Positions 1-64,000 of a stretch of DNA of 64,000 nt are shown one piece after another. The notes beneath the pieces were generated by a model. The model had not been told where the DNA came from, did not search any database, and saw only the letters and a program-made list of their open reading frames with translations. Both the position numbers and the translations under genes were made by a program. How positions within the stretch are numbered: the first letter of the stretch is position 1; every line of letters begins with the position of its first letter. Origin of the DNA: an uncultured Thermoleophilia bacterium (GTDB taxonomy: Bacteria > Actinomycetota > Thermoleophilia > UBA2241); assembly GCA_963715985.1 (NCBI GenBank), contig CAVQSP010000013.1:480001-544000 (forward strand), in the 5' to 3' direction.

Positions 1-96
1 GTCACCATCGTCGCCGACGGCTACAAGCCGGCCACCTGCACGGCCAAGCCGGCCGCCAGCCTCAACCTGGGCACCATCACGCTCGAGAAGGCGTGA
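1..96 (+). CDS. 3' end of a gene running in from outside the window; resembles the C-terminal domain of the pyrogallol transhydroxylase beta (Fe-S) subunit BthL
   Basis: Frame 1 reads VTIVADGYKPATCTAKPAASLNLGTITLEKA*. This resembles the V.I.ADG...S..LG.I.L end of BthL-type subunits (recalled, not aligned). An AthL-like gene lies 3 kb downstream. Confidence 0.55.
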   Translation, partial: VTIVADGYKPATCTAKPAASLNLGTITLEKA

Positions 97-100
97 AAGA

Positions 101-144
101 CGGGCGTCTGGGGCCGGCCGGCGCCGGCCGGCCCCAGACGCCCG
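101..144. terminator. Perfect 44-bp GC-rich palindrome, probable terminator hairpin
   Basis: cgggcgtctggggccggccgg-cg-ccggccggccccagacgcccg, 4 nt after the stop codon at 96; no U-tract. Confidence 0.7.
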
Positions 145-552
145 CAGCCGTCTCCCTCCGGTGCCGGGAGGACTCCCCCGCAGCCTCCCGCCGCTGCCCC
201 CATGGCGGGCGCCGGGCCACGGAGACGCACCTGGCGCCGTCCCGCCCCTCGCCGGACGGCGCCGCTTCACGTTCTCGGTCACCCCGTATCCGGCCAGCGC
301 GCAGAAGCGCCTGGACATCGCTCTCCCCGAGCGAGTCGTCAAGCCGTCGGCCGTGATCTCCGAGCACGGCGGAAGCACTTCCTCGCCGCCCGGTCGGATG
401 GAGCTCCGTGCTGCGTCACTGCCCGAGTGCTCGCCGCGAGGTCCTGCCGGCTTTCGGCTGCCTTGTCGCGCGGAATCGCGTACTATGCGCCAGGCGAGTG
501 GCAACGGGGACGGCTGTTCCGAGGTCCCGGAGAAGTGAGCTTGAGCGAGCAT

Positions 553-1344
553 ATGGACCCAGAAGGCTCCGACAGACCGGCCGACCGGCGGATGGGCGTG
601 CAGGTGATCGCCCGCGCCGCCGAGATCTGCCGCGAGCTGGCGACATCGACCGACGGCCTCACCACGGCCGAGCTGGTAGAGCGCGTCGGCCTGTCCCGGC
701 CGACCGTGTACCGCATCGTCCGCGCCCTGATGGACGAGGACTTCGTCCGCCAGGTCGCGCCGGGCCGATACGCGGTGGGGCCGGCCTTCCTGGTGATCGG
801 CGGCTCGACCTACGGAGGGCTGCGGCACGACATGCGGCCGTTCATGAAGGAGCTCTCCGGCGAGCTCGGCGAGACCATCGATCTCGCCGTCCTCGACAAC
901 GGCGAAGCCCTCTTCGTCGACCAGTTCGTCGCGCTGCGAGGGCTCCGCGTGGTGGCGCACATGGGCGCGCGCTTGCCGCTGCACTGTACGGCGAGCGGCA
1001 AGGCGCTGCTGGCGGCGCTACCGCCCGACGAGGCCGAACGCGAAGTGCCGGACACTCCGCAGGCGTACACCCCGAACACCGTCACCGACAGGGCCGCCCT
1101 GCTCCAGGAGCTGGAGGAGGTGCGGCGGACGGGCATCGCGTACGACCACGAGGAGTACGTGATGGGGGTCTGCGCCGTGGCAACGCCCGTGTTCGACGCC
1201 GTCGGTGCCATCGGCGCCCTCACCGTCGAAGTGCCCGCCGTCCGTTTTCACGGTCGCGAGAAGCCGATCGCCGTCGCGGTGCTGCGATGTCGCGACCTCG
1301 CCCACCGCGCCCTGCTCGGAACGGAGCCGGCTCACCAGCGCTAG
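553..1344 (+). CDS. IclR-family transcriptional regulator (copy 1)
   Basis: GVQVIARA...GLSRPTVYRIV helix-turn-helix; GARLPLHCTASGKALLA effector-domain motif; start could be 535 or 541. Confidence 0.93.
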   Translation: MDPEGSDRPADRRMGVQVIARAAEICRELATSTDGLTTAELVERVGLSRPTVYRIVRALMDEDFVRQVAPGRYAVGPAFLVIGGSTYGGLRHDMRPFMKELSGELGETIDLAVLDNGEALFVDQFVALRGLRVVAHMGARLPLHCTASGKALLAALPPDEAEREVPDTPQAYTPNTVTDRAALLQELEEVRRTGIAYDHEEYVMGVCAVATPVFDAVGAIGALTVEVPAVRFHGREKPIAVAVLRCRDLAHRALLGTEPAHQR

Positions 1345-1425
1345 ACACCGCCTCCACGCCGCGGGGGCTCCCCTTCCGATTCGGCACGGCGCCGCAGGTC
1401 CGCTGCCTGTACTGCCTCCAGTTTC

Positions 1426-1491
1426 TTGACGCTCGCCCCATCTGCACCTACTATGCGGTCATATTGTGAGCTATGTGTCCGCATTGTGAGC
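1426..1491 (+). promoter_or_regulatory. Sigma70 promoter followed by a tandem candidate IclR operator pair
   Basis: TTGACG(1426)-17 nt-TACTAT(1449); GGTCATATTGTGAGC at 1457-1471 and GTCCGCATTGTGAGC at 1477-1491. Confidence 0.7.
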
Positions 1492-1507
1492 AGGGGGAGG
1501 AACAAGG

Positions 1508-2881
1508 ATGGCTTCGGACTACGACATGGGCAAGTCCCGTCTTGTCACGCGACGCGACTTCCTCAAGACGGGCGCGCTGGCGGGCGCAGCCCTGGGAGTG
1601 GGCGGCGCCCTCACGGGTTCGCTGGCCGCCTGTGGCACCACGAGCTCCGGCGGCAGCAGCGGCGACAGCAGCTCCGGCGCCGAAGGCCGCGAGATCAAGA
1701 TCGGCTTCGTCACGCCGCTCACCGGACCGCTGGCCTCGTTCGGTATCCCCGACGCCTGGTGCGTCAAGCAGTGGGAGGCGTCGGTCGCCGACGGTCTCAA
1801 GTGCGGCGACGGCCAGGTCCACCCGATCAAGTTCCTCGTCAGGGACACGCAGTCCGACACCAACCGCGCCGCTACCGTGACCGGTGACCTCATCACCAAC
1901 GACGGCTGCGACATCATCATGGCGGCCTCCACGGCCGACACGGTGCCGCCCGTCGCCGACACGTGCGAAGCCATGGCCGAGCCGTGTGTCACCAACGACT
2001 GCCCGTGGCAGGCGTACTTCTTCGGCCGCGGCGGCGACCCCGCCAAGGGGTTCGAGTGGACCTACCATTCGTGGTGGGGTCTCGAGGGCATCACCGCCAC
2101 GTTCGTCTCCATGTGGGACGCGCTCACGACCAACAAGAAGGTCGCCGAGATGTGGCCCAACGACGGTGACGGCCTCGCCTGGGCCGACCCTGAGAAGGGC
2201 CAGCCGCCGGTCCTCAAGGCAGGCGGCTACACCATCATCGACGGCGGTCGCTACCAGGACCTCACCGACGACTACACGCCGCAGATCGCCAAGTTCAAGG
2301 CGGCCGGCGCCGATATCCTGAGCGGCGTCATGCTGCCCCCCGACTTCACCAACTTCTGGAAGCAGTCGCTGCAGCAGGGCTTCAACCCGATGATCGCCAC
2401 CGTGGGCAAGGCGCTCCTCTTCCCGCAGTCCCTCGAGGCGCTTGGCGACGTCGGCTACAACCTCTCCAGCGAGTGCTGGTGGTCGCCCAACCACCCGTTC
2501 ACGTCCTCCCTCACCGGGCAGACGTGCAAGGAGATCGCGGACCAGTACGAGACCGACAACAGCGCGCAGTGGACGCAGCCGATCCTCCACTACGCGATCT
2601 TCGAAGTCGTCGCCGACGCCCTCAAGCGGGCGACGAACGTGGACGACAAAGCCAACGTCCGCGATGCCATCGCCGCCACCGACATGCAGACCATCGGCGG
2701 CCGCATCACGTGGAGCAGCGACGACAAGAAGCTCAACCCGGTGCCCAACGTCTGCACCACGCCCATCACGGGCGGCCAGTGGGTCAAGGGTGACAAGTAC
2801 CCGTACAACCTGGTCGTGGTCGACAACTCGCAGGCCCCCGAAGTCCCGACCCAGGCCGAGTTGCAGCCACTCCAGTACTGA
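1508..2881 (+). CDS. ABC transporter substrate-binding protein, LivJ/K-like, Tat-exported lipoprotein (copy 1)
   Basis: TRRDFLK twin-arginine motif, LAAC lipobox, IKIGFVTPLTGPLASFG, DTQSD motif. Confidence 0.92.
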   Translation: MASDYDMGKSRLVTRRDFLKTGALAGAALGVGGALTGSLAACGTTSSGGSSGDSSSGAEGREIKIGFVTPLTGPLASFGIPDAWCVKQWEASVADGLKCGDGQVHPIKFLVRDTQSDTNRAATVTGDLITNDGCDIIMAASTADTVPPVADTCEAMAEPCVTNDCPWQAYFFGRGGDPAKGFEWTYHSWWGLEGITATFVSMWDALTTNKKVAEMWPNDGDGLAWADPEKGQPPVLKAGGYTIIDGGRYQDLTDDYTPQIAKFKAAGADILSGVMLPPDFTNFWKQSLQQGFNPMIATVGKALLFPQSLEALGDVGYNLSSECWWSPNHPFTSSLTGQTCKEIADQYETDNSAQWTQPILHYAIFEVVADALKRATNVDDKANVRDAIAATDMQTIGGRITWSSDDKKLNPVPNVCTTPITGGQWVKGDKYPYNLVVVDNSQAPEVPTQAELQPLQY

Positions 2882-2913
2882 GGGCGCCTGACGCACGTCT
2901 GAACGCCGTTTGA

Positions 2914-2948
2914 ATCGGGGGGCGGAGGCGGATGCCTCCGCCCCCGAT
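2914..2948 (+). terminator. GC-rich hairpin after the binding-protein gene
   Basis: atcggggggcggaggc-ggat-gcctccgcccccgat. Confidence 0.6.
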
Positions 2949-3126
2949 CGCACAGGTTGCCTCCGGCCGTGACACGGTGCTACCCCCAGCGCCGGTCGTC
3001 TGTGGCCGCACGCGGACGACGCGGTCGCGAGGCACGCTTGGGGCGCCGTCCCGCATCCGCGGGACGGCGCCCCTTCTCGTTCCCGAGCAGGGGACACACC
3101 AGAGCCCTCCTGCAGGGTCGCGCGCG

Positions 3127-3190
3127 TTGACCGCAACGCCTCAGTCCGCTAGAGTTCCAATAAACGGAATGAACGTTCCATAAGATGGAA
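3127..3190 (+). promoter_or_regulatory. Sigma70 promoter followed by a tandem candidate IclR operator pair
   Basis: TTGACC(3127)-17 nt-TAGAGT(3150); TTCCAATAAACGGAA at 3155-3169 and palindromic TTCCATAAGATGGAA at 3176-3190. Confidence 0.72.
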
Positions 3191-3238
3191 CGAAAGGACA
3201 GGACAGGCGCGGGCTTCCACGCGACCTGGAGGGCTCCC

Positions 3239-6200
3239 ATGACGGTATCGGGACGACAGCGCGCGGCGCGCGCGGTGCAACAGGCGAAGGGGACGCTGGC
3301 GGAGACGCAGTTCGCCGCGGTCCTGGCGGCGCTGCCGGTGCTCCTCAGGACCACGGCCCACCGGCACCCGGCCTTTGCCGCGCGGCTGCGCGAGCGCGAC
3401 CTCGTGGCCCAGATCGTCCTCGCCGGTACGAGCCGCGGCCGGGCCTACGCGTTCCGCGACGGTGCGGTGCACTCCCGCGCCGGCCTGCACCCCAAACCGG
3501 ACATCACCATGACCTTCGACTCGGCCGAGCTGGCCGTGCGCCTGCTCAAGCCCTCCCGCGATTACCTGGAGTTCATCGATGCCCTCAAGAACTTCCAGAT
3601 GAGGGTGGAGGGGCCGGACGAGCTCGCCGTGTGGTTCTCGGAGACGCTGCAGATGATGCTCACGGCCGGGCTGGAGTTCGGTACCGATGTGGGCGGCGGG
3701 GTGCGCCGCTACACGAGCAACACCAACGGCGGCCCGGTGTACGTGTTCGTCAGGGACGGGCGCATCCTCCGCATCACCCCGATCGAGTTCGGCGAGGACG
3801 ACGCCGCGCCCTGGACCATCGAAGCGAGGGGCCGCAGCTTCACGCCTCCCCGCAAGACGACGGTGAGCTCGCACACCCTCGCCTGGAAGTCGCTGATCTA
3901 CTCGCCGGACAGGCTGCTGTACCCGATGAAGCGTGTGGACTTCGACCCCGCCGGCGAGCGCAACCCGCAGAACCGCGGCACCTCAGGGTACGAGCGCATC
4001 TCGTGGGACGAGGCGCTGGACCTGGTGGCGTCCGAGATCAAGCGTGTCAAGCGCGAGCACGGCCCCGGGGCGATCATGAACGGCAGCGGCTCGCACCACA
4101 CGTGGGGCGTGCTGGGCTACTGGCTGAGCGCCCGCATCCGCTTCTTCAACACCATCGGCTGGACGCCGGTGATGCACAACCCGGACAGCTGGGAGGGGTG
4201 GTACTGGGGCGCGTCGCACCACTGGGGCCAGACGGCGCGTAACGGGGGCGGCGAGACGTACGGCACGGTGGAGGACTGCCTCAAGCACTGCGAGATGGTG
4301 GTGTTCTGGTCCTCCGACCCGGAGGCCACGAGCGGTGTGTACGGCGCTCACGACGGCACGATCCGGCGCCAGTGGCTCAAGGACCTCGGCATCCCCTTCG
4401 TGCACATCGACCCGTACTTCAATCACACCGCCTCCTTCATGGGCGGCAAGTGGCTGGCCCCGCGGCCCGGCACCGACAGCGCCATGGTCCTGGCCATCGC
4501 GCACGTGTGGATGACGGAGGGCCTCTACGACCGCGAGTACGTGGCGGAGCGCACGGTGGGCTTCGAGAAGTGGCGGGCCTACGTGCTCGGCGACGAGGAC
4601 GGCGTGCCCAGGACGCCGGACTGGCAGGAGGTCGAGACCGGGGTGCCCGCGCGCGACGTACGTGCGCTCGCGCGCGCGTGGGGGTCGAGAAAGACGTACC
4701 TTGCCGCCGGCGGCCTCATCGGCTTTGGCGGCGCCTGCCGCACGGCCACCGGCACCGACTGGGCGCGCGGCGTTGTGTGCCTGATGGCCATGCAGGGCCT
4801 CGGCAAGCCGGGCGTCAACATGGGTTGTCTGCAGCAGGGCACGCCGCTGGACACGCACTTCTTCTTCCCCGGCTACGCGGAGGGCGGCTACTCCGGCGAC
4901 CTGACCGGGACTGCGCTCAGCATCAACATGTACCAGCGCATGCCGCAGCTCGCCACGGTGAACACCGTGTCGCAGGTGGTGCCGCGCCTCAAGATCCCCG
5001 AGGCCATCATGGACGGGCACTGCGAGGCCTACCCGACCGACCCCAAGTCGATCGAGGGCCAGTTCATGCGCTACGAGTACCCCGCCCCCGGCCACAGCGA
5101 GGTGAAGCTGTACTACAAGTACGGCGGCTCCCACCTGGGGACGATGACCGACACCAACCGCTTCGCGCGCATGTACCGCTCGGACAAGCTCGAGTGCGTG
5201 GTCAACCAGGGGATCTGGATGGAGGGCGAGACCAGGTTCGCCGACATCATCCTGCCGGCCTGCACCAACTTCGAGCGCTGGGACATCAGCGAGTTCGCCA
5301 ACTGCGGGGGCTACATCCAGCACGCGTTCACGCAGTGCAACCACCGCGTCGCCGTGATGCAGCACAAGTGCATCGAGCCGCTGGGCGAGTCGCGCTCGGA
5401 CCACCAGATCTTCCTCGACATCGCCACGCGGCTCGGCCTGGGCACGATGTACTCGGAGGGCGTCACCGAGCTCGACTGGTGCAAGCGGCTGTTCGACGCC
5501 ACCGACCTGCCGCGGCGCATCTCGTGGAAGGACTTCCTCAAGAAGGGCTACTACGTGGTGCCGGCGCCGCCTGTGGAGCGGCGCGACCCTGTCTCGTACC
5601 GCTGGTTCGCCGAGGGCCGGGCCAAGGACACGCCCGAGCTCACGCCGCTGCCCGCCGACTACACCGAGGAGTTCGGCCACGGGCTGCAGACCCAGTCGGG
5701 CAAGCTCGAGTTCGAGGCCTCGAGCCTCAAGCGCTTCGCGCCCGACGACCCGGAGCGCGTCGCCGCTGATGCGGTACGTCCCCGCCTGGGAGGGCCCGCA
5801 CGCGGAGGAGCTGTACGGCCGGTACCCGCTGCAGCTCATCACACCGCACCCGCGGCACAGCTTCCACACCCAGAGCGACGGCAAACACGCCGCCGTGAAC
5901 GACGTGGCGGACCACCGCGTCCTGGTGGACGGCCGCTACTACTGGATCGTGCGCATGAACGCGCGTGACGCCGCCGCGCGCGGCCTCGAGCAGCACCAGC
6001 TCGTGAAGGTGTTCAACGACCGTGGCGCGGTGATCTGCGCGGTCCAGCTGACGGAACGCCTTCCGGCAGGTACAGTGCACTCATACGAGTCGTCCGCCGT
6101 CTACGAGCCCATCGGCGAGCCGGGCAGGTCTCCGGACCGCGGCGGGTGTATGAACCTGCTCACGCCGAGCCGCATGATGATCCGCAGGTCGCACGCGCTG

Positions 6201-6299
6201 GCGGCGAACTCCTGCCTCGTGCAGGTGGAGGCGTGGCGCGAGGACGACGTGGTCTGGCCGGCAGCGGGCGGGGGGTCGACGGATGGTGCGCAAGGCTGA
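3239..6299 (+). CDS. Mo-bisPGD oxidoreductase, pyrogallol transhydroxylase alpha (AthL)/resorcinol hydroxylase-like, with an N-terminal SCP2-like domain; one frameshift near 5760
   Basis: [50 protein letters not shown] (Ser Mo ligand), [22 protein letters not shown]. The C-terminal molybdopterin-dinucleotide domain ([17 protein letters not shown]...ANSCLVQVE) continues in ORF 5769..6299. Confidence 0.88.
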
Positions 6300-7062
6300 G
6301 GGGGATGACGGGCCGGACAAGGGCGCCATGCAGGTGATCACGCGGGCGGCCGCCGTGCTCGGCGCGCTCGCCGCGCCCGGCGGCGGCCGCAGCCTCGCGC
6401 AGCTCGCCCAGCAGACCGGCCTGCCCAAGACGACGGTGCACCGCATCTGCACGGCGCTCGAGAGTGTCGGGTACGTGCAGGTGGACCCGGCCAGCGGCCG
6501 CAGGGAGCTGGGCAGCGGCATCCTGCGTCTGGCGGTGATGAGCCGGCGCGATCTGCGCACCGCGCTGGAGCCGTATCTGGCGCGACTCTCCCGCGACCTC
6601 AACGAGACGGTCGACCTCGCGGTGCTCGACGGGGGCGCCGTGCTCTTCCTCGCACAGCACCCCGCACCGGAGCGCGAGCTCATGGCCATCGCCCGTGTGG
6701 GGGCGCACTTTCCCGCCGCCAGCATGGCGAGCGGCAAGGTACTCCTGGCGCGCCTGTCCGACGACGAGCTGCAGCGGCTGCTGCCGCCGCGTCTGGCGAG
6801 CACGCTGCAAGGGCGGCCCAAGACGCGCGAGGACCTGATCCGCGAGCTCGACGACGTGCGCGTCACGGGGCTGGGGTTCGAGCGCGAGGAGCTCCGCCAC
6901 GGCATCTGTGCCATCGCCGTGGCCGTCGCCGACGTGGACGGGCGCGCCGCCTCCATCGCGGTGCCCATGCCGACGGCCCGGTTCAACGCCGCCGAGCGCG
7001 AAGTGGCGGCGGCGCTGCTGCGGCTCAGGGACGAGGTCCAGGCCGAGCTGAGTGGCGGCTGA
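6283..7062 (+). CDS. IclR-family transcriptional regulator (copy 2)
   Basis: [10 protein letters not shown] helix-turn-helix; [10 protein letters not shown]; ASGKVLLA. Confidence 0.93.
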
Positions 7063-7118
7063 GCGGCGGAGCGTCGCCGCAGCCGCCTCACGCCGGCCGG
7101 AGACGTGAGGAGAAGCAC

Positions 7119-7882
7119 ATGGACGTGTTCGACATCCGCGGGAGCCGCGCAGTCGTGGTCGGGGCGGGCGGGCTCGGCGGCGCCATCGCGCGCGGACTGG
7201 CCGGTCACGGCGCCGACGTGGTGGTGGCCGATGTGGACGGGAGCCGTGCCGCGGCTCTCGCCGCCGAGCTGGCCGGCGAGGGCGTGACGGCGGCGGGTCG
7301 TGGCCGTGGATGTCACCGACGAGACGTCGGTGGCGGCGATGGCCGAGGCGGCCGTCGCCCGTCTCGGCGGCGTGGACGCGCTCGTCAACGCCGCCGGGGC
7401 CACGGTGCGCAAGCGCGCCGAGGACCTCGCCCCCGCGGAGTGGCGCCGCATCCTCGACGTCAATGCCACGGGCACCTTCCTGTGCTGCCAGGCCGTGGGC
7501 GCACACATGGCGCGCGCGGGCGGCGGGGCCATCGTCAACCTGTCGTCGGTGCGCGGCCGCTACGGGGCCGTCTTCGGCCAGGCCGAGTACTCCGCCAGCA
7601 AGGGCGCCGTGGACTCGCTCACGCGCTCCCTGGCCGCGCAGTGGGCCGAGCTCGGCATCCGCGTCAACGCGGTCGCGCCGACGTTCGTGGAGACCGACCT
7701 CACGCGGGCGGTGCTCGCCGACGAGGCGTTCGCGGCGGCACTGCGGGCCAGCATCCCCATGGGCAGGTGGGCGGACGCCGCCGACGTCGTCGGGCCCCGT
7801 ACTCTTCTTGCTGTCGCCGGCGGCAGGCTTCATGACCGGCCAGATCGTGTACGTGGACGGGGGCCTGACGGCCCGCGTCTGA
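7119..7882 (+). CDS. SDR oxidoreductase, probably NAD-preferring; two frameshifts (near 7296 and 7795)
   Basis: GAGGLGG, VVADVD (acidic residue after beta2), VNAAG, YSASK, and FMTGQIVYVDGG recovered across three frames. Confidence 0.88.
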
Positions 7883-7919
7883 GCCCGGGGAGGGTGCGGC
7901 GGCGACGTGCGTGCGATGC

Positions 7920-7982
7920 TTGACCTCCTTCGGGCCCTGCACTAGTGTTCGCATCATGGAATCGTAGTTCCGTATCGTGGGC
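7920..7982 (+). promoter_or_regulatory. Sigma70 promoter followed by a tandem candidate IclR operator pair
   Basis: TTGACC(7920)-17 nt-TAGTGT(7943); GTTCGCATCATGGAA at 7947-7961 and TTCCGTATCGTGGGC at 7968-7982. Confidence 0.7.
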
Positions 7983-8161
7983 ACCCCGCGAGCGGACGGC
8001 GGCCGAAGAGGGGCGGGCCGGCGGCAGCCTGGACGACCCCGGCGGGGCGCTCATCCGCTTCCCGGACGGTGTCGCGGCGCACCCGGCGCCGGCCCCGCAG
8101 TGGACACGCAGCAGACCGGCAGCTACCCGCAGCGCCGGCCACACGTGAGAGGAGAACTGAG

Positions 8162-8959
8162 ATGGCTGAGCGAGAGATCTGGAGCCTCGAGAGTATCCGC
8201 GGCCTGTTCGACCTGACCGGCAAGGTCGCCATCGTCACCGGCGGCTCGGGGGCCTACGGGCACGACGCCGCCAAGGGTCTGGCGGCGTTCGGCGCCGACG
8301 TCGTGCTCACCAGCCGCCGCCTCGAGAACCTGGAGGCTGCGGCGGCCGACATCCGTGAGACCGGTCGCACGGTCCTGCCCATCGCCTGCGACGTGCTCGA
8401 CCCCGAGGGCGTGGAGAACGTCGTCCAGAAGACCGTCGACGAGTTCGGCAAGGTCGACATCCTGGTAACGGCCTCCGGCCAGGCCAACCGCTTCGCCGCT
8501 CACGAGTTCCCCATCGACGAGTGGGAGAAGGTCATGGACTCCCTCGTCAAGGGCACGTACCTCATCTGCCAGGCGGCGGGCAAGCGCATGATCGCGCAGG
8601 GCGGCGGCAAGATCATCACCGTGGGCTCCGTGCGCGGCTTCCTCGGGCACCCGGGCGGCTACTCTGCCTACGGCACCGCCAAGGGCGCCGTCCACCTGCT
8701 CACCAAGCAGCTCGCCACCGAGTGGGCGCAGTACCACATCAACGTGAACAGCGTCGCGCCCTGCATCTTCTGGACCCCGCTCACGCAGCAGGTCATCGAG
8801 GACCCGGAGCTGAAGAAGATCTTCCTCTCGCGCATCCCGTGGGGCCGCGTCGCCGACCCGCAGGACTTCATCGGCGCCACCGTCTACCTGGCCGCGCCGG
8901 CGTCTGACTTCGTGACCGGCGCCATCCTGCCCGTCGACGGCGGCAGCACCGCCGGCTGA
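8162..8959 (+). CDS. SDR oxidoreductase, NADP-type; candidate phloroglucinol reductase
   Basis: TGGSGAYG, VLTSRR (basic residues indicate NADP), YGTAK; RBS gaggag. The phloroglucinol reductase role is inferred from the neighbouring cyclase, cupin and HAD genes. Confidence 0.85.
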   Translation: MAEREIWSLESIRGLFDLTGKVAIVTGGSGAYGHDAAKGLAAFGADVVLTSRRLENLEAAAADIRETGRTVLPIACDVLDPEGVENVVQKTVDEFGKVDILVTASGQANRFAAHEFPIDEWEKVMDSLVKGTYLICQAAGKRMIAQGGGKIITVGSVRGFLGHPGGYSAYGTAKGAVHLLTKQLATEWAQYHINVNSVAPCIFWTPLTQQVIEDPELKKIFLSRIPWGRVADPQDFIGATVYLAAPASDFVTGAILPVDGGSTAG

Positions 8960-8984
8960 GCCGGCGGCAGCGAGGAGGCTGACC

Positions 8985-9926
8985 ATGGCCAAGGAGCGCG
9001 TGGCCGTCATCGGCGCCGGCCTGATGGGCATCGGCATCGCCCAGGTCTTCGCCGTGGCGGGGCACGAGGTGACACTCCAGGACGCGTTCCCGGAGGCGCT
9101 GGAGCGCGTGCCCTCGGTGGTGCGCGCCAACCTCACGTTCCTGGCCGAGAAGGGCCTCGGCTCTCAGGATGACGTGGAGGGGGCCGTGGCCCGGGTGTCC
9201 ACTACACCCGAGCTGCGTGCCGCCGTGCAGGGGGCGGCATTCGTGGTCGAGTGCGTCTACGAGGATCTCGCGCTCAAGCAGGGCGTGTTCGAGCAGCTCG
9301 ACGACGCCTGCCCGCCCTCCACGATCCTGTGCACCAACACGTCGGTGATGAGCATCACCGAGATCGGCGCGCGCGCCGTGCGCAAGGAGCGCGTGGTGGG
9401 CACGCACTTCTGGAACCCGCCGTTCCTCATCCCGCTGGTGGAGGTGGTGCGCACGGCCGACGTCGCCGACGACGTCGTGCTGCGCACCATGGAGATGCTG
9501 CGCAGCGTGGGCAAGCGGCCCATCGACTGCAAGAAGGACGTGCCCGGCTTCGTGGCCAACCGTCTGCAGCACGCACTGTGGCGCGAGGCGATCTCCATCG
9601 TGGAGCACGGCATCGCCGACGCCGCCACGGTGGACGAGAGTATCCGCTACGGACCCGGGCTACGACTGCCGGTCCTCGCGCCCATGGAGAACGCGGACAT
9701 GGTGGGGCTGGACCTCACCCTCGCCATCCACGACTACATCCTGCCGCACCTGGAGGCGTCGGGAGAGCCGTCGCCGCTGCTGCGCGCCAAGGTGGCCGAC
9801 GGCGACCTCGGCTTCAAGAGCGGGCACGGCTTCCAGGACTGGACGCCGGAGCAGGCGGAGGAGTCCCGCCAGCGGCTGGTGAGCTACCTGGTGCACGTGC
9901 TCACCGACGACCAGAGAGGCCTGTAG
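8985..9926 (+). CDS. 3-hydroxyacyl-CoA dehydrogenase family protein; candidate 3-hydroxy-5-oxohexanoate dehydrogenase (triacetate-forming)
   Basis: VAVIGAGLMGIGIA, ECVYEDLALK, TNTS, GTHFWNPP, PGFVANRLQ. Confidence 0.88.
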   Translation: MAKERVAVIGAGLMGIGIAQVFAVAGHEVTLQDAFPEALERVPSVVRANLTFLAEKGLGSQDDVEGAVARVSTTPELRAAVQGAAFVVECVYEDLALKQGVFEQLDDACPPSTILCTNTSVMSITEIGARAVRKERVVGTHFWNPPFLIPLVEVVRTADVADDVVLRTMEMLRSVGKRPIDCKKDVPGFVANRLQHALWREAISIVEHGIADAATVDESIRYGPGLRLPVLAPMENADMVGLDLTLAIHDYILPHLEASGEPSPLLRAKVADGDLGFKSGHGFQDWTPEQAEESRQRLVSYLVHVLTDDQRGL

Positions 9927-9994
9927 CAGGCCGCAAACGGGCAGGATGCCGGGCCGGCCGCACGGTGCGTGCCGTCGCCGGGGAGGAGTGCGGA

Positions 9995-10777
9995 GTGACG
10001 GAACGGCGTGACGGCGTGCAGGTGCTGGAGCGTGCGGCGCAGATGCTCCGCGCGCTCTCGGCCGAGCCCGACGGTCTCACGTCCATCGAGCTCGCCGACC
10101 GCGTCGGGCTGCCGCGCTCCACCGCCTATCGCATCGTGGGCGCGCTCGCCAGCGAGGGCTTCGTACGGGTGTCGCCCGGCGGCAAACTCTCCATCGGCGC
10201 CGGGCTCATCGGTATCGCCACCGCCGGGCGGCGCGATCTGCGGCACGAGGCCTCGCCGTACCTGGAGCGCCTGTCGCACGAGCTGCACGAGACGGTCGAG
10301 CTCGTGGTCCTGGACGGTGGTGACGCCCTCTTCACCAACCAGTTCGTCTCGTCGCGGTCGCTGCGCGTGGTGGCCGAGGTCGGCGACCGCTTCCCCCTCT
10401 ACTGCACGGCGTGCGGCAAGGCGCTCCTCGCGGAGCTGCCGCACGCCGAGGCCGTGCGGCTCATCCCGCGCAAGCTCAAGGCGCACACGCCGCACACCAA
10501 CGTCGACCGCGAGGACCTGCTCAGGGAGCTGGACCTGGTGCGCTCCACCGGCGTCGCCTTCGACCGCCAGGAGCACACGGTCGGCGTCTCCGCCGTGGGC
10601 GCCGCCATCCGCGACGCGGCGGGCTCCGTGGCCGCGCTCACCGTGGTCATGCCGGCGGCCCGCCTCGAGGGCGACGAAGAGCGCATCGCGTCGGCGCTCC
10701 TGCGGGTCCGCGACGAGATCCAGACGGCGCTCAACGGCGAGGGCACGCCCTTCGCCGGCAACGGGCGCCCATCTTGA
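9995..10777 (+). CDS. IclR-family transcriptional regulator (copy 3)
   Basis: GVQVLERA...GLPRSTAYRIV; GDRFPLYCTACGKALLA; GTG start after ggagga. Confidence 0.93.
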   Translation: MTERRDGVQVLERAAQMLRALSAEPDGLTSIELADRVGLPRSTAYRIVGALASEGFVRVSPGGKLSIGAGLIGIATAGRRDLRHEASPYLERLSHELHETVELVVLDGGDALFTNQFVSSRSLRVVAEVGDRFPLYCTACGKALLAELPHAEAVRLIPRKLKAHTPHTNVDREDLLRELDLVRSTGVAFDRQEHTVGVSAVGAAIRDAAGSVAALTVVMPAARLEGDEERIASALLRVRDEIQTALNGEGTPFAGNGRPS

Positions 10778-10839
10778 CACCGGCTTTGCCGCGCGAGTAG
10801 CGTATCCACGATACGGCATCTCGTGTCCGAGATGCGGAC
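10774..10839 (+). promoter_or_regulatory. Sigma70 promoter followed by a tandem candidate IclR operator pair
   Basis: TTGACA(10774)-18 nt-TAGCGT(10798); ATCCACGATACGGCA at 10804-10818 and GTCCGAGATGCGGAC at 10825-10839. Confidence 0.7.
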
Positions 10840-10984
10840 AGGCCGAGCACCTGGTGCACGTTCCCGGGGACGAGCGGCAGGGCGTCTGAGCCGTCGTGCG
10901 ACTCGTCGTCGCCGACGGACAGCCCGGGCACACGAGTGCCCGTCTGTCGAGACAGCAACGAGACCGAGGAGAAGAGAGGCAACC

Positions 10985-11920
10985 ATGGGGAAGAAGGTAT
11001 TCGTCGACCTCAGCCATCCGTTCGGTGCGGACATGCCGCTGTGGCCCTATTTCACCAAGCCGGTGATCGACACGATGCACGGCCTGGCCAAGTCCGGCGT
11101 CCTGAGCCAGAAGGTCACCGTCGTGCAGCACTGCGGCACGCATGCAGATGCGCCGCGCCACGTCATGGAACGCGACTTCGCCGGCAACCGCGCGAGATAC
11201 AGTCACGAACTGCCTGTGGATGCGTACGTCGGCGATGCGGTCTGCCTGGACATCAAGGTCGAGGACTGGGGCCTGATCAAGGGCGAGCACCTCGACGACG
11301 CCTGCGAGCGCGCGAACATCAAGCCCGAGGAGCTCAAGGGCATGGTGATCTGCCTGCGGACCGGCATGCACCTCAAGTACGACGACAGCAAGGACTACTA
11401 CCACTACTCGTGCGGCACCGGCCTGGACGCGGGCAACTGGTTCCAGAAGTACATGCCGAAGTGCGTCGCCATGGACATGCAGGCGCTGGACCACCCTCTG
11501 CACACGGCCATGGGCAAGAACGGCCCCACCCAGATGAACCTGCCCGGTAACTCGGGCCGGCCGATCACCGAGGAGTACATCGAGAAGTTCGGTCTCGAGG
11601 CGTATGCCGAATTCGAGCGGGACGTGTACATCGAGGTGTTCGGCATGGACAAGTACATGGAGGCCTACGGGCAGCTGGAGCGTGCGAATCAGCCGGGGAC
11701 CTGGGAGCCCTGCCACAAGCTCATGATGGGCAACGGCATCGTCGGCGTCGAGAACCTCGGCGGAGACCTCGACAAGGTCGTGGGCAAGCGCTTCCGCTTC
11801 TTCGCGTTCCCCCTCCGCTGGTGGCTGGGCGACGGCTCGATGGTCCGCTGCGCTGCGGAGATCGACGAGGACGACATGAACGACGTCCCCGACCGGACCT
11901 ACAAGTACGGCGTCATCTGA
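10985..11920 (+). CDS. Cyclase-family (kynurenine formamidase-like) metal hydrolase; candidate dihydrophloroglucinol cyclohydrolase
   Basis: FVDLSHP, HCGTHADAP (HxGTHxDxP), H...GIVGVENL, GDGSMVR. Confidence 0.88.
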   Translation: MGKKVFVDLSHPFGADMPLWPYFTKPVIDTMHGLAKSGVLSQKVTVVQHCGTHADAPRHVMERDFAGNRARYSHELPVDAYVGDAVCLDIKVEDWGLIKGEHLDDACERANIKPEELKGMVICLRTGMHLKYDDSKDYYHYSCGTGLDAGNWFQKYMPKCVAMDMQALDHPLHTAMGKNGPTQMNLPGNSGRPITEEYIEKFGLEAYAEFERDVYIEVFGMDKYMEAYGQLERANQPGTWEPCHKLMMGNGIVGVENLGGDLDKVVGKRFRFFAFPLRWWLGDGSMVRCAAEIDEDDMNDVPDRTYKYGVI

Positions 11921-11936
11921 GAGAAGGAGAGGGACC

Positions 11937-12287
11937 GTGGAAGTCACGCGCTACGACGAGGCCCCGAGCTACGAGGCTCCCGGGCATTTCGGTGTCTACG
12001 GCCTGCGCCTGCAGGGCTTCGAGGTCAGCAAGACCCGCAGTTTCTGGATGAGCATCTCTCACTTCCTGCCCGGTGGTGGCTGCGAGTACGTCGCCACGCC
12101 GATCGAGAAGGTGTACTTCGTGCTCGAGGGTGAGGTCACCGTCAAGACCGAGGAGGGCGAGGTCATCCTCAAGAAGTATGACTCCGTCTACCTGGCGCCC
12201 GATGAGGCTCGCTCCATCCTGAACCGCACCAACTCGCCGGCGACGATGCTCGTCGCCATCCCGTATCCGGAGCCTCGCGAGTTCTGA
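11937..12287 (+). CDS. Cupin-domain protein; candidate triacetate acetoacetate-lyase
   Basis: Y.APGH, SHFLPGGG, EKVYFVLEGE, E.RSILN cupin barrel; strong RBS. Confidence 0.82.
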   Translation: MEVTRYDEAPSYEAPGHFGVYGLRLQGFEVSKTRSFWMSISHFLPGGGCEYVATPIEKVYFVLEGEVTVKTEEGEVILKKYDSVYLAPDEARSILNRTNSPATMLVAIPYPEPREF

Positions 12288-12465
12288 TGACGCGCGCCGG
12301 GACCCCAGTCCTGGTCGGCTTCATGGCCGCGCAGCCCCGTGGGGCGTGCGCAGGCCGCGGCGGACGCGGGCGGCGGCACCACAGGTGCCGCCGCCCGCGC
12401 TTCCGCGGCGCCGGTCTGTCTCCCGCGACCGGCTGATCCACCCATCGACCTCTGAGGAGGCCACA

Positions 12466-13296
12466 ATGCCCAACCCGATCATCACCGCGGCACTCACCGG
12501 CCCGGTCGCGACCAAGGCCGACAACCCGGGGATGCCGGGCAGCGTGGCCGAGATCGCCGCGTCCGCCAAGGCGTGCTACGACGCCGGCGCGGCCGTCATC
12601 CACATCCACCTGCGCGACGACGACGGCACCATGACCGCCGACCTCGACGTGGCCAAGCGCACCGTCGCGGCGGTGCGCGAGGTGTGCCCCGGCATCACCC
12701 AGCTGTCCACAGGCGGGCTGCAGTTCACCTACGAGCAGCGCATGGCTCTCGTCGAGGCCAAGCCGGCGATGGCCACGCTCAACCCGTGCACCATGACGTT
12801 CGGCGCGGCCGAGTTCAAGAACCCGCCCAAACAGATGATGGAGCTCGCCGCGCGCATGATCGAGCTCGGCGTCAAGCCCGAGGTCGAGATCTACGACACG
12901 GGGCATCTCGACATGATGCTCTACCTTGTGCACAAGGGACTGCTCGTCGAGCCGCTGCAGGTCTCCTTCGTCATGGGCGTCCGCGGCGGCATGCGCGGCG
13001 ATCCCCAGCTGCTCTCCTGGCTCGTCCGCGAGCTGCCTGCGGGCACAAGCTGGCAGGTGATCGCGGTCGCCAAAGCCAACCTGCCCATGACCACCATCGG
13101 TCTGGCCATGGGCGGCAACGCCCGCACGGGCATGGAGGACACCCTCACGCTGAGCAAGGACGTGCCGGCCGAGTCCAACCTGCAGCTCGTCGAGCGTCTG
13201 GTGGGCATCGCGCACTCGATGCAGCTGCGGCCGGCCACCGTGCCGGAGGTCGTGGAGCGCCTCAAGCTCCACCCCGACCTCGTGCACGGAGGCTGA
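12466..13296 (+). CDS. Beta-keto acid cleavage enzyme (BKACE / DUF849 / Kce family)
   Basis: IITAALTG, AGAAVIHIHLRD, QLSTGG, KPEVEIYD, GGNARTGMEDT. Confidence 0.93.
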   Translation: MPNPIITAALTGPVATKADNPGMPGSVAEIAASAKACYDAGAAVIHIHLRDDDGTMTADLDVAKRTVAAVREVCPGITQLSTGGLQFTYEQRMALVEAKPAMATLNPCTMTFGAAEFKNPPKQMMELAARMIELGVKPEVEIYDTGHLDMMLYLVHKGLLVEPLQVSFVMGVRGGMRGDPQLLSWLVRELPAGTSWQVIAVAKANLPMTTIGLAMGGNARTGMEDTLTLSKDVPAESNLQLVERLVGIAHSMQLRPATVPEVVERLKLHPDLVHGG

Positions 13297-13367
13297 GACC
13301 GGCCGGCGCGTATTCCGGCAGGCGGGACGCGGAATCCCGCCTCTTCCGCCTGCCGGAACGATCGTGC

Positions 13368-13430
13368 TTGACACCGTACGGGGCGGCTATATGATGCCCG
13401 TATCGTGGGAGACCCGTCCGTATGGCGGAT
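13368..13430 (+). promoter_or_regulatory. Sigma70 promoter followed by a tandem candidate IclR operator pair
   Basis: TTGACA(13368)-16 nt-TATGAT(13390); GCCCGTATCGTGGGA at 13396-13410 and GTCCGTATGGCGGAT at 13416-13430. Confidence 0.7.
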
Positions 13431-13613
13431 GTGGCGAGGGCCCTCAGGCCCTCATGTGAAGAGGAACACAACGTCCGGTCGCGCTCGGCGGCGGACAGCG
13501 GCACAGAGTCGGGCGCAACAGGCGTCAAGACGGACCCAAGGGGGGGTCCACGCGCGTCTCAGGCTCGCAGCGCGGGCTGTACGACGTCGCGGGACCGCGA
13601 CAAGGAGGGCGGC

Positions 13614-15035
13614 ATGAGCTCTGACGAACGCACACCAAACCAGGTCGGCGCGGCCGACGAAGCCGGGTTCGGCCGCAAGGCCGTTACGCGGCGCGACTTC
13701 CTCAAGACCGCCGGTGTGGCCGGCGCGGCGCTGGGCATCGCCGGCGGCGCCGGCAGCGTGCTGGCCGCCTGCGGCACCACCTCCAGCGAGGGCAGCGGCG
13801 GCGGCAGCAGCAGCGGCGCCGAGGGCCGCACCATCAAGGTGGGCTTCGTCGCCCCCCTCACCGGCCAGCTGGCCGCGTTCGGCGAGACCGACCAGTGGCT
13901 CGTGGAGCAGTGGATGACCGCCGTCAAGGACGGCGTGCAGTGCGGCGACGGCCAGGTCCACCCGATCGAGATCATCATCAAGGACTCGCAGTCCGACTCG
14001 AACCGTGCGGCCACGGTGGCCGGCGACCTCGTCACCAACGACGGCGTCGACGTCATGATGGTCGCCTCCACCCCCGACACGGTGAACCCGGTCGCCGACC
14101 AGGCCGAGGCTCTGTCCGTGCCGTGCGTGTCCAACGACTGCCCGTGGCAGCCGTACTACTTCGGCCGCGGCGCCACGCCCGACAAGCCTTTCACGTGGAC
14201 CTACCACGCCTTCTGGGGTCTCGAGGACGTCACTGCCGTGTTCACCGGCATGTGGGACCAGCTGACGACGAACAAGAAGATCGGCGCGATGTGGCCGAAC
14301 GACGCCGACGGCCTCGGCTGGGCCGACCCCAAGACGGGCCAGCCGCCGATGCTCAAGGCGGCCGGCTACACGGTCGTGGACGGCGGCCGCTTCCAGGACG
14401 GCACCGAGGACTACACGCCGCAGATCAGCAAGTTCAAGGCGGCCGGTTGCGACATCCTCAGCGGCGTGTTCATCCCGCCGGACTTCGTCAACTTCTGGAA
14501 GCAGTCGTACCAGCAGGGCTTCCAGCCCGTGGCCGCCACGGTCGGCAAAGCGCTGCTCTTCCCGGCCGAGATGGAGGCCATCGGCGACATCGGCTACGGG
14601 CTCACCACCGAGTGCTGGTGGTCGCCGTGGCACCCGTTCAAGTCGTCGCTCACCGGCCAGACCTGCCAGGAGCTTTCCGACGCCTGGGTCTCGAGCACCG
14701 GCAAGGAATGGAACCAGACGTTGCTGCACTACGCCGTCTTCGAGGTCGTCGTCGACTCCCTCAAGCGCGCCACCAGCGTCGACGACAAGCAGGTCATCCT
14801 GGACGCCATCAAGGCCACCGACATGAACACGATCCAGGGTCACATCACCTGGTCGGCCGGCGCCCCGCTGAACCCTGTCCCCAACGTCTGCCGCACCGTG
14901 CTGGTGGGCGGCATGTGGACCAAGGGCACCGACTACCCGTTCGATCTGCTCCTCGTCGACACGGCTCACGCCGCGGCGGAGCCGTTCAACGTGACCATCC
15001 CCACCAACGGCAAGCTCGTTCCTATCAGCTACTGA
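13614..15035 (+). CDS. ABC transporter substrate-binding protein, Tat lipoprotein (copy 2, paralogue of 1508..2881)
   Basis: TRRDFLK, LAAC; blocks shared with copy 1 include CGDGQVHPI, NDCPWQ, ECWWSP and LNPVPNVC. Confidence 0.92.
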   Translation: MSSDERTPNQVGAADEAGFGRKAVTRRDFLKTAGVAGAALGIAGGAGSVLAACGTTSSEGSGGGSSSGAEGRTIKVGFVAPLTGQLAAFGETDQWLVEQWMTAVKDGVQCGDGQVHPIEIIIKDSQSDSNRAATVAGDLVTNDGVDVMMVASTPDTVNPVADQAEALSVPCVSNDCPWQPYYFGRGATPDKPFTWTYHAFWGLEDVTAVFTGMWDQLTTNKKIGAMWPNDADGLGWADPKTGQPPMLKAAGYTVVDGGRFQDGTEDYTPQISKFKAAGCDILSGVFIPPDFVNFWKQSYQQGFQPVAATVGKALLFPAEMEAIGDIGYGLTTECWWSPWHPFKSSLTGQTCQELSDAWVSSTGKEWNQTLLHYAVFEVVVDSLKRATSVDDKQVILDAIKATDMNTIQGHITWSAGAPLNPVPNVCRTVLVGGMWTKGTDYPFDLLLVDTAHAAAEPFNVTIPTNGKLVPISY

Positions 15036-15120
15036 GTCGTCCTGTCCCCGACCCCTGATGCCCGGCAAGTGCGGCCCGTGCACACGAGGAGGTAGAAGTG
15101 ATGCAGGGCGGTGAGACCCC

Positions 15121-15846
15121 GTGACTGCGGTCCTGGAGATCGCCGGTCTCAACAAGTCCTTCGGCGGCGTCAAGGTCATCGACGACCTGAGCATGACGCT
15201 GCACGAGGGTGAGGCACTGGGCATCGTCGGGCCGAACGGCGCCGGCAAGACCACGATGTTCAATCTGATCACCGGCGTGTATCGGCCCGACGAGGGCCGG
15301 GTCCTGTACAAGGGCAAAGACATCACGCACCACTCGCGGCACGCGCGCTGCCGCGAGGGCATCGGCCGCACGTTCCAGATCCCCAAGCCGTTCGGCGACA
15401 TGAGCGTGTTCGAGAACGTGCTCGTGTGCGCCGCCTACGGGCGCGGCATGAGCGAGCGTTCGAGCTACCAGCGCTGCGTGGAGACGCTGGAGCTCACCGG
15501 GCTGGCGCCGAAGGCCAACAAGCAGGCCGGGGCGCTGCCGCTGCTCGACCGCAAGCGGCTCGAGATGGCCCGCGCGCTCGCCGGCGACCCTACGGTCCTT
15601 CTCCTGGACGAGATCGCCGGCGGCCTCACCGAGGCCGAGGTCGAGGACCTCATCGTGACGGTCAAGGACCTCCACAACGAAGGCATCTCCATCATCTGGA
15701 TCGAGCACATCGTGCACGCGCTCCTGGCCGTGGTGCAGCGCATCGTCGCCATCAGCTTCGGCCACAACCTGATCGAAGGCGACCCCGAAGAGGTCATGTG
15801 CAGCGACGAGGTGCAGGCCTGTTACATGGGGGGGACGCCGATATGA
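15121..15846 (+). CDS. Liv-type ABC transporter ATP-binding protein (LivG-like)
   Basis: GPNGAGKTT, LLLDE, IEH; the true start may be ATG 15101 if the C-run there has an indel. Confidence 0.93.
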   Translation: MTAVLEIAGLNKSFGGVKVIDDLSMTLHEGEALGIVGPNGAGKTTMFNLITGVYRPDEGRVLYKGKDITHHSRHARCREGIGRTFQIPKPFGDMSVFENVLVCAAYGRGMSERSSYQRCVETLELTGLAPKANKQAGALPLLDRKRLEMARALAGDPTVLLLDEIAGGLTEAEVEDLIVTVKDLHNEGISIIWIEHIVHALLAVVQRIVAISFGHNLIEGDPEEVMCSDEVQACYMGGTPI

Positions 15847-16541
15847 GTGTGCTGGAGCTCCAGGACGTCGACGTCTTCTACGGCGACTTCCAGGCCCTGT
15901 TCAAGGTGTCCTTCACGGTCGAGCAGGGCCAGACCTTCGCCTGCATCGGCGCCAACGGCGGCGGCAAGTCGACGATGCTCCGCACCGTGGCCGGCGCGCT
16001 GCGCCCGAAGTCGGGTCACGTGCTGTTCCGCGGCGAAGCGGTCGACAACGTCCCCGCGCACGATCGCGTCAAGATGGGCATCGCCCTCGTTCCCGAAGGG
16101 CGCCGCGTGTTTCCCAGTCTGAGCGTGTTCGAGAACCTGCAGATCGGCGGGTACGGCGGGCGCAAGGGCGACTGGAACATGGAGTCCGTGCTCGAGCTCT
16201 TCCCGCTGCTCAAGCCGCTCATCAAGCGGCAGGCGTCGAGCCTCTCCGGCGGTGAGCAGCAGGCCCTGGCCATCGGCCGGGCGCTGATGTCCAACCCCGA
16301 GCTGCTGCTGCTCGACGAGGTGTCCCTGGGTCTCGCGCCGGTGGTCATCAAGCGCATCTACGAAGCCATGGTGCACCTTGTGGGCACCGGCACGACCATC
16401 GTGGTGGTCGAGCAGGATGTGCAGCACGTGCTCACCGTGGCGGACCACGTCGCGTGCTTCCTCGAAGGCCGCATCAGCCTCGAGGGCAAGCCGAGCGAGC
16501 TGACCTCGGAAGCTATCACTGCAGCCTACTTCGGGATGTGA
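15843..16541 (+). CDS. Liv-type ABC transporter ATP-binding protein (LivF-like)
   Basis: GANGGGKST, VPEGRRVF, LSGGEQQ, LLLDEVSLGLAP, VEQ; ATGA overlap with the previous gene. Confidence 0.93.
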   Translation: MSVLELQDVDVFYGDFQALFKVSFTVEQGQTFACIGANGGGKSTMLRTVAGALRPKSGHVLFRGEAVDNVPAHDRVKMGIALVPEGRRVFPSLSVFENLQIGGYGGRKGDWNMESVLELFPLLKPLIKRQASSLSGGEQQALAIGRALMSNPELLLLDEVSLGLAPVVIKRIYEAMVHLVGTGTTIVVVEQDVQHVLTVADHVACFLEGRISLEGKPSELTSEAITAAYFGM

Positions 16542-16545
16542 GGTC

Positions 16546-17418
16546 ATGGTCTGGGTCAACGTAACTCTTCAGGGCATTCTCCTGGGCGGGCTGTACGCGC
16601 TGTTCGCGACCGGCCTCGCGCTGGTGTTCGGCGTCATGCGCACGGTGAACCTGGCGCACGGCGACCTCGGCATCCTGGCCGCGTACATCTGTCTCTTCAT
16701 CGTGCAGTCGTTCAGCATCGGTGTGCTGTGGTCCGGCATCGTGACGATCGTGATCATGTTCGTCGTCGGCTATCTGCTCCAGCGAGGGCTCCTCAACTCC
16801 GTCCTGGGCAGCGACGACACCCGCCCCATCGTGGTCACCTTCGGCCTCTCGATCATCATCCAGAACGGCCTGATCATGTGGTGGTCGGCCGACTCGCAGG
16901 GCCTGGACGCGGGTGCCATCGAGAACGCCAGCATCACCATCACCAAGCAGCTGGCCATCGGCTGGTTCCCCCTGCTGGTGTTCCTGCTCTCCATCGTCGT
17001 GATCGCGCTGCTGCAGCTCTTCCTCAACCGCACGCGCATGGGGCGCGCCTTTCGCGCCACCTCCGACGACCGTGAGGCGGCCGAGCTCATGGGCATCAAC
17101 AACCGGCACATCTACGGGCTCGCCATGGCCATCGCCCTCGGCATCGTGGCGATCGCCGGCATCATGCTGGCGGTGCGCAGCACGTTTGACCCCTCACAGG
17201 GCTCCTTCCGCCTGATCTTCGCGTTTGAGGCCGTGATCATGGGCGGCATGGGGTCCATCTGGGGCACGCTCCTCGGAGGTGTGGTCCTCGGCATGTCCCA
17301 GACCATCGGCGCGCAGGCGTTCGGCGCCGGGTGGGGTCTGCTGGTCGGCCACCTCGTGTTCCTCACCGTGCTGGCCGTGAGGCCCAGCGGCTTCTTCGCG
17401 AAGACGGTGACCGCATGA
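16546..17418 (+). CDS. Liv-type ABC permease (LivH-like)
   Basis: GGLYALFATGLALVFGVM..VNLAHG, GRAFRA, GGMGSI. Confidence 0.93.
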   Translation: MVWVNVTLQGILLGGLYALFATGLALVFGVMRTVNLAHGDLGILAAYICLFIVQSFSIGVLWSGIVTIVIMFVVGYLLQRGLLNSVLGSDDTRPIVVTFGLSIIIQNGLIMWWSADSQGLDAGAIENASITITKQLAIGWFPLLVFLLSIVVIALLQLFLNRTRMGRAFRATSDDREAAELMGINNRHIYGLAMAIALGIVAIAGIMLAVRSTFDPSQGSFRLIFAFEAVIMGGMGSIWGTLLGGVVLGMSQTIGAQAFGAGWGLLVGHLVFLTVLAVRPSGFFAKTVTA

Positions 17419-18548
17419 ATAGCCAGCGTAGACAGGCTATCGAGCGGGGCACCGGAGGCCCACCGCTCCGCGCCCAGGAGCAGCCGTTGGTCGTGCCCGA
17501 GTTCCGCGTCGCGCGCTCCCAGCGCATGCACCGCTGGGTGCTCATCATCTCCATCGCGCTTGTGGTCGGTCTGGCCAGCGTGCCCTTCTGGTCCACGGTG
17601 GCCGTGTGTCGCACGATGGTGACGCTCTTCACCCTCATGGCCCTGGCCCAGATGTGGAACCTGCTCGGCGGCTACGCCGGGCTCATCTCCGTGGGCCAGC
17701 AGGCCTACATCGGGCTCGGCGCCTACGGTGTGTGGCTCATGGGCGACGTGATCGGCCTCAACCCGTTCGTGGCCGTGTTCCTGGCCGGCGGGCTCGCCGT
17801 GCTCATCGCGCTGCCGGTCGCCCCGCTGATCTTCCGCCTGCGCGGTGGCTACTTCGCCATCGGCACGTGGGTCGTGGCCGAGGTGGTGCGGCTCGTCGTG
17901 GCCAATATCCAGGCCACGGGCGGCGGCTCCGGCAAGACGGTCATCTCCGTAGCGAAGCTGCCCATCACCACACGCATCCCCGGCACGTACTGGCTGGCCC
18001 TGGTCGTGGCGGTCGGCTCGATCCTGCTCGTCTACCTCCTGCTGCGCTCGCGCAACGGCCTGGCTCTCACCGCCATCCGTGACAACGACCTGGCGGCGCA
18101 GAGCTCGGGCGTCAACGTGTTCCGCACCAAGCTCTACGTCTACCTGCTCGCGGCGTTCGGCTGCGGCGTCGTGGGGGCCGTTGTCGCCATGAACCTGCTG
18201 CGCATCCAGCCCGCGGCGGCCTTCAGCATCAACTGGACGGCGTACGCGATCTTCATCGTGGTGATCGGGGGCTTTGGCACCATCGAAGGCCCCATCATCG
18301 GATCGGTCATCTACTTCGCGCTGCTGCAGACCCTGAGCCAGTACGGCACCACCTACATGCTGCTGCTCGGCGTCATCGCCGTGATCGTGGTGGCCAGGGC
18401 CCCGCGCGGCATCTGGGGCTTCGTGGTGAAGCGCTGGGACATCCACCTCTTCCCGGTGAGACGTAGCCTGGTGCTGCTGGACCTGCCACCGGAAGCGACA
18501 CCCAAGGCTCCGGCCGGCCAGACCGGCCCTGCCCCCGAAGCGGGCTGA
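17415..18548 (+). CDS. Liv-type ABC permease (LivM-like)
   Basis: WNLLGGYAGLISVGQ, RLRGGYFAIGT, AIRDN..AA, GGFGTIEGP. Confidence 0.93.
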   Translation: MNSQRRQAIERGTGGPPLRAQEQPLVVPEFRVARSQRMHRWVLIISIALVVGLASVPFWSTVAVCRTMVTLFTLMALAQMWNLLGGYAGLISVGQQAYIGLGAYGVWLMGDVIGLNPFVAVFLAGGLAVLIALPVAPLIFRLRGGYFAIGTWVVAEVVRLVVANIQATGGGSGKTVISVAKLPITTRIPGTYWLALVVAVGSILLVYLLLRSRNGLALTAIRDNDLAAQSSGVNVFRTKLYVYLLAAFGCGVVGAVVAMNLLRIQPAAAFSINWTAYAIFIVVIGGFGTIEGPIIGSVIYFALLQTLSQYGTTYMLLLGVIAVIVVARAPRGIWGFVVKRWDIHLFPVRRSLVLLDLPPEATPKAPAGQTGPAPEAG

Positions 18549-18699
18549 GAGGGAAGCGTGACGTGAGGGCGCCGGCGCCAGGCCCCCGGGGCTGTACTCC
18601 GGCGCCCTCACCCGTTCGATAAGACGAGAACCACGAGGTGCACTACCGGCGCCGGTCGTAGGGGGCGCACGGGGACGGCACCCGCGTGACGGAGGTCGT

Positions 18700-19479
18700 G
18701 TGAGCGAGTCACAGGAAGAAGCGCAACAGACGCGCAACGGAGTGCAGGTACTGGGCCGGGCGGCCCTCATCCTGCGGCTGCTGGCCGCCGACTCCTCGGG
18801 CGGGCTCACGTTCAGCGAGCTCGTCACCAGGGCCGGCCTGCCGCGCACCACGGTGCACCGCATCCGCTACGCTCTCGAACACGAAGGCTTCGTCTGCACC
18901 GACGAGGTCACCGGCAGGCTGCGCCTGGGTCCCGGCCTGCTGCAGCTGGCCGTGGCCAGTCGCAGGGACCTGCCCAGTGTGGTGCGGCCGTACCTCGAGC
19001 GGCTCTCCACGGAGCTCAACGAGACGGTCGACCTTGCCGTGCTGGACGGCATGCACGTGCTCTTCATCGCCCAGACTCCGGCTCCGCAGCGCTCCCTCAT
19101 GGTCGTCTCGCGGGTCGGAGCGCGGTTCCCCGCCTTCTGCACCGCCAACGGCAAGGCCCTGCTCGCCAAGCTGCCTCCCGACGACCTCAAACAGCGCCTC
19201 CCGCGCCGCCTCGAGACGTCCTCGCTGCACCTGCCCGTCTCTCGCGAAGCGCTCCTGCGAGAGCTCGCCGAGATCCGCAAGACCGGCGTAGGCTACGACC
19301 GTGAAGAGCATCACGCCGGCATCTGCGGCATCGGCGTGGTGATCACCGACATCGACGGCAGCATGGCCTCGATCGCCGTCCCCATGCCGACCGCCAGGTT
19401 CTACGAGGACGCCGACATCGTCGCAAACGCGCTCTTGCGCGTGCGCGACGAGATCGAGGTGGCCCTGCAGAGTGCCTGA
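18700..19479 (+). CDS. IclR-family transcriptional regulator (copy 4)
   Basis: GVQVLGRA, GLPRTTVHRI, GARFPAFCTANGKALLA. Confidence 0.93.
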   Translation: MSESQEEAQQTRNGVQVLGRAALILRLLAADSSGGLTFSELVTRAGLPRTTVHRIRYALEHEGFVCTDEVTGRLRLGPGLLQLAVASRRDLPSVVRPYLERLSTELNETVDLAVLDGMHVLFIAQTPAPQRSLMVVSRVGARFPAFCTANGKALLAKLPPDDLKQRLPRRLETSSLHLPVSREALLRELAEIRKTGVGYDREEHHAGICGIGVVITDIDGSMASIAVPMPTARFYEDADIVANALLRVRDEIEVALQSA

Positions 19480-20089
19480 GCGGGCCGTTCCGACCGGGAG
19501 GTCAGCGACAGTGTCAGGGCACCTCGAAGGATGTTCGATCGTGGCCGTGGTGGGCAGCCCGCGGCCGCGCGGAAACACATCGCTGCTGGTCGACGCGGCG
19601 CTCGAGGAGCTGGAGGCGCGCGGCGCCGGCGTGCGCAAGCTCCTCCTCGCCGACTACGCCATCGCGCCCTGCCTCGGCCATGAGGGCTGCGCCGAGTTCA
19701 CGTCCTGTCCGCACGGCGACGACGCCGACGAGGTGCTCGATGCCGTGTATGCGGCGGACGGGCTGATCCTCGCCTCGCCCGTCTACTACGAGAACGTCAC
19801 CGCGCAGATGAAGGCGTTCATGGACCGCAACGTCTACCGCTACAACCGCGACGAGTGGCTGAGCGCTCGCGCCGTGGGCCTGCTCGCGGTGACCGGCGAG
19901 ACCGGGCTGGACGACGCCATCGCCGCCATGCGCCGCTACGTCGCGCTCTCCACCACGCGGGAGGTGCCGACGGTCAGTGCGGGCGTGATCGCGGACGGAC
20001 TGGGCGTGGTCGCCGGGCAGCCCGAGTCCCTTGCGGCGGCGCGCGAGCTGGGCGCCGGCGTGGCGGAGCTGCTCGCCGGCGCCACCTGA
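19472..20089 (+). CDS. Flavodoxin-fold NAD(P)H-dependent FMN reductase / iron-sulfur flavoprotein
   Basis: GSPRPRGNT, CLGHEGC...CPHGDD, ADGLILASPVY, MKAFMDR; start may be 19511. Confidence 0.85.
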   Translation: MPERAVPTGRSATVSGHLEGCSIVAVVGSPRPRGNTSLLVDAALEELEARGAGVRKLLLADYAIAPCLGHEGCAEFTSCPHGDDADEVLDAVYAADGLILASPVYYENVTAQMKAFMDRNVYRYNRDEWLSARAVGLLAVTGETGLDDAIAAMRRYVALSTTREVPTVSAGVIADGLGVVAGQPESLAAARELGAGVAELLAGAT

Positions 20090-20146
20090 GCTGCAGGCTC
20101 GCAGCGGGGCCCGCCGGCCTGCGGCGGGGGCGCCGGTGCGCGGCCG

Positions 20147-20755
20147 TCAGTGCGGGCGGACGACCCGGGTCTCGGTGACGATGGCGGTCACGGGCAGGTC
20201 GTGCGGCTCACACGGCAGGTCCTCGACCATCTGCGCATCGAAGGCCAGCGCCACGCGTGCCGCGTCCGGCCGCATCAGCGGCAGGAAGGTGTCGTAGAAG
20301 CCGCCGCCGTACCCGCAACGGTTGCCGGTCGCGTCGAACGCGGCGCCCGGCACCAGCACCGCGTCCACGTCCTGCGGGTCGACCAGCTCGCAGGCGTCGC
20401 ACGGCTCGGGGATGCCCCACGTGCCGGGCTCGAGCTCCGCGGCGGGGTCGCAGATGCGGAAGGCGGCCATGCGGCGGGGGCCGAGGATCCGCGGCAGGCA
20501 CACGACCTTGCCGGCGCCGAGCGCCCAGGCGATGAGCGGGTCGGTGTCGATCTCCGAGCGGAACGAGGCGAACAGCATGATCGTGGACGCCGCGACCAGC
20601 TCGGGCAGCGTCGCGGCGCGTTTGCAGATGGCTGCGCTCAGGCGAGCCCGATCCTCTGCCGGCAGGGCATCGCGGGCGGCCAGGGCGCTGTGGCGCAGGT
20701 CGTTCTTGGACGCGCAGGCGGGGGCCGGGTCGGGGCCGTGCTGTGGGTGCGGCAT
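20147..20755 (-). CDS. 5-formyltetrahydrofolate cyclo-ligase
   Basis: SEIDT, GIPEP, VLVPGAAFD..GNRCGYGGGFYD, PHDLPV..IVTE. Confidence 0.93.
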   Translation of the reverse strand: MPHPQHGPDPAPACASKNDLRHSALAARDALPAEDRARLSAAICKRAATLPELVAASTIMLFASFRSEIDTDPLIAWALGAGKVVCLPRILGPRRMAAFRICDPAAELEPGTWGIPEPCDACELVDPQDVDAVLVPGAAFDATGNRCGYGGGFYDTFLPLMRPDAARVALAFDAQMVEDLPCEPHDLPVTAIVTETRVVRPH

Positions 20756-20930
20756 GCGGGCGACCTCGCGTGTGTGTACCGGTGTGGCTACGCTTCGCGG
20801 CCGTGACGGCGATCGGCCGCGCCAGGCGTGCCGTTGTTCATCTATAGTATACGGGCGTGGTCGTAGGCGGGCTGCCCGACCACGCACGAGAGAGGGGCCG
20901 CGGCCGAGGGCCGCGGCCGAGAGGACGGGC

Positions 20931-22100
20931 ATGGCGCTTCGCTCGCAGGAAGAGATGTCGCTGGCGACGCTGTTCGCGCGTACGCTGCGCAACGTCATCG
21001 CGCTCACCGCGGCCGAGGACCGTCGCGTGTGGCCCACCGCCGACGAGATCGTGGAGCACACGCCGGCCGAGGTCACGGCGCCGGCGTCCCTCGTGAGGCT
21101 GTTCCAGTTCTGCCTGCTGCCGGGGATCCTCGGCGCCAGCGCCGGTCCGGCCATCTATCTGGCCGGCAAGCAGTTCAGCGCCGGCCTCGGGCTGCGCTCC
21201 ATCCAGGCGCTCAAGGAGTGGTTCGCGGCGATGGGTCTCGGCGACCTGGAGGTGGAGCTGGACGAGGAACGGGTGCTCGTCAAGCTCGCCCACTGCTTGA
21301 GCTGCTCGCGCCTGCCCGCCACCGGCACGGCCGTGTGCGACCTCGAACGGGGCATCGTCGACGGCGTGCTCGAGGGTATCCTCGGTACCGCGGTGGTGAC
21401 CAAGGAGACGCTCTGCTGGAGCCTCGGCGACACCGTCTGCCAGTTCGAGGGCTACGCCGGCGAGCAGCCCGGCTACGCCTACTACGAGAACGGGTTCCAC
21501 CCCGAGGCGCAGCGGCGCCTGCTCGCGCAACTCGCGGACCAGAGCGAGGTGGCGCTGGACAACCTGCGCCTCATCAGCGAACGCCGCGACCACGAGACTC
21601 ACGACGCACTCACCGGCCTGCTCAACTTCCGCCAGCTCCGCGAATACGCCGACGTCGAGCTGGCTCGGGCGGTGCGCCACGAGCGCAGCGTCGCCGTCGC
21701 GCTGCTCGACCTGGACGGCTTCCGTGCGGTCAACGAGGCGGTGGGGCGCGAGGGCGGCGACGAGGTGCTCTGCCACTGGGCCGCCGCCCTCACCGCGCAG
21801 CTGCGCAGCTGCGACTTCGTGTGCCGCTACGGCGCCGACGAGTTCGTGCTCGTGCTGCCGGAGACGGCCGAGCAGGAGGTCGAGGCCGTCCTCGCCCGCA
21901 TCCTGGGGACCACCGAGCAGCTCGCCGTGACGATCGCGGGCACGCCGTACACGCTCACGGCGTGCGCCGGTGTGGCCACCTTCCCGCGCGACGGCCGCAC
22001 CATCGAAGACCTCGTGGCCAAGGCCGCCACGACCATGTACGCGGCCCGCGCCGGAGGCCCGGGCCGCGTGGCCTTCTACTCTCGCCCGCCGCGTCGCTGA
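20931..22100 (+). CDS. V4R-domain diguanylate cyclase (GADEF variant)
   Basis: V4R: HCLSC...CDLERG...ETLCWSLGDTVCQF. GGDEF domain: DALTGLLN, DLDGFRAVN, RSCD I-site, RYGADEF. Confidence 0.87.
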   Translation: MALRSQEEMSLATLFARTLRNVIALTAAEDRRVWPTADEIVEHTPAEVTAPASLVRLFQFCLLPGILGASAGPAIYLAGKQFSAGLGLRSIQALKEWFAAMGLGDLEVELDEERVLVKLAHCLSCSRLPATGTAVCDLERGIVDGVLEGILGTAVVTKETLCWSLGDTVCQFEGYAGEQPGYAYYENGFHPEAQRRLLAQLADQSEVALDNLRLISERRDHETHDALTGLLNFRQLREYADVELARAVRHERSVAVALLDLDGFRAVNEAVGREGGDEVLCHWAAALTAQLRSCDFVCRYGADEFVLVLPETAEQEVEAVLARILGTTEQLAVTIAGTPYTLTACAGVATFPRDGRTIEDLVAKAATTMYAARAGGPGRVAFYSRPPRR

Positions 22101-22110
22101 GCGGCACCGG

Positions 22111-22575
22111 GTGGCCGCCCGCGTCGAGATCCTCGCGGTAGGATCCCTGCACCGCGACCTGGAGCCCGCCGCGCGCCACTACCTGGACCTGCTGCGGCCG
22201 CTGCTCACGGTGGGCGTCCGTGAAGTCAAAGAGGTGCCGCTGCGCGGGCGCGCGGAGGTGGAGGTGCTGCGCGAGGAGGGCGCGCGCCTGGTCGGCGCCT
22301 GGCCGCGCGTCCCGCTGGTCGCGGCCCTCGCGGTCGACGGCCGTGCCCTGGACACCGAGGCGTTCGCCGCCTGGCTGCAGCGCGGCTTCGAGCGCGGCGG
22401 CGTCGGCTTCGTGATCGGCGGCTCGCTGGGCCTCGGCGACGAGGTGCAGACGCGCGCCGGCGAGCGGCTTTCGCTCTCGGCGCTCACGCTGCCTCACCAG
22501 CTGGCGCGTGTGGTGCTCCTGGAGCAACTGTTCCGCTCCGCCAAGATCCTGCGCGGCGAGCCGTACCACCACTGA
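22111..22575 (+). CDS. rlmH: 23S rRNA pseudouridine-1915 N3-methyltransferase
   Basis: FVIGGSLG, LSLSALTLPHQLARVVLLEQLFRS..I..GEPYHH. Confidence 0.93.
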   Translation: MAARVEILAVGSLHRDLEPAARHYLDLLRPLLTVGVREVKEVPLRGRAEVEVLREEGARLVGAWPRVPLVAALAVDGRALDTEAFAAWLQRGFERGGVGFVIGGSLGLGDEVQTRAGERLSLSALTLPHQLARVVLLEQLFRSAKILRGEPYHH

Positions 22576-22690
22576 GCCGCCTCGCGGCTCGCGCCGCCGC
22601 CGGTCTCGTCGCGTCGCCCGGCGGGGGCCGCTAGAATGAGCATCCGCGCCGGCGTCCCGCCGGCGCGCTACCACGGAGCGGGTGTGACGC

Positions 22691-24443
22691 ATGACTGACG
22701 ATCTCTTCGACCTGAGCGGCCTCGCCGCGTCGCTGGGCAGGACCCTGGCGGACGTGCTGGCCGAGGCCGGCAAGCCGCAGGCCACGGCGCCGGCCGTGGA
22801 GCTGGCCATCGCGGCACGGCCCGAGCACGGTGACCTGACCACCAACGCGGCGCTGGTAAGTGCCAAGAAGGCCGGAATGCCCCCGCGCGATCTGGCGACC
22901 GCCCTCGGCGAGCGCTGGCTGGCCGGCCCCGGGGCCGGCCTCTGCGAACGCGTGGAGGTGGCCGGACCGGGCTTCCTCAACCTCTTCCTCACCGACGCCT
23001 GGTACGCCGGCGCCGTGCGCCGTGTGCTCGCGGAGGGCGCGGACTACGGGCGCGGCGCCCTGGCCGCCGAGGCGCGCACGAAGATGAACGTGGAGTTCGT
23101 GAGCGTGAACCCCACCGGCCCGCTGCACGTGGGTCACGCTCGTTACGCGTCCTACGGCGACGCGCTCTGCCGCATCTTCGCCTTCGTCGGCCACGACGTG
23201 ACACGCGAGTTCTACGTGAACGACTTCGGCACGCAGATGACGCGCTTCGCACAGTCGCTGGCGGCCCGCTACGGCCAGCGCCTGGGCCTCGACGCGGCGG
23301 TCCCCGAGGAGGGCTACCAGGGGGAGTACCTCCTCGACCTCGCCGACGCCTTCATCGCCGAGCGCGGCGACGAGTACCGCGACGCCGTCGCCGCCGCCTG
23401 CCCGGACATGGAGGCGCTCGGACGCCGCCGCCCTCGAGGGCTTCAAGACCTGGGGCCGCGACGCCATCCTCGCCCAGTTCCGCGCCACCCTCGAACGCCT
23501 GCGGGTGCCGTTCGACGTCTGGGCCCACGAGAGCGCCCTCTACAGCGGCGAGGGCGAGCACCGCGGCTTCGTCGGGGAGGTGGGCAACGCCCTGGCCGAC
23601 CTCGACGGCGAGAAGCTCCTGTACGACGAAGAAGGCGCCGTGTGGCTGCGCACCACCGAGTTCGGCGACGACAAGGACCGCGTGCTCATCCGTTCGACCG
23701 GCGATCCCACGTACTTCCTCAGCGACATCGCCTACCACCGCGACAAGATGGACCGCGGCTTCGCGCACCTGATCGACATCTGGGGTGCCGACCACCACGG
23801 CTACGTGCCGCGCATGAAGGCCGCATTCACGGCCCTGCCGCCGCACGATCCCGAGCGCCTGGAGCTCATCATCGGGCAGCTGGTGAACCTGCTGGAGAGC
23901 GGCGAGGCCAAGCGTATGAGCAAGCGCAAGGGCGACATCGTGACGGTGGACGACCTCATCGACGCCATCGGCGTGGACGCGGCCCGCTTCCTCCTCGTGG
24001 GGCGTTCGCACGACACCACCCTGGAGCTCGACATCGACGTGGCCCGCGAGCAGTCCAACAAGAACCCCGTGTACTACGTGCAGTATGCGCACGCGCGCAT
24101 CTGCAGCATCCTGCGCAACCTGGGCGCGGAGGGTGGGGGAGACGAGCCGGGCGGAGAGGTGCCGGCCGCCGTCGCGGTGGGCCCCCACGAGCGCGCCCTG
24201 GTGCGGGCCCTGGCGCGCTACCCGTCGGTGCTGCTGACGGCCACCGACAGCCGCGCGCCGCACCGCCTGAACACGTACCTCAGCGAGCTCGCGGCCGAGT
24301 TCCACGTCTTCTACCGGCACTGCCGCGTGCTCGTGGACGAGGCCGACGTCTCGGCGTTCCGCGCCGGACTGTGCCGGGCCACGCGCGACGTGCTCGCCGG
24401 CGGTCTGGCCCTGCTCGGAGTGACGGCTCCGGAGACCATGTGA
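22691..24443 (+). CDS. argS: Arginyl-tRNA synthetase; one frameshift near 23421
   Basis: VEFVSVNPTGPLHVGH, EFYVND, GDDKDRVL, WGADHHGY, MSKRKG, NPVYYVQYAHAR. Confidence 0.95.
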
Positions 24444-24486
24444 GGCGAAGGGGCGGGGCGGACGCAGTCCGCCCCGCCCCTTCGCC
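24444..24486. terminator. 20-bp-stem hairpin between convergent genes
   Basis: ggcgaaggggcggggcggac-gca-gtccgccccgccccttcgcc. Confidence 0.75.
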
Positions 24487-24498
24487 GGCTCGTTCGGC

Positions 24499-24921
24499 CT
24501 AGGCGCCGAACCGCTGCCGCACCCAGTCGCGCAGTTCGGCGGTCTCCTCCGGGCCGAGCTCCCTGTCGAGGCGCAGCATCTGGGACACCGCTATGTTGTA
24601 CTGGCCGTTGAGCAGACGGTCCACGACGCTGTCGAGCACCGTCTTCACGACCTCGCGGCCCGGGATCGCCGGGGTGTAGACGTAGGCCACGCCGCCCTTG
24701 TCCTGGTCCAGCAGGTGCTTCTTGACCAGATTGTTCATCACCGTCATCACCGTGGTGTAGGCGATCTGACGCCTCGCCCGCAGCGTCTCGTACACCTCGC
24801 GCACGGTGGTGCTGCCAAGCTGCCACACCACGGCGAGGATGTCCGCTTCCAGCGATCCGATGCCGGTGAACGGCGCGCCCTTCGTGCTGCGCATCCATGT
24901 GGGCTGGGTGGGCTGATCCAT
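24499..24921 (-). CDS. BlaI/MecI/CopY-family repressor
   Basis: GSLEADILAVVW, TVREV, AYTTVMTVMNNLVKK, AYVY. Confidence 0.9.
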   Translation of the reverse strand: MDQPTQPTWMRSTKGAPFTGIGSLEADILAVVWQLGSTTVREVYETLRARRQIAYTTVMTVMNNLVKKHLLDQDKGGVAYVYTPAIPGREVVKTVLDSVVDRLLNGQYNIAVSQMLRLDRELGPEETAELRDWVRQRFGA

Positions 24922-25122
24922 CTCGGCTCCCTCCGGCCGGCCGACTCCCGTACGTGCGTCCGCGCCCCGCGACGCACTACGAACTTAGGTGTACGTATTC
25001 CCCACTCGCGCAAGTCCACGCCCATTCGCCGTTTCGAGTCGCCCGGCGTGATGGACCGCGTGACCATGTAGAATCGGTGACCGTTGCATCGACAGCCACC
25101 GCGGTGGCGAGGAGGTCCTGCC

Positions 25123-26190
25123 GTGCCCGCCGACTTCGGACTGCTGCGCGCCCTGTGTCTCGCGCCGGGGCCCTCGGGGTTCGAGGCTTCCGTCCAGGAG
25201 GTCGTCCGCGAGCGCCTGTCGCCGCTCGGAGAGGCGTCCGGCGACCCGCTGGGCAACGTGTGGCTCGAGGTGGGCGCCGGCGACGGGCCGCGGATCACCG
25301 TGGCCGCGCACGCCGACCAGATCGGCCTCATCGTCACCTTCGTGGACGAGCACGGCTACCTCTCCGTGGAGAAGATCGGCGGCGTGGCGCCGCTGCTGGT
25401 ACCGGGCCGCGAGTTCGTGGTGCACGGGAGGAGCGGCCCGGTCCACGCCGTGGGTGGGCGCAAGCCCACGCACATCATCCCCGAGGCGGATCGTGACAAG
25501 GCGCCTCCCCTGCACGAGCAGTTCCTCGACATCGGGGCCGCTACCCGCGAGGAGGCCCTGGAGCGCGTCGCCGTCGGCGACCCGATCACGTTCGCGCCCG
25601 GCTTCGTGGAGCTCGCGCCGGGCGTCGTGGCGACCCAGGCGCTGGACGACCGCGCCGGCATGTACGTCATGGTGCGCGCTCTCGAGCTCTACGCCGAGAC
25701 TCCCGGCGGCTCCCGTCTCACCGGCCTCTCGACCGTGCACGAGGAGACCACCTTCATGGGCGCCAAGGCGCAGGCTCTGCGCGCTGCGCCGGACGTGTTC
25801 ATCGTCATCGACGCCGACTTCGCCAGCGACACACCGGCCGCCGATGCCAAACGCCTGGCCGGCCAGGTGCGGCTGGGCGGCGGCCCGGTGCTGGGGCGCG
25901 GAGCCGGCAGCAACCACACGCTCCTCGACCTGGCCGTGGCTGCCGCCGCGGCCGAGGGCGTGCCGGTGCAGGTCAAGGCGGCGCCCGAGGCCACGTCCAC
26001 CGACGCCGACGAGCTCATGGCCGCGGGCACGGCGGCCACGCTCTCGCTGAGCTTCCCGGTGCGGTACATGCACTCGCCGTTCGAAGTCGCCCACGGCGAC
26101 GATCTGGAGGCCGCCGCCGTGCTCGTGGCCGCCCTCGCCCGGCGCCTCGGCGAACCCGGCGCCGCCGTCAGCTTCACACCGCGCGCCTAG
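25123..26190 (+). CDS. M42-family aminopeptidase
   Basis: GPSGFE, AHADQIG, ALDDRAG, TVHEET, STDAD, RYMHSPFE. Confidence 0.9.
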   Translation: MPADFGLLRALCLAPGPSGFEASVQEVVRERLSPLGEASGDPLGNVWLEVGAGDGPRITVAAHADQIGLIVTFVDEHGYLSVEKIGGVAPLLVPGREFVVHGRSGPVHAVGGRKPTHIIPEADRDKAPPLHEQFLDIGAATREEALERVAVGDPITFAPGFVELAPGVVATQALDDRAGMYVMVRALELYAETPGGSRLTGLSTVHEETTFMGAKAQALRAAPDVFIVIDADFASDTPAADAKRLAGQVRLGGGPVLGRGAGSNHTLLDLAVAAAAAEGVPVQVKAAPEATSTDADELMAAGTAATLSLSFPVRYMHSPFEVAHGDDLEAAAVLVAALARRLGEPGAAVSFTPRA

Positions 26191-26256
26191 GGCGCGGCGC
26201 GTCCCGCGCCGCGCCCGCACGCTTCGACCGCCGCCAGGGGCGGCAGGGAGGGCCCC

Positions 26257-27072
26257 GTGAGAGTGTTCGTCGCCATCGACCTCGAGGGCATCACCGGCGT
26301 CGTCTCCGAGCAGGACACGGCGCGCAGCGGACCGGCGGCCGAGGCGGCGCGCCGTCATATGCGCGCCGACCTGGACGCGGTCCTGGCCGGCTGCCTCGCC
26401 GCCGGAGCCCGCGAGATCGTCGTGAGCGACGCTCACGACGACGGCCGCAACCTCGACCCCTCCGGACTCCCGGACTCCGTCGTCCTCGTCTCGGGCCCGG
26501 CGGCGCCGCACAGCATGGTGCAGGGCATCGGCCCGGGCTTCGCCGGCGCCTTGTTCGTGGGCTACCACGCCCGCGCCGGCACCGAGGCGGCCGTCCTCGA
26601 GCACACCTGGAACTACAAGGTGTTCTCGGCCCGCTTCGGCGACCTCGAGGTGGGCGAGTTCGGGATGGGAGCGCTCGTGGCCGGGCACTACGGCGTGCCC
26701 GCCACGTACGTCTCCGGCGACGACAAGACTGCACTGGAGGCCGAGGAGCTCGTGCCCGGCATCGTGACCACGGTCGTCAAGCGCGGCCTCACGCGCCTCT
26801 CCGCCGAGCTCTGCGCCGCGGACGAGGCGCGCGCACGGCTGCGGGCCGACGCCGAGCGCGCCGTGCGTGCCGCGCCCAGCCTCGCGCCGCTGCTGTGGAA
26901 CGGCCGGCCGCTACGTCTCGAGTTCACGCGCGTGGAGTTCTGCGACCGCGCCGCGGCCTGCCCGGGTGTGCGCCGGCTGGATGGGCGCACGCTGGAGATC
27001 GCCGGCGCCGACGTGGAGCAGATCTACCGCGGCTTCCTCGCCTGCACGCGCCTCTCCGACCTGGAGGATTGA
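26257..27072 (+). CDS. M55-family D-aminopeptidase (DppA-like)
   Basis: DLEGITGV, VSDAH, FVGYHARAG, LEHT, SGDD. Confidence 0.9.
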   Translation: MRVFVAIDLEGITGVVSEQDTARSGPAAEAARRHMRADLDAVLAGCLAAGAREIVVSDAHDDGRNLDPSGLPDSVVLVSGPAAPHSMVQGIGPGFAGALFVGYHARAGTEAAVLEHTWNYKVFSARFGDLEVGEFGMGALVAGHYGVPATYVSGDDKTALEAEELVPGIVTTVVKRGLTRLSAELCAADEARARLRADAERAVRAAPSLAPLLWNGRPLRLEFTRVEFCDRAAACPGVRRLDGRTLEIAGADVEQIYRGFLACTRLSDLED

Positions 27073-27130
27073 CCGGGCGGCCGCCGTCCAGTTGCGAGGC
27101 CGCCGTACGTGTGGTGAACTAGGTCCGCGA

Positions 27131-27206
27131 GCGGATGTAGTGTAGCTGGTAACACGTCAGCTTCCCAAGCTGAAGACCGCGGGTTCGAGCCCCGTCATCC
27201 GCTCCA
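27131..27206 (+). tRNA. tRNA-Gly (anticodon CCC)
   Basis: Acceptor stem GCGGATG/CATCCGC, D stem GTGT/ACAC, anticodon stem TCAGC/GCTGA with loop TTCCCAA, GGTTCGA T-loop, encoded CCA. Confidence 0.97.
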
Positions 27207-27279
27207 GCCCCACCCTTCCTCCCTCCCGGTCGGGCCACGTCCCGGTGCTCTCGCGGACGGGCCTTCGTCGGCATGCCTC

Positions 27280-27328
27280 TTGACCAAAGTCAGGGTTCCC
27301 TGAGGGCGAAGATTAGGCTATCCTAATC
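27280..27328 (+). promoter_or_regulatory. FNR/Crp-like box plus a DtxR/SirR-type operator upstream of the dtxR-feoB operon
   Basis: TTGACCAAAGTCAG at 27280-27293; GATTAGG-CTAT-CCTAATC at 27311-27328, overlapping TAGGCT and TATCCT -10 candidates. Confidence 0.65.
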
Positions 27329-27391
27329 ACGTGGTGGCACGCGCTCGTCCGGGCGGTGCCGGGAGCCACGTCCACGCAAGGGAGGAGACCC

Positions 27392-28048
27392 GTGACCACG
27401 CGCACGCACGGCACCGACGAGTACCTCGAGGCGATCTTCAAACTCGAACGCGGCGGCGACCCCGTGACGGTCAAGCGTCTCGCCGCCGAGCTGGGGTTCA
27501 CGCCGCCGTCGGTGTCCGAGATGCTGGTGCGCCTGCGCGCGGCCGGAATGGTGGAGACGCGCGGCGACGCCGGCATCCGGCTCACGCCGGCCGGCGAGAA
27601 GGAGGGCGCCAGTCTGGTGCGCCGTCATCGCCTCAGCGAGCGCTTCCTCGTGGACTACCTCGGCATGCCGTGGGACGCGGTGCACGACGAGGCCTGCAAG
27701 CTGGAGCACGTGCTCAGCCCGGAGGTGGAGGCGCGGCTGGCCGAGCAGCTCGGCGACCCGCGCACGTGCCCGCACGGGCACGTCATCCCGCAGGAGGACG
27801 GCTCGCTGCCGGAAGAGGAGCTGCGCCCGCTGTCCGACCTCGACGTGGGCGACGCCGCGGTGATCGGCTGCATCGCGGAGGAGAGCGGGGACTTCCTGCG
27901 CTACCTCGGCACGCTGGGACTCCTGCCGGACACCCCGGTCGAGGTCGAGAGCGTGGCGCCGTTCGGCGGCCCGCTGCTGGTGCGCGTGGCCGGCTGCCAG
28001 TACGCCCTGGGGCGTGAGGTGGCCGGCAAGATCCTCGTGCGCGACTAG
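27392..28048 (+). CDS. DtxR/MntR-family metal-dependent repressor with a C-terminal FeoA domain
   Basis: DEYLEAIFKL, PPSVSEML, RRHRLSERFL, EACKLEH, CPHGHVIP, LGLLPDT..V...APFGGP. Confidence 0.93.
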   Translation: MTTRTHGTDEYLEAIFKLERGGDPVTVKRLAAELGFTPPSVSEMLVRLRAAGMVETRGDAGIRLTPAGEKEGASLVRRHRLSERFLVDYLGMPWDAVHDEACKLEHVLSPEVEARLAEQLGDPRTCPHGHVIPQEDGSLPEEELRPLSDLDVGDAAVIGCIAEESGDFLRYLGTLGLLPDTPVEVESVAPFGGPLLVRVAGCQYALGREVAGKILVRD

Positions 28049-28051
28049 CCT

Positions 28052-30058
28052 GTGGCCACAGTCCTTTCATCCTCCCGGCGAGCGCGCCGGTCCCAGGCGG
28101 GGCAACAGCCGCTGGTCGTGTGTGTGGCCGGCAACCCCAACGTCGGCAAGACCTCGCTCTACAACGCGCTCACCGGCGGCGTCGGCGAGACCGCCAACTA
28201 CGCCGGCGTGAGCGTCGAGGCCGCGAGCCTGTGCACCCACTGGGGCGAGCGCCGCGTGGAGGTAGTCGACCTTCCGGGCGCCTACGCGCTCGAGGGCCAC
28301 TCCGAGGACCAGCGCGCCGCCCGCGACGAGTTGCTCGCCCGGGAGCCGGACGTGGTGGTGGCCGTGGCCGACGCCACCAACCTCGCTCGCAGCCTCTATC
28401 TGCCGCTGCAGCTGATCGACCTCGGCTATCGCGTCGCCCTTGCAGTCAACCTGAGCGACGAGGCGCGGCGACGCAACCGCGAGCCGGACCCGCGCATCCT
28501 CGGGGACCAGCTGGGCGTCCCGGTGGTGGCCACCGTCGCACCGCGCGGGCACGGCCTGCCCGCCTTGCAGGCGGCCGCGCTCGAGGTGGCCGCCATCGAC
28601 GCCGCCGTGGACCCGCGCTGGCATGAGCGCGGCACGCCGCTGCCGCCGGCCGTGGAGGCGCGCCTCGCGACGCTGGCGGACGCGGTGGAGGCGCGCGCCG
28701 GGGCCGCCGGCCTGCCCGGCGGCCTGTCTGCGCGCGCCGCGGCGCTGGCGGTGCTCGAGGGCGACGCGGCTATCGACGGCATGCTGGGGCTGTCCTCCGG
28801 CGGCGTCCTCACGGCCGCCGACGACGGCTTCGCCATGGAGATCGCCAAGGCCCGGCACGCGGAGGCACGCCGCCTCGCGGCGGCGGCGCAGGCGCCCGCG
28901 CCGCGGGCCGGCTCCGACACGTTGTGGCGCCTCACCACGTCGCCGCGCACCGGCATCCCCATCATGATCGGCGTCGTCGCAGCGATGTTCCTCACGCTCT
29001 TCGTGGTCGGCGAGGTGCTGTCGCGCCTGCTCACCGGCGCGTGGACGGCGTGGATCTCCCCCGCCGTCGTGTCGGCAGTCCAGGCGGTGCTCGGCGACGG
29101 CACGGTCGGCAGGGTCGTCCTGTGGGGCATCGACGGCGGCATCCTGGCGACGCTCGCCGTCGGCATCCCGTACATCCTCACCTTCTACCTCATCCTCGCG
29201 CTGGTGGAGGACTCGGGGTACATGAACGCCGCCGCGTTCCTGAGCGACCGCGTGATGCATCGCTTCGGGCTGCACGGGCGCGCCATCATGCCGCTCATCG
29301 CCGCCGGCGGGTGCAACGTGCCGGCGGTCATCGCCACGCGCACGCTCTCCAACCCCCGCGAGCGCTTCATCGCCTCGGTGCTCGCCACGCTCACGCCGTG
29401 CAGCGCCCGCACCGCCGTGATCATCGGCGCCGTGGCCGGCGTCGCGGGCTGGCAGTACGCGCTGCTCACCTACGGCGTGCTGCTCGTCGTGATGGTCGGC
29501 GCCGGGCTCGTACTGAACCGTCTCCTCCCCGGCGAGGAGGGCGCGCTGGTCATGGAGATGTTCCCGTTCCGGCGCCCCGTGCTGCGGCAGGTGCTGCGCA
29601 AGACGTGGCGCCGCTTCCGCGAGTTCGTGTGGGACGCGGCGCCCATCATCATCCTCGGCAGCATGGCGCTGGGCATCCTCTACGAGACCGGGATCGTGTG
29701 GAAGCTCGAGCCCATCATGGCGCCCGTGGTGCAGGGCTGGCTGCTGCTGCCGGCGGTCGCCGGCCTCACGCTGGTCTTCGCCGTGCTGCGCAAGGAGATG
29801 GCGCTGCAGCTCCTGCTCGTGTTCGCGGCCGTGCAGGCCGGCGGCGCGGTGGTGAGCATCTCCAGCATCATGACCACGTCGCAGATCGTGACCTACGCCA
29901 TCGTCAACGCGATCTACATCCCGTGTCTCGCCACCATCACCGTGCTCGGGCGCGTGGTGGGCTGGAAGCGCACGGTCTACATCATCGCCGGGACCATCGT
30001 CCTGGCGCTCGCGGTGGGCGGCGTGGTGGCCCGGCTGCTGCCGCTCATCAGCGCCTGA
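28052..30058 (+). CDS. feoB: Ferrous iron transporter B
   Basis: GNPNVGKT, NYAGVSVE, DLPGAY, EDSGYM, GCNVPA, PCSAR, YIPCLAT. Confidence 0.93.
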   Translation: MATVLSSSRRARRSQAGQQPLVVCVAGNPNVGKTSLYNALTGGVGETANYAGVSVEAASLCTHWGERRVEVVDLPGAYALEGHSEDQRAARDELLAREPDVVVAVADATNLARSLYLPLQLIDLGYRVALAVNLSDEARRRNREPDPRILGDQLGVPVVATVAPRGHGLPALQAAALEVAAIDAAVDPRWHERGTPLPPAVEARLATLADAVEARAGAAGLPGGLSARAAALAVLEGDAAIDGMLGLSSGGVLTAADDGFAMEIAKARHAEARRLAAAAQAPAPRAGSDTLWRLTTSPRTGIPIMIGVVAAMFLTLFVVGEVLSRLLTGAWTAWISPAVVSAVQAVLGDGTVGRVVLWGIDGGILATLAVGIPYILTFYLILALVEDSGYMNAAAFLSDRVMHRFGLHGRAIMPLIAAGGCNVPAVIATRTLSNPRERFIASVLATLTPCSARTAVIIGAVAGVAGWQYALLTYGVLLVVMVGAGLVLNRLLPGEEGALVMEMFPFRRPVLRQVLRKTWRRFREFVWDAAPIIILGSMALGILYETGIVWKLEPIMAPVVQGWLLLPAVAGLTLVFAVLRKEMALQLLLVFAAVQAGGAVVSISSIMTTSQIVTYAIVNAIYIPCLATITVLGRVVGWKRTVYIIAGTIVLALAVGGVVARLLPLISA

Positions 30059-30849
30059 GACCCGGCGCCGCCCCGGAGCCGGCGTCCTCTCAGCCCCGCT
30101 CCCGCCGCCCGGCGATCGTTCTCCACGACCCATTCGAGTGTGGCGCGCGCCACCTCCGGCGAGCGCCCGGGGCCGTGGTGGCCGCCACCGTCCAGCACGA
30201 TGAAGCGCGTAGGCGGCGCCAGCACGGCGGCCAGGCGCTCGCTGTGCGCGAACGGCACCACGTCGTCGTCGCGCGCGTGCGCGAGCAGCACGCGCGGCAT
30301 GCCGCGGGCGGCCGCGAACAGGTCGAGGTCGCGCAACCACGGCCGCAGGGCCGGCCCGTCGAAGCGCCCGTAGTACTCGCGGTCCGGGTCGTCGGCGTCC
30401 TCGAACTGGTCGAGCGCGTCGAGGCCGGCCAGGAGCGACGGCCCGGGGGCCGGGCACAACAGGACGAGCGAGCTGAAGAGCGCGGGGTGGGCGTGGGCGG
30501 CCAGCAGCAGGAAGCAGCCGCCCATGCTGGCCCCGCGGGCCGCCACCCAGGGCGCGCCCGAGGCGGCGCGCAGCGTCTCGGCGGCGGCCACTGCGTCGTG
30601 CCAGCCGTCCGGTCCCAGCACGCCGCCACTCTCACCGTGGCCGCGGAAGTCGAAGGTCAGCGCCGCCAGCCCGGCCGCTGCTGCCTGCTCTCCCATCACG
30701 CCGTGGTTCTCCTTGCGGCTGCCGGCGCCGTGGCACACGAGCAGCGCGCCGCGCGGTGGGCCGGCCGGGCGGAAGAGCAGGCCGGCCAGTCCTATGCCGT
30801 CAGCCACAAAGGTGATGCTCTCGGGTGCAGGTGGTACGGCTCCCGTCAC
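29977..30849 (-). CDS. Alpha/beta hydrolase
   Basis: CHGAGS, FDFRGHGES, GASMGG nucleophile elbow, HARDDDVVP, GGGH. The 3' end overlaps feoB, so the real stop may lie earlier. Confidence 0.85.
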   Translation of the reverse strand: MTGAVPPAPESITFVADGIGLAGLLFRPAGPPRGALLVCHGAGSRKENHGVMGEQAAAAGLAALTFDFRGHGESGGVLGPDGWHDAVAAAETLRAASGAPWVAARGASMGGCFLLLAAHAHPALFSSLVLLCPAPGPSLLAGLDALDQFEDADDPDREYYGRFDGPALRPWLRDLDLFAAARGMPRVLLAHARDDDVVPFAHSERLAAVLAPPTRFIVLDGGGHHGPGRSPEVARATLEWVVENDRRAAGAGLRGRRLRGGAGSQALMSGSSRATTPPTASARTMVPAMM

Positions 30850-30993
30850 GTGTCCCCTCCTTGTGGTGGCCGCCGCGAGTTTAGCCCAGCCCTCACATGT
30901 GGTGTACTACCGAAGCCGCGGCGCCGCTGCGCCGCCGCGGCAGTCCCGCGAGAACCCCCGCGGGCGCCCCGCGCCCGCCGCTACGGAGGTCCC

Positions 30994-32247
30994 ATGCACC
31001 AGGTCAACGTGGGCCGCAAGTCGCTGGCCGACTACCGCTCCATCGTCCCTCGCGAGCTGATCGACGAGATCGACGAGCTCGCCGCGGAGCTGCGCGACTG
31101 CCGCGTGCTGCACGTGAACGCCACCGCGTTCGGCGGCGGCGTGGCCGAGATCCTCTACACCCTGGTGCCGCTGGTCACCGACGTGGGCCTGCACGCGGAG
31201 TGGCAGGTCATCAGCGCCCCGCCGGAGTTCTACAACGTCACCAAGAGCTTCCACAACGGCTTGCAGGGTCACGCGGTGGACTTCCCGCCGCCCGCGCGCG
31301 AGCTCTACGAGAGCGTGTGCAAGGCGAACGCGGCGGACATCTCCCACGCCTACGACTTCATCGTCATCCACGACCCTCAGCCGCTCGCGATCCGCGACTT
31401 CGTCACCATGAGCGAGGACGGCTCCACGGCGTGGATCTGGCGCTGCCACATCGACACGTCCACGCCCTACCAGAGCCTGTACGAGTACCTGCTTCCGACC
31501 ATCAACTCTTACGACGCCGCCGTGTACACCCTGCGCGACTACGTGCCGCAGGGCCTCACCGTGCCGGTGCGCGAGATCGCCCCCACCATCGACCCGCTCG
31601 CGCCCAAGAACATGCAACTGTCCGCCGAGGACGCCACCTACATCGTGCGGCAGTTCGGCATCGACGTGGAGCGGCCGCTCCTGCTGCAGGTGTCTCGCTT
31701 CGACCCGTGGAAGGACCCGTTGGGGCTGGTGGACGTGTACCGCGCCGTCAAGACGGTGCACCCGGGCATACAGCTGGCCCTCATCGGCTCCATGGCCAGC
31801 GACGACCCCGAGGGCTGGGAGTACCTCGAGAAGGTCATCGAGTACGTGGGCGGCGACCCGGACGTGTTCATCCTCTCCAACCTCGACAACGTGGGCTCGG
31901 TGGAGGTCAACGCCTTCCAGGTGCACGCCGACGTCGTCATCCAGAAGTCCCTGCGCGAAGGGTTCGGCCTCACCGTCACCGAGGCGCTGTGGAAGGGCCG
32001 GCCCACCATCGGCGGCGCCGTGGGCGGCATCCCGCTGCAGATCGAGGACGGCGTGACCGGCTACCTCGTCTCGTCGGCGGCCGAGTGCGCGGAGCGCTGC
32101 CTCGAGGTGCTCGCCGATCCCGAGAAGCATCGGCGCATGGCGCTGGCCGGCAAGGAGTACGTGCGCCGCGAGTTCCTCACGCCGCGCCTGCTGCGCGACG
32201 ACCTGCGCCTCTTCAGCGACCTGCGCGCGGGTAAGATAGGGAAGTAG
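30994..32247 (+). CDS. treT: Trehalose synthase (GT4, TreT-like)
   Basis: HVNATAFGGGVAEIL, TKSFHNGLQG, IHDPQP, WRCHID, QVSRFDPWKDP, QKSLREGFGLTVTEALWK. Confidence 0.88.
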   Translation: MHQVNVGRKSLADYRSIVPRELIDEIDELAAELRDCRVLHVNATAFGGGVAEILYTLVPLVTDVGLHAEWQVISAPPEFYNVTKSFHNGLQGHAVDFPPPARELYESVCKANAADISHAYDFIVIHDPQPLAIRDFVTMSEDGSTAWIWRCHIDTSTPYQSLYEYLLPTINSYDAAVYTLRDYVPQGLTVPVREIAPTIDPLAPKNMQLSAEDATYIVRQFGIDVERPLLLQVSRFDPWKDPLGLVDVYRAVKTVHPGIQLALIGSMASDDPEGWEYLEKVIEYVGGDPDVFILSNLDNVGSVEVNAFQVHADVVIQKSLREGFGLTVTEALWKGRPTIGGAVGGIPLQIEDGVTGYLVSSAAECAERCLEVLADPEKHRRMALAGKEYVRREFLTPRLLRDDLRLFSDLRAGKIGK

Positions 32248-32264
32248 TCGAGCGAGGGGGAGGC

Positions 32265-33744
32265 GTGGGCGCGGAGGAGCGACCGGAGCGCCGTCTGGTG
32301 GTGGCCGCCAATCGCGGCCCGGTGTCGTTCCACAGCGACCCCTCGGGGGACCCCGTCATCACGCGCGGGCCCGGCGGCCTGGTCACCGTGCTCACGGAGC
32401 TGCTGCGCAAGCACCCCGGCACCTGGGTGGCCACGGCGCTGGGCGAGGAAGAGGAGCGTCTGGCCGGCGGCGCCGTGGACGTCGAGCTGGACGGCGACGC
32501 GTACCGCGTGCGGTACGTCGCGGTGGACCGCGAGGTCTACAACAAGTACTACAACATCATCGCCAACCCGATGTTGTGGTTCATCCAGCACTACCTGTGG
32601 GATCTCGGGCGGCACCCGGACATCTCCCCCAACGAAGTGGACGCCTGGTGGAACGGCTACGTCCCGGTGCAGCGCCTCTTCGCGGCCGCCGTCAGTGACG
32701 AGCTGGCGGCCGCGGGCCGGGGCGTCGAGGCCCTCGCGATGCTGCACGACTATCACCTCTACGGCGTCGCCCCGCTGGTGCGAGAGGCCGTCCCGCACGC
32801 CTTCATCCACCAGTTCGTGCACATCCCCTGGGCGCAGAGCGACGCCTGGCTCGTGCTGCCGGAGGCCATGCGCACGGCCGTGTTCACCGGCCTGCTGGGC
32901 AACGACATCGTGGCCTTCCACACGCGGCACTACGCCGTGAACTTCCTGCAGGGGTGCCGCGACCTCCTGGACCTGGAGGTGGACGAGCGGCGCCTGGTGG
33001 TGCGCACCGGGGAGCGCGAGGTGTGGGTGCGCGCCTACCCTGTCTCCATCGACCCGCAGGAGCTGGTGAGGGCCTCCACGGCGCAGCGGGTGGTGGCCGA
33101 AGAAGAGGCGCTCCTGCAGCGGCGGCGCGAGTTCCTGGTGCTGCGGGTGGACCGCCTCGACCTCAGCAAGAACATCATCCGCGGCTTCCTCGCCTTCGAC
33201 CGCTTCCTCGACCTGCACCCCGAGTTCAAGGACCGCATCACCTTCCTCGCCCTGCTGCAGCCCTCGCGCGAGGACGTGGAGGAGTACGTGGTGTACCGCG
33301 AGCGCGTGGTGCGCACGGTGGAGCAGATCAACACCAAGCACGGCAACACGGACTGGATGCCCATCGACCTGCGCATCGAGGACAACTTCCCCCAGACCCT
33401 GGCCGCGTACCGGCACTATCGACGCCCTCGTCGTCAACGCGATCTTCGACGGCATGAACCTGGTCGCCAAGGAGGGCCCCGTGGTGAACGTCCGCGACGG
33501 CGTCCTCATCCTCAGCGAGAACACCGGCGCCTTCGAGGAGCTCGGCATGTTCGCCGTGCGCGTGAACCCCTTCGACATCGAGCAGCAGGCCGAGGCCTTC
33601 TTCGAGGCCCTCACGATGCCGGCGGCCGAGAAGCGCGTCCGCGGCGAAGCCATGCGCCGCGTGGTCGACACCAACAGCATCGAGAAGTGGGTGGCGGCGC
33701 AGTTCGACGACATCGCCGCCAAGCGCGCCGCCGACGCCGGTTGA
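32265..33744 (+). CDS. otsA: Trehalose-6-phosphate synthase; one frameshift near 33420
   Basis: VVAANRGP, GGLV, LHDYHL, FVHIPW, VDRLDLSKNI; DGMNLVAKE and LILSENTGA follow in the shifted frame. Confidence 0.92.
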
Positions 33745-33762
33745 CCAAGGTCAGGGCGCCTG
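33678..33762 (+). repeat. 85-bp direct repeat, copy 1 (otsA 3' end plus downstream sequence)
   Basis: Matches 36223..36307 at 84 of 85 positions (33702 g vs 36247 c). Confidence 0.95.
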
Positions 33763-33791
33763 TGCCGGGGCGCTCGTACCATCACTGCATG
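33741..33791 (+). promoter_or_regulatory. Candidate class II FNR/Crp-activated leaderless promoter
   Basis: TTGAC-CAAG-GTCAG at 33741-33754, centred at -41.5 from ATG 33789; TACCAT -10 element ends at -7. Confidence 0.6.
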
Positions 33792-34061
33792 ATCATCGAG
33801 GTCCTCGGCATCGACTGCGACCAGACCGCGGCGCTCGAGGGCGCCGTGGTCCAGGCGCTCGCCGACCTCGGCCTTTCGGACGCCGCCACGGTGCGCCGGA
33901 TCTCCGACCCCACGGCCATCATCGCCCGCGGCGTGCGCCGCTGGCCCGGCCTCAGCGTGGACGGCAAGGTGGTCAGCCGCGGCTCGGTGCCGTCCGCAGG
34001 GGAGCTGCGCGGCTTCATTGCAGATGCGATGGGCCAGCGGCCTGCCGACTCATCCCGCTAA
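33789..34061 (+). CDS. Small thioredoxin-like protein (MTH895/ArsE type) with CxxC changed to CDQT
   Basis: MIIEVLGIDCDQT...ISDPTAII..GV...PGLSVDGKVVSRGSVPS. Confidence 0.8.
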   Translation: MIIEVLGIDCDQTAALEGAVVQALADLGLSDAATVRRISDPTAIIARGVRRWPGLSVDGKVVSRGSVPSAGELRGFIADAMGQRPADSSR

Positions 34062-34090
34062 GGGTCCTGTCACGACCCGGATGGCCTGAT

Positions 34091-34219
34091 CTGGTCGAGG
34101 AGATGGGCCGCAAGTTCGGCGTCACCCGCGAGCGCATCCGTCAGATCGAGGCCAGGAGCCTGGCAAAGCTGCTTGCACCAGGAGAGGCACATGGCCTCCA
34201 TGAGTTCCTCGACGGCTGA
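34091..34219 (+). pseudogene. Remnant of sigma70 (RpoD-type) region 4.2
   Basis: LVEEMGRKFGVTRERIRQIEARSLAKL...EFLDG*; no upstream sigma domains. Confidence 0.85.
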
Positions 34220-34451
34220 CCGTGTGCGACCGGCCGAAGTCGGCCGCGCGGCCGACCGCCACGAAGGGTCGACGAAGCGGCTGCGGACGCAGGCCCTCAC
34301 TGTGACGGTCGCGCGGATGCGGCCTGCGGAGGTCCGGTCCCGCGGTCATCGCCTCGGCGCTCAGCGTTCGGCACGAGTGCTGCGCCGGCCGATCAGGATC
34401 CGTTCGCTCAGGCCGCAACGCACCTCACAAAGCAAGTAGGATGGTCATCAC

Positions 34452-36116
34452 GTGAAGAACGACTCCCTCAGGATCATCCCCCTCGGCGGCCTCGGCGAGA
34501 TCGGCAAGAACATGACGGCCGTCGAGTACCGCGGCAAGATCGTCGTGCTCGACTGCGGCGTCGAGTTCCCGCGCGAGGACATGCTCGGCATCGACCTCGT
34601 GCTCCCCGACATCGGCTGGCTGCTCGAGCGTCAGCACGACGTGATCGGCTTCCTCATCTCGCACGGCCATGAGGACCACCAGGGGGCACTGCCCTTCGTG
34701 CTCAAGCAGCTCAAGCGGCCCGTCTACGGCAGCCGCTTCACGCTCGCCCTCATCAAGTCGAAGCTCGACGAGCACGGGCTCCTCGGCAGCGTCGAGCTCA
34801 CCGAGGTCAACGACAAGTCTCACCTTCGGCTCGGACCCTTCGACGTCTCCTTCATCGCCACGAGCCACAGCATCCCCGACTCGCTCGCCATCGTGCTCGG
34901 CACCGACCTCGGGGCGGTGGTGCTCACCGGCGACTACCGCTTCGACCACACCCCCATCGACGGCCGCGTCACCGACGTGGACGCCTTCGCCAAGCTGGGC
35001 GAGCGCGGCGTGCTGGCCCTGCTTGGCGACTCGACGAACGCGGAGGCCCCAGGGTCGACCGCCTCGGAGAGCACCGTCGGCCAGGCGTTCCACCAGATCT
35101 TCGCCGAGGCCGAGGGCCGCGTCATCGTGGCCAGCTTCGCCTCCCACATCCACCGCATCCAGCAGGCCATCACCATCGCCCATCTGCATGGGCGCAAGTT
35201 CGCCCTCTCCGGACGCTCGATGGTGAAGAACGCGAACATCGCCCGCAATCTCGGCTACCTGGACGTGCCGGCCGGCGCCATGATCAAGCTCACGCAGATC
35301 GACGAGTACAGGCCCGAGGAGATCCTCATCCTCTCGACCGGCAGCCAGGGTGAGCCGCTCTCGGCGCTCACGCGCATGGCCTTCAACGATCACCCTCAGG
35401 TCGGCTTGCACGAGGGCGACACAGTCGTCATCTCCGCCAAGGCGATCCCCGGCAACGAGCGCAGCGTGACGGCCACCATCGACCGCCTGCTCAAGGTCGG
35501 CGCCACGGTGATCTACGGCGCGCGCAGCGGCATCCACGTCAGCGGCCACGCGGCGCAGGAAGACCTCAAGATGATGCTCAACCTCACGCGGCCGCGGTTC
35601 CTCGTCCCCGTCCACGGCGAATACCGTATGCAGCACCTGCACGCCGAGCTGGCCCGCCAGTCGGGCATCCCCGACGAGGACATCTTCATCCTCGAGAACG
35701 GTGACGTGCTCGAGCTCGACGCCGACAACGGCGAGATCGTGGGCAAGGTCCCGACCGGCATGGTGTTCGTCGACGGCTCTGAGCTCGGCGATCCTGATGG
35801 CGTTGTGCTGCGCGACCGCAAGCAGCTTGCAGGCGACGGCATTCTCATCGCGGTCGTCACCGTTGATTCCGAGAGCGGCGACTCGGTGGCGCGCCCCGAG
35901 CTGATCGCACGCGGCTTCCTGCACGACGACGAGCGTCTGCAGGAAGTACTCGAGGAGTGCGCCGGGGCCCTGGATGCCCTCCTGGACGACCTCGGCGCCG
36001 AGCACGTCACCGGGCAGCGCCTGATCAAGGAAGACATCCATGACAGGCTCGCCGACCTCGTCTTCAAGCGCACCCGCCGCCGGCCGCTGATCATGCCGGT
36101 CGTCGTCGGCGTCTGA
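34452..36116 (+). CDS. rnj: Ribonuclease J
   Basis: IIPLGGLGEIGKNM, SHGHEDHQG, HSIPD, LGDSTNAE, FASHIHR, TGSQGEP, HVSGHA, PVHGE. Confidence 0.96.
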   Translation: MKNDSLRIIPLGGLGEIGKNMTAVEYRGKIVVLDCGVEFPREDMLGIDLVLPDIGWLLERQHDVIGFLISHGHEDHQGALPFVLKQLKRPVYGSRFTLALIKSKLDEHGLLGSVELTEVNDKSHLRLGPFDVSFIATSHSIPDSLAIVLGTDLGAVVLTGDYRFDHTPIDGRVTDVDAFAKLGERGVLALLGDSTNAEAPGSTASESTVGQAFHQIFAEAEGRVIVASFASHIHRIQQAITIAHLHGRKFALSGRSMVKNANIARNLGYLDVPAGAMIKLTQIDEYRPEEILILSTGSQGEPLSALTRMAFNDHPQVGLHEGDTVVISAKAIPGNERSVTATIDRLLKVGATVIYGARSGIHVSGHAAQEDLKMMLNLTRPRFLVPVHGEYRMQHLHAELARQSGIPDEDIFILENGDVLELDADNGEIVGKVPTGMVFVDGSELGDPDGVVLRDRKQLAGDGILIAVVTVDSESGDSVARPELIARGFLHDDERLQEVLEECAGALDALLDDLGAEHVTGQRLIKEDIHDRLADLVFKRTRRRPLIMPVVVGV

Positions 36117-36222
36117 CCGCGCGCCAGATGGCCACCCAGCCCGCTCGCACCCGGGGCATCTGTCGAGCGGCGCGATGGGTTCCCAGCGCTCAGGGCCAGA
36201 CATGGCATCCGCCTGAAGTCGA

Positions 36223-36307
36223 CATCGAGAAGTGGGTGGCGGCGCACTTCGACGACATCGCCGCCAAGCGCGCCGCCGACGCCGGTTGACCAAGGTCAGG
36301 GCGCCTG
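36223..36307 (+). repeat. 85-bp direct repeat, copy 2 (duplicated otsA 3' end)
   Basis: Matches 33678..33762. The upstream gtcgaca also matches otsA if a 9-bp deletion is allowed. Confidence 0.95.
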
Positions 36308-36337
36308 CGGCGGGGGCGTAGCTTCAGCCGCCGCCGT

Positions 36338-37068
36338 TCAGCCCGCTTCGGCGCTCACCCTCCGACGAGGTGCGGATAGATCGAAGAACAGGTACAGGCT
36401 GTAGACGAGGAAGACGCCGGCGACGATGTTGACCGAGTAGCGCACGCCGCGGATCTTGAAACGCTGGCCGATGGCGATGAGGAACAGCACCGCGGCGAGG
36501 ACGACGGTGATGCGCACGTATTTCTCGGCGGTGGCGCGGTACTCCACGCCGAGGTCGAACGCATGCGACGCTTCCTTGTTCAGTTCCGTCGCCTTCTCCA
36601 CCAGCGGGTCCTCGTACTCCGGCATGTAGCGCGGGCCCGGGAGGCGCGCTCGGATCGTTCATCCCGTCGATCGCGACCCACGCGTCGAAGGCCTTCTTGT
36701 ACTCGGGCGTGAAGCGTCGTTCGAGGAGCTTCTGCAGGCTCTCGTCGCCGGCGTCGTAGGCTTGCAGCCAGGCGGTGAAGTTGCCGGCGTTGTAGATGAG
36801 CGTCTGGTTGGCGGTGAGTGTGACGCTCTGGCGCCTCGGTGCGCAGCCGTGAGGAGGTGGCGTACTCCTTGGCGCTCTCGCCGTCCCAGCGGGCCGCCTG
36901 GTAGCCGCTCAAAGCCGTGACGATCGCCACGATGGCGAGCAGGATGGCCTCGAGGATCTCGATCGTCTCTACGCGCCGGCGGCTCGGCTTGTGGTCGGCG
37001 GCCTCGTCGTGCGCGCCGTGCTCGCGCAGGTGCTCCGCGACCTCTGCGTTGATGTTGCCCTCGGGCAT
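36338..37068 (-). CDS. Membrane protein (DUF4337-like); two frameshifts
   Basis: N-part EILEAILLAIVAIVTALSGYQAARWDG; C-part YVRITVVLAAVLFLIAIGQRF; spread over three frames. Confidence 0.6.
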
Positions 37069-37127
37069 GCCTCTCCCTCCCGGCCGTTCTGTCGCTGCCG
37101 AGATGCTACATCAGCGTGACCGTGTGG

Positions 37128-38309
37128 TCAGTCCGAAGCGCGGGCGTGCGTGTGGCTTCGGGCGCCCGCCGCGAGCCGCGCGGCGGCCAGCTCCAGGTAC
37201 TCCGCGGCGAGGTCGACGCCGATGGAGCGGCGCCCGAGCTCCCGCGCGACGGCGAGCGCGGTGCCGGTGCCGCAGAAGGGGTCGAGCACCACGCCGCCGG
37301 GCGGGCAGGTGGCGAGGACCGGGATGCGACACAGGTCGGGCGGGAAGGCCGCGAAGTGTCCGGCGCGGCCCTGGGTGTCTTCGGGGAGGATGTCCCAAAC
37401 GTCGCCAGGCTTGGCTCCGCCGGGATGGTAGCGCAGCAGGTAGAAGCCGCGCTCCTGCAGCTCCCGGGCGCGGCCGGAGACGGCCGTCGCGTCCGAGTGC
37501 GTGGCCCGCTGCGTGCCGCGGAGCACCATGCGAAAGTCGCCGAGGCGGCCCGCCCGGACTTCGTCCAGGGCCGCCTCGAGCGCGCCCAGGGCGGCCTCCT
37601 TCTCGGCCTCGGCGAGGGCGGTGGACAGCTCGATCTGCCGCCGGTAGCGCACGCCGCTCACGCCGGTGGCGGAGATCACGGCGCCGTTCTCCACGCGCGC
37701 CGCCCGGGGCGCGGCGCGCACGGCGTCGGCGTCGTAGTAGTAGCCGCGCGGCTGTCGCGTGAAGTGGAAGAGCAGCTCATGCACGTTGCGCAGCCTGTCG
37801 CGGCTGGTGTCGGGCCCGCCCTTGACCTTGTGCCACACCACGCTGTTGCGGAGGGTCCAGCCCTGCTCGTCCGTGAGCGCGAACGCCACCCGCCAGGGGA
37901 TGCCCAGCTGGCGTTTGCCGCGGTAGGTGTCGCCGAGGTTCAGCCAGAACGAGCCGCCGGGGGCGAGCACGCGGCGCAGCTCGGCGGCGACGGCGGCGAG
38001 GCCCGCCACGTAGTCCTGCCAGCGGGCCTCGGCGCCCAGGCCGCCGCCGGCGTAGCGCCGGTGACCGTAGTAGGGCGGGCTCGTGAGGCAGCAGTCCACG
38101 GAGCCGGCCGGGAGGCGGCGGAGCGCCTGTTCGGCGTCGCCGCGGACGAGGAGCGGGCTGGTGTCTGAGCCGGCGAGGTACTCTGCCGCGCCGGCCTCCA
38201 AGCCAGGCTCGCCGGCGTCCAGGACGGCGCCGTGCGCGCTGCCCGGCGCCGGGAGGAGCGGTCGCCCTTCGGCGGCCCGCTCGACGGTCCGCCTTCGGTG
38301 GCCGTTCAC
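37128..38309 (-). CDS. Orphan DNA methyltransferase, beta class (N4-cytosine-like)
   Basis: DCCLTSPPY, FWLNLGDTY, LGIPWR, HFAAFP, VLDPFCGTGT; its GTG start overlaps the GT4 stop (GTGA). Confidence 0.9.
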   Translation of the reverse strand: MNGHRRRTVERAAEGRPLLPAPGSAHGAVLDAGEPGLEAGAAEYLAGSDTSPLLVRGDAEQALRRLPAGSVDCCLTSPPYYGHRRYAGGGLGAEARWQDYVAGLAAVAAELRRVLAPGGSFWLNLGDTYRGKRQLGIPWRVAFALTDEQGWTLRNSVVWHKVKGGPDTSRDRLRNVHELLFHFTRQPRGYYYDADAVRAAPRAARVENGAVISATGVSGVRYRRQIELSTALAEAEKEAALGALEAALDEVRAGRLGDFRMVLRGTQRATHSDATAVSGRARELQERGFYLLRYHPGGAKPGDVWDILPEDTQGRAGHFAAFPPDLCRIPVLATCPPGGVVLDPFCGTGTALAVARELGRRSIGVDLAAEYLELAAARLAAGARSHTHARASD

Positions 38310-39331
38310 GCCCCCAGGATGCGCCGGTAGATGGTCTCGTAGTCGGCGACCATGCGCCCGACCGTGAAGCGCTCTTCGACGGTGCGGCGGCACACCGCCG
38401 GGTCGATCTCGCCGACCCGGCCGACCGCCGCCACGAACTCCTCGAAGGTGTCGCACACGAACCCGGTGACGCCGTGGTCCACGACCTCGGGCACCGACCC
38501 CTGGCGCAACGCCACCACCGGGGTGCCGGTGGCCATCGCCTCGATCATGACGAGGCCGAACGGCTCCGGCCACGTGATGGGGAAGACGAAGGCGTGGGCG
38601 TGCGCGAACAGCTCGCGCTTGCGCTCGTCGCTGACCTCGCCCTCGTACACGATCTGCTCGCCGTCGATGTGCGGCGCCACCTTGGTCTCGAAGTACTCGC
38701 GATAGGGCTCCTGCAGCACGCCGGCCATGATGAGCTTGCGGCCCGTGCGCCTGGCCGCCTCGATGGAGAGGTGGAAGCCCTTGGCCTCGCACACCCTGCC
38801 GAAGGCCAGCAGGTAGTCGTCCTTCTGCGGCGTGTACGGCCACTGCTCCACGGCGATGGCGTTGTAGGCGAGGCCGGCCCAGTTCATGCCGGCCGGCCCC
38901 ATGGACTGCTGGTACTTGCTGATGCCGATGTACGCCACCTCGCTGCGGAACTGCTCGTAGAAGCCGTAGGCGGCGGTGTCGAAGGCGCAGTGCACGGTGT
39001 GCAGCATGGGCGGGGCGAGGTAGCGGCTGAAGGCGATGGCCAGGAACCCGGAGTGGTCGTGGACCAGGTCGAAGCCCTGCTGCTCGATGTCGGCGAAGGA
39101 GAACGAGACGTGGCGCGCGTCGTAGGAGCTCTGACCGAGGACCTCCGGCATCTGCCTGGGGAAGAGGGCGCAGAGCTCGGCCGCGGTGTGCGAGTCGCCG
39201 GTGGCGTACAGCACCACGTCGTGGCCGGCGGCCGTGAGCCCATCGCAGAGCTGCTGCACGACCCACTCCGTGCCGCCATAGCCGGCGGGCGGCACGGTGA
39301 TCCACGGCGGTGCGAGCTGAGCGATGCGCAT
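38306..39331 (-). CDS. Glycosyltransferase family 4
   Basis: MRIAQLAPPW..VPP.GYGGTE, FGRVCEAKG, WPEPFGLVMIEAMATGTP; leaderless (TAGAAT-6 nt-ATG). Confidence 0.92.
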   Translation of the reverse strand: MRIAQLAPPWITVPPAGYGGTEWVVQQLCDGLTAAGHDVVLYATGDSHTAAELCALFPRQMPEVLGQSSYDARHVSFSFADIEQQGFDLVHDHSGFLAIAFSRYLAPPMLHTVHCAFDTAAYGFYEQFRSEVAYIGISKYQQSMGPAGMNWAGLAYNAIAVEQWPYTPQKDDYLLAFGRVCEAKGFHLSIEAARRTGRKLIMAGVLQEPYREYFETKVAPHIDGEQIVYEGEVSDERKRELFAHAHAFVFPITWPEPFGLVMIEAMATGTPVVALRQGSVPEVVDHGVTGFVCDTFEEFVAAVGRVGEIDPAVCRRTVEERFTVGRMVADYETIYRRILGA

Positions 39332-39524
39332 GCCGGCATTCTACCTGACCGCCGCGTCGTCGGCCGCCGGCACCGTCCCGGGTCCGGGGATGGTGCGCGA
39401 TCAGCGGACACGGTCCAGGCACGAGGCCGGGCGCCTCGCCCCGCGTCTCATGGCGGCGAGCCAAGCTGCCGATGGAGGTTAACCGGCCTGTCAAGCTCCG
39501 TTCGCGAGGGGTAGAGTGACGGCG

Positions 39525-41115
39525 ATGATCCTGTATCTGGACTGTGCCAGCGGCATCAGCGGGGACATGCTCGTCGCCGCGTTGCTCGGCGTGGCGGGGG
39601 CGAGCGCCGACCAGGCCGGGCCGCTCGACCAGGTCGTGCGGCCCGCGCTCGCGGCGGCCGGCATCGACAAGCGGCTGGTGTCGCTGCGCGGCGTCGAACG
39701 CGGCGGCGTCGCTGCCCTCGCCTTCCGAGTGCCCGAGGGACCCGGCTTCGCCACCTTTGACGAGCTCATCGTGTCGATGTACGCGTCGAAGCTCGACCAG
39801 GTCGTCGCGGATGATGTCGCCAGGCTGGCGGAACGCATGGCGGCGGCGGAGCGAGAGGTGCACGGGGAGGGCGTCGAACACCTTGACGAGCTCGGCGGCA
39901 TCGACACGGCCGTCGACCTGATCAGTGCGGTGGCCCTGGTGCACCATCTCCGGCCCGAGCGTGTGGTCGCCGCGCCGCCGGCGCTGGGCAGCGGCACGGT
40001 AGAGACGGCGCACGGCGTGCTGCCGGTGCCCGCACCGGCCGTCACCGCGCTGCTGCGCGGCGTACCGACCTCCGCCGTCCCTGAAGGCGGACCTGACCTC
40101 GGCGAGCTCACCACGCCCACGGGCGCGGCGCTGCTCGCCTTCTTCGCAGACGACTTCGGTCCGGCGCCGGCCGGGGCGGTCGCGGCGCTCGGCTGTGGCG
40201 CCGGCACGTCGCGAAGTCCCCGGGCGGCCGAATGTGCTTCGCGCGATGCTCATAGAGGCGGCGCCGGAGAAGGAGGGCACCATGGACGAGGAACGTGGAC
40301 AGTCCGGCGGGCTCGACGAGAAGAGCGGGGTGGTGCGGCGCATAGCCTCCGGCGTCGCCGCAGGAGTGCGCCGTTCGGAGCGCAAGCAGGACGAGCGGCA
40401 GGATGTGGTGCCGCCTGAGGAGGCCACGTCGGGGCCTGTCGCGGAACACCCCGAAGCCGGGGAGCGCGGACCCGAGGCGCCCGAGCCTGATGCGTTCGAG
40501 GCCGAACCCAAGGCGGGCGCCGGGGGGGCGGACGCGGCCGAGGAGGCGGGGCCGACCTTCATGGACGAGGCAGAGGCGACCAACGCCGACGAGGTGGCCG
40601 CCGAGGCGCCGCTGGAGACCGCGGATCGGCCCGCCGGGGACGAGCCCGATACGGCGGGTCCCGCCACGCTCGACCACGTGCTGCTCGAGACGAACATCGA
40701 CGACATGAGTGCGGAGCTGCTCGGGCACGCGGCGGACGCCCTGCGCGAGGCCGGCGCCGTGGATGTGTGGATGAGCCAGGCGCTCATGAAGAAGGGCCGC
40801 CCCGGCGTCGTGCTGCACGTGCTCGCCGCCGCCTCCGAGCGCGAGCGCCTGAGCGCCGTGCTCTTCGCGGAGACCTCCACGTTCGGCGTGCGTGTGGTCC
40901 CGTGCGGCCGCCTGTACGCGGAGGAGCGTCGCGAGTCCGTCAAGATCGGCAAGCTCACGATCGGCGTGCGCCTGAGCTTCGTGGAGGGCAGGCTCGCGAC
41001 CGTCTCGCCCGAGTACGAGGACGTGCGCCGCGTGGCCGCGGCCGTGGGGCGGCCCGCCCGCGTGGTGTACGAGGCCGCCCAGTCCGCCGCGCGCACCAAG
41101 TTCAGCGGCGCCTGA
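39525..41115 (+). CDS. larC: LarC-family nickel insertion protein; frameshift near 40209; long acidic linker
   Basis: LYLDCASGISGDM, AHGVLPVPAPA, ELTTPTGAA, PNVLR, LETNIDDM, MKKGRPG, ETSTFGVR, PEYED. Confidence 0.88.
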
Positions 41116-41328
41116 ACGCGGTCCCGGGGACGGCCGCGCGGCGAGCCTCCCCCCGCCCCGAGGTCCGGTGCCCGCCCGCCCGCCTCGCAAGCAAGCGGCC
41201 GCGTGCGACATGATTGATTCCCGCTTGTGCTCGCCTGTACAATCTCCCGGCAGGAGCCGCGCCATCGTGCCTTTCGGCACGAGTCTCCATCATGCTGCGC
41301 GCGAGATCGTTACTCAAAGGAGGACGCG

Positions 41329-43038
41329 TTGAGTTCCATCGTTCGCAAGTCTCCGGTGCCGAGCGACATCGAGATCGCCCAGGCCGCCACCATGCAGCCC
41401 ATCCAGGCCATCGCCGAGAAGGCCGGCATCCTGGAGGACGAGCTGGAGCTCTACGGCCGCTACAAGGCCAAGATCGACTACATGGCGCTTCTCGAGCGCC
41501 TCAAGGACAAGCCCGACGGCAAGATCATCAACGTCACGGCGATCACGCCGACGCCGCTGGGCGAGGGCAAGACGGTCACCGCCGTCGGCCTCTCCGAGTC
41601 CATGAACGCCATCGGCATCGACACCATGCTCGCCCTGCGCGAGCCGTCGCTCGGCCCGGTCTTCGGCATCAAGGGCGGCGCCGCCGGCGGCGGCTACTCG
41701 CAGCTGCTGCCGATGGAGGACCTCAACCTCCACTTCACCGGCGACATCCACGCTGTGGGCACGGCCAACAACCTGCTCGCCGCCATGGTCGACAGTCATC
41801 TGATGCACGGCAACGCGCTCGGCATCGACCCGCTCACGATCTCGTGGCGCCGCTGCGTGGACCTCAACGACCGCGCCATGCGTGAGATCGTCAACGGCCT
41901 GGGCGGCAGGCTCAACGGCCTCCCGCGCCAGACCGGCTACGACATCACCGTGGCCAGCGAGGTCATGGCCATCCTCGGCCTCGCCACCTCGCTCAAGGAC
42001 CTGCGCGAGCGTCTCGGCCGCATCACCTTCGGCTACAGCACCGAGGGCAAGCCGCTCACGGCCGACGACATCGGCGCCGGCGGCGCCATGACGGTGCTCC
42101 TCAAGGACGCCATCAAGCCGAACCTCATGCAGACCCTCGAGGGCAACGCCAGCCTCATCCACGCCGGGCCCTTCGCCAACATCGCCCAGGGCAACAACTC
42201 CATCATCGCCGACAAGGTCGCCATGAAGCTCAGCGACTACGTCGTCACCGAGAGCGGCTTCGCCGCCGACCTGGGCTCCGAGAAGTTCATGGACATCATC
42301 TGCCGCTACGGCGGCTTCGCGCCCAGCGCCGTGGTCATCACCTGCACCATGCGCGCCCTCAAGATGCACGGCGGCCTGCCGGTCGACCCCGAGCTGCTCA
42401 AGGCCGAGAACAACGAGGCGCTCACCAAGGGCTGCGAGAACCTCGCCAAGCAGATCGAGAACATGAAGCTCTTCGGCCTGCCCGTCGTGGTGACGATCAA
42501 CCGCTTCGCCTTCGACCGCGACACCGAGGTCGAGATCGTGCGCAACGAGGCCATCGCGGCCGGCGCCGAAGACGCCGTGCCGATCAACGTCCACGCGCTG
42601 GGCGGCGACGGCGGCCAGGAGGCGGCCGAGGTCGTCAAGGCGGCGGCCGACAAGGGCGGCGACTTCAAGTTCCTCTACCCGCTCGAGGCCTCCATCAAGG
42701 AGAAGATCGAGACCATCGCCACCAAGATCTACGGCGCCGACGGCGTGGACTACCTGCCCGAGGCCGAGGCCAAGATCAAGCAGTTCACCGAGCAGGGTCT
42801 CGACAAGCTGCCGCTCTGCATGGCCAAGACGCACCTGTCGCTCAGCCACGACCCGGCGCTCAAGGGCCGTCCCCGCGGCTTCCGCGTGCCGATCCGCGAC
42901 ATCCGGCCGGCGACCGGCGCCGGGTACCTGTACCCGCTGCTCGGCGAGATGCGCACCATGCCCGGCCTGGCCAAGCGGCCGGCCGCGGTCGACGTGGACA
43001 TCGACGTCGAGACCGGCCGGATCATCGGCCTGTTCTGA
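41329..43038 (+). CDS. fhs: Formate-tetrahydrofolate ligase
   Basis: TAITPTPLGEGKT, LREPSLGP, KGGAAGGGYSQ, HFTGDIHA, HAGPFANIA, CMAKT, MPGL; TTG start after aggagg; promoter TTGATT-18 nt-TACAAT at 41214-41243. Confidence 0.97.
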   Translation: MSSIVRKSPVPSDIEIAQAATMQPIQAIAEKAGILEDELELYGRYKAKIDYMALLERLKDKPDGKIINVTAITPTPLGEGKTVTAVGLSESMNAIGIDTMLALREPSLGPVFGIKGGAAGGGYSQLLPMEDLNLHFTGDIHAVGTANNLLAAMVDSHLMHGNALGIDPLTISWRRCVDLNDRAMREIVNGLGGRLNGLPRQTGYDITVASEVMAILGLATSLKDLRERLGRITFGYSTEGKPLTADDIGAGGAMTVLLKDAIKPNLMQTLEGNASLIHAGPFANIAQGNNSIIADKVAMKLSDYVVTESGFAADLGSEKFMDIICRYGGFAPSAVVITCTMRALKMHGGLPVDPELLKAENNEALTKGCENLAKQIENMKLFGLPVVVTINRFAFDRDTEVEIVRNEAIAAGAEDAVPINVHALGGDGGQEAAEVVKAAADKGGDFKFLYPLEASIKEKIETIATKIYGADGVDYLPEAEAKIKQFTEQGLDKLPLCMAKTHLSLSHDPALKGRPRGFRVPIRDIRPATGAGYLYPLLGEMRTMPGLAKRPAAVDVDIDVETGRIIGLF

Positions 43039-43172
43039 GAACCTGAACGGCGGGTGATGCCCCGGGGCGGGTCCGGCTGCGGCCGGCCCGCCCCGGGGCG
43101 CCGCCGGGGCCGGCCGCGCGCCGCGGCCGCAGTCGGCCCCGGCGGGCGCCCGCTCCATCCGGGAGGTACACG

Positions 43173-43814
43173 GTGAGCGACGGACCCACCATCTACGCGT
43201 CGGAGGCCCTGCAGGTCTACCTCGACGACGCGGCCAGCAACAAGCCGGCGCCCGGCGGCGGCAGCGTCTCGGCCTGCGTCGGCGCTCTGGGCGCCGCGCT
43301 CGTGAGCATGGTCTGCAACCTCACGCTCGGCAAGGAGAAGTTCGCAGGTGTGGAAGCCGAGATCGCCGAGCTGGTGAAGGCCACCGAGTCGGCCCGCGCC
43401 CGCCTCGAGAAGCTGCTGCAGGAGGACACCACCGCCTACAGCGGCGTCATCCAGGCCTACAAGCTGCCCAAGGACACCGACGCCGAGAAGGCGGCGCGCA
43501 AGGCCGCCGTACAGGCCGGGCTCATCGTGGCCGCCAACGTGCCGCTGGAGATCTGCAAGGTGGCCCTCGAGGTGTGCCGCCTGTCCAAGACCGCGGCCGA
43601 GCTGGGTAACCCCGGCGCGGTCACCGACGCCGGCATCGGCGCCATCCTCGGCGAGGCCGCCGTGGTGGGCGGCGCGCTCAACGTCAAGATCAACCTCGGC
43701 TCCATCGAGGACTGCGACTACGTGGAGACCGCGGCGGCGCAGATCGACACCATGCAGAAGGAGGCCGCCGCGCTGCGCGAGGAGGTCCTCGCCATCACGC
43801 TCTCCAAGATCTGA
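43173..43814 (+). CDS. fchA: Methenyl-THF cyclohydrolase / formimino-THF cyclodeaminase
   Basis: PAPGGGSVSA, MVCNLT, D..AY, YKLPK, VPLE, GNP.AVTD, NVKINL. Confidence 0.9.
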   Translation: MSDGPTIYASEALQVYLDDAASNKPAPGGGSVSACVGALGAALVSMVCNLTLGKEKFAGVEAEIAELVKATESARARLEKLLQEDTTAYSGVIQAYKLPKDTDAEKAARKAAVQAGLIVAANVPLEICKVALEVCRLSKTAAELGNPGAVTDAGIGAILGEAAVVGGALNVKINLGSIEDCDYVETAAAQIDTMQKEAAALREEVLAITLSKI

Positions 43815-43844
43815 CCACCCGCCGACACAGACGAGAGGGAAGCC

Positions 43845-44699
43845 ATGGCAGCGAAGATCATCGACGGCAAGGCCATCGCCGAGCAGGTCCGCGAAGAGAT
43901 CAAGGCCGAGGTCGCGAGGCTCGCGACCTGCGGCGTCAAGCCCGGCGTCGCCACCATCCTGGTGGGCGAGGACGGCGGCGCGCAGTTCTACCGCGGCCAG
44001 ATCGAGAAGAACACCGGCACGGTGGGCTTCGACTACTTCAATCACACGCTGGCGGCGGGCGCGAGCGAGGCCGAGATCCTCGCTCTCATCGCCAAGCTCA
44101 ACGCCGACCCGGCCGTGCACGGCATCCTGGCGCTCATGCCCATGGACGCGCAGATCGACCAGAACACGGTGTTCAACGCCATCGCGCCCGAGAAGGACCT
44201 CGACTGCGTGAACCCCGCCAACATCGGCCACGTGCTGCTCGGCGACCAGCTGTTCGCGCCGGCCACGCCGAGCGCCTGCATCGAGATCCTCGACCGCGAG
44301 GGCGTCGAGCTGCAGGGCCTGGACGTCACCATCGTCAACCACTCCAACATCGTCGGGAAGCCGGTGGCGCTGCTCTGCCTCAACCGCAATGCCTCCGTGC
44401 ACGTGGTGCACGTGTTCAGCAAGGACGTGCCCGCCGCCTGCCGTGAGGCCGACGTGCTCATCAGCGCCGCCCCCGTGCAGAACCTGATCAAGGGCGACAT
44501 GGTCAAGCCGGGCGCCATCGTCATCGACGTCACCACCATCCGCGTGGAAGGCAAGCAGGTCGGGTCGCTCGAGTGGGACGCGGTCTGCGAAGTCGCCGGC
44601 AGCGCGACGCCGGTGCCGGGCGGTGTGGGGCCGGTGACCAACGTCATCCTGCTCCAGAACGCGCTCAAGGCCTGCAAGGTACAGACCGGCGTCAAGTGA
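43845..44699 (+). CDS. folD: Methylene-THF dehydrogenase (FolD family, probably monofunctional)
   Basis: IIDGKAIA, EKDLD, PATP, SNIVGKP, TPVPGGVGP; the YxxxK lysine and the ILVQLP glutamine are substituted. Confidence 0.9.
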   Translation: MAAKIIDGKAIAEQVREEIKAEVARLATCGVKPGVATILVGEDGGAQFYRGQIEKNTGTVGFDYFNHTLAAGASEAEILALIAKLNADPAVHGILALMPMDAQIDQNTVFNAIAPEKDLDCVNPANIGHVLLGDQLFAPATPSACIEILDREGVELQGLDVTIVNHSNIVGKPVALLCLNRNASVHVVHVFSKDVPAACREADVLISAAPVQNLIKGDMVKPGAIVIDVTTIRVEGKQVGSLEWDAVCEVAGSATPVPGGVGPVTNVILLQNALKACKVQTGVK

Positions 44700-44852
44700 T
44701 CGCCGGCGGCCCGCGGCGCGTACGGCCTCAGGCTGCGCGCGCTGCGGGCCGCGACGTGGTTCAATAGGCGTGGCAGACCCCGTCGGTCTCCCGGTCGCTC
44801 CCCGGGGAGCTCCGGCCCGACGACCCCCGCAACGCGACACGGAGTGCATGTG

Positions 44853-45422
44853 ATGCCCAAGGAGGCTCTCAACACCGACCCGGTCGTCGCCGGCGGCGCA
44901 CCGCCGGAGGGCTGCGACCTCGAACAGGTCGCGCTCATCGTCGAAGAGGGCGACGCGCACGGCAACCTCATCGCGCTGCTGCAGCGCACGCAGAGCGAGT
45001 TCGGCTACGTGCCCGAGGAGGCGGTCAGCGAGATCGCCCGTCTCACGGGCGTGCCCGCCTCGCGCATCTACGGCATCCTCACGTTCTACGCCCAGTTCTC
45101 CACCGTCCCCAGCGGCCGCCACAAGATCTTCGTGTGCCACGGCACCGCCTGCCACGTGGCCGGCGCCACCAGGATCACGCAGGCCCTCGAGGAAGAGCTC
45201 GGCGTGCCCGACGGCGAGTCCACGCCCGACATGGAGTTCAACCTCGACTCGGTGGCCTGCATGGGGGCGTGCTCCCAGGCGCCGGTGATGCGCATCGACC
45301 AGGAGACGTACGGCAACCTCACGGCCGACCAGACGCGCAAGGCCATCAAGGCGCTCGTCAAGGAGTATGGCCTGGAGAACAACTACGCCGGCGCCGAGGC
45401 CGGAGGTGACGGCGATGAGTGA
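44853..45422 (+). CDS. NuoE/HydC-like 2Fe-2S subunit
   Basis: LIALLQ..Q..FGYVP, TFYAQF, CHGTACHVAG, ACMGACSQAP. Confidence 0.92.
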   Translation: MPKEALNTDPVVAGGAPPEGCDLEQVALIVEEGDAHGNLIALLQRTQSEFGYVPEEAVSEIARLTGVPASRIYGILTFYAQFSTVPSGRHKIFVCHGTACHVAGATRITQALEEELGVPDGESTPDMEFNLDSVACMGACSQAPVMRIDQETYGNLTADQTRKAIKALVKEYGLENNYAGAEAGGDGDE

Positions 45423-47322
45423 CCCCGTGGGCTCCGGCGTCAGGGTGGGCGTGACCTCCGGCGGTGACGGCACATGCCGCGTCGCGGTGTGCGCCGGCAC
45501 GGCCTGTGTGTTCGCCGGGTCGATGAAGGTCCGCGACGCCTTCGTGGACGAGGTCGCTGCCGCCGGTCTCCAGGACCAGGTGGAGGTCACCATCATCGGC
45601 TGCCACGGCCTGTGTTCGCAGGGGCCGCTGGCCGTGGTGTCGGACGGCGACACCTACTACCCGCGGCTCAAGGTCAAGGACGTCAAGAGCGTGGTGGAGC
45701 AGCACCTCGCCGGCGGCGAGGTCGTGGAGAAGCTCCTCTACGTGGACCCCGCCAGCGGTGAGCGCATCGCCTGCGCCCATGACATCCCCTTCTACGCCAA
45801 GCAGACGCGCATCGCCCTTCGCGACGTGGGCCAGATCGACCCCGAGCAGATCGACGAGTACATCGCGCGCGGCGGCTACGAGGCCGCGCGCAAGGCGCTC
45901 ACCACCATGAAGCCGGACGAGATCGTCGAAGAGGTGCTGGCCTCGGGCCTGCGCGGCCGCGGCGGGGCCGGCTTCCCCACCGGCGCCAAATGGCGCTTCG
46001 CGCGCTCGTCCCCGGGTGACGTCAAGTACGTCATCTGCAACGGCGACGAGGGCGACCCCGGCGCCTTCATGGACGCGTCCATCATGGACGGCGACCCGCA
46101 CGCCGTGCTCGAGGGCATGCTCATCGCCTCCTACGCCATCGGCGCCCGCGAGGGCTTCATCTACGTGCGCGCCGAGTACCCGCTGGCGGTCAAGCGTCTG
46201 CGCCTGGCCATCACCGACGCCAAGGAGCGCGGCTACCTGGGCAAGGACATCTTCGGCAGCGGCTGGGACTTCTCGCTGAAGATCAAGGAGGGCGCCGGCG
46301 CCTTCGTGTGCGGCGAGGAGACGGCGCTCATCGCCTCCATCATGGGCGAGCGCGGCATGCCGCGGAAGCGGCCGCCCTTCCCCGCCGTGTCCGGGCTGTG
46401 GGGCAAGCCCACCAACATCAACAACGTCGAGACCCTGGCCTCGGTGCCGTGGATCATCGGCCACGGCGCGGCCGAGTACGCCGCCATCGGCTCCGAGGCG
46501 TGCCGGGGCACCAAGGCCTTCAGCCTCGCCGGCAAGATCGTCAACGGCGGTCTCGCCGAGGTGCCCATGGGCTCCACGCTGCGCCACGTCATCTTCGACG
46601 TCGGCGGCGGCATCAAGGACGGCCGCGAGTTCAAGGCCGTGCAGCTCGGCGGCCCGTCGGGCGGCTGCGTCCCGGCCAGCCTGCTGGACACGCCGGTCGA
46701 CTACGAGAGCCTCACCGCGACCGGCGCCATCATGGGCTCCGGCGGCATGGTGGTGGCCGACGACCAGACCTGCATGGTGGACCTCGCCAGGTACTTCCTG
46801 CAGTTCACCCAGAACGAGAGCTGCGGCAAGTGCGTGCCCTGCCGCCTGGGCACCAAGCGCATGCTCGAGATCCTGGAGCGCATCACCGCCGGGCTGGGCC
46901 GCGAAGGCGACATCGAGACGCTGGAGTCGCTGGCCATCTCCATCAAGAAGACGAGCCTGTGCGGCCTGGGCCAGACCGCGCCCAACCCGGTGCTCACCAC
47001 GATCCGCTACTTCCGCGACGAGTACGAGGCGCACATCTCCGGGCAGGAGTGCCCGGCCCGCGCCTGCACGGCGCTCATCGCCTACACCATCGACGCCGAC
47101 GCCTGCACCGGCTGCATGCTCTGCGCGAAGAAGTGCCCCACGGGCGCCGCGCACGGCCCCAAGAAGCTCACGCACGTCATCGACCAGGAGACGTGCATCA
47201 AGTGCGACGCCTGCTTCTCCGCCTGCAAGTTCGACGCGGTGAAGACCGTCAGCGGCCCGGACGAGATCGCCACCGCCGTGGCCGCCCAGCGCGAGGGCGC
47301 GGCGGTACCCGCGAAGCGCTAG
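45415..47322 (+). CDS. NuoF/HydB-like FMN/NADH-binding subunit with an N-terminal 2Fe-2S domain and a C-terminal 2x[4Fe-4S] domain
   Basis: CAGTAC..GCHGLC, SGLRGRGGAGFPTG, NGDEGDPGAFMD, CGEETAL, GGPSGG, ESCGKCVPCR, CTGCMLC..C, CIKCDAC..C. Confidence 0.94.
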   Translation: MSDPVGSGVRVGVTSGGDGTCRVAVCAGTACVFAGSMKVRDAFVDEVAAAGLQDQVEVTIIGCHGLCSQGPLAVVSDGDTYYPRLKVKDVKSVVEQHLAGGEVVEKLLYVDPASGERIACAHDIPFYAKQTRIALRDVGQIDPEQIDEYIARGGYEAARKALTTMKPDEIVEEVLASGLRGRGGAGFPTGAKWRFARSSPGDVKYVICNGDEGDPGAFMDASIMDGDPHAVLEGMLIASYAIGAREGFIYVRAEYPLAVKRLRLAITDAKERGYLGKDIFGSGWDFSLKIKEGAGAFVCGEETALIASIMGERGMPRKRPPFPAVSGLWGKPTNINNVETLASVPWIIGHGAAEYAAIGSEACRGTKAFSLAGKIVNGGLAEVPMGSTLRHVIFDVGGGIKDGREFKAVQLGGPSGGCVPASLLDTPVDYESLTATGAIMGSGGMVVADDQTCMVDLARYFLQFTQNESCGKCVPCRLGTKRMLEILERITAGLGREGDIETLESLAISIKKTSLCGLGQTAPNPVLTTIRYFRDEYEAHISGQECPARACTALIAYTIDADACTGCMLCAKKCPTGAAHGPKKLTHVIDQETCIKCDACFSACKFDAVKTVSGPDEIATAVAAQREGAAVPAKR

Positions 47323-47374
47323 ACGCGGGTCAGCCGCGCCCGCATGTGGGCGGCCGCGCACCAGCCTTCCGCGA

Positions 47375-47413
47375 GCGCCGCGGCGGGACCCGCACCGGGT
47401 CCCGCCGCGGCGC
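47375..47413. terminator. 18-bp-stem hairpin closing the fhs-hydB region
   Basis: gcgccgcggcgggacccg-cac-cgggtcccgccgcggcgc. Confidence 0.65.
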
Positions 47414-47637
47414 CGTCACGTACGCCCTCGTCGCCTCGCCCGCCGTATTGCCGTGGCCTTGCCGCCGCGCGTGCGATATCGTTGGAAGATACTGTCCGTT
47501 GGTTGGTCAGCTAACTAACACGCCGCGTCCGCGGGGTCGGAGAAGGAGGAGCGTCAGACAGAGTCGTCCTGCATGCGTGCCGTGAAGACGCCGGTCCGCG
47601 GCAGCGGCCCGACGTGGAAGACGTGAAGGGGGGAAGT

Positions 47638-49266
47638 GTGGCAGAAGAACTCGCGTTCGCCCGCAAAGCCAGCGGCATGGTCCGCGGCCTCTCCATGATC
47701 GACGCGTTCGCCGTCGGCCTCATGAACCAGGGCATCACGCCCAGCATCTGGAACATGGTCACGTGGGGCCTCGGGACCTACCTCACGGGCAACCTGCTGT
47801 GGGCAAGCGTCATCTCCCTGGTGCTCGTGGGCTTCGGCTTCCCGCTGGTGTGGGGCATCCTCTCGGGGAGCATGCCGCGCTCAGGCGGCGAGTACGTCTA
47901 CAACTCGCGCATCATCCACCCCATCGTCGCCATCGCGGAGAGCTTCGGCAACGCCTTCGTGATGATCTTCTGGGTGTACGTGCTGGCGCCGTGGGTCGCC
48001 GACCCGGGCCTCGTCATGATAGCTGAGTACCAAGGCTGGACGTGGCTGTACGACAGCGCCACCGGCGCCTTCTTCGGCGGGCTCAGCTATGAATGGGGAG
48101 TCTTCGTCGTCGCCACGGTGACCAACATCGTCGCCTTCCTGACCATGGTCTTCGGCGTCAAGATCTTCGCCATGATCCAGAAGGGCGTCATGATCTTCGC
48201 GATGGGCGGCGCCATCGTCGTCACCGGATCGATCATGTTCACGAGCAAGACGGCGTTCCAGGAGAGCTGGGACGCTATCGCCGCCCAGTACGACTCGCTC
48301 AAGTACAACGAGGTCGTGCCCGCCGTCTCGGCGGCGATCGGCGCGCCGGTGCCCACGCAGCTCGGACCTGTACGGCACCTTGGGCGTCATGCTGGCCGGG
48401 TCCTGGTTGTTCGCCTACGCCTACTTCTGCGTCTTTGTGGCCGGCGAGGTCAAGCGGCCCGACAAGACGCTGATCGGGGCCAACTTCTTCGCGGTGCTGG
48501 TACCGGCCGCGATGATGATCTGGACGGCGCTGGTGATGTACCGTGCCATGCCCTTCGACTTCATCTCAGCGACGGCGTGGATCGACAACAACCTGGGCAT
48601 CGAGGGCTACAACCTGCCGTATCTGCCGAGCTACATGAGCCTGGCCTACATCGCCCACTCCAACATGACTCGTGGCGCTCGGCGCCAGCGTCTCGATGAT
48701 GCTGTTCTGCTTCTGGTACGTGGCCCTGAGCTATCTCGCCTTCCCGCGCATCATCTTCGCCTGGGGTATGGACCGTATGGGCCCCAAGTGGTTCACGTAC
48801 ATCAATCCGCGCTGGGCGAGCCCCGTGAAGAACTACATCCTCTGCTTCGTGCTCTGCCAGGCGCCATCGCGCTCTACTCGTTCTGGATCGGGGAGCTTCA
48901 TGCAGGGCCTCACGGTCACCGGCATGGAGATCGTCTCGGTGTGGGCCGTGACCACCATCGCCGCGCTGCATCTTCCCGTACATGAGGCGCTCCAAGGGCA
49001 TCTGGGAGTCGTCGCCCTACAAGACGTGGAAGTTCCTCGGCGTCCCGCTGGTCACCTGGGGCGCCCTGGTCTCGCTCGTCTACCTCTCCATCCTCTTCTA
49101 CTTCCTCATCTTCACCGGGGAGCTGAAGGACTCCAACGGGCAGTCGTGGATCCTGTACGGCGTCGTCTGGGCCATCGGCATCGCCTGGTACTTCTTCTGG
49201 GCTCACCGCAGCAAGGCCGTCGGCGTCGACGTCGGCATGACCTACGGGGAGCTGCCGCCGGAGTGA
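47638..49266 (+). CDS. APC-family amino acid/polyamine permease (copy 1); about four frameshifts
   Basis: FARKASGMVR, MPRSGGEYVYNSR, AGEVKRP, RIIFAWGMDR; ends MTYGELPPE; pieces fall in several frames. Confidence 0.85.
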
Positions 49267-49310
49267 TCCGTGCAGCACGACCCTGTGCCGTCGCAGTGGC
49301 GGCCGCAGTC

Positions 49311-49351
49311 GAGGGGGGCGGGGCGCCGGAGGCGCCCCGCCCCCTCTCTTT
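49311..49351 (+). terminator. Intrinsic terminator after permease 1
   Basis: ggggcggggcgcc-gga-ggcgccccgcccc followed by tctctttg. Confidence 0.65.
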
Positions 49352-49572
49352 GTGCCCCGGCACGGCTCGCGCTGACGGCTCTCCGAACGCGGATGGTCGG
49401 CCGGCGCGAGGCTCACGACCGGCACAAGGGCCCTCTCGGGCGTCTGTACGATTCGGCAAGGTACGAAATTCGCAGATTGCCGAATCAGAAACACCCGAGC
49501 TTGCTCTTGACATTTTCCTACGTCAGGTATCGAAATAGGCTGACCGGGTGGGCGTTGACCAGGGGGGTCACG

Positions 49573-50064
49573 TTGCCGTTCAGCCTCGATTCCATCGACC
49601 GGCGCATCGTCTCGCTGCTGATCGAGGACGGCCGCATCTCGTCGGCCGAGATGACACGGCGCATCGGGCACGTGTCCGAGCGCGCCGTGCGCTACCGCAT
49701 CGAGCGTCTGATCCGCAACGGCGTGATCCGCGTCAGCGCCATCGTCATGCCGCAGGCGGTCGGGTTCCCCATCACCGGCGATGTGCTCGTCGATGTGGCT
49801 CCCGGCAAGCTGCAGGACGTGGCCGCCCAGCTCGTCGACTTCCCCACCGTGAGCTACGTCGCGGGGTCGGTCGGCGAGGGCGACCTCAGCGTGCAGGTGT
49901 ACGCGCGCGACACGGAGGAGCTCCTCCGCTTCGTCAACGAGGTCATCGGCAAGGTGCCTGGGGTGACGCGCACCAAGCTCGCCATGGTGCCGTGGAAGCT
50001 CAAGGACGTCTATCAGTGGCAGGTCCCCGTCGGCGCCGCTGAAGAAGGGAGGGCGATCGGCTGA
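49573..50064 (+). CDS. Lrp/AsnC-family transcriptional regulator
   Basis: LDSIDRRIVSLLIEDGRIS, VSERAVRYRIERL, GEGDL, IGKVPGVTRT. Confidence 0.92.
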   Translation: MPFSLDSIDRRIVSLLIEDGRISSAEMTRRIGHVSERAVRYRIERLIRNGVIRVSAIVMPQAVGFPITGDVLVDVAPGKLQDVAAQLVDFPTVSYVAGSVGEGDLSVQVYARDTEELLRFVNEVIGKVPGVTRTKLAMVPWKLKDVYQWQVPVGAAEEGRAIG

Positions 50065-50157
50065 GGGTTCTGTCGTGTTGCGTGTTTGACCATCAACCCG
50101 AGCATCGCCGCGAGAGAAGCCCCCGTCGGCGCCAATCGGATGTAAGAAGGGGGAAGT

Positions 50158-51794
50158 ATGGCTGAAGAACTAGCGTTTGCCCGCAAAGCCAGCGGCCTCG
50201 TCCGCGGCCTCTCCATGTGGGATGCCTTCGGCGTCGGCTTCATGAACCAGGGGCTCACGCCGTCCATCTGGGTCATGACCGGCCTGGGCGTCAGCGTCTA
50301 CCTCGGCGGTAACCTCATCTGGGCGACCGTCATCTCGATGATCCTCGCCGGGATCGGGTTTCCGATCGTGTGGGGCGTGCTCGGCGGCTCCATGCCGCGC
50401 TCCGGCGGCGAGTACATCTACAACTCGCGCATCATCCACCCCATCGTCGGTATCGGCGAGTCGTTCGGCAACGCCTTCGTGTGGATCATGTGGATCTACG
50501 TGCTGGCGCCCTGGACGGCCGACCCGGGCATGGTGATGATGTCCCAGTTCATGGGCTGGGACTGGCTGTACAACACGGCGACCGAGACCTTCTTTGGGGG
50601 TCTCAGCTACACCTGGGGCTGCTTCGTCATCGCCACCGTCGCCAACATCATCTCCTTCATGTTCGTGGTGTTCGGCATCAAGTGGTTCGCGCGCATCCAG
50701 AAGGTCGTCATGCTCTTCGGCATCGGCGGCTGTGCTGTGCTGCTGGCCGCCATCTGCTTCTACAACAAGGCCGACTTCGTGGCCGGCTGGAACAACATCG
50801 CCCAGCAGTACGGCTCCCTCAACTACGATGCCTTCCTCGCCGGCGTCAACGGCATGGCGGGCACAGACATGCCCACCACGTGGAACTGGTTCGACACGTT
50901 CGGGGTCATGGTCGCCGGCTCCTGGCTGTTCGCCTACAGCTACTGCATCACGTTCATCGCCGGCGAGGTCAAGCGCCCTGACAAGACCATCATCCTGTCC
51001 AACCTCTTCGCCATCATCGTGCCCGGCGCGTTCATGCTGTGGGCGGCCGTCGGCCTGTACCACATGGTCGAGTTCAACTTCTTCTCGGCCGCTATGTACG
51101 CCGACTACAACGGCCTGCCCGACGGCTACTCGGTCCCGTGGAGCACCAACTTCCTCGGGCCTGCTCGCCATGGTGAACCAGAACAAGATCATCCTGTTCA
51201 TCGCCGTGCTGTCGTTCTTGGCGTTCAACCTGTGGTGGATCGCGCTCTCGTACCTCGCCTTCCCGCGCATCCTCTTCGCCTGGGGCATGGACCGCATGGG
51301 TCCCAAGTGGTTCACGGACATCAACCCGAGGTTCGCCAGCCCGGTGAAGAACCACATTCTGTGCTTCGTGCTCGGCCAGATCATGATCGCGGTGTACGTC
51401 TTCTGGCAGAACGAATCGATGCAGGGTCTTGCGGTCACGGCGCTCGAGATCTTCTCGGTGTTCGGCGTGACCGCCATCGCGGCGCTGATGTTCCCCTACG
51501 TGAAGCGCTCCAAGGGCATCTGGGACGCCTCGCCGTACAAGACGTGGAGGATCGCCGGTATCCCGGTGGTGACGATCGGCGCTATCGTCGACATCATCTA
51601 CCTGGGCATCCTGGCGTACTTCTTCTTCTTCCTGCCCGACCCCGAAAGCGCTCGAGGGCTTCGACGACGAACACGGCATCCTCATCGCCGTGACGTGGAC
51701 CGCGGGTATCATCTGGTACCTGTTCTGGAAGCAGCGCAGCAAGAGCGTGGGCGTCGACGTGTCGATGACCTACGGGGAGTTGCCGCCTGAGTGA
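50158..51794 (+). CDS. APC-family amino acid/polyamine permease (copy 2); frameshifts near 51160 and 51650-51700
   Basis: FARKASGLVR, MPRSGGEYIYNSR, AGEVKRPDK, RILFAWGMDR; ends MTYGELPPE. Confidence 0.88.
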
Positions 51795-51806
51795 TCTGGA
51801 AGTACC

Positions 51807-51840
51807 GTAAGGGGCGGGAGCGTCCGCTCCCGCCCCTTAC
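51807..51840. other. Intercistronic stem-loop between permease 2 and the phosphoesterase
   Basis: gtaaggggcgggagc-gtcc-gctcccgccccttac; no clear U-tract. Confidence 0.6.
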
Positions 51841-51860
51841 TCTGTCCTTGGAGTGTGCAG

Positions 51861-52793
51861 ATGATAAAGCTGTTCATTGTCACCGATATCCACGGCTCCA
51901 ACGTCTGTTATCGGAAGTTCCTCAACGCGCTTCCGATCTACGGCGCTGACATTGCCGTGCTGCTCGGTGACCTCACCGGTAAGGTACTCGTGCCGCTCGT
52001 CGACAAGGGCAACGACACCTGGGAATGCACCCTCATGGGGCAGCACCGGGACATCGAGACCAAAGAAGAGCTCGCCGAGATCAAGAAGGTCGTCGAGAAC
52101 GCCGGCTACTACTGGGTCCACCAGACGCGTGAGGAGTTCAACGACACGCGCAGCGATCCGGCCAAGATCGACGCGCTGTTCAAGAGCCTCGTCTTCCAGC
52201 GCGTGCAGGAGTGGCTCGACCTGGCCGACGAGCGCCTCGAGGGCAAGCCGTTCCAGATGTACATGGCTCCCGGCAACGACGACTGGTTCGTCATCGACGA
52301 CATGATCGACAACGCCAAGCTGGTGCATCCCTGCGACAAGCGCGTGGTCGAGATCGAGAACCACGAGATGATCACCTCGTCGGCCTCCAACCCCACCCCG
52401 TGGGACACGCCGCGCGAGATGAGCGAGGCGGACCTGGAGACGCACCTCCGTGGCCTGTGCGCCATGGTCAAGAACCAGGAGACGGCGATCTACAACTTCC
52501 ACGTGCCGCCGTACGGCTACTCGCTGGACCTGTGCCCCAAGCTCGACGAGAACCTGACCATGGCCGCCGACGAGAAGATCCACGCCGGCAGCCTCGGCGC
52601 GAAGGCCGTCATCGAGCAGTACCAGCCGCTGCTGGGCCTCCACGGCCACATCCACGAATCGCGCGGCGCCCAGAAGGCCGGCCGCACGCTGCTCATCAAC
52701 CCGGGCAGCGAGTACTCGGAGGGCATCCTCAAGGGCGTCATCATCATGCTCGACAAGAAGAAGGTGAAGGACTACGTGTTCACCTCCGGGTGA
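51861..52793 (+). CDS. Calcineurin-like (Icc-related) metallophosphoesterase
   Basis: TDIHGS, LGDLTGK, PGNDD, FHVPP, LHGHIHES, NPGSEY. Confidence 0.9.
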   Translation: MIKLFIVTDIHGSNVCYRKFLNALPIYGADIAVLLGDLTGKVLVPLVDKGNDTWECTLMGQHRDIETKEELAEIKKVVENAGYYWVHQTREEFNDTRSDPAKIDALFKSLVFQRVQEWLDLADERLEGKPFQMYMAPGNDDWFVIDDMIDNAKLVHPCDKRVVEIENHEMITSSASNPTPWDTPREMSEADLETHLRGLCAMVKNQETAIYNFHVPPYGYSLDLCPKLDENLTMAADEKIHAGSLGAKAVIEQYQPLLGLHGHIHESRGAQKAGRTLLINPGSEYSEGILKGVIIMLDKKKVKDYVFTSG

Positions 52794-52853
52794 TGCACGC
52801 GTAGACTACGGCTTTCCGACGACGCCGATCCCGGAAGGGGGCGATACATAGCG

Positions 52854-53660
52854 ATGGGTCAGTTCATCCTGCCGAAGGACATCCCGCTCGACCGGTATCC
52901 CAAGCCCGAGGTCTTCCTCAGCGAGGGCAAGCGGATCGCGGAGGCGGCGCAAGCGCAGGGCATCATCATGCGCGTCATGGGCCCGCTGGCGCTGCACTAC
53001 TACTTCCCGGACCAGATCGACCTCTACGCCAGGCTGGAGCGCCTCGGCGACCGGTACTTCACCGACATCGACTACGCGACCTACGGCAAGACGCGCAAGC
53101 TTCTCGTCAAGTTCATGGAGTCGGTCGGCTACGAGTGCGATCTGCAGACCATGGCGATGACCGGGCAGACCCGCCACATCTACTTCGGCGGCGCCGTGCC
53201 CATGATCGACGTGTTCATCGACAAGCTCGACTACTGCCACGAGGTCAACTACGCCGGCCGCCTCGAGGCCGATCCCTGGAGCGTGTCGCTCGCCGACATC
53301 CTGCTGCAGAAGCTGCAGATCTGGGAGATCAACGACAAGGACCTCAAGGACATCGAGTACCTGTTCACCGTGGCGGACTTCGGCGAGGACGACGAGAAGA
53401 AGGTCAACGTGGGCTTCGTCGCGCGCCGTCTGGCCGACGACTGGGGCTTCTGGTACACGGCGACCACCAACCTCGACCGCGTCAAGGAGCACGTCGGCAA
53501 CGTGGACGCCCTGGACGACGGGCAGAAGGCCAAGATCAGGCAGGTCGCCGACGAGGTGCGGGCGCGCATCGACGCCGAACCCAAGACCAAGGCCTGGGAG
53601 AAGCGCGCCAAGAAGGGCACGAAGAAGATCTGGTACAACACAGGCTTCTCGGACTGGTGA
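52854..53660 (+). CDS. Uncharacterised nucleotidyltransferase, DNA polymerase-beta superfamily
   Basis: RVMGPLA (G-x-x-A), FTDIDY (DxD), MIDVF (third Asp), ILLQKLQI...KDLKD. Confidence 0.75.
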   Translation: MGQFILPKDIPLDRYPKPEVFLSEGKRIAEAAQAQGIIMRVMGPLALHYYFPDQIDLYARLERLGDRYFTDIDYATYGKTRKLLVKFMESVGYECDLQTMAMTGQTRHIYFGGAVPMIDVFIDKLDYCHEVNYAGRLEADPWSVSLADILLQKLQIWEINDKDLKDIEYLFTVADFGEDDEKKVNVGFVARRLADDWGFWYTATTNLDRVKEHVGNVDALDDGQKAKIRQVADEVRARIDAEPKTKAWEKRAKKGTKKIWYNTGFSDW

Positions 53661-53828
53661 GACGGGGGCGGCCCGCGGGTCGCCGCCTGAGCGCGTGACG
53701 ACGGGCCGGGGCGCCGTAGGCGCCCCGGCCCGTCGCGCTTCCCCGTTCGCCCCTTGAGCGCCGTGGCCGTCCCGCGTACGCTCGTACCACCGCGCCCGCC
53801 GGGCGCGGACACACGCCGGAGGTGCCGG

Positions 53829-55953
53829 GTGACCGCCGCCACACATCCCGGCGGGCGCGACCTGCGCCCGCTCTTCGACCCTCGCTCGGTGGCGGTGGTG
53901 GGCGCTTCCGCGGACACGTCCAAGTGGGGCGGCGACGTGGCGGCGCGCCTGCTGCGCGGCGGCGGCCGCCGCCCCGTGTACCTGGTCAACCGGCGCGGCG
54001 GCGAGATGCACGGCCAGACGGCGTACTGCACGCTCGGCGAGCTGCCCGAGGCGCCCGAGCTCGTCGTGCTCGCCACCCCGGCGAGCACGTTCGAGGCCGT
54101 GGTGGACGAGGCCCTCGGCCTCGGCGTGCGCGCCTTCATCGGCCTGTTCGCCGGCCTCGGGGAGGCCGGACCGGAGGGGCGCCTGCGCGAGCGCGCTGTG
54201 GTCGAGCGCCTGCGCGCCCACGGCGCCGTGCTGCTCGGACCCAACTGCATGGGGCTGGCCGACCACACCGCCGGCTTCGAGGCCGTGGCCTACCTCGACG
54301 TGCCGGCCGGCGACGTCGCCTTCATCTCGCAGAGCGGCGCCATGGGCGAGGAGTTCGTCTGCAGGGCGGGGGAGTGGGGGTGCGGCTTCTCCCGCTATGT
54401 CACGCTCGGCAACCAGGCCGATCTGAGTGCCGTAGAGGTGCTGGAGAGCCTCGCCGGTCACGTCGCCACTGCGGTCGTCGCCCTCTATCTGGAGGATCTC
54501 GGGGACGGCCGCCGGCTGGCCGCCGCCGCCGGCGGATGTGCTCGCCGGCGGGACGCCGGTGGTCCTCCTGGCGCCCGGCCGTAGCGCCGCCGGGGCGCGG
54601 GCGGCGCTCTCGCACACCGGCTCGCTGGCGCCCGACACGGCCGTCGTGGACGCCGTGTGCCGGGCCGGGGGCATCCGCCGTGCCGAGACGCCGCGGGAGC
54701 TGTTCGAGCTGGCCATGGCGCTGCGCGGGCGCGCCCGCCCGCAGGGTCGCCGTGTGGCCGTGATCAGCGACGGGGGCGGGCCCGGCGGCGTGGCCGCCGA
54801 CGTGCTCGCCGCCGCCGGGCTCTCCGTGCCCGAGTTCGGGCCGGAGCTCTCCGCGCGGCTGCGTGAGGAGCTGCCGGGGAGTGCGGGCAGCAACCCGCTC
54901 GACCTGGCGCTCGGCACTATCGACCCCGATGGCTTCTCGCGGGCCGTCCCCCTCGCGTTGCAGGACGACGGGGTGGACGCGGTGCTCGTGGCCGGCCAGC
55001 TCGGCTACTGGGGCTGGCGCTTTCCCGAGTTCGCCGATCTCACGGCACGCGAGGTGGAGGGCGCCGTACGCATGGCCGAGGCGGCCGCGGCCACCGGCAC
55101 GCCGCTGGTGGCCGCCACCGTGTACCCGCAGGCGGCGCCGGCAGCCGAGCTGCGCCGCCGCGGCGTGCCCGTGTACCGGGAGGTCGCGTCCGCGGTGGCC
55201 GCCATCCGCGCGCTCTGTGACGCCGCCTCGCGCGCCCCGGGGGTGCCCCCACTGCCGCCGCCCGAGGAGCCGCTCGAGGCGGACCCGGACTACTGGGCGG
55301 CGCGCGAGGCTCTCGCCGGCGCCGGTGTGACGTTCATCGCGGGACGCCGCGTGACCAGCGTGGCTGAGGCCGTGGCGGCCGCCGGGGAGCTCGGCTGGCC
55401 GGTCGCGCTCAAGGCGCTCGGCCTGCTGCACAAGTCCGAGGCCGGCGGCGTCGCGCTCGGCCTGGAGGATGCGGCCGCCGTCGCCGCGGCCGCCGAGGAC
55501 ATGGAACGGCGGCTGCGACCCCCCGGGTTCGTGGTCGAGCGCATGGCTCCGGTCGCGGAGGGTGTGGAGCTCATCGCCGGCGCCCGGCGCACGCCCGGCT
55601 GCGGGCCGGTGGCCCTGGTGGGCGCCGGCGGCGTGTACGCGGAGGTGTTCCGAGACTCCCGCACGGCTCTGGCGCCGCTGGACGAGGGCGGCGCGGCGGA
55701 GCTGATCGGCGCCCTGCGCGTGGCGCCCTTGCTGGCGGGCGCGCGCGGCAGGCCGCCGCTGAACGTGGCCGCCGCAGCCGCGGCGGCGGCGGCCGTGAGC
55801 CGGTTCGCGGCCGCGCACCCCGAGGTGCGGGAGGTGGAGATCAACCCGCTCCTCGTGCTGCCGGGCGGCGCGGTGGCCCTGGACGCGCGCATCATCACGG
55901 ATGAGGCCGGCCGCGGCTCCGCCGGGCCGGCCGGGCCAGAGGAGGTCACATGA
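53829..55953 (+). CDS. NDP-forming acyl-CoA synthetase (acetate-CoA ligase family); frameshift near 54535
   Basis: FDPRSVAVVGAS, LLGPNCMG, ISQSGA, TLGNQAD, ALSHTGSLA, NPLD, HKSEAGGV, EVEINPL. Confidence 0.9.
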
Positions 55954-56721
55954 CCGGCGTCTCGGGGAAGAGGGTCCTGGTCACGGCGGCGGGGTCGGGC
56001 ATCGGCGCCACCGTGGCGGCGCGCTTCGCCGCGGGCGGCGCGCGCGTCTTCGTGTGCGACGTGGATACTCCGCTGCTCGAGGCGTTCCTGGGCGCTCACC
56101 CGGGTATCGACGGCCAGGTCGCCGACGTGGCCTCGCTCCCCGACGTCGAGCGACTTCGTGGCCGCCGGCGCCGAGCGGCTGGGCGGCCTCGACGTCCTCG
56201 TCGGCAACGCCGGCGTGGCCGGGCCCGCGTCGCCGGTGGAGACGATGGACGTGGACGGCTGGCGTCGCACCCTCGACGTCAATCTGAGCGGCGCCTTCTA
56301 CTGCGTGCGCGCCGCCGTGCCGCACCTCAAGGCCGCCGGCGGGGGCTCCATCGCGCTGATGTCGTCCAACGCCGGCACGATGGGCCTGCCCTATCGCGCT
56401 CCCTACGTGGCCACCAAGTGGGCGCTCATCGGGCTGGTCAAGACGCTGGCCATGGAGCTCGGTCCCAGCGGGATCCGCGCCAACGCCATCTGTCCCGGGG
56501 ACGTGGACGGGGAGCGCATCAGGCGAGTGATCGCCCGGGAGGCCGCCAATCGCGGGCTCAGCGAGGACGAGGTGCTCGCGGAGCGCCTGGAGGCCGTGTC
56601 GCTGCGGACCATGATCACGGCCGACGACGTGGCCGAGCTCATCATGTTCGTGTGCTCGGACGCCGGGGCGAAGATCTCCGGTCAGGCGCTGCTCGTGGAC
56701 GGCAACGCGGAACGAGCCTGA
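55950..56721 (+). CDS. SDR oxidoreductase; frameshift near 56150
   Basis: VTAAGSGIG, VCDVD, GNAGVAGP, PYVATK, NAICPG. Confidence 0.88.
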
Positions 56722-56722
56722 A

Positions 56723-56766
56723 CGGCGGAGGGGGCGGGGCCCGGCAGGGCCCCGCCCCCTCCGCCG
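56723..56766. terminator. 20-bp-stem hairpin between the convergent SDR and patA genes
   Basis: cggcggagggggcggggccc-ggca-gggccccgccccctccgccg. Confidence 0.75.
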
Positions 56767-56775
56767 GCATCGCTG

Positions 56776-56877
56776 GTGAGCGGTGTGCCTGCGGCGCCCC
56801 GCTCGCTGTAGTGCCTCCGGCCGCTCGTGAGCGGTGTGCCTGCGGCGCCCCGCTCGCTGTAGTGCCTGCGGCCGCTA
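56776..56877. repeat. Tandem repeat, 2 x 51 bp
   Basis: gtgagcggtgtgcctgcggcgccccgctcgctgtagtgcct(c/g)cggccgct(c/a) at 56776 and 56827. Confidence 0.92.
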
Positions 56878-58266
56878 GTGGGCCACCAGCTCGCCTGCAT
56901 GCAGCTGGGCCTGGACGCGGCCCATCACCAGGTCGAGGCGGCGGACGACCTCGTCCATCTCGTGCTGCGTCAGCGTGGCCGGCGGCTCGATACGGAAGGT
57001 CTTGGCACTGAAGAGCGTACCGCCCGTGAGCACACCTTCGCCGAAGAGGCCGGTGGCCACCGCGTAGCCGGCCTCCTCGCTGGTGTACTCGAGCCCGATG
57101 AGCAGACCGAGCCCGCGGACCTCTTCCAGCAGGTCGGGGTACTTGGCGCGCAGCGCCTCGAAGCGTTCCTTGAGCCAGGCGCCCTTCTCCGCCGCCTGCC
57201 GCGGGATGTCCTCGTCCAGGGTGGCGTGCAGGGCGGCGATCACGGCCGATGTGGCCACGGGATTGCCGCCGAACGTGGTGGTGTGGATGTACGGGTTCTC
57301 CATGAGCGGCTCGAACACCTCGGGCGTGGAGACGAAGCAGCCCACGGGGATGACGGCGCCGCCCAGCGCCTTGCCCATGCTCATGATGTCCGGCGCCACG
57401 CCCCAGTGCTCGATGCCCCACAGCGTGCCGGTGCGACCCATGCCGGTCTGCACCTCGTCGGCGATGAAGAGGATGCCCCACTGGTCGCAGATCTCGCGGA
57501 CCTTGGGGAAGAAGTCGTCCGGCGGCACGCGCGCGCCGGCCTCGCCCTGCACGGGCTCGGCGATGAAGGCCGAGATGTCCAGGCCGACGGTGTCGCAGAC
57601 CTTGAGCTCCTTGTGCAACGCATCGGCGTCGCCGTAGGGGATGAAGCGCACGTTGGACGCGAGCGGGTGAAAGGGCTCGCGCCAGGCTGCCTTGCCGGTC
57701 ACACTCAGGCTGCCGAACGACTTGCCGTGAAAGCCGCCCAGGCAGCTGATGAGGCCGTTGGTGTGGTTGGCCTTCTTGCGCTTGCCGTGCAGCTTGGCGA
57801 GCTTGAGGGCGCCCTCGTTGGCCTCGGTGCCCGAGTTGCAGAAGAAGGAATACTGCAGGTCGCCCGGCGTGAGCATGGCGAGCAGCTCGCTGGCGTAGCC
57901 GCGCATGGGGTCGAGGAGCTCCTGGGAGTGCAGGGCCTGGTGCCCCAGCTGGTCCATCACCGCCTTGACCACCGTGGGGTGGCGGTGCCCCAGCATGTAG
58001 ATGCCGTAGCCGCCGAGGCAGTCGATGAACTCCTTGCCGTGGATGTCGTAGAAGACGTTGCCCTCGTCGCGCCACTCCACCGCCGTGTAGTCGGTGGAAC
58101 AGGACTTGCGGTACTCGAGGATCCCCGGGTTCACGTACTGGTCGAAGTTCCTGATGCAGTCCTCGACCACCGCCTGCTGCTCGCCGGCGTCGAGCGTGGT
58201 CTTGCCCATCAGACTCAATGCCTTGCCCGACTCGCGCAGCGCGTCCTGCCTGACCTGCTCCTCCAT
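56875..58266 (-). CDS. patA: Putrescine aminotransferase (class III PLP-dependent)
   Basis: QYVNPGILEYRKS, FIDCLGGYG, ALHSQELLDPMRG, YSFFCNSGTE, FHGKS, DEVQTGMGRTG, GKALGG, HTTTFGGNP, RIEPP. Confidence 0.9.
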   Translation of the reverse strand: MEEQVRQDALRESGKALSLMGKTTLDAGEQQAVVEDCIRNFDQYVNPGILEYRKSCSTDYTAVEWRDEGNVFYDIHGKEFIDCLGGYGIYMLGHRHPTVVKAVMDQLGHQALHSQELLDPMRGYASELLAMLTPGDLQYSFFCNSGTEANEGALKLAKLHGKRKKANHTNGLISCLGGFHGKSFGSLSVTGKAAWREPFHPLASNVRFIPYGDADALHKELKVCDTVGLDISAFIAEPVQGEAGARVPPDDFFPKVREICDQWGILFIADEVQTGMGRTGTLWGIEHWGVAPDIMSMGKALGGAVIPVGCFVSTPEVFEPLMENPYIHTTTFGGNPVATSAVIAALHATLDEDIPRQAAEKGAWLKERFEALRAKYPDLLEEVRGLGLLIGLEYTSEEAGYAVATGLFGEGVLTGGTLFSAKTFRIEPPATLTQHEMDEVVRRLDLVMGRVQAQLHAGELVAH

Positions 58267-58449
58267 TGATCCCCCGTCCTGTGAATCGAAGAGCCGTGAA
58301 TACGGCGATTTGCGGTATAGTTCGTACAGCCGACCGAACTCTGGAGCCACTGTACCGCGAGATCCGCAGGACTGCAACGCTTCGTCGCCTCCTATTGCCG
58401 GCCGCCGACCGCGCGGACTGGTGATAGGGTGCGCGCCTGAGAGATGCCT

Positions 58450-59064
58450 GTGACCGAACGACCCGGACACCCGAGTGAAGATCCCACCGCCGAGCTGGCA
58501 CCGCCGGCGCGGCGCCTGGTGGCCGCCGCGCGGGCGCTGCTGGCCCGCGGCGGCTTCGAGGCGCTCACGGTGGAGGCGGTGGCGGCCGAGGCGGGGGCCT
58601 ACCGCGACTCGGTGCGGTACTACTTCGGCAGCAAGGCCGCCTTCGTGGCGGCCGTGGTCGACTCGCTGGCCCACGATCAGAGCGTGGCCGCGGTGGAGAA
58701 GACACGAGGGCTGCCGGCCGGCGCCGCGCGCGTGGGCGCCCTCATCGCGGGCGACCGCCGGCTTCTCGACGACCGCGACGCCTTCCGCGACTTCTTCGCC
58801 ATCTTCCCGCACGTCGTCATGGACGAGGAGCTGCGGGCTCGAGTCGCGGCACTCTACGATTGGTACCGCGACCTCTACGCCGCCGGCATGGACGGCGTCC
58901 CGGACGCGACCCGCGAGCAGCGCCTGCGCGACCTCGCCTCCCTCATGGTCGCCGTGACCGACGGGCTCGCCGTACAGGAGCTGCTCGACCCCGACGGGAC
59001 GCGTCTCGACAGGCTCTTCAGCCTCTGGGAAGAGCTGTTGCGGCGCGAGTTCCCCGGCGCCTGA
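58450..59064 (+). CDS. TetR-family transcriptional regulator, divergent from patA
   Basis: LVAAARALL..GGFEALTVEAVAAEAG...VRYYFGSK. Confidence 0.9.
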   Translation: MTERPGHPSEDPTAELAPPARRLVAAARALLARGGFEALTVEAVAAEAGAYRDSVRYYFGSKAAFVAAVVDSLAHDQSVAAVEKTRGLPAGAARVGALIAGDRRLLDDRDAFRDFFAIFPHVVMDEELRARVAALYDWYRDLYAAGMDGVPDATREQRLRDLASLMVAVTDGLAVQELLDPDGTRLDRLFSLWEELLRREFPGA

Positions 59065-59193
59065 TACCCCCGCTGCAGGCTCATTTACAGCACTCGACCC
59101 AAGGTGTAGGCTCGCCGCGCGCGTGCGGGGCCACATGGGGGGCACCGACGGCCGCCAGGCCAGCGCAGGTTGACCGGGTAGGAGGAACGAGTC

Positions 59194-59394
59194 GTGGCGC
59201 AAGGCACCGTGAAGTGGTTCAGCAACGAGAAGGGGTACGGGTTCATCGAGCGGGAAGATGGAGACGACCTGTTCGTGCACTACTCCGAGATCACCATGGA
59301 CGGGTACAAGACGCTCGTCCAGGGTCAGGCGGTGGAGTTCGAGATCACCGAGGGCACCAAAGGGCTGCAGGCCTCCACGGTCCGGCCCGTCTGA
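59194..59394 (+). CDS. cspA: Cold-shock protein
   Basis: [24 protein letters not shown]. Confidence 0.95.
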
Positions 59395-59440
59395 CAGGCG
59401 ACTGGACCGTCCGCCCGGTCTGACGGACGACCGAACAGCG

Positions 59441-59479
59441 AGGGCCCGCCGGCTGCGTGCAGCCGGCGGGCCCTTTCTT
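59441..59479 (+). terminator. Intrinsic terminator
   Basis: agggcccgccggctgc/gcagccggcgggccct stem followed by ttctt. Confidence 0.8.
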
Positions 59480-59547
59480 GTCCCTCCCCAGACGAGGGAG
59501 TACTATAGCCGTCCCGCTTTGGCGGCCCCTCCCAGGAGGAACACACC

Positions 59548-59829
59548 ATGATCGGTGAAGACGACGTCCGCTACGTCGCCAAGCTCGCCCGACTCAGGCT
59601 CGAGCAGGATGAAGTAGCGCGCATGGCGGGCGAGCTGGCCAAGATCCTCTCCCACATCGACAAGATGAGTGAGCTCGACATCTCCGCCGTGGCCCCCACG
59701 GCTCACGTCCTCGATGTGGTCAACGTGGCGCGCGTCGACCGGCCGCGGCCCAGCCTCGATCGCCACGAGGCCCTGCGCAACGCCCCCGCCGTGAGCGACG
59801 ACTGCTTCCGCGTGCCGAGGATGGGCTGA
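59548..59829 (+). CDS. gatC: Asp/Glu-tRNA amidotransferase subunit C
   Basis: VRYVAKLARL, ALRNAP, FRVPR. Confidence 0.94.
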   Translation: MIGEDDVRYVAKLARLRLEQDEVARMAGELAKILSHIDKMSELDISAVAPTAHVLDVVNVARVDRPRPSLDRHEALRNAPAVSDDCFRVPRMG

Positions 59830-59831
59830 CG

Positions 59832-61370
59832 GTGTCTTCGCTGGACCCGCTCAGGCTCACCGCCAGGGAGGCCAAGCGCCTCCTCGTGGACGGCGAGATC
59901 TCCGCCGCCGAGCTCGCCAAGGTGTACCTCGACCAGATCGAGGCGGTGGAGGCGAAGGTGCGCGCCTACATCCTGCTGACGCCCGACAACACCGCCAAGT
60001 ACTCCACCAAGGTGGACCGCGAGATGCAGGCCATGCGCGGCCCGCTGGCGGGCCTGCCCATCGCCATCAAGGACAACATGGTCACCGAGGGCGTGACGAC
60101 CACGTGCGCCTCGAAGATCCTGCACAACTACATGCCGGTGTACACGGCCACGGCCGTGCGCCAGGTGTGGGACGGCCACGTGGTCATGCTCGGCAAGACC
60201 AATCTCGACGAGTTCGCCATGGGCTCGTCCACCGAGAACTCCGCCTTCCACCGCACCTGCAACCCGTGGGACCTCTCCACCGTGCCCGGCGGGTCCAGCG
60301 GCGGCTCCGCCGCCGCCGTCGCCGCCGGCGAGGCCCTGTGGGCGCTGGGCAGCGACACCGGCGGCTCCATCCGCCAGCCCGCCGCTCTCTGTGGCATCGT
60401 CGGCATGAAGCCCACGTACGGCGCCGTGAGCCGCTACGGCCTCGTCGCCTTCGCCAGCTCGCTCGACCAGATCGGCCCGCTGACGCGCTCGGTGTACGAC
60501 TGCGCGCTGCTGCTGCAGCACATCGTCGGCCGCGACCGCAACGACGCCACCAGCGTGCAGCTGCCGGAGCCGGTCGCGCTGCCCACGGCCGGCCGGCTCG
60601 ACGGCCTGCGCGTGGGCATCCCGCGCGAGTACCTCGCCACCGGGTTGGAGCCCGGCGTGCGCGCGCGCTTCGACGAGACCATGGCCCGCGTGGAGGAGCT
60701 GGGCGGCACGGGCGTGGAGATCAGCCTGCCGCACACGGACTACGCCCTCGCTGCGTACTACATCATCGCCCCCGCCGAGGCGAGCGCGAACCTGGCGCGC
60801 TTCGACGGCGTCCGCTACGGCTACCGCTGCGCCGACCCCGTCGACCTGCTGGACATGTACGAGCGCACGCGCGGCGAAGGCTTCGGGCCCGAGGTCAAGC
60901 GCCGCATCATGATCGGCACCTACGCGCTCTCGGCCGGCTACTACGACGCCTACTACGGCCGCGCGCAGCGCGTGCGCACGCTCGTGCGCGAGGACTTCAC
61001 CAGAGCCTTCGCGGACGTGGACCTGATCGCCTCGCCCACCTCGCCGTCAGTCGCCTTCAAGGCGGGGTCGCGTACCGCCGACCCGCTCTCCATGTACATG
61101 TGCGACGTCTGCACCATCCCGACCAATCTCGCCGGACTGCCCGCGATCAGCATCCCCTGCGGCCTCAGCGAGGGCCTGCCGGTGGGCTTCCAGCTCATCG
61201 GACCGGCGTTCAGCGAGAACCTCATCCTGAACGCCGCCCACGCCCTCGAGGGCGCCATCGGCTTCGACACGGCGCCCACGTTCGCCGACCCGGGAGCGGT
61301 CCCGACGCGTCAGGGCTGGTGTCCGGGCGACGGTGCGATCACCTACCACCCCGAGGACGCGCAGTCATGA
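59832..61370 (+). CDS. gatA: Asp/Glu-tRNA amidotransferase subunit A
   Basis: GKTNLDEFAMGSSTENS, PGGSSGGS, GSDTGGSIRQP, EVKRRIMIGTYALSAGYYDAYY. Confidence 0.96.
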   Translation: MSSLDPLRLTAREAKRLLVDGEISAAELAKVYLDQIEAVEAKVRAYILLTPDNTAKYSTKVDREMQAMRGPLAGLPIAIKDNMVTEGVTTTCASKILHNYMPVYTATAVRQVWDGHVVMLGKTNLDEFAMGSSTENSAFHRTCNPWDLSTVPGGSSGGSAAAVAAGEALWALGSDTGGSIRQPAALCGIVGMKPTYGAVSRYGLVAFASSLDQIGPLTRSVYDCALLLQHIVGRDRNDATSVQLPEPVALPTAGRLDGLRVGIPREYLATGLEPGVRARFDETMARVEELGGTGVEISLPHTDYALAAYYIIAPAEASANLARFDGVRYGYRCADPVDLLDMYERTRGEGFGPEVKRRIMIGTYALSAGYYDAYYGRAQRVRTLVREDFTRAFADVDLIASPTSPSVAFKAGSRTADPLSMYMCDVCTIPTNLAGLPAISIPCGLSEGLPVGFQLIGPAFSENLILNAAHALEGAIGFDTAPTFADPGAVPTRQGWCPGDGAITYHPEDAQS

Positions 61371-62821
61371 GGACCTGGGAACCAGTCATCGGTCTCGAGA
61401 TGCACGTGGAGCTCGACACGCGCACCAAGATGTTCTGCGGCTGCGAGGTCACCAAGGGCGACGCGCCCAACCTGCACACCTGCCCGGTGTGCCTGGCGCA
61501 TCCGGGCGCGCTGCCCGTGGTCAACCAGCGCGCCATCGAGTTCGCCGCGCGCATCGCGCTGGCTCTGAACTGCACCGTGCAGCCGCGCAGCATCTTCCAC
61601 CGCAAGAACTACTTCTATCCCGACCTGCCCAAGGCGTACCAGATCAGCCAGTACGACGAGCCGCTGGCCACGGCGGGCTGGTTCGAGTACTGGGCGGGCG
61701 GCGAGAAGCTGCGCTGCCGCATCAACCGCGTGCACATGGAGGAGGACGCCGCCAAGCTGGTGCACGCCGGCGGCGACACGGGCCGCATCGCGGGCTCGGA
61801 CTACTCCATGGTGGACTTCAACCGCGGCGGCACCCCGCTCATCGAGATCGTCAGCGAGCCCGATATCCCGTCGCCGGAGGCGGCCAGGGAGTTCCTGCAG
61901 CAGCTGCGCAACCTCGTCGTCGAGCTGGGCGTGAGCGAGTGCAACATGGAGGAGGGCCAGATCCGCTGGGACGCCAACGTGAGCGTGCGCCCCGCGGGTA
62001 CCGAGGCGCTGGGCACGCGCACCGAGCTCAAGAACATGAACAGCTTCCGCTACCTGCAGCAGGCGCTGGACGCGGAGATCCCCCGCCAGATCGAGATCAT
62101 CGAGGCCGGGGGCGAGATCGACCTCGAGACGCTGCACTTCGACCCGGACACCGGCACCACCACGCCGCTGCGCTCCAAGGAAGAGGCGCACGACTACCGC
62201 TACTTCCCCGAGCCGGACCTGGTGCCGGTGGAGATCGACGCGGCCTGGCTGGACGAGCTGCGCGCGTCGCAGCCGGAGCTGCCGGAGGCGCGCGTGGAGC
62301 GCTTCGTGGAGCAGTACGGCCTCTCGCGCGCGGACGCCCAGGTCCTGGGCAGCTCGCACGCCCTGGCGGGCTTCTACGAGGAGGTCGTGGCCCTGGGCGC
62401 CGAGGCCAAGCCGGCGGCCAACTGGACGATGGGCGAGTACCTCGCCCACCTCAACGCCGCCGGCCTCGAGGCCGGCCACGGCCACGTCACCGCCGAGCGC
62501 CTCGCCAAACTCGTCAAGCTGGTCGCCGGCGGCGTCGTCTCCAGCAGCGCCGGCAAGGAGGTCTTCGCGACGATGATCGTGGAGCGGGCCGAGCCGGAGG
62601 ACGTGGTGGAGAAGCACGGGCTCGGCCAGATCAGCGACACCTCGGAGCTCGAGGCTGCCGTGACCGCCGTGGTGGCCGGCAACCCGGCACAGGTGGAGCA
62701 GTACCGCGGCGGCAAGCAGCAGGTGCTGGGCTTCTTCGTCGGCCAGGTCATGAAGTCCACCGGCGGGCGCGCCAATCCGCAGCTCGTCAACGAGCTGCTG
62801 CGGCGCGCCCTCGACGGCTGA
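61367..62821 (+). CDS. gatB: Asp/Glu-tRNA amidotransferase subunit B
   Basis: IGLEMHVEL, RKNYFYPDLPKAYQISQ, HMEEDAAK, RTELKNMNS, YRYFPEPDL. Confidence 0.97.
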   Translation: MRTWEPVIGLEMHVELDTRTKMFCGCEVTKGDAPNLHTCPVCLAHPGALPVVNQRAIEFAARIALALNCTVQPRSIFHRKNYFYPDLPKAYQISQYDEPLATAGWFEYWAGGEKLRCRINRVHMEEDAAKLVHAGGDTGRIAGSDYSMVDFNRGGTPLIEIVSEPDIPSPEAAREFLQQLRNLVVELGVSECNMEEGQIRWDANVSVRPAGTEALGTRTELKNMNSFRYLQQALDAEIPRQIEIIEAGGEIDLETLHFDPDTGTTTPLRSKEEAHDYRYFPEPDLVPVEIDAAWLDELRASQPELPEARVERFVEQYGLSRADAQVLGSSHALAGFYEEVVALGAEAKPAANWTMGEYLAHLNAAGLEAGHGHVTAERLAKLVKLVAGGVVSSSAGKEVFATMIVERAEPEDVVEKHGLGQISDTSELEAAVTAVVAGNPAQVEQYRGGKQQVLGFFVGQVMKSTGGRANPQLVNELLRRALDG

Positions 62822-63015
62822 CCCCGTCTCGCCGCGTCCTGCGCGCCATGTTGCCCGCCCTCCCGGCGCTGTGGGACAATGCGGGCGACGTGCAGCCGCG
62901 CTTGCGCCGTGCGCGCGCCGCGCTCTCCAGGCCCCGTCACCACGCGCTCCCATCTTGCCGACGGCGCGACCCCGGGGCCGGGGCGTCCCGCCACAGCGCT
63001 GACAGGTAGGTGAGT

Positions 63016-64000
63016 ATGAGCAGCGACCTCTCCAGCTTCGTCATCGGTCGTCCGCGGCCGGCCGAACCGGCCGTGCGTATCGACGACACCACGCTCCGTG
63101 ACGGCGAGCAGACTGCCGGCGTAGTGTTCTCCAACCACGAGAAGATCCGCATCGCCAAGCTGCTCGACGAGGTGGGCGTCCATCAGATCGAGATCGGCAT
63201 CCCCGCCATGGGCGGCGACGAGAAGGCGACCATCAAGCAGATCGTGGGCCTCGGTCTCGACTCGTCGATCCTCGCCTGGAACCGCGCCGTCATCGACGAC
63301 CTGCGCCATTCGCTGGACTGCGGGGTGGACGCGGTGGCCATCTCGATGTCGGCCAGCGACATCCACATCGAGCACAAGCTGGCCAAGAGTCGCCAGTGGG
63401 TGCTGGACCAGATCCGCGAGTGTGTGGCGTTCGCCAAGGACAAGGACCTCTACGTCTCGGTGAACGCCGAAGACGCCTCGCGCGCCGACCTCGAGTTCCT
63501 GCTGCGCTTCTGCCAGGCAGCCAGGGAGGAGGGCGCCGACAGGCTGCGCTTCTGCGACACGCTGGGCATCCTCGACCCGTTCGACACCTACAACGTCATC
63601 ACGTTCCTCAAGCGCGAGGGCGGGCTGGATATCGAGATGCACACGCACGACGACTTCGGCATGGCCACCGCCAACGCGCTGGCCGGCATCAAGGCCGGCG
63701 CCACCTACGTCAACACCACCGTCAACGGCCTGGGGGAGCGCGCCGGCAACGCCGCCCTCGAGGAGGTCGTGATGGCACTCAAGTACCTGGGCAAGGTGGA
63801 CGTGGGCCTGCACACGAGCCGCTTCCGTGAGCTCAGCGAGTACGTGGCCGCGGCCTCGGCGCGCACCATCCCCGCCTGGAAGAGCATCGTGGGCACCAAC
63901 GTGTTCGCGCACGAGAGCGGCATCCACGCCGACGGCGTCATCAAGAACCCCCTCAACTACGAGGCGTTCGCGCCCGAGGACGTCGGTCTGGAGCGGCAGA
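63016..64000 (+). CDS. nifV: Homocitrate synthase-like enzyme (NifV / Re-citrate synthase family), truncated by the window end
   Basis: IDDTTLRDGEQTAGVVF, EIGIPAMG, AWNRA, NAEDASRAD, FCDTLG, HTHDDFGMATANALAG, GLGERAGNA, FAHESGIH. Confidence 0.85.
   Translation, partial: MSSDLSSFVIGRPRPAEPAVRIDDTTLRDGEQTAGVVFSNHEKIRIAKLLDEVGVHQIEIGIPAMGGDEKATIKQIVGLGLDSSILAWNRAVIDDLRHSLDCGVDAVAISMSASDIHIEHKLAKSRQWVLDQIRECVAFAKDKDLYVSVNAEDASRADLEFLLRFCQAAREEGADRLRFCDTLGILDPFDTYNVITFLKREGGLDIEMHTHDDFGMATANALAGIKAGATYVNTTVNGLGERAGNAALEEVVMALKYLGKVDVGLHTSRFRELSEYVAAASARTIPAWKSIVGTNVFAHESGIHADGVIKNPLNYEAFAPEDVGLERQ

Follow-up and report, generated by a model that had tools for sequence, protein, structure and literature searches.

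The question raised by this locus is whether a gene cluster in 64,000 nucleotides of DNA from an uncultured bacterium (the window) encodes ring cleavage of phloroglucinol, a phenol of plant origin, and whether it is linked to pyrogallol. With a probability of roughly 0.8, positions 1 to ~20100 form a catabolic island in the chromosome of an uncultured soil actinobacterium of the class Thermoleophilia, an island that, judged from its sequence, would channel trihydroxybenzenes into the reductive, oxygen-independent phloroglucinol pathway of the Clostridium scatologenes type. The cluster is very probably a phloroglucinol ring-cleavage cluster tied to pyrogallol-phloroglucinol transhydroxylase genes, as the earlier note had proposed: the first part is supported by the identity and pocket residues of the cyclase and by synteny across many phyla, and the second by AthL/BthL-like genes associated with the cluster. 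The features of the island are as follows.

1..96, +, 3' end of a BthL-like gene, last 31 codons and stop (tblastn)
541..1344, +, IclR-family regulator IclR0, start codon uncertain (Pfam HTH_IclR, IclR_C; GC3 signal from ~553)
1426..1491, +, promoter-like TTGACG-17-TACTAT, then two direct repeats (promoter scan)
1508..2881, +, solute-binding protein SBP1 (Peripla_BP_6), twin-arginine signal (Pfam)
3127..3191, +, promoter-like TTGACC-17-TAGAGT, then palindromes TTCC-N7-GGAA and GTTCCAT-AAG-ATGGAAC (promoter scan, sequence)
3239..6299, +, AthL-like molybdopterin enzyme, 'type 2', with N-terminal SCP2-fold domain (Pfam PF21423, PF00384, PF01568)
6283..7062, +, IclR-family regulator IclR1 (Pfam)
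7119..7882, +, SDR-A, second SDR, NAD-type (translations, orthologue in L032, DNA alignments)
7920..7981, +, promoter TTGACC 7920, TAGTGT 7943, and shared operator CCGTATCGTGGG 7970-7981 (promoter read by eye)
8162..8959, +, SDR-B, candidate phloroglucinol reductase, NADP-type (Pfam, motif alignment, synteny)
8985..9926, +, HAD-family dehydrogenase, candidate (S)-3-hydroxy-5-oxohexanoate dehydrogenase, TfD (Pfam 3HCDH_N, 3HCDH; synteny)
9995..10777, +, IclR-family regulator IclR2 (translation, GC3 frame, orthologues in 9 related loci)
10774..10816, +, promoter TTGACA 10774, TAGCGT 10798, with shared operator 10805-10816 on the - strand (read by eye)
10985..11920, +, cyclase-family putative dihydrophloroglucinol cyclohydrolase, DPGC (Pfam Cyclase, identities, pocket residues)
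11937..12287, +, small cupin, conserved cluster member (Pfam Cupin_2)
12466..13296, +, BKACE, candidate triacetate acetoacetate-lyase, TAL, Thermoleophilia-specific subtype (Pfam BKACE, subtype comparison, synteny)
13368..13431, +, promoter-like TTGACA-16-TATGAT, with shared operator 13398-13409 (promoter scan)
13614..15035, +, solute-binding protein SBP2 (Peripla_BP_6), twin-arginine signal (Pfam)
15121..18548, +, branched-chain-amino-acid-type transporter (Pfam ABC_tran, BPD_transp_2; GC3; syntenic in related loci)
18700..19479, +, IclR-family regulator IclR3 (Pfam; syntenic)
19472..20089, +, NADPH-dependent FMN reductase, end of the syntenic island (Pfam FMN_red)

Core enzymes of the cluster

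The five core genes (SDR, HAD-type dehydrogenase, cyclase, cupin and BKACE) are intact, with full-length alignments to those of relatives, and their reading frames are backed by the GC content at third codon positions (GC3). Pfam matches and translations bear out, on the + strand, the families named in the earlier note, namely an SDR with an NADP-type motif, a 3HCDH-family dehydrogenase, a Cyclase-family protein, a Cupin_2 protein and a BKACE, with an AthL-like Mo enzyme upstream (PF21423, PF00384).

The cyclase ORF spans 10823-11920, with ATG 10985 as the most likely start of a 311-residue protein, and is 69–81% identical to homologues, named and unnamed, from Clostridia and other phyla. Its identity to the cyclases of four isolates is 78% (Acidaminobacter hydrogenoformans), 76% (Fusibacter sp. 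3D3), 73% (Tissierella pigra) and 72% (Lacrimispora algidixylanolytica). These four cyclases and the characterised CsDPGC (A0A0E3JZE4) all belong to UniRef50_E3PU66 (Zhou et al. 2023). Trp20 and Tyr22, the substrate-pocket changes of CsDPGC (PMC10470551), are both present in the window cyclase and, together with the H-x3-H-x-D-x3-H stretch, are invariant in all 14 aligned sequences (alignment A1). Of 79 related loci, 55 extend for 4 kb or more to either side of the cyclase; among these, an SDR is found near the cyclase in 45, an HAD in 43, a BKACE in 43 and a cupin in 42; SDR, HAD and BKACE are all found in 41 of the 55, and the cupin as well in 38. The five genes co-occur across Bacillota, Thermodesulfobacteriota, Chloroflexota, Bacteroidota, Spirochaetota and Actinomycetota. 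NCBIfam holds no model able to adjudicate the reductase, the cyclohydrolase or the dehydrogenase.

SDR-B scores 147 bits against 5g4k, which we take to be the phloroglucinol reductase structure (the entry's own name is generic), less than its 181.7 bits against 1vl8, a Thermotoga 'gluconate 5-dehydrogenase'; the SDR of the A. hydrogenoformans cluster scores 348 bits against 5g4k. Clade membership had been set beforehand as the test for both enzymes, and while the cyclase falls inside the cyclohydrolase family, SDR-B is placed by its sequence outside the tight clade that contains the Clostridium-type enzyme of solved structure. After strand β2 it carries the NADP-type stretch T-S-R-R, whereas the phloroglucinol reductase motif is given as TR(S/N) (PMC10470551). 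Reductases of the SDR-B type, 52–63% identical, are the sole SDR in otherwise standard clusters (for example, at related loci L006, L007, L009, L025, L044, L010 and L069).

The HAD-family enzyme retains the catalytic Ser/His/Asn, but, unlike Clostridium HBDs, lacks the CoA-contact residues, Lys56 and Asn221 of C. butyricum HBD being replaced by Leu58 and Gly225; it thus shares the signature reported for CsTfD, the loss of these contacts (PMC10470551). The BKACE (ORF 12346-13296, likely start 12466) has Val14 at the position of Glu14 of Kce, the amino-group binder in that enzyme; BKACEs linked to the cluster in other phyla carry Trp (the residue of CsTAL), Met or Ile there. The window BKACE is only 34–40% identical to Clostridia-type cluster BKACEs and scores 153 bits against the NCBIfam 3,5-dioxohexanoate transferase model, with a cut-off of 430. 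It is mainly synteny that supports the roles given to SDR-B and the BKACE, as each belongs to a different subclade from its characterised counterpart, the reductase or the lyase. The triacetate acetoacetate-lyase that has been characterised belongs to the BKACE family (PMC10470551), and the previous assignment of this activity to the cupin was wrong. SDR, cyclase, HAD and BKACE make up the set of four enzymes in this cluster, and the cupin is a conserved fifth gene; its best NCBIfam match is a mycobacterial cupin model, at 113.8 bits under a cut-off of 175.

Molybdenum enzymes, frame breaks and promoters

BthL is the small Fe–S subunit of pyrogallol-phloroglucinol transhydroxylase. With tblastn, the BthL-like protein of L030 matches window positions 1-96 at 58% over residues 243–273, and the AthL/BthL-like pair of L030 shows full-length matches of 1202 bits (AthL) and 274 bits (BthL, 4v4c_B). 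A BthL-like gene upstream of the first IclR gene is also found in L039 and L066; the remainder of the gene here lies upstream of the window, as presumably does the canonical large subunit. Of the 55 full-flank loci, 16 have an AthL-like gene no more than 10 kb from the cyclase, as do 19 of all 79.

The Mo enzyme of the window itself consists of an SCP2-fold domain (residues ~1–145) followed by AthL-like domains in which the FPGYA stretch is retained. The fold is predicted by AlphaFold (pLDDT 92.6) with a Foldseek match to UbiJ-SCP2 (E 8e-6), and is typical of domains holding hydrophobic ligands. The intact orthologue in L032 scores 1044 bits against AthL (4v4c_A) over residues 2–868. No beta-subunit gene lies adjacent to the SCP2-AthL gene.

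This Mo gene is a single ORF in relatives and is split here over two frames near 5760 by a one-base break (3185-5968 and 5769-6299). SDR-A, which carries the NAD-type stretch A-D-V-D after strand β2 and is 41–47% identical to the SDR-B type, is broken twice, at ~7290 and by an extra C at 7797; its orthologue (L032:6353-7117) is a single intact ORF of 254 residues, and ORF 7119-7835, previously taken as a gene, is only the first piece of SDR-A. Further breaks in the window affect argS (22688-23440 / 23355-24425), larC, a GT20 gene and two permease genes. Since the breaks also reach these other genes, assembly indels are their likeliest cause.

The stretch of 1 kb that separates the HAD and cyclase genes contains IclR2, a fourth IclR-type regulator overlooked in the earlier note; ORF 10008-10889 at this position lies in the wrong frame, as judged from GC3 and translation. 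The transporter comprises ABC ATPases at 15121-15846 and ~15843-16541 and permeases at 16546-17418 and ~17415-18548, and the FMN reductase also follows IclR3 in L030, L031, L032, L039, L065 and L066.

Sites matching CCGTATCGTGGG are found at 7970 (+), 13398 (+) and 10805 (-, one mismatch). They follow the -10 hexamers of the SDR, transporter and cyclase promoters, respectively, at distances of 2–22 nt. The SDR promoter (7920), under the consensus threshold of the promoter scan, has a degenerate operator copy, TCGCATCATGGA, at 7950; the cyclase promoter overlaps the palindrome CGTATC-CAC-GATACG; and the transporter promoter has a degenerate second copy, CCGTATGGCGGA, near 13420. At up to one mismatch, three matches compare with 0.31 expected, and none of 100 shuffles reaches three; with two mismatches allowed, the count does not exceed expectation (7 observed, 7.85 expected). 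The pattern was derived from the window, and independent support therefore comes from 13 related loci in which it is conserved at the three equivalent positions: upstream of the SDR orthologue in eight (exact or with one mismatch), of the cyclase gene in 11 and of the transporter binding-protein gene in 11. The other 66 loci hold only two matches, both within genes. The claim that one operator is common to all promoters thus holds for the SDR, cyclase and transporter promoters, but the Mo gene and the first binding-protein gene carry other repeats. Upstream of SBP1 these are two direct repeats, CATATTGTGAGC at 1460 and, with an offset of 20 nt, CGCATTGTGAGC at 1480, a pair found with equal spacing upstream of the orthologues in L031, L032 and L066; the 17-mer palindrome before the Mo gene shows no conservation in relatives, even with two mismatches allowed.

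Proposed pathway and alternative readings

In the proposed scheme, for which we infer all enzyme activities, the ABC transporter and its Tat-signal binding protein (13614-18548) would import the phenol, and the canonical AthL/BthL transhydroxylase (last 31 codons at 1-96) would convert pyrogallol to phloroglucinol. SDR-B (8162-8959) would then reduce phloroglucinol with NADPH to dihydrophloroglucinol, the cyclase-family enzyme (10985-11920) would open the ring hydrolytically to (S)-3-hydroxy-5-oxohexanoate, the HAD-family enzyme (8985-9926) would oxidize this to 3,5-dioxohexanoate (triacetate), and the BKACE (12466-13296) would convert triacetate and acetyl-CoA to acetoacetate and acetoacetyl-CoA. 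The cupin (11937-12287) may be a conserved accessory outside these steps. The operons of SDR-B/HAD (possibly with IclR2), cyclase/cupin/BKACE and the transporter would form one regulon, with the operator at the -10 hexamer or shortly after it and probably bound by one of the IclR-type repressors of the island. The SCP2-AthL paralogue (3239-6299) has a regulator and a binding protein of its own and may be a separately controlled module which probably feeds in another phenol. No CoA-transferase or thiolase for the products lies within the island, so that the pathway was overstated as 'complete'; the label 'anaerobic' was likewise too strong.

It is unlikely that the island instead degrades a related compound, such as phloroglucinol bearing a methyl, acyl or alkyl group, hydroxyhydroquinone, or resorcinol by way of a cyclic 1,3-dione, in which case the divergent SDR-B and BKACE, the NAD-type SDR-A and SCP2-AthL would reflect other chemistry. 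The position of SDR-B and the BKACE outside the characterised subclades, the confinement of the paralogous second SDR to the Thermoleophilia version of the cluster and the hydrophobic-ligand type of the SCP2 fold point in this direction; however, the pathway-defining ring-opening enzyme is 72–78% identical to members of the UniRef50 cluster of the characterised cyclohydrolase and has the same pocket residues, SDR-B-type reductases serve as the sole SDR in otherwise standard clusters, and canonical AthL/BthL genes flank the island. That the genes are chance neighbours, or serve lysine fermentation (Kce-like BKACE), fatty-acid oxidation (HAD) or sugar-acid metabolism (SDR as gluconate 5-dehydrogenase), is what automatic annotation would point to, but this is extremely improbable: the annotation-model matches all lie below curated cut-offs, the five genes travel together across six phyla, a conserved operator is common to three promoters, and the amino-binding Glu is missing from the BKACE and the CoA contacts from the HAD.

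Real mutations in the Mo gene and SDR-A, leaving the pathway or its upstream part out of use in this strain, would account for three frame breaks within 2.1 kb (~5760, 7290 and 7797), only one of them at an obvious homopolymer, in genes with intact orthologues in L032, L039 and L066. Such decay is quite improbable, as the splits in the essential argS, the GT20 gene, larC and the two permease genes fit assembly indels, similar splits occur in related long-contig MAG loci (L003, L030, L031, L057 and L065), GC by codon position is gene-like across each break, and the five core genes are whole.

Comparison with known systems

The contig, which the earlier note called probably actinobacterial, is assigned by sequence to the class Thermoleophilia of Actinomycetota: the nearest cyclase loci (93–97% identical) and the fully syntenic loci are from Thermoleophilia MAGs, and all three organism-named GatB matches among the 120 matches listed are Thermoleophilia. 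The claim that no such report exists in this lineage fails at the phylum level, as the cluster was already described in Mycobacterium, and C. scatologenes-type cyclohydrolases of 'Actinobacteria bacterium RBG_16_64_13' and 'Actinomycetia bacterium' MAGs are given in the supplementary table (Zhou et al. 2023). The words Thermoleophil*, Solirubrobacter and Conexibacter are absent from the files of that study, one of them covered in part; given its Mycobacterium and actinobacterial MAG clusters, the occurrence in Thermoleophilia is only a modest extension. As far as we found, a Mo enzyme with a predicted N-terminal SCP2-fold domain and no adjacent beta subunit has no earlier report. The pathway has been described before and its wide distribution is known; the island is another instance of it, accompanied by one unusual molybdenum enzyme.

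Gene content, reading frames and host genome

The G+C content is about 70% over the whole window, and the true reading frames were chosen among many open frames by the G+C content at third codon positions. The island (bases 1 to about 20100) carries the following genes, where AthL and BthL denote the large and small subunits of pyrogallol-phloroglucinol transhydroxylase.

Genes of the island in window coordinates, with the evidence in brackets
1-96, + strand: BthL-like gene, last 31 codons (tblastn, translation)
about 541-1344, + strand: regulator IclR0 (Pfam)
1508-2881, + strand: SBP1, Tat-signal solute-binding protein (Pfam)
3239-6299, + strand: AthL-like molybdopterin enzyme, the Mo enzyme (Pfam)
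6283-7062, + strand: regulator IclR1 (Pfam)
7119-7882, + strand: SDR-A, NAD-type SDR (translations)
8162-8959, + strand: SDR-B, NADP-type SDR (Pfam)
8985-9926, + strand: HAD-family dehydrogenase (Pfam)
9995-10777, + strand: regulator IclR2 (translation)
10985-11920, + strand: cyclase-family protein (Pfam)
11937-12287, + strand: cupin (Pfam)
12466-13296, + strand: BKACE (Pfam)
13614-15035, + strand: SBP2, Tat-signal binding protein (Pfam)
15121-18548, + strand: two ABC ATPases and two permeases (Pfam)
18700-19479, + strand: regulator IclR3 (Pfam)
19472-20089, + strand: FMN reductase (Pfam)

The earlier note had listed five of these genes correctly, but it had taken the ORF that begins at 7119 for a simple gene, and in the gap between the HAD and cyclase genes it had overlooked IclR2 and read a wrong frame (10008-10889). 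In the window assembly the Mo gene shifts frame near 5760, and SDR-A shifts near 7290 and again at 7797, where a run of C contains an extra C; the orthologues of both genes in L032, L039 and L066 (L numbers denote related loci retrieved with the cyclase as the query) are single unbroken ORFs, and codon-position G+C is still gene-like across each island break. Since the essential argS is broken likewise (22688-23440 and 23355-24425) and comparable splits are present in related MAG loci, we think that the frame breaks are assembly indels and not decay of the island. Also split in the window are a GT20 (OtsA-like) gene (32262-33428 and 33388-33744), larC (39513-40079 and 40471-41115) and two tandem paralogous genes for permease-like membrane proteins (47644-49266 and 50173-51652). 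The five genes of the core are unbroken, and their alignments with relatives extend over 262-266 of 265 residues (SDR-B), 294-310 of 313 (HAD), 311 of 311 (cyclase), 115-116 of 116 (cupin) and 273-275 of 276 (BKACE).

The genome had been described as probably actinobacterial, a placement that holds and can be narrowed to the class Thermoleophilia: the closest genomic relatives of the cyclase (93-97% identity) come from five MAGs named 'uncultured Thermoleophilia bacterium', the full 20 kb of the island is syntenic in further Thermoleophilia and Actinomycetota MAGs (L029-L032, L036-L039 and L066), and the three organism-named GatB matches among the 120 listed are all from Thermoleophilia, with identities of 88, 86 and 79%. 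The island is chromosomal and not plasmid-borne, since its flanks carry argS, gatCAB and RNase J. The sole RNA gene found in the window with Rfam is a tRNA-Gly (CCC) at 27131-27206. At 41317-47322, genes for formate-tetrahydrofolate ligase, an FTCD_C cyclodeaminase-like protein, FolD, a NuoE-like protein and a NuoF-like protein with an extra 4Fe-4S follow in series; this is a C1-tetrahydrofolate module adjoining a soluble NADH-linked Fe-S flavoprotein pair, and it could have a bearing on whether the host has an anaerobic lifestyle. On the - strand (36371-37086 and 37128-38315), beside an N6/N4 DNA methylase, are three short segments that look like coding sequence, each in a different frame; they gave no Pfam match and may belong to a restriction-modification partner that is broken or of an unknown kind.

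Proposed assignment of the pathway enzymes

Zhou et al. 2023 (PMC10470551) characterised four enzymes of the phloroglucinol pathway: the phloroglucinol reductase PGR, an SDR; the dihydrophloroglucinol cyclohydrolase DPGC, a cyclase-family protein; the dehydrogenase TfD, of the HAD family; and the triacetate acetoacetate-lyase TAL, a BKACE. The earlier note had given the lyase role to the cupin, which is wrong, as TAL is published as a BKACE (PMC10470551) and the window has one; with this BKACE besides the SDR, the cyclase and the HAD protein, all four enzyme families are present. In the 55 related loci where the cyclase gene is flanked by 4 kb or more on either side, an SDR lies nearby in 45, a HAD gene in 43, a BKACE gene in 43 and a cupin gene in 42; SDR, HAD and BKACE occur together in 41 of the 55, with the cupin as well in 38, and nine loci have none of the three enzymes. 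This synteny indicates that the five genes belong together.

The candidate DPGC, a cyclase of 311 residues with a PF04199 Cyclase domain (Pfam E 5.9e-28), provides the strongest case among the pathway enzymes. Its metal-site residues H49, H53, D55 and H59, which align to the kynurenine formamidase motif, are invariant in all 14 cyclase sequences of alignment A1, as are Trp20 and Tyr22. In the C. scatologenes enzyme CsDPGC, a Mn2+-dependent member of the cyclase family, Trp20 and Tyr22 of the pocket replace Ile32 and Leu34 of isatin hydrolase (PMC10470551). Homologues from Bacillota and other phyla share 69-81% identity with the window protein, and the values are 78% for A. hydrogenoformans, 76% for Fusibacter sp. 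3D3, 73% for T. pigra and 72% for L. algidixylanolytica. The cyclases of these four isolates and CsDPGC (A0A0E3JZE4) are all members of UniRef50_E3PU66 (Zhou et al. 2023, Supplementary data 3, PMC10470551), so that the kinship between the window cyclase and CsDPGC is an indirect one, by way of the four isolates. The place that the earlier note gave this protein within the cyclohydrolase family is thus supported by kin in UniRef50_E3PU66 at 72-78% identity, by Trp20 and Tyr22 and by the metal motif.

The history of the cyclase gene may differ from that of its surroundings. The protein is 93-97% identical to the cyclases of L001-L004, where the Mo gene, if present, is only 57-58% identical, and it is only 74-76% identical to the cyclases of the loci with the nearest other genes (Mo enzyme 86-88%, cupin 86-95%, BKACE 84-95%). 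By a quick tree, the cyclases of Thermoleophilia are of two types, which sit in different well-supported clades among other phyla. Together, the identity mismatch with the neighbouring genes and the two clades suggest that the cyclase gene alone was replaced in place by transfer, as a mosaic piece.

The putative assignment of SDR-B as the reductase is weaker than the cyclase case. Past strand beta-2, SDR-B reads T-S-R-R, retaining the Thr and Arg and differing at the third position from TR(S/N), which includes the NADPH-type basic residue that follows this strand in PGR (PMC10470551). At the same stretch, the cluster-linked SDRs of other phyla read T-G/A-R-S/N/T/K. SDR-B gives 147 bits against 5g4k, taken here to be the structure of the enzyme that reduces phloroglucinol in Clostridium sp. 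ATCC BAA-442; this match ranks seventh, below 1vl8 (a Thermotoga SDR; 181.7 bits), whereas A. hydrogenoformans has a cluster SDR that reaches 348 bits against 5g4k. SDR-B therefore falls outside the clade of the solved Clostridium-type reductase; that a phloroglucinol reductase structure exists is stated by Zhou et al. 2023 (PMC10470551). Proteins of the SDR-B type (52-63% identical) are the sole SDR match in L006, L007, L009, L025, L044, L010 and L069, and since these are otherwise standard clusters of several phyla, it seems that two or more SDR subclades serve as the reductase. In the window itself, SDR-A is present beside SDR-B. In the cluster SDR of three actinomycetotal loci (L066, L072 and L051; 57-60% identical to SDR-B), W-D-M/I-K-T-D replaces T-x-R-x, and as this is an NAD-type signature, the reductase step in some lineages may use NADH as the cofactor. 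NCBIfam, scanned with the genes of the window and of the A. hydrogenoformans cluster, gave no model for the reductase, the cyclohydrolase or the dehydrogenase.

On alignment with 4kue, the HAD protein, the candidate TfD, retains Ser117, His138 and Asn188, has Leu58 in place of Lys56 and Gly225 in place of Asn221, and contains a three-residue insertion. In sequence this signature is exactly that published for CsTfD, which has the catalytic Ser/His/Asn without the CoA-contact residues Lys56 and Asn221 of 3-hydroxybutyryl-CoA dehydrogenases (PMC10470551). The best solved relative of the HAD protein is 4om8, an FHMPC dehydrogenase, which acts on a free-acid substrate. An additional HAD-family gene (49-50% identical to that of the window) lies between the cupin and BKACE genes in L001 (11458-12351) and L004 (11389-12285).

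The lyase assignment of the BKACE, a TIM-barrel protein (Pfam E 5.9e-87), is likewise weaker than that of the cyclase. It aligns over its full length with Kce, the BKACE of lysine fermentation (200.6 bits), and has Val14 where Kce has the amino-binding Glu14. The motif is T-G-P-V in the window and 12 Thermoleophilia loci (T-G-P-I in one) and T-G-A-W in Bacillota loci; the residue at the Glu14 position is thus Trp in Bacillota, and it is Met in some Actinomycetota and Ile-His in the proteobacterial type. CsTAL has Trp16 at this position (PMC10470551). In every cluster-linked BKACE type the position is non-acidic, which suits a substrate with a 5-oxo and not a 5-amino group. With an identity of only 34-40% to Clostridium-type cluster BKACEs, the window protein falls outside the CsTAL type. 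None of the four BKACE models of NCBIfam gives it a score above the cut-off: with NF053538 (3,5-dioxohexanoate:acetyl-CoA transferase) it reaches 153.5/430 (score/cut-off, in bits), and with the other three 262.7/382, 208.5/350 and 195.2/725. The proteobacterial-type cluster BKACEs reach 377-406 bits with NF053538 as partial sequences, just short of the cut-off.

The cupin is a conserved member of the cluster. Comparison with solved structures gave only weak TM1459-type matches (E 2e-7) and no functional lead, and its stretch P-G-G-G-C-E-Y has no His at the places that we take to be the TM1459-type metal-ligand positions. The NCBIfam name of the cupin would come from a mycobacterial 'beta-D-galactosidase' model, with a score below the cut-off; this name is doubtful for the family in view of its constant position inside the phloroglucinol clusters of many phyla. 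A text search of the published paper on the mycobacterial cupin found no mention of the gene neighbours of the cupin. The word 'cupin' is absent from the main text of Zhou et al. 2023, and the C. scatologenes Cupin_2 protein CSCA_1081 figures in a proteomics table of that paper (PMC10470551).

Predicted shared operator and transhydroxylase-like genes

The sequence CCGTATCGTGGG occurs at 7970 and 13398, with a one-mismatch copy on the opposite strand at 10805, and all three copies sit on a -10 hexamer or follow one 2-22 nt downstream. It is found at orthologous sites in 13 related loci, and the other 66 loci contain only two matches, both within genes. As the sequence stands at three promoters and is conserved in the 13 loci, it defines a predicted three-operon regulon, consisting of the reductase and dehydrogenase genes, the cyclohydrolase, cupin and lyase genes, and the transporter genes. 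The SDR-B and cyclase promoters were read by eye and were not called by the promoter scan, and at two mismatches the operator is not enriched in the window (seven matches, 7.85 expected). The SBP1 promoter carries direct repeats instead, a conserved pair that differs from the operator, and relatives lack the 17-nt palindrome of the Mo promoter even when two mismatches are allowed. If the promoters are correctly read, the leaders are about 175-210 nt long (7955-8161, 10810-10984 and 13402-13613); Rfam found no RNA element in these three leaders, and that of the cyclase operon varies in length, the distance from operator to gene being 57-198 nt in relatives.

The intact orthologue of the Mo enzyme in L032 aligns with residues 2-868 of AthL from Pelobacter acidigallici (4v4c) with 1044 bits, and the window protein retains the SHH, DSW and FPGYA stretches. 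By the AthL structure of Messerschmidt et al. 2004, these stretches reportedly include His144, Asp174, Ser175 as the ligand of Mo, and Tyr404. Two types of AthL-like protein can be told apart. 'Type 1', from related genomes, has 888 aa and scores 1202 bits against AthL, and its gene is followed by that of a 273-aa Fe-S protein with a full-length match to BthL (274 bits); 'type 2', the kind in the window, has about 1005-1025 aa, an N-terminal extension and no beta-subunit gene behind it. In the window the gene directly behind the Mo gene is IclR1; a BthL-like sequence occurs in the 64 kb only as the gene end at 1-96, and IclR0 and SBP1 stand between it and the Mo gene. A BthL-like gene also lies upstream of IclR0 in L039 and L066, and since the window opens inside such a gene, a canonical alpha/beta pair is almost certainly located just outside it. 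The presence of an AthL-like gene within 10 kb of the cyclase gene in 19 of 79 loci from several phyla speaks for a functional connection with pyrogallol.

The N-terminal domain of the Mo enzyme (about 145 residues) is predicted to have an SCP2 fold. AlphaFold with 49 diverse aligned sequences gave a pLDDT of 92.6 for 144 residues (a model from six close sequences, with a pLDDT of 51, was set aside), and a Foldseek search with the predicted domain returned 32 PDB matches at E <= 1e-3, with UbiJ-SCP2 first (E 8e-6) and with the SCP2-like C-terminal domains of alkylsulfatases and sterol carrier proteins among the others. Pfam gave no match to the domain, either in the window and L032 pieces at E <= 1 or in 38 of 38 full-length homologues, and the ESM Atlas gave weak leads only (best score 0.84). 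Among 1.84 billion cluster representatives (50% identity clusters), 338 relatives of the domain were found at E <= 1e-3. Of the best 150, 51 were scanned: most of those that are long enough run on into the AthL-like first domain, three have weak Pfam SCP2 matches, and two carry the domain fused to a different dehydrogenase domain. In these two, P0367 and P0384, the partner is a 6-phosphogluconate-dehydrogenase-type NAD-binding domain of the beta-hydroxyacid dehydrogenase family. Since it is also found on these dehydrogenases, the SCP2-like domain would act as a mobile module. The SCP2-AthL fusion itself occurs in 44 clusters at 90% identity, with an alphaproteobacterial MAG among them, and none of the papers searched pairs SCP2 with transhydroxylase.

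The SCP2-fused, beta-less AthL paralogue may represent an uncharacterised subfamily of phenol-transforming molybdoenzymes with a non-canonical activity, through which the island would funnel several trihydroxybenzenes and not pyrogallol alone; this proposal is speculative, and we give it a probability of roughly one in four. The enzyme could catalyse one of the sequential transhydroxylations from hydroxyhydroquinone to phloroglucinol, a conversion that takes place in this manner in Pelobacter massiliensis and to which, to our knowledge, no genes have been assigned. Alternatively, it could transfer a hydroxyl group to, or hydroxylate, a hydrophobic (alkyl-, acyl- or prenyl-) polyphenol or quinol held by the SCP2 domain.

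Significance and comparison with known systems

Phloroglucinol is the hub for the oxygen-free mineralisation of flavonoids and tannins, and it matters for how carbon is preserved in peat and wet soils which soil lineages carry the pathway, a context set out by Zhou et al. 2023 (PMC10470551). The window is a further case of a pathway whose enzymes and wide distribution are already published: 12,225 co-located clusters have been reported, with Mycobacterium and actinobacterial MAG entries listed (Zhou et al. 2023, PMC10470551), some of the actinobacterial MAG entries share the UniRef50 cluster of CsDPGC (PMC10470551), and the four enzymes are covered by the annotation tool CAMPER. The class name Thermoleophilia was not found in the searched text of the supplements of Zhou et al. 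2023 (PMC10470551), and a literature search for phloroglucinol and Thermoleophilia returned nothing that was on the subject as judged by title. With this window, Thermoleophilia, abundant and largely uncultured soil Actinomycetota, join the carriers of the pathway, with a well-organised predicted regulon in which uptake, transhydroxylation and ring cleavage are joined. What is peculiar to this locus is a distinct BKACE subtype, a reductase that is not of the Clostridium type, an additional NAD-type SDR, the IclR regulon and the SCP2-fused AthL paralogue beside a canonical one. The present annotation gives wrong names to all five core genes, and since the reductase and lyase functions are spread over several SDR and BKACE subclades, surveys seeded with Clostridium sequences may under-call the pathway. 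To this known pathway, the conserved cupin and the SCP2-AthL fusion add two defined components whose roles can be put to the test.

In comparison with the C. scatologenes cluster, the same four enzyme families occur here in a single cluster, the cyclohydrolases belong to the same tight family and length class with Trp20/Tyr22 in common, the dehydrogenases lack the CoA contacts, the BKACEs are non-acidic at the Kce Glu14 position, and both clusters have a small cupin and a regulator and transporter alongside. However, the window reductase comes from another SDR subclade and the BKACE is of another subtype (Val and not Trp), the transporter is an ABC system instead of a major-facilitator protein, and the island adds four IclR regulators, the NAD-type SDR and co-located transhydroxylase genes. 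The gene order here is SDR-HAD-IclR-cyclase-cupin-BKACE, whereas it is cupin-SDR-HAD-cyclase-BKACE in most Bacillota loci. The resemblance to AthL/BthL of P. acidigallici lies in the full-length alignment of the Mo enzyme with AthL and in the BthL-like end at 1-96. The Mo enzyme differs in adding an SCP2-fold N-terminal domain of about 145 residues and in having no adjoining beta-subunit gene, and it is less AthL-like than the 'type 1' proteins of related genomes (1044 versus 1202 bits); its gene is accompanied by a separate IclR regulator, a separate binding protein and a separate operator, and is frame-broken in the assembly.

The mycobacterial cluster, which is presumably Rv1714-Rv1718, consists of SDR, HAD, cyclase, cupin and BKACE genes, and the best NCBIfam match of the window cupin is the mycobacterial cupin model. 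It is listed as a phloroglucinol cluster by Zhou et al. 2023 (PMC10470551), and here as there an actinobacterial genome has the same five families, but the mycobacterial cyclohydrolases have 250-290 aa and belong to UniRef50 A5U375, whereas the window protein has 311 aa and belongs to another cluster, and the mycobacterial cluster includes a phloretin hydrolase, which was not seen in the window island. The window also differs from Collinsella sp. zg1085, in which the phloroglucinol pathway depends on an aldolase (Li et al. 2024, cited in PMC13039779). In its place the window carries the dehydrogenase and BKACE route. In Collinsella, an actinobacterium of the class Coriobacteriia, the reductase and cyclohydrolase reportedly act first and are then followed by the aldolase.
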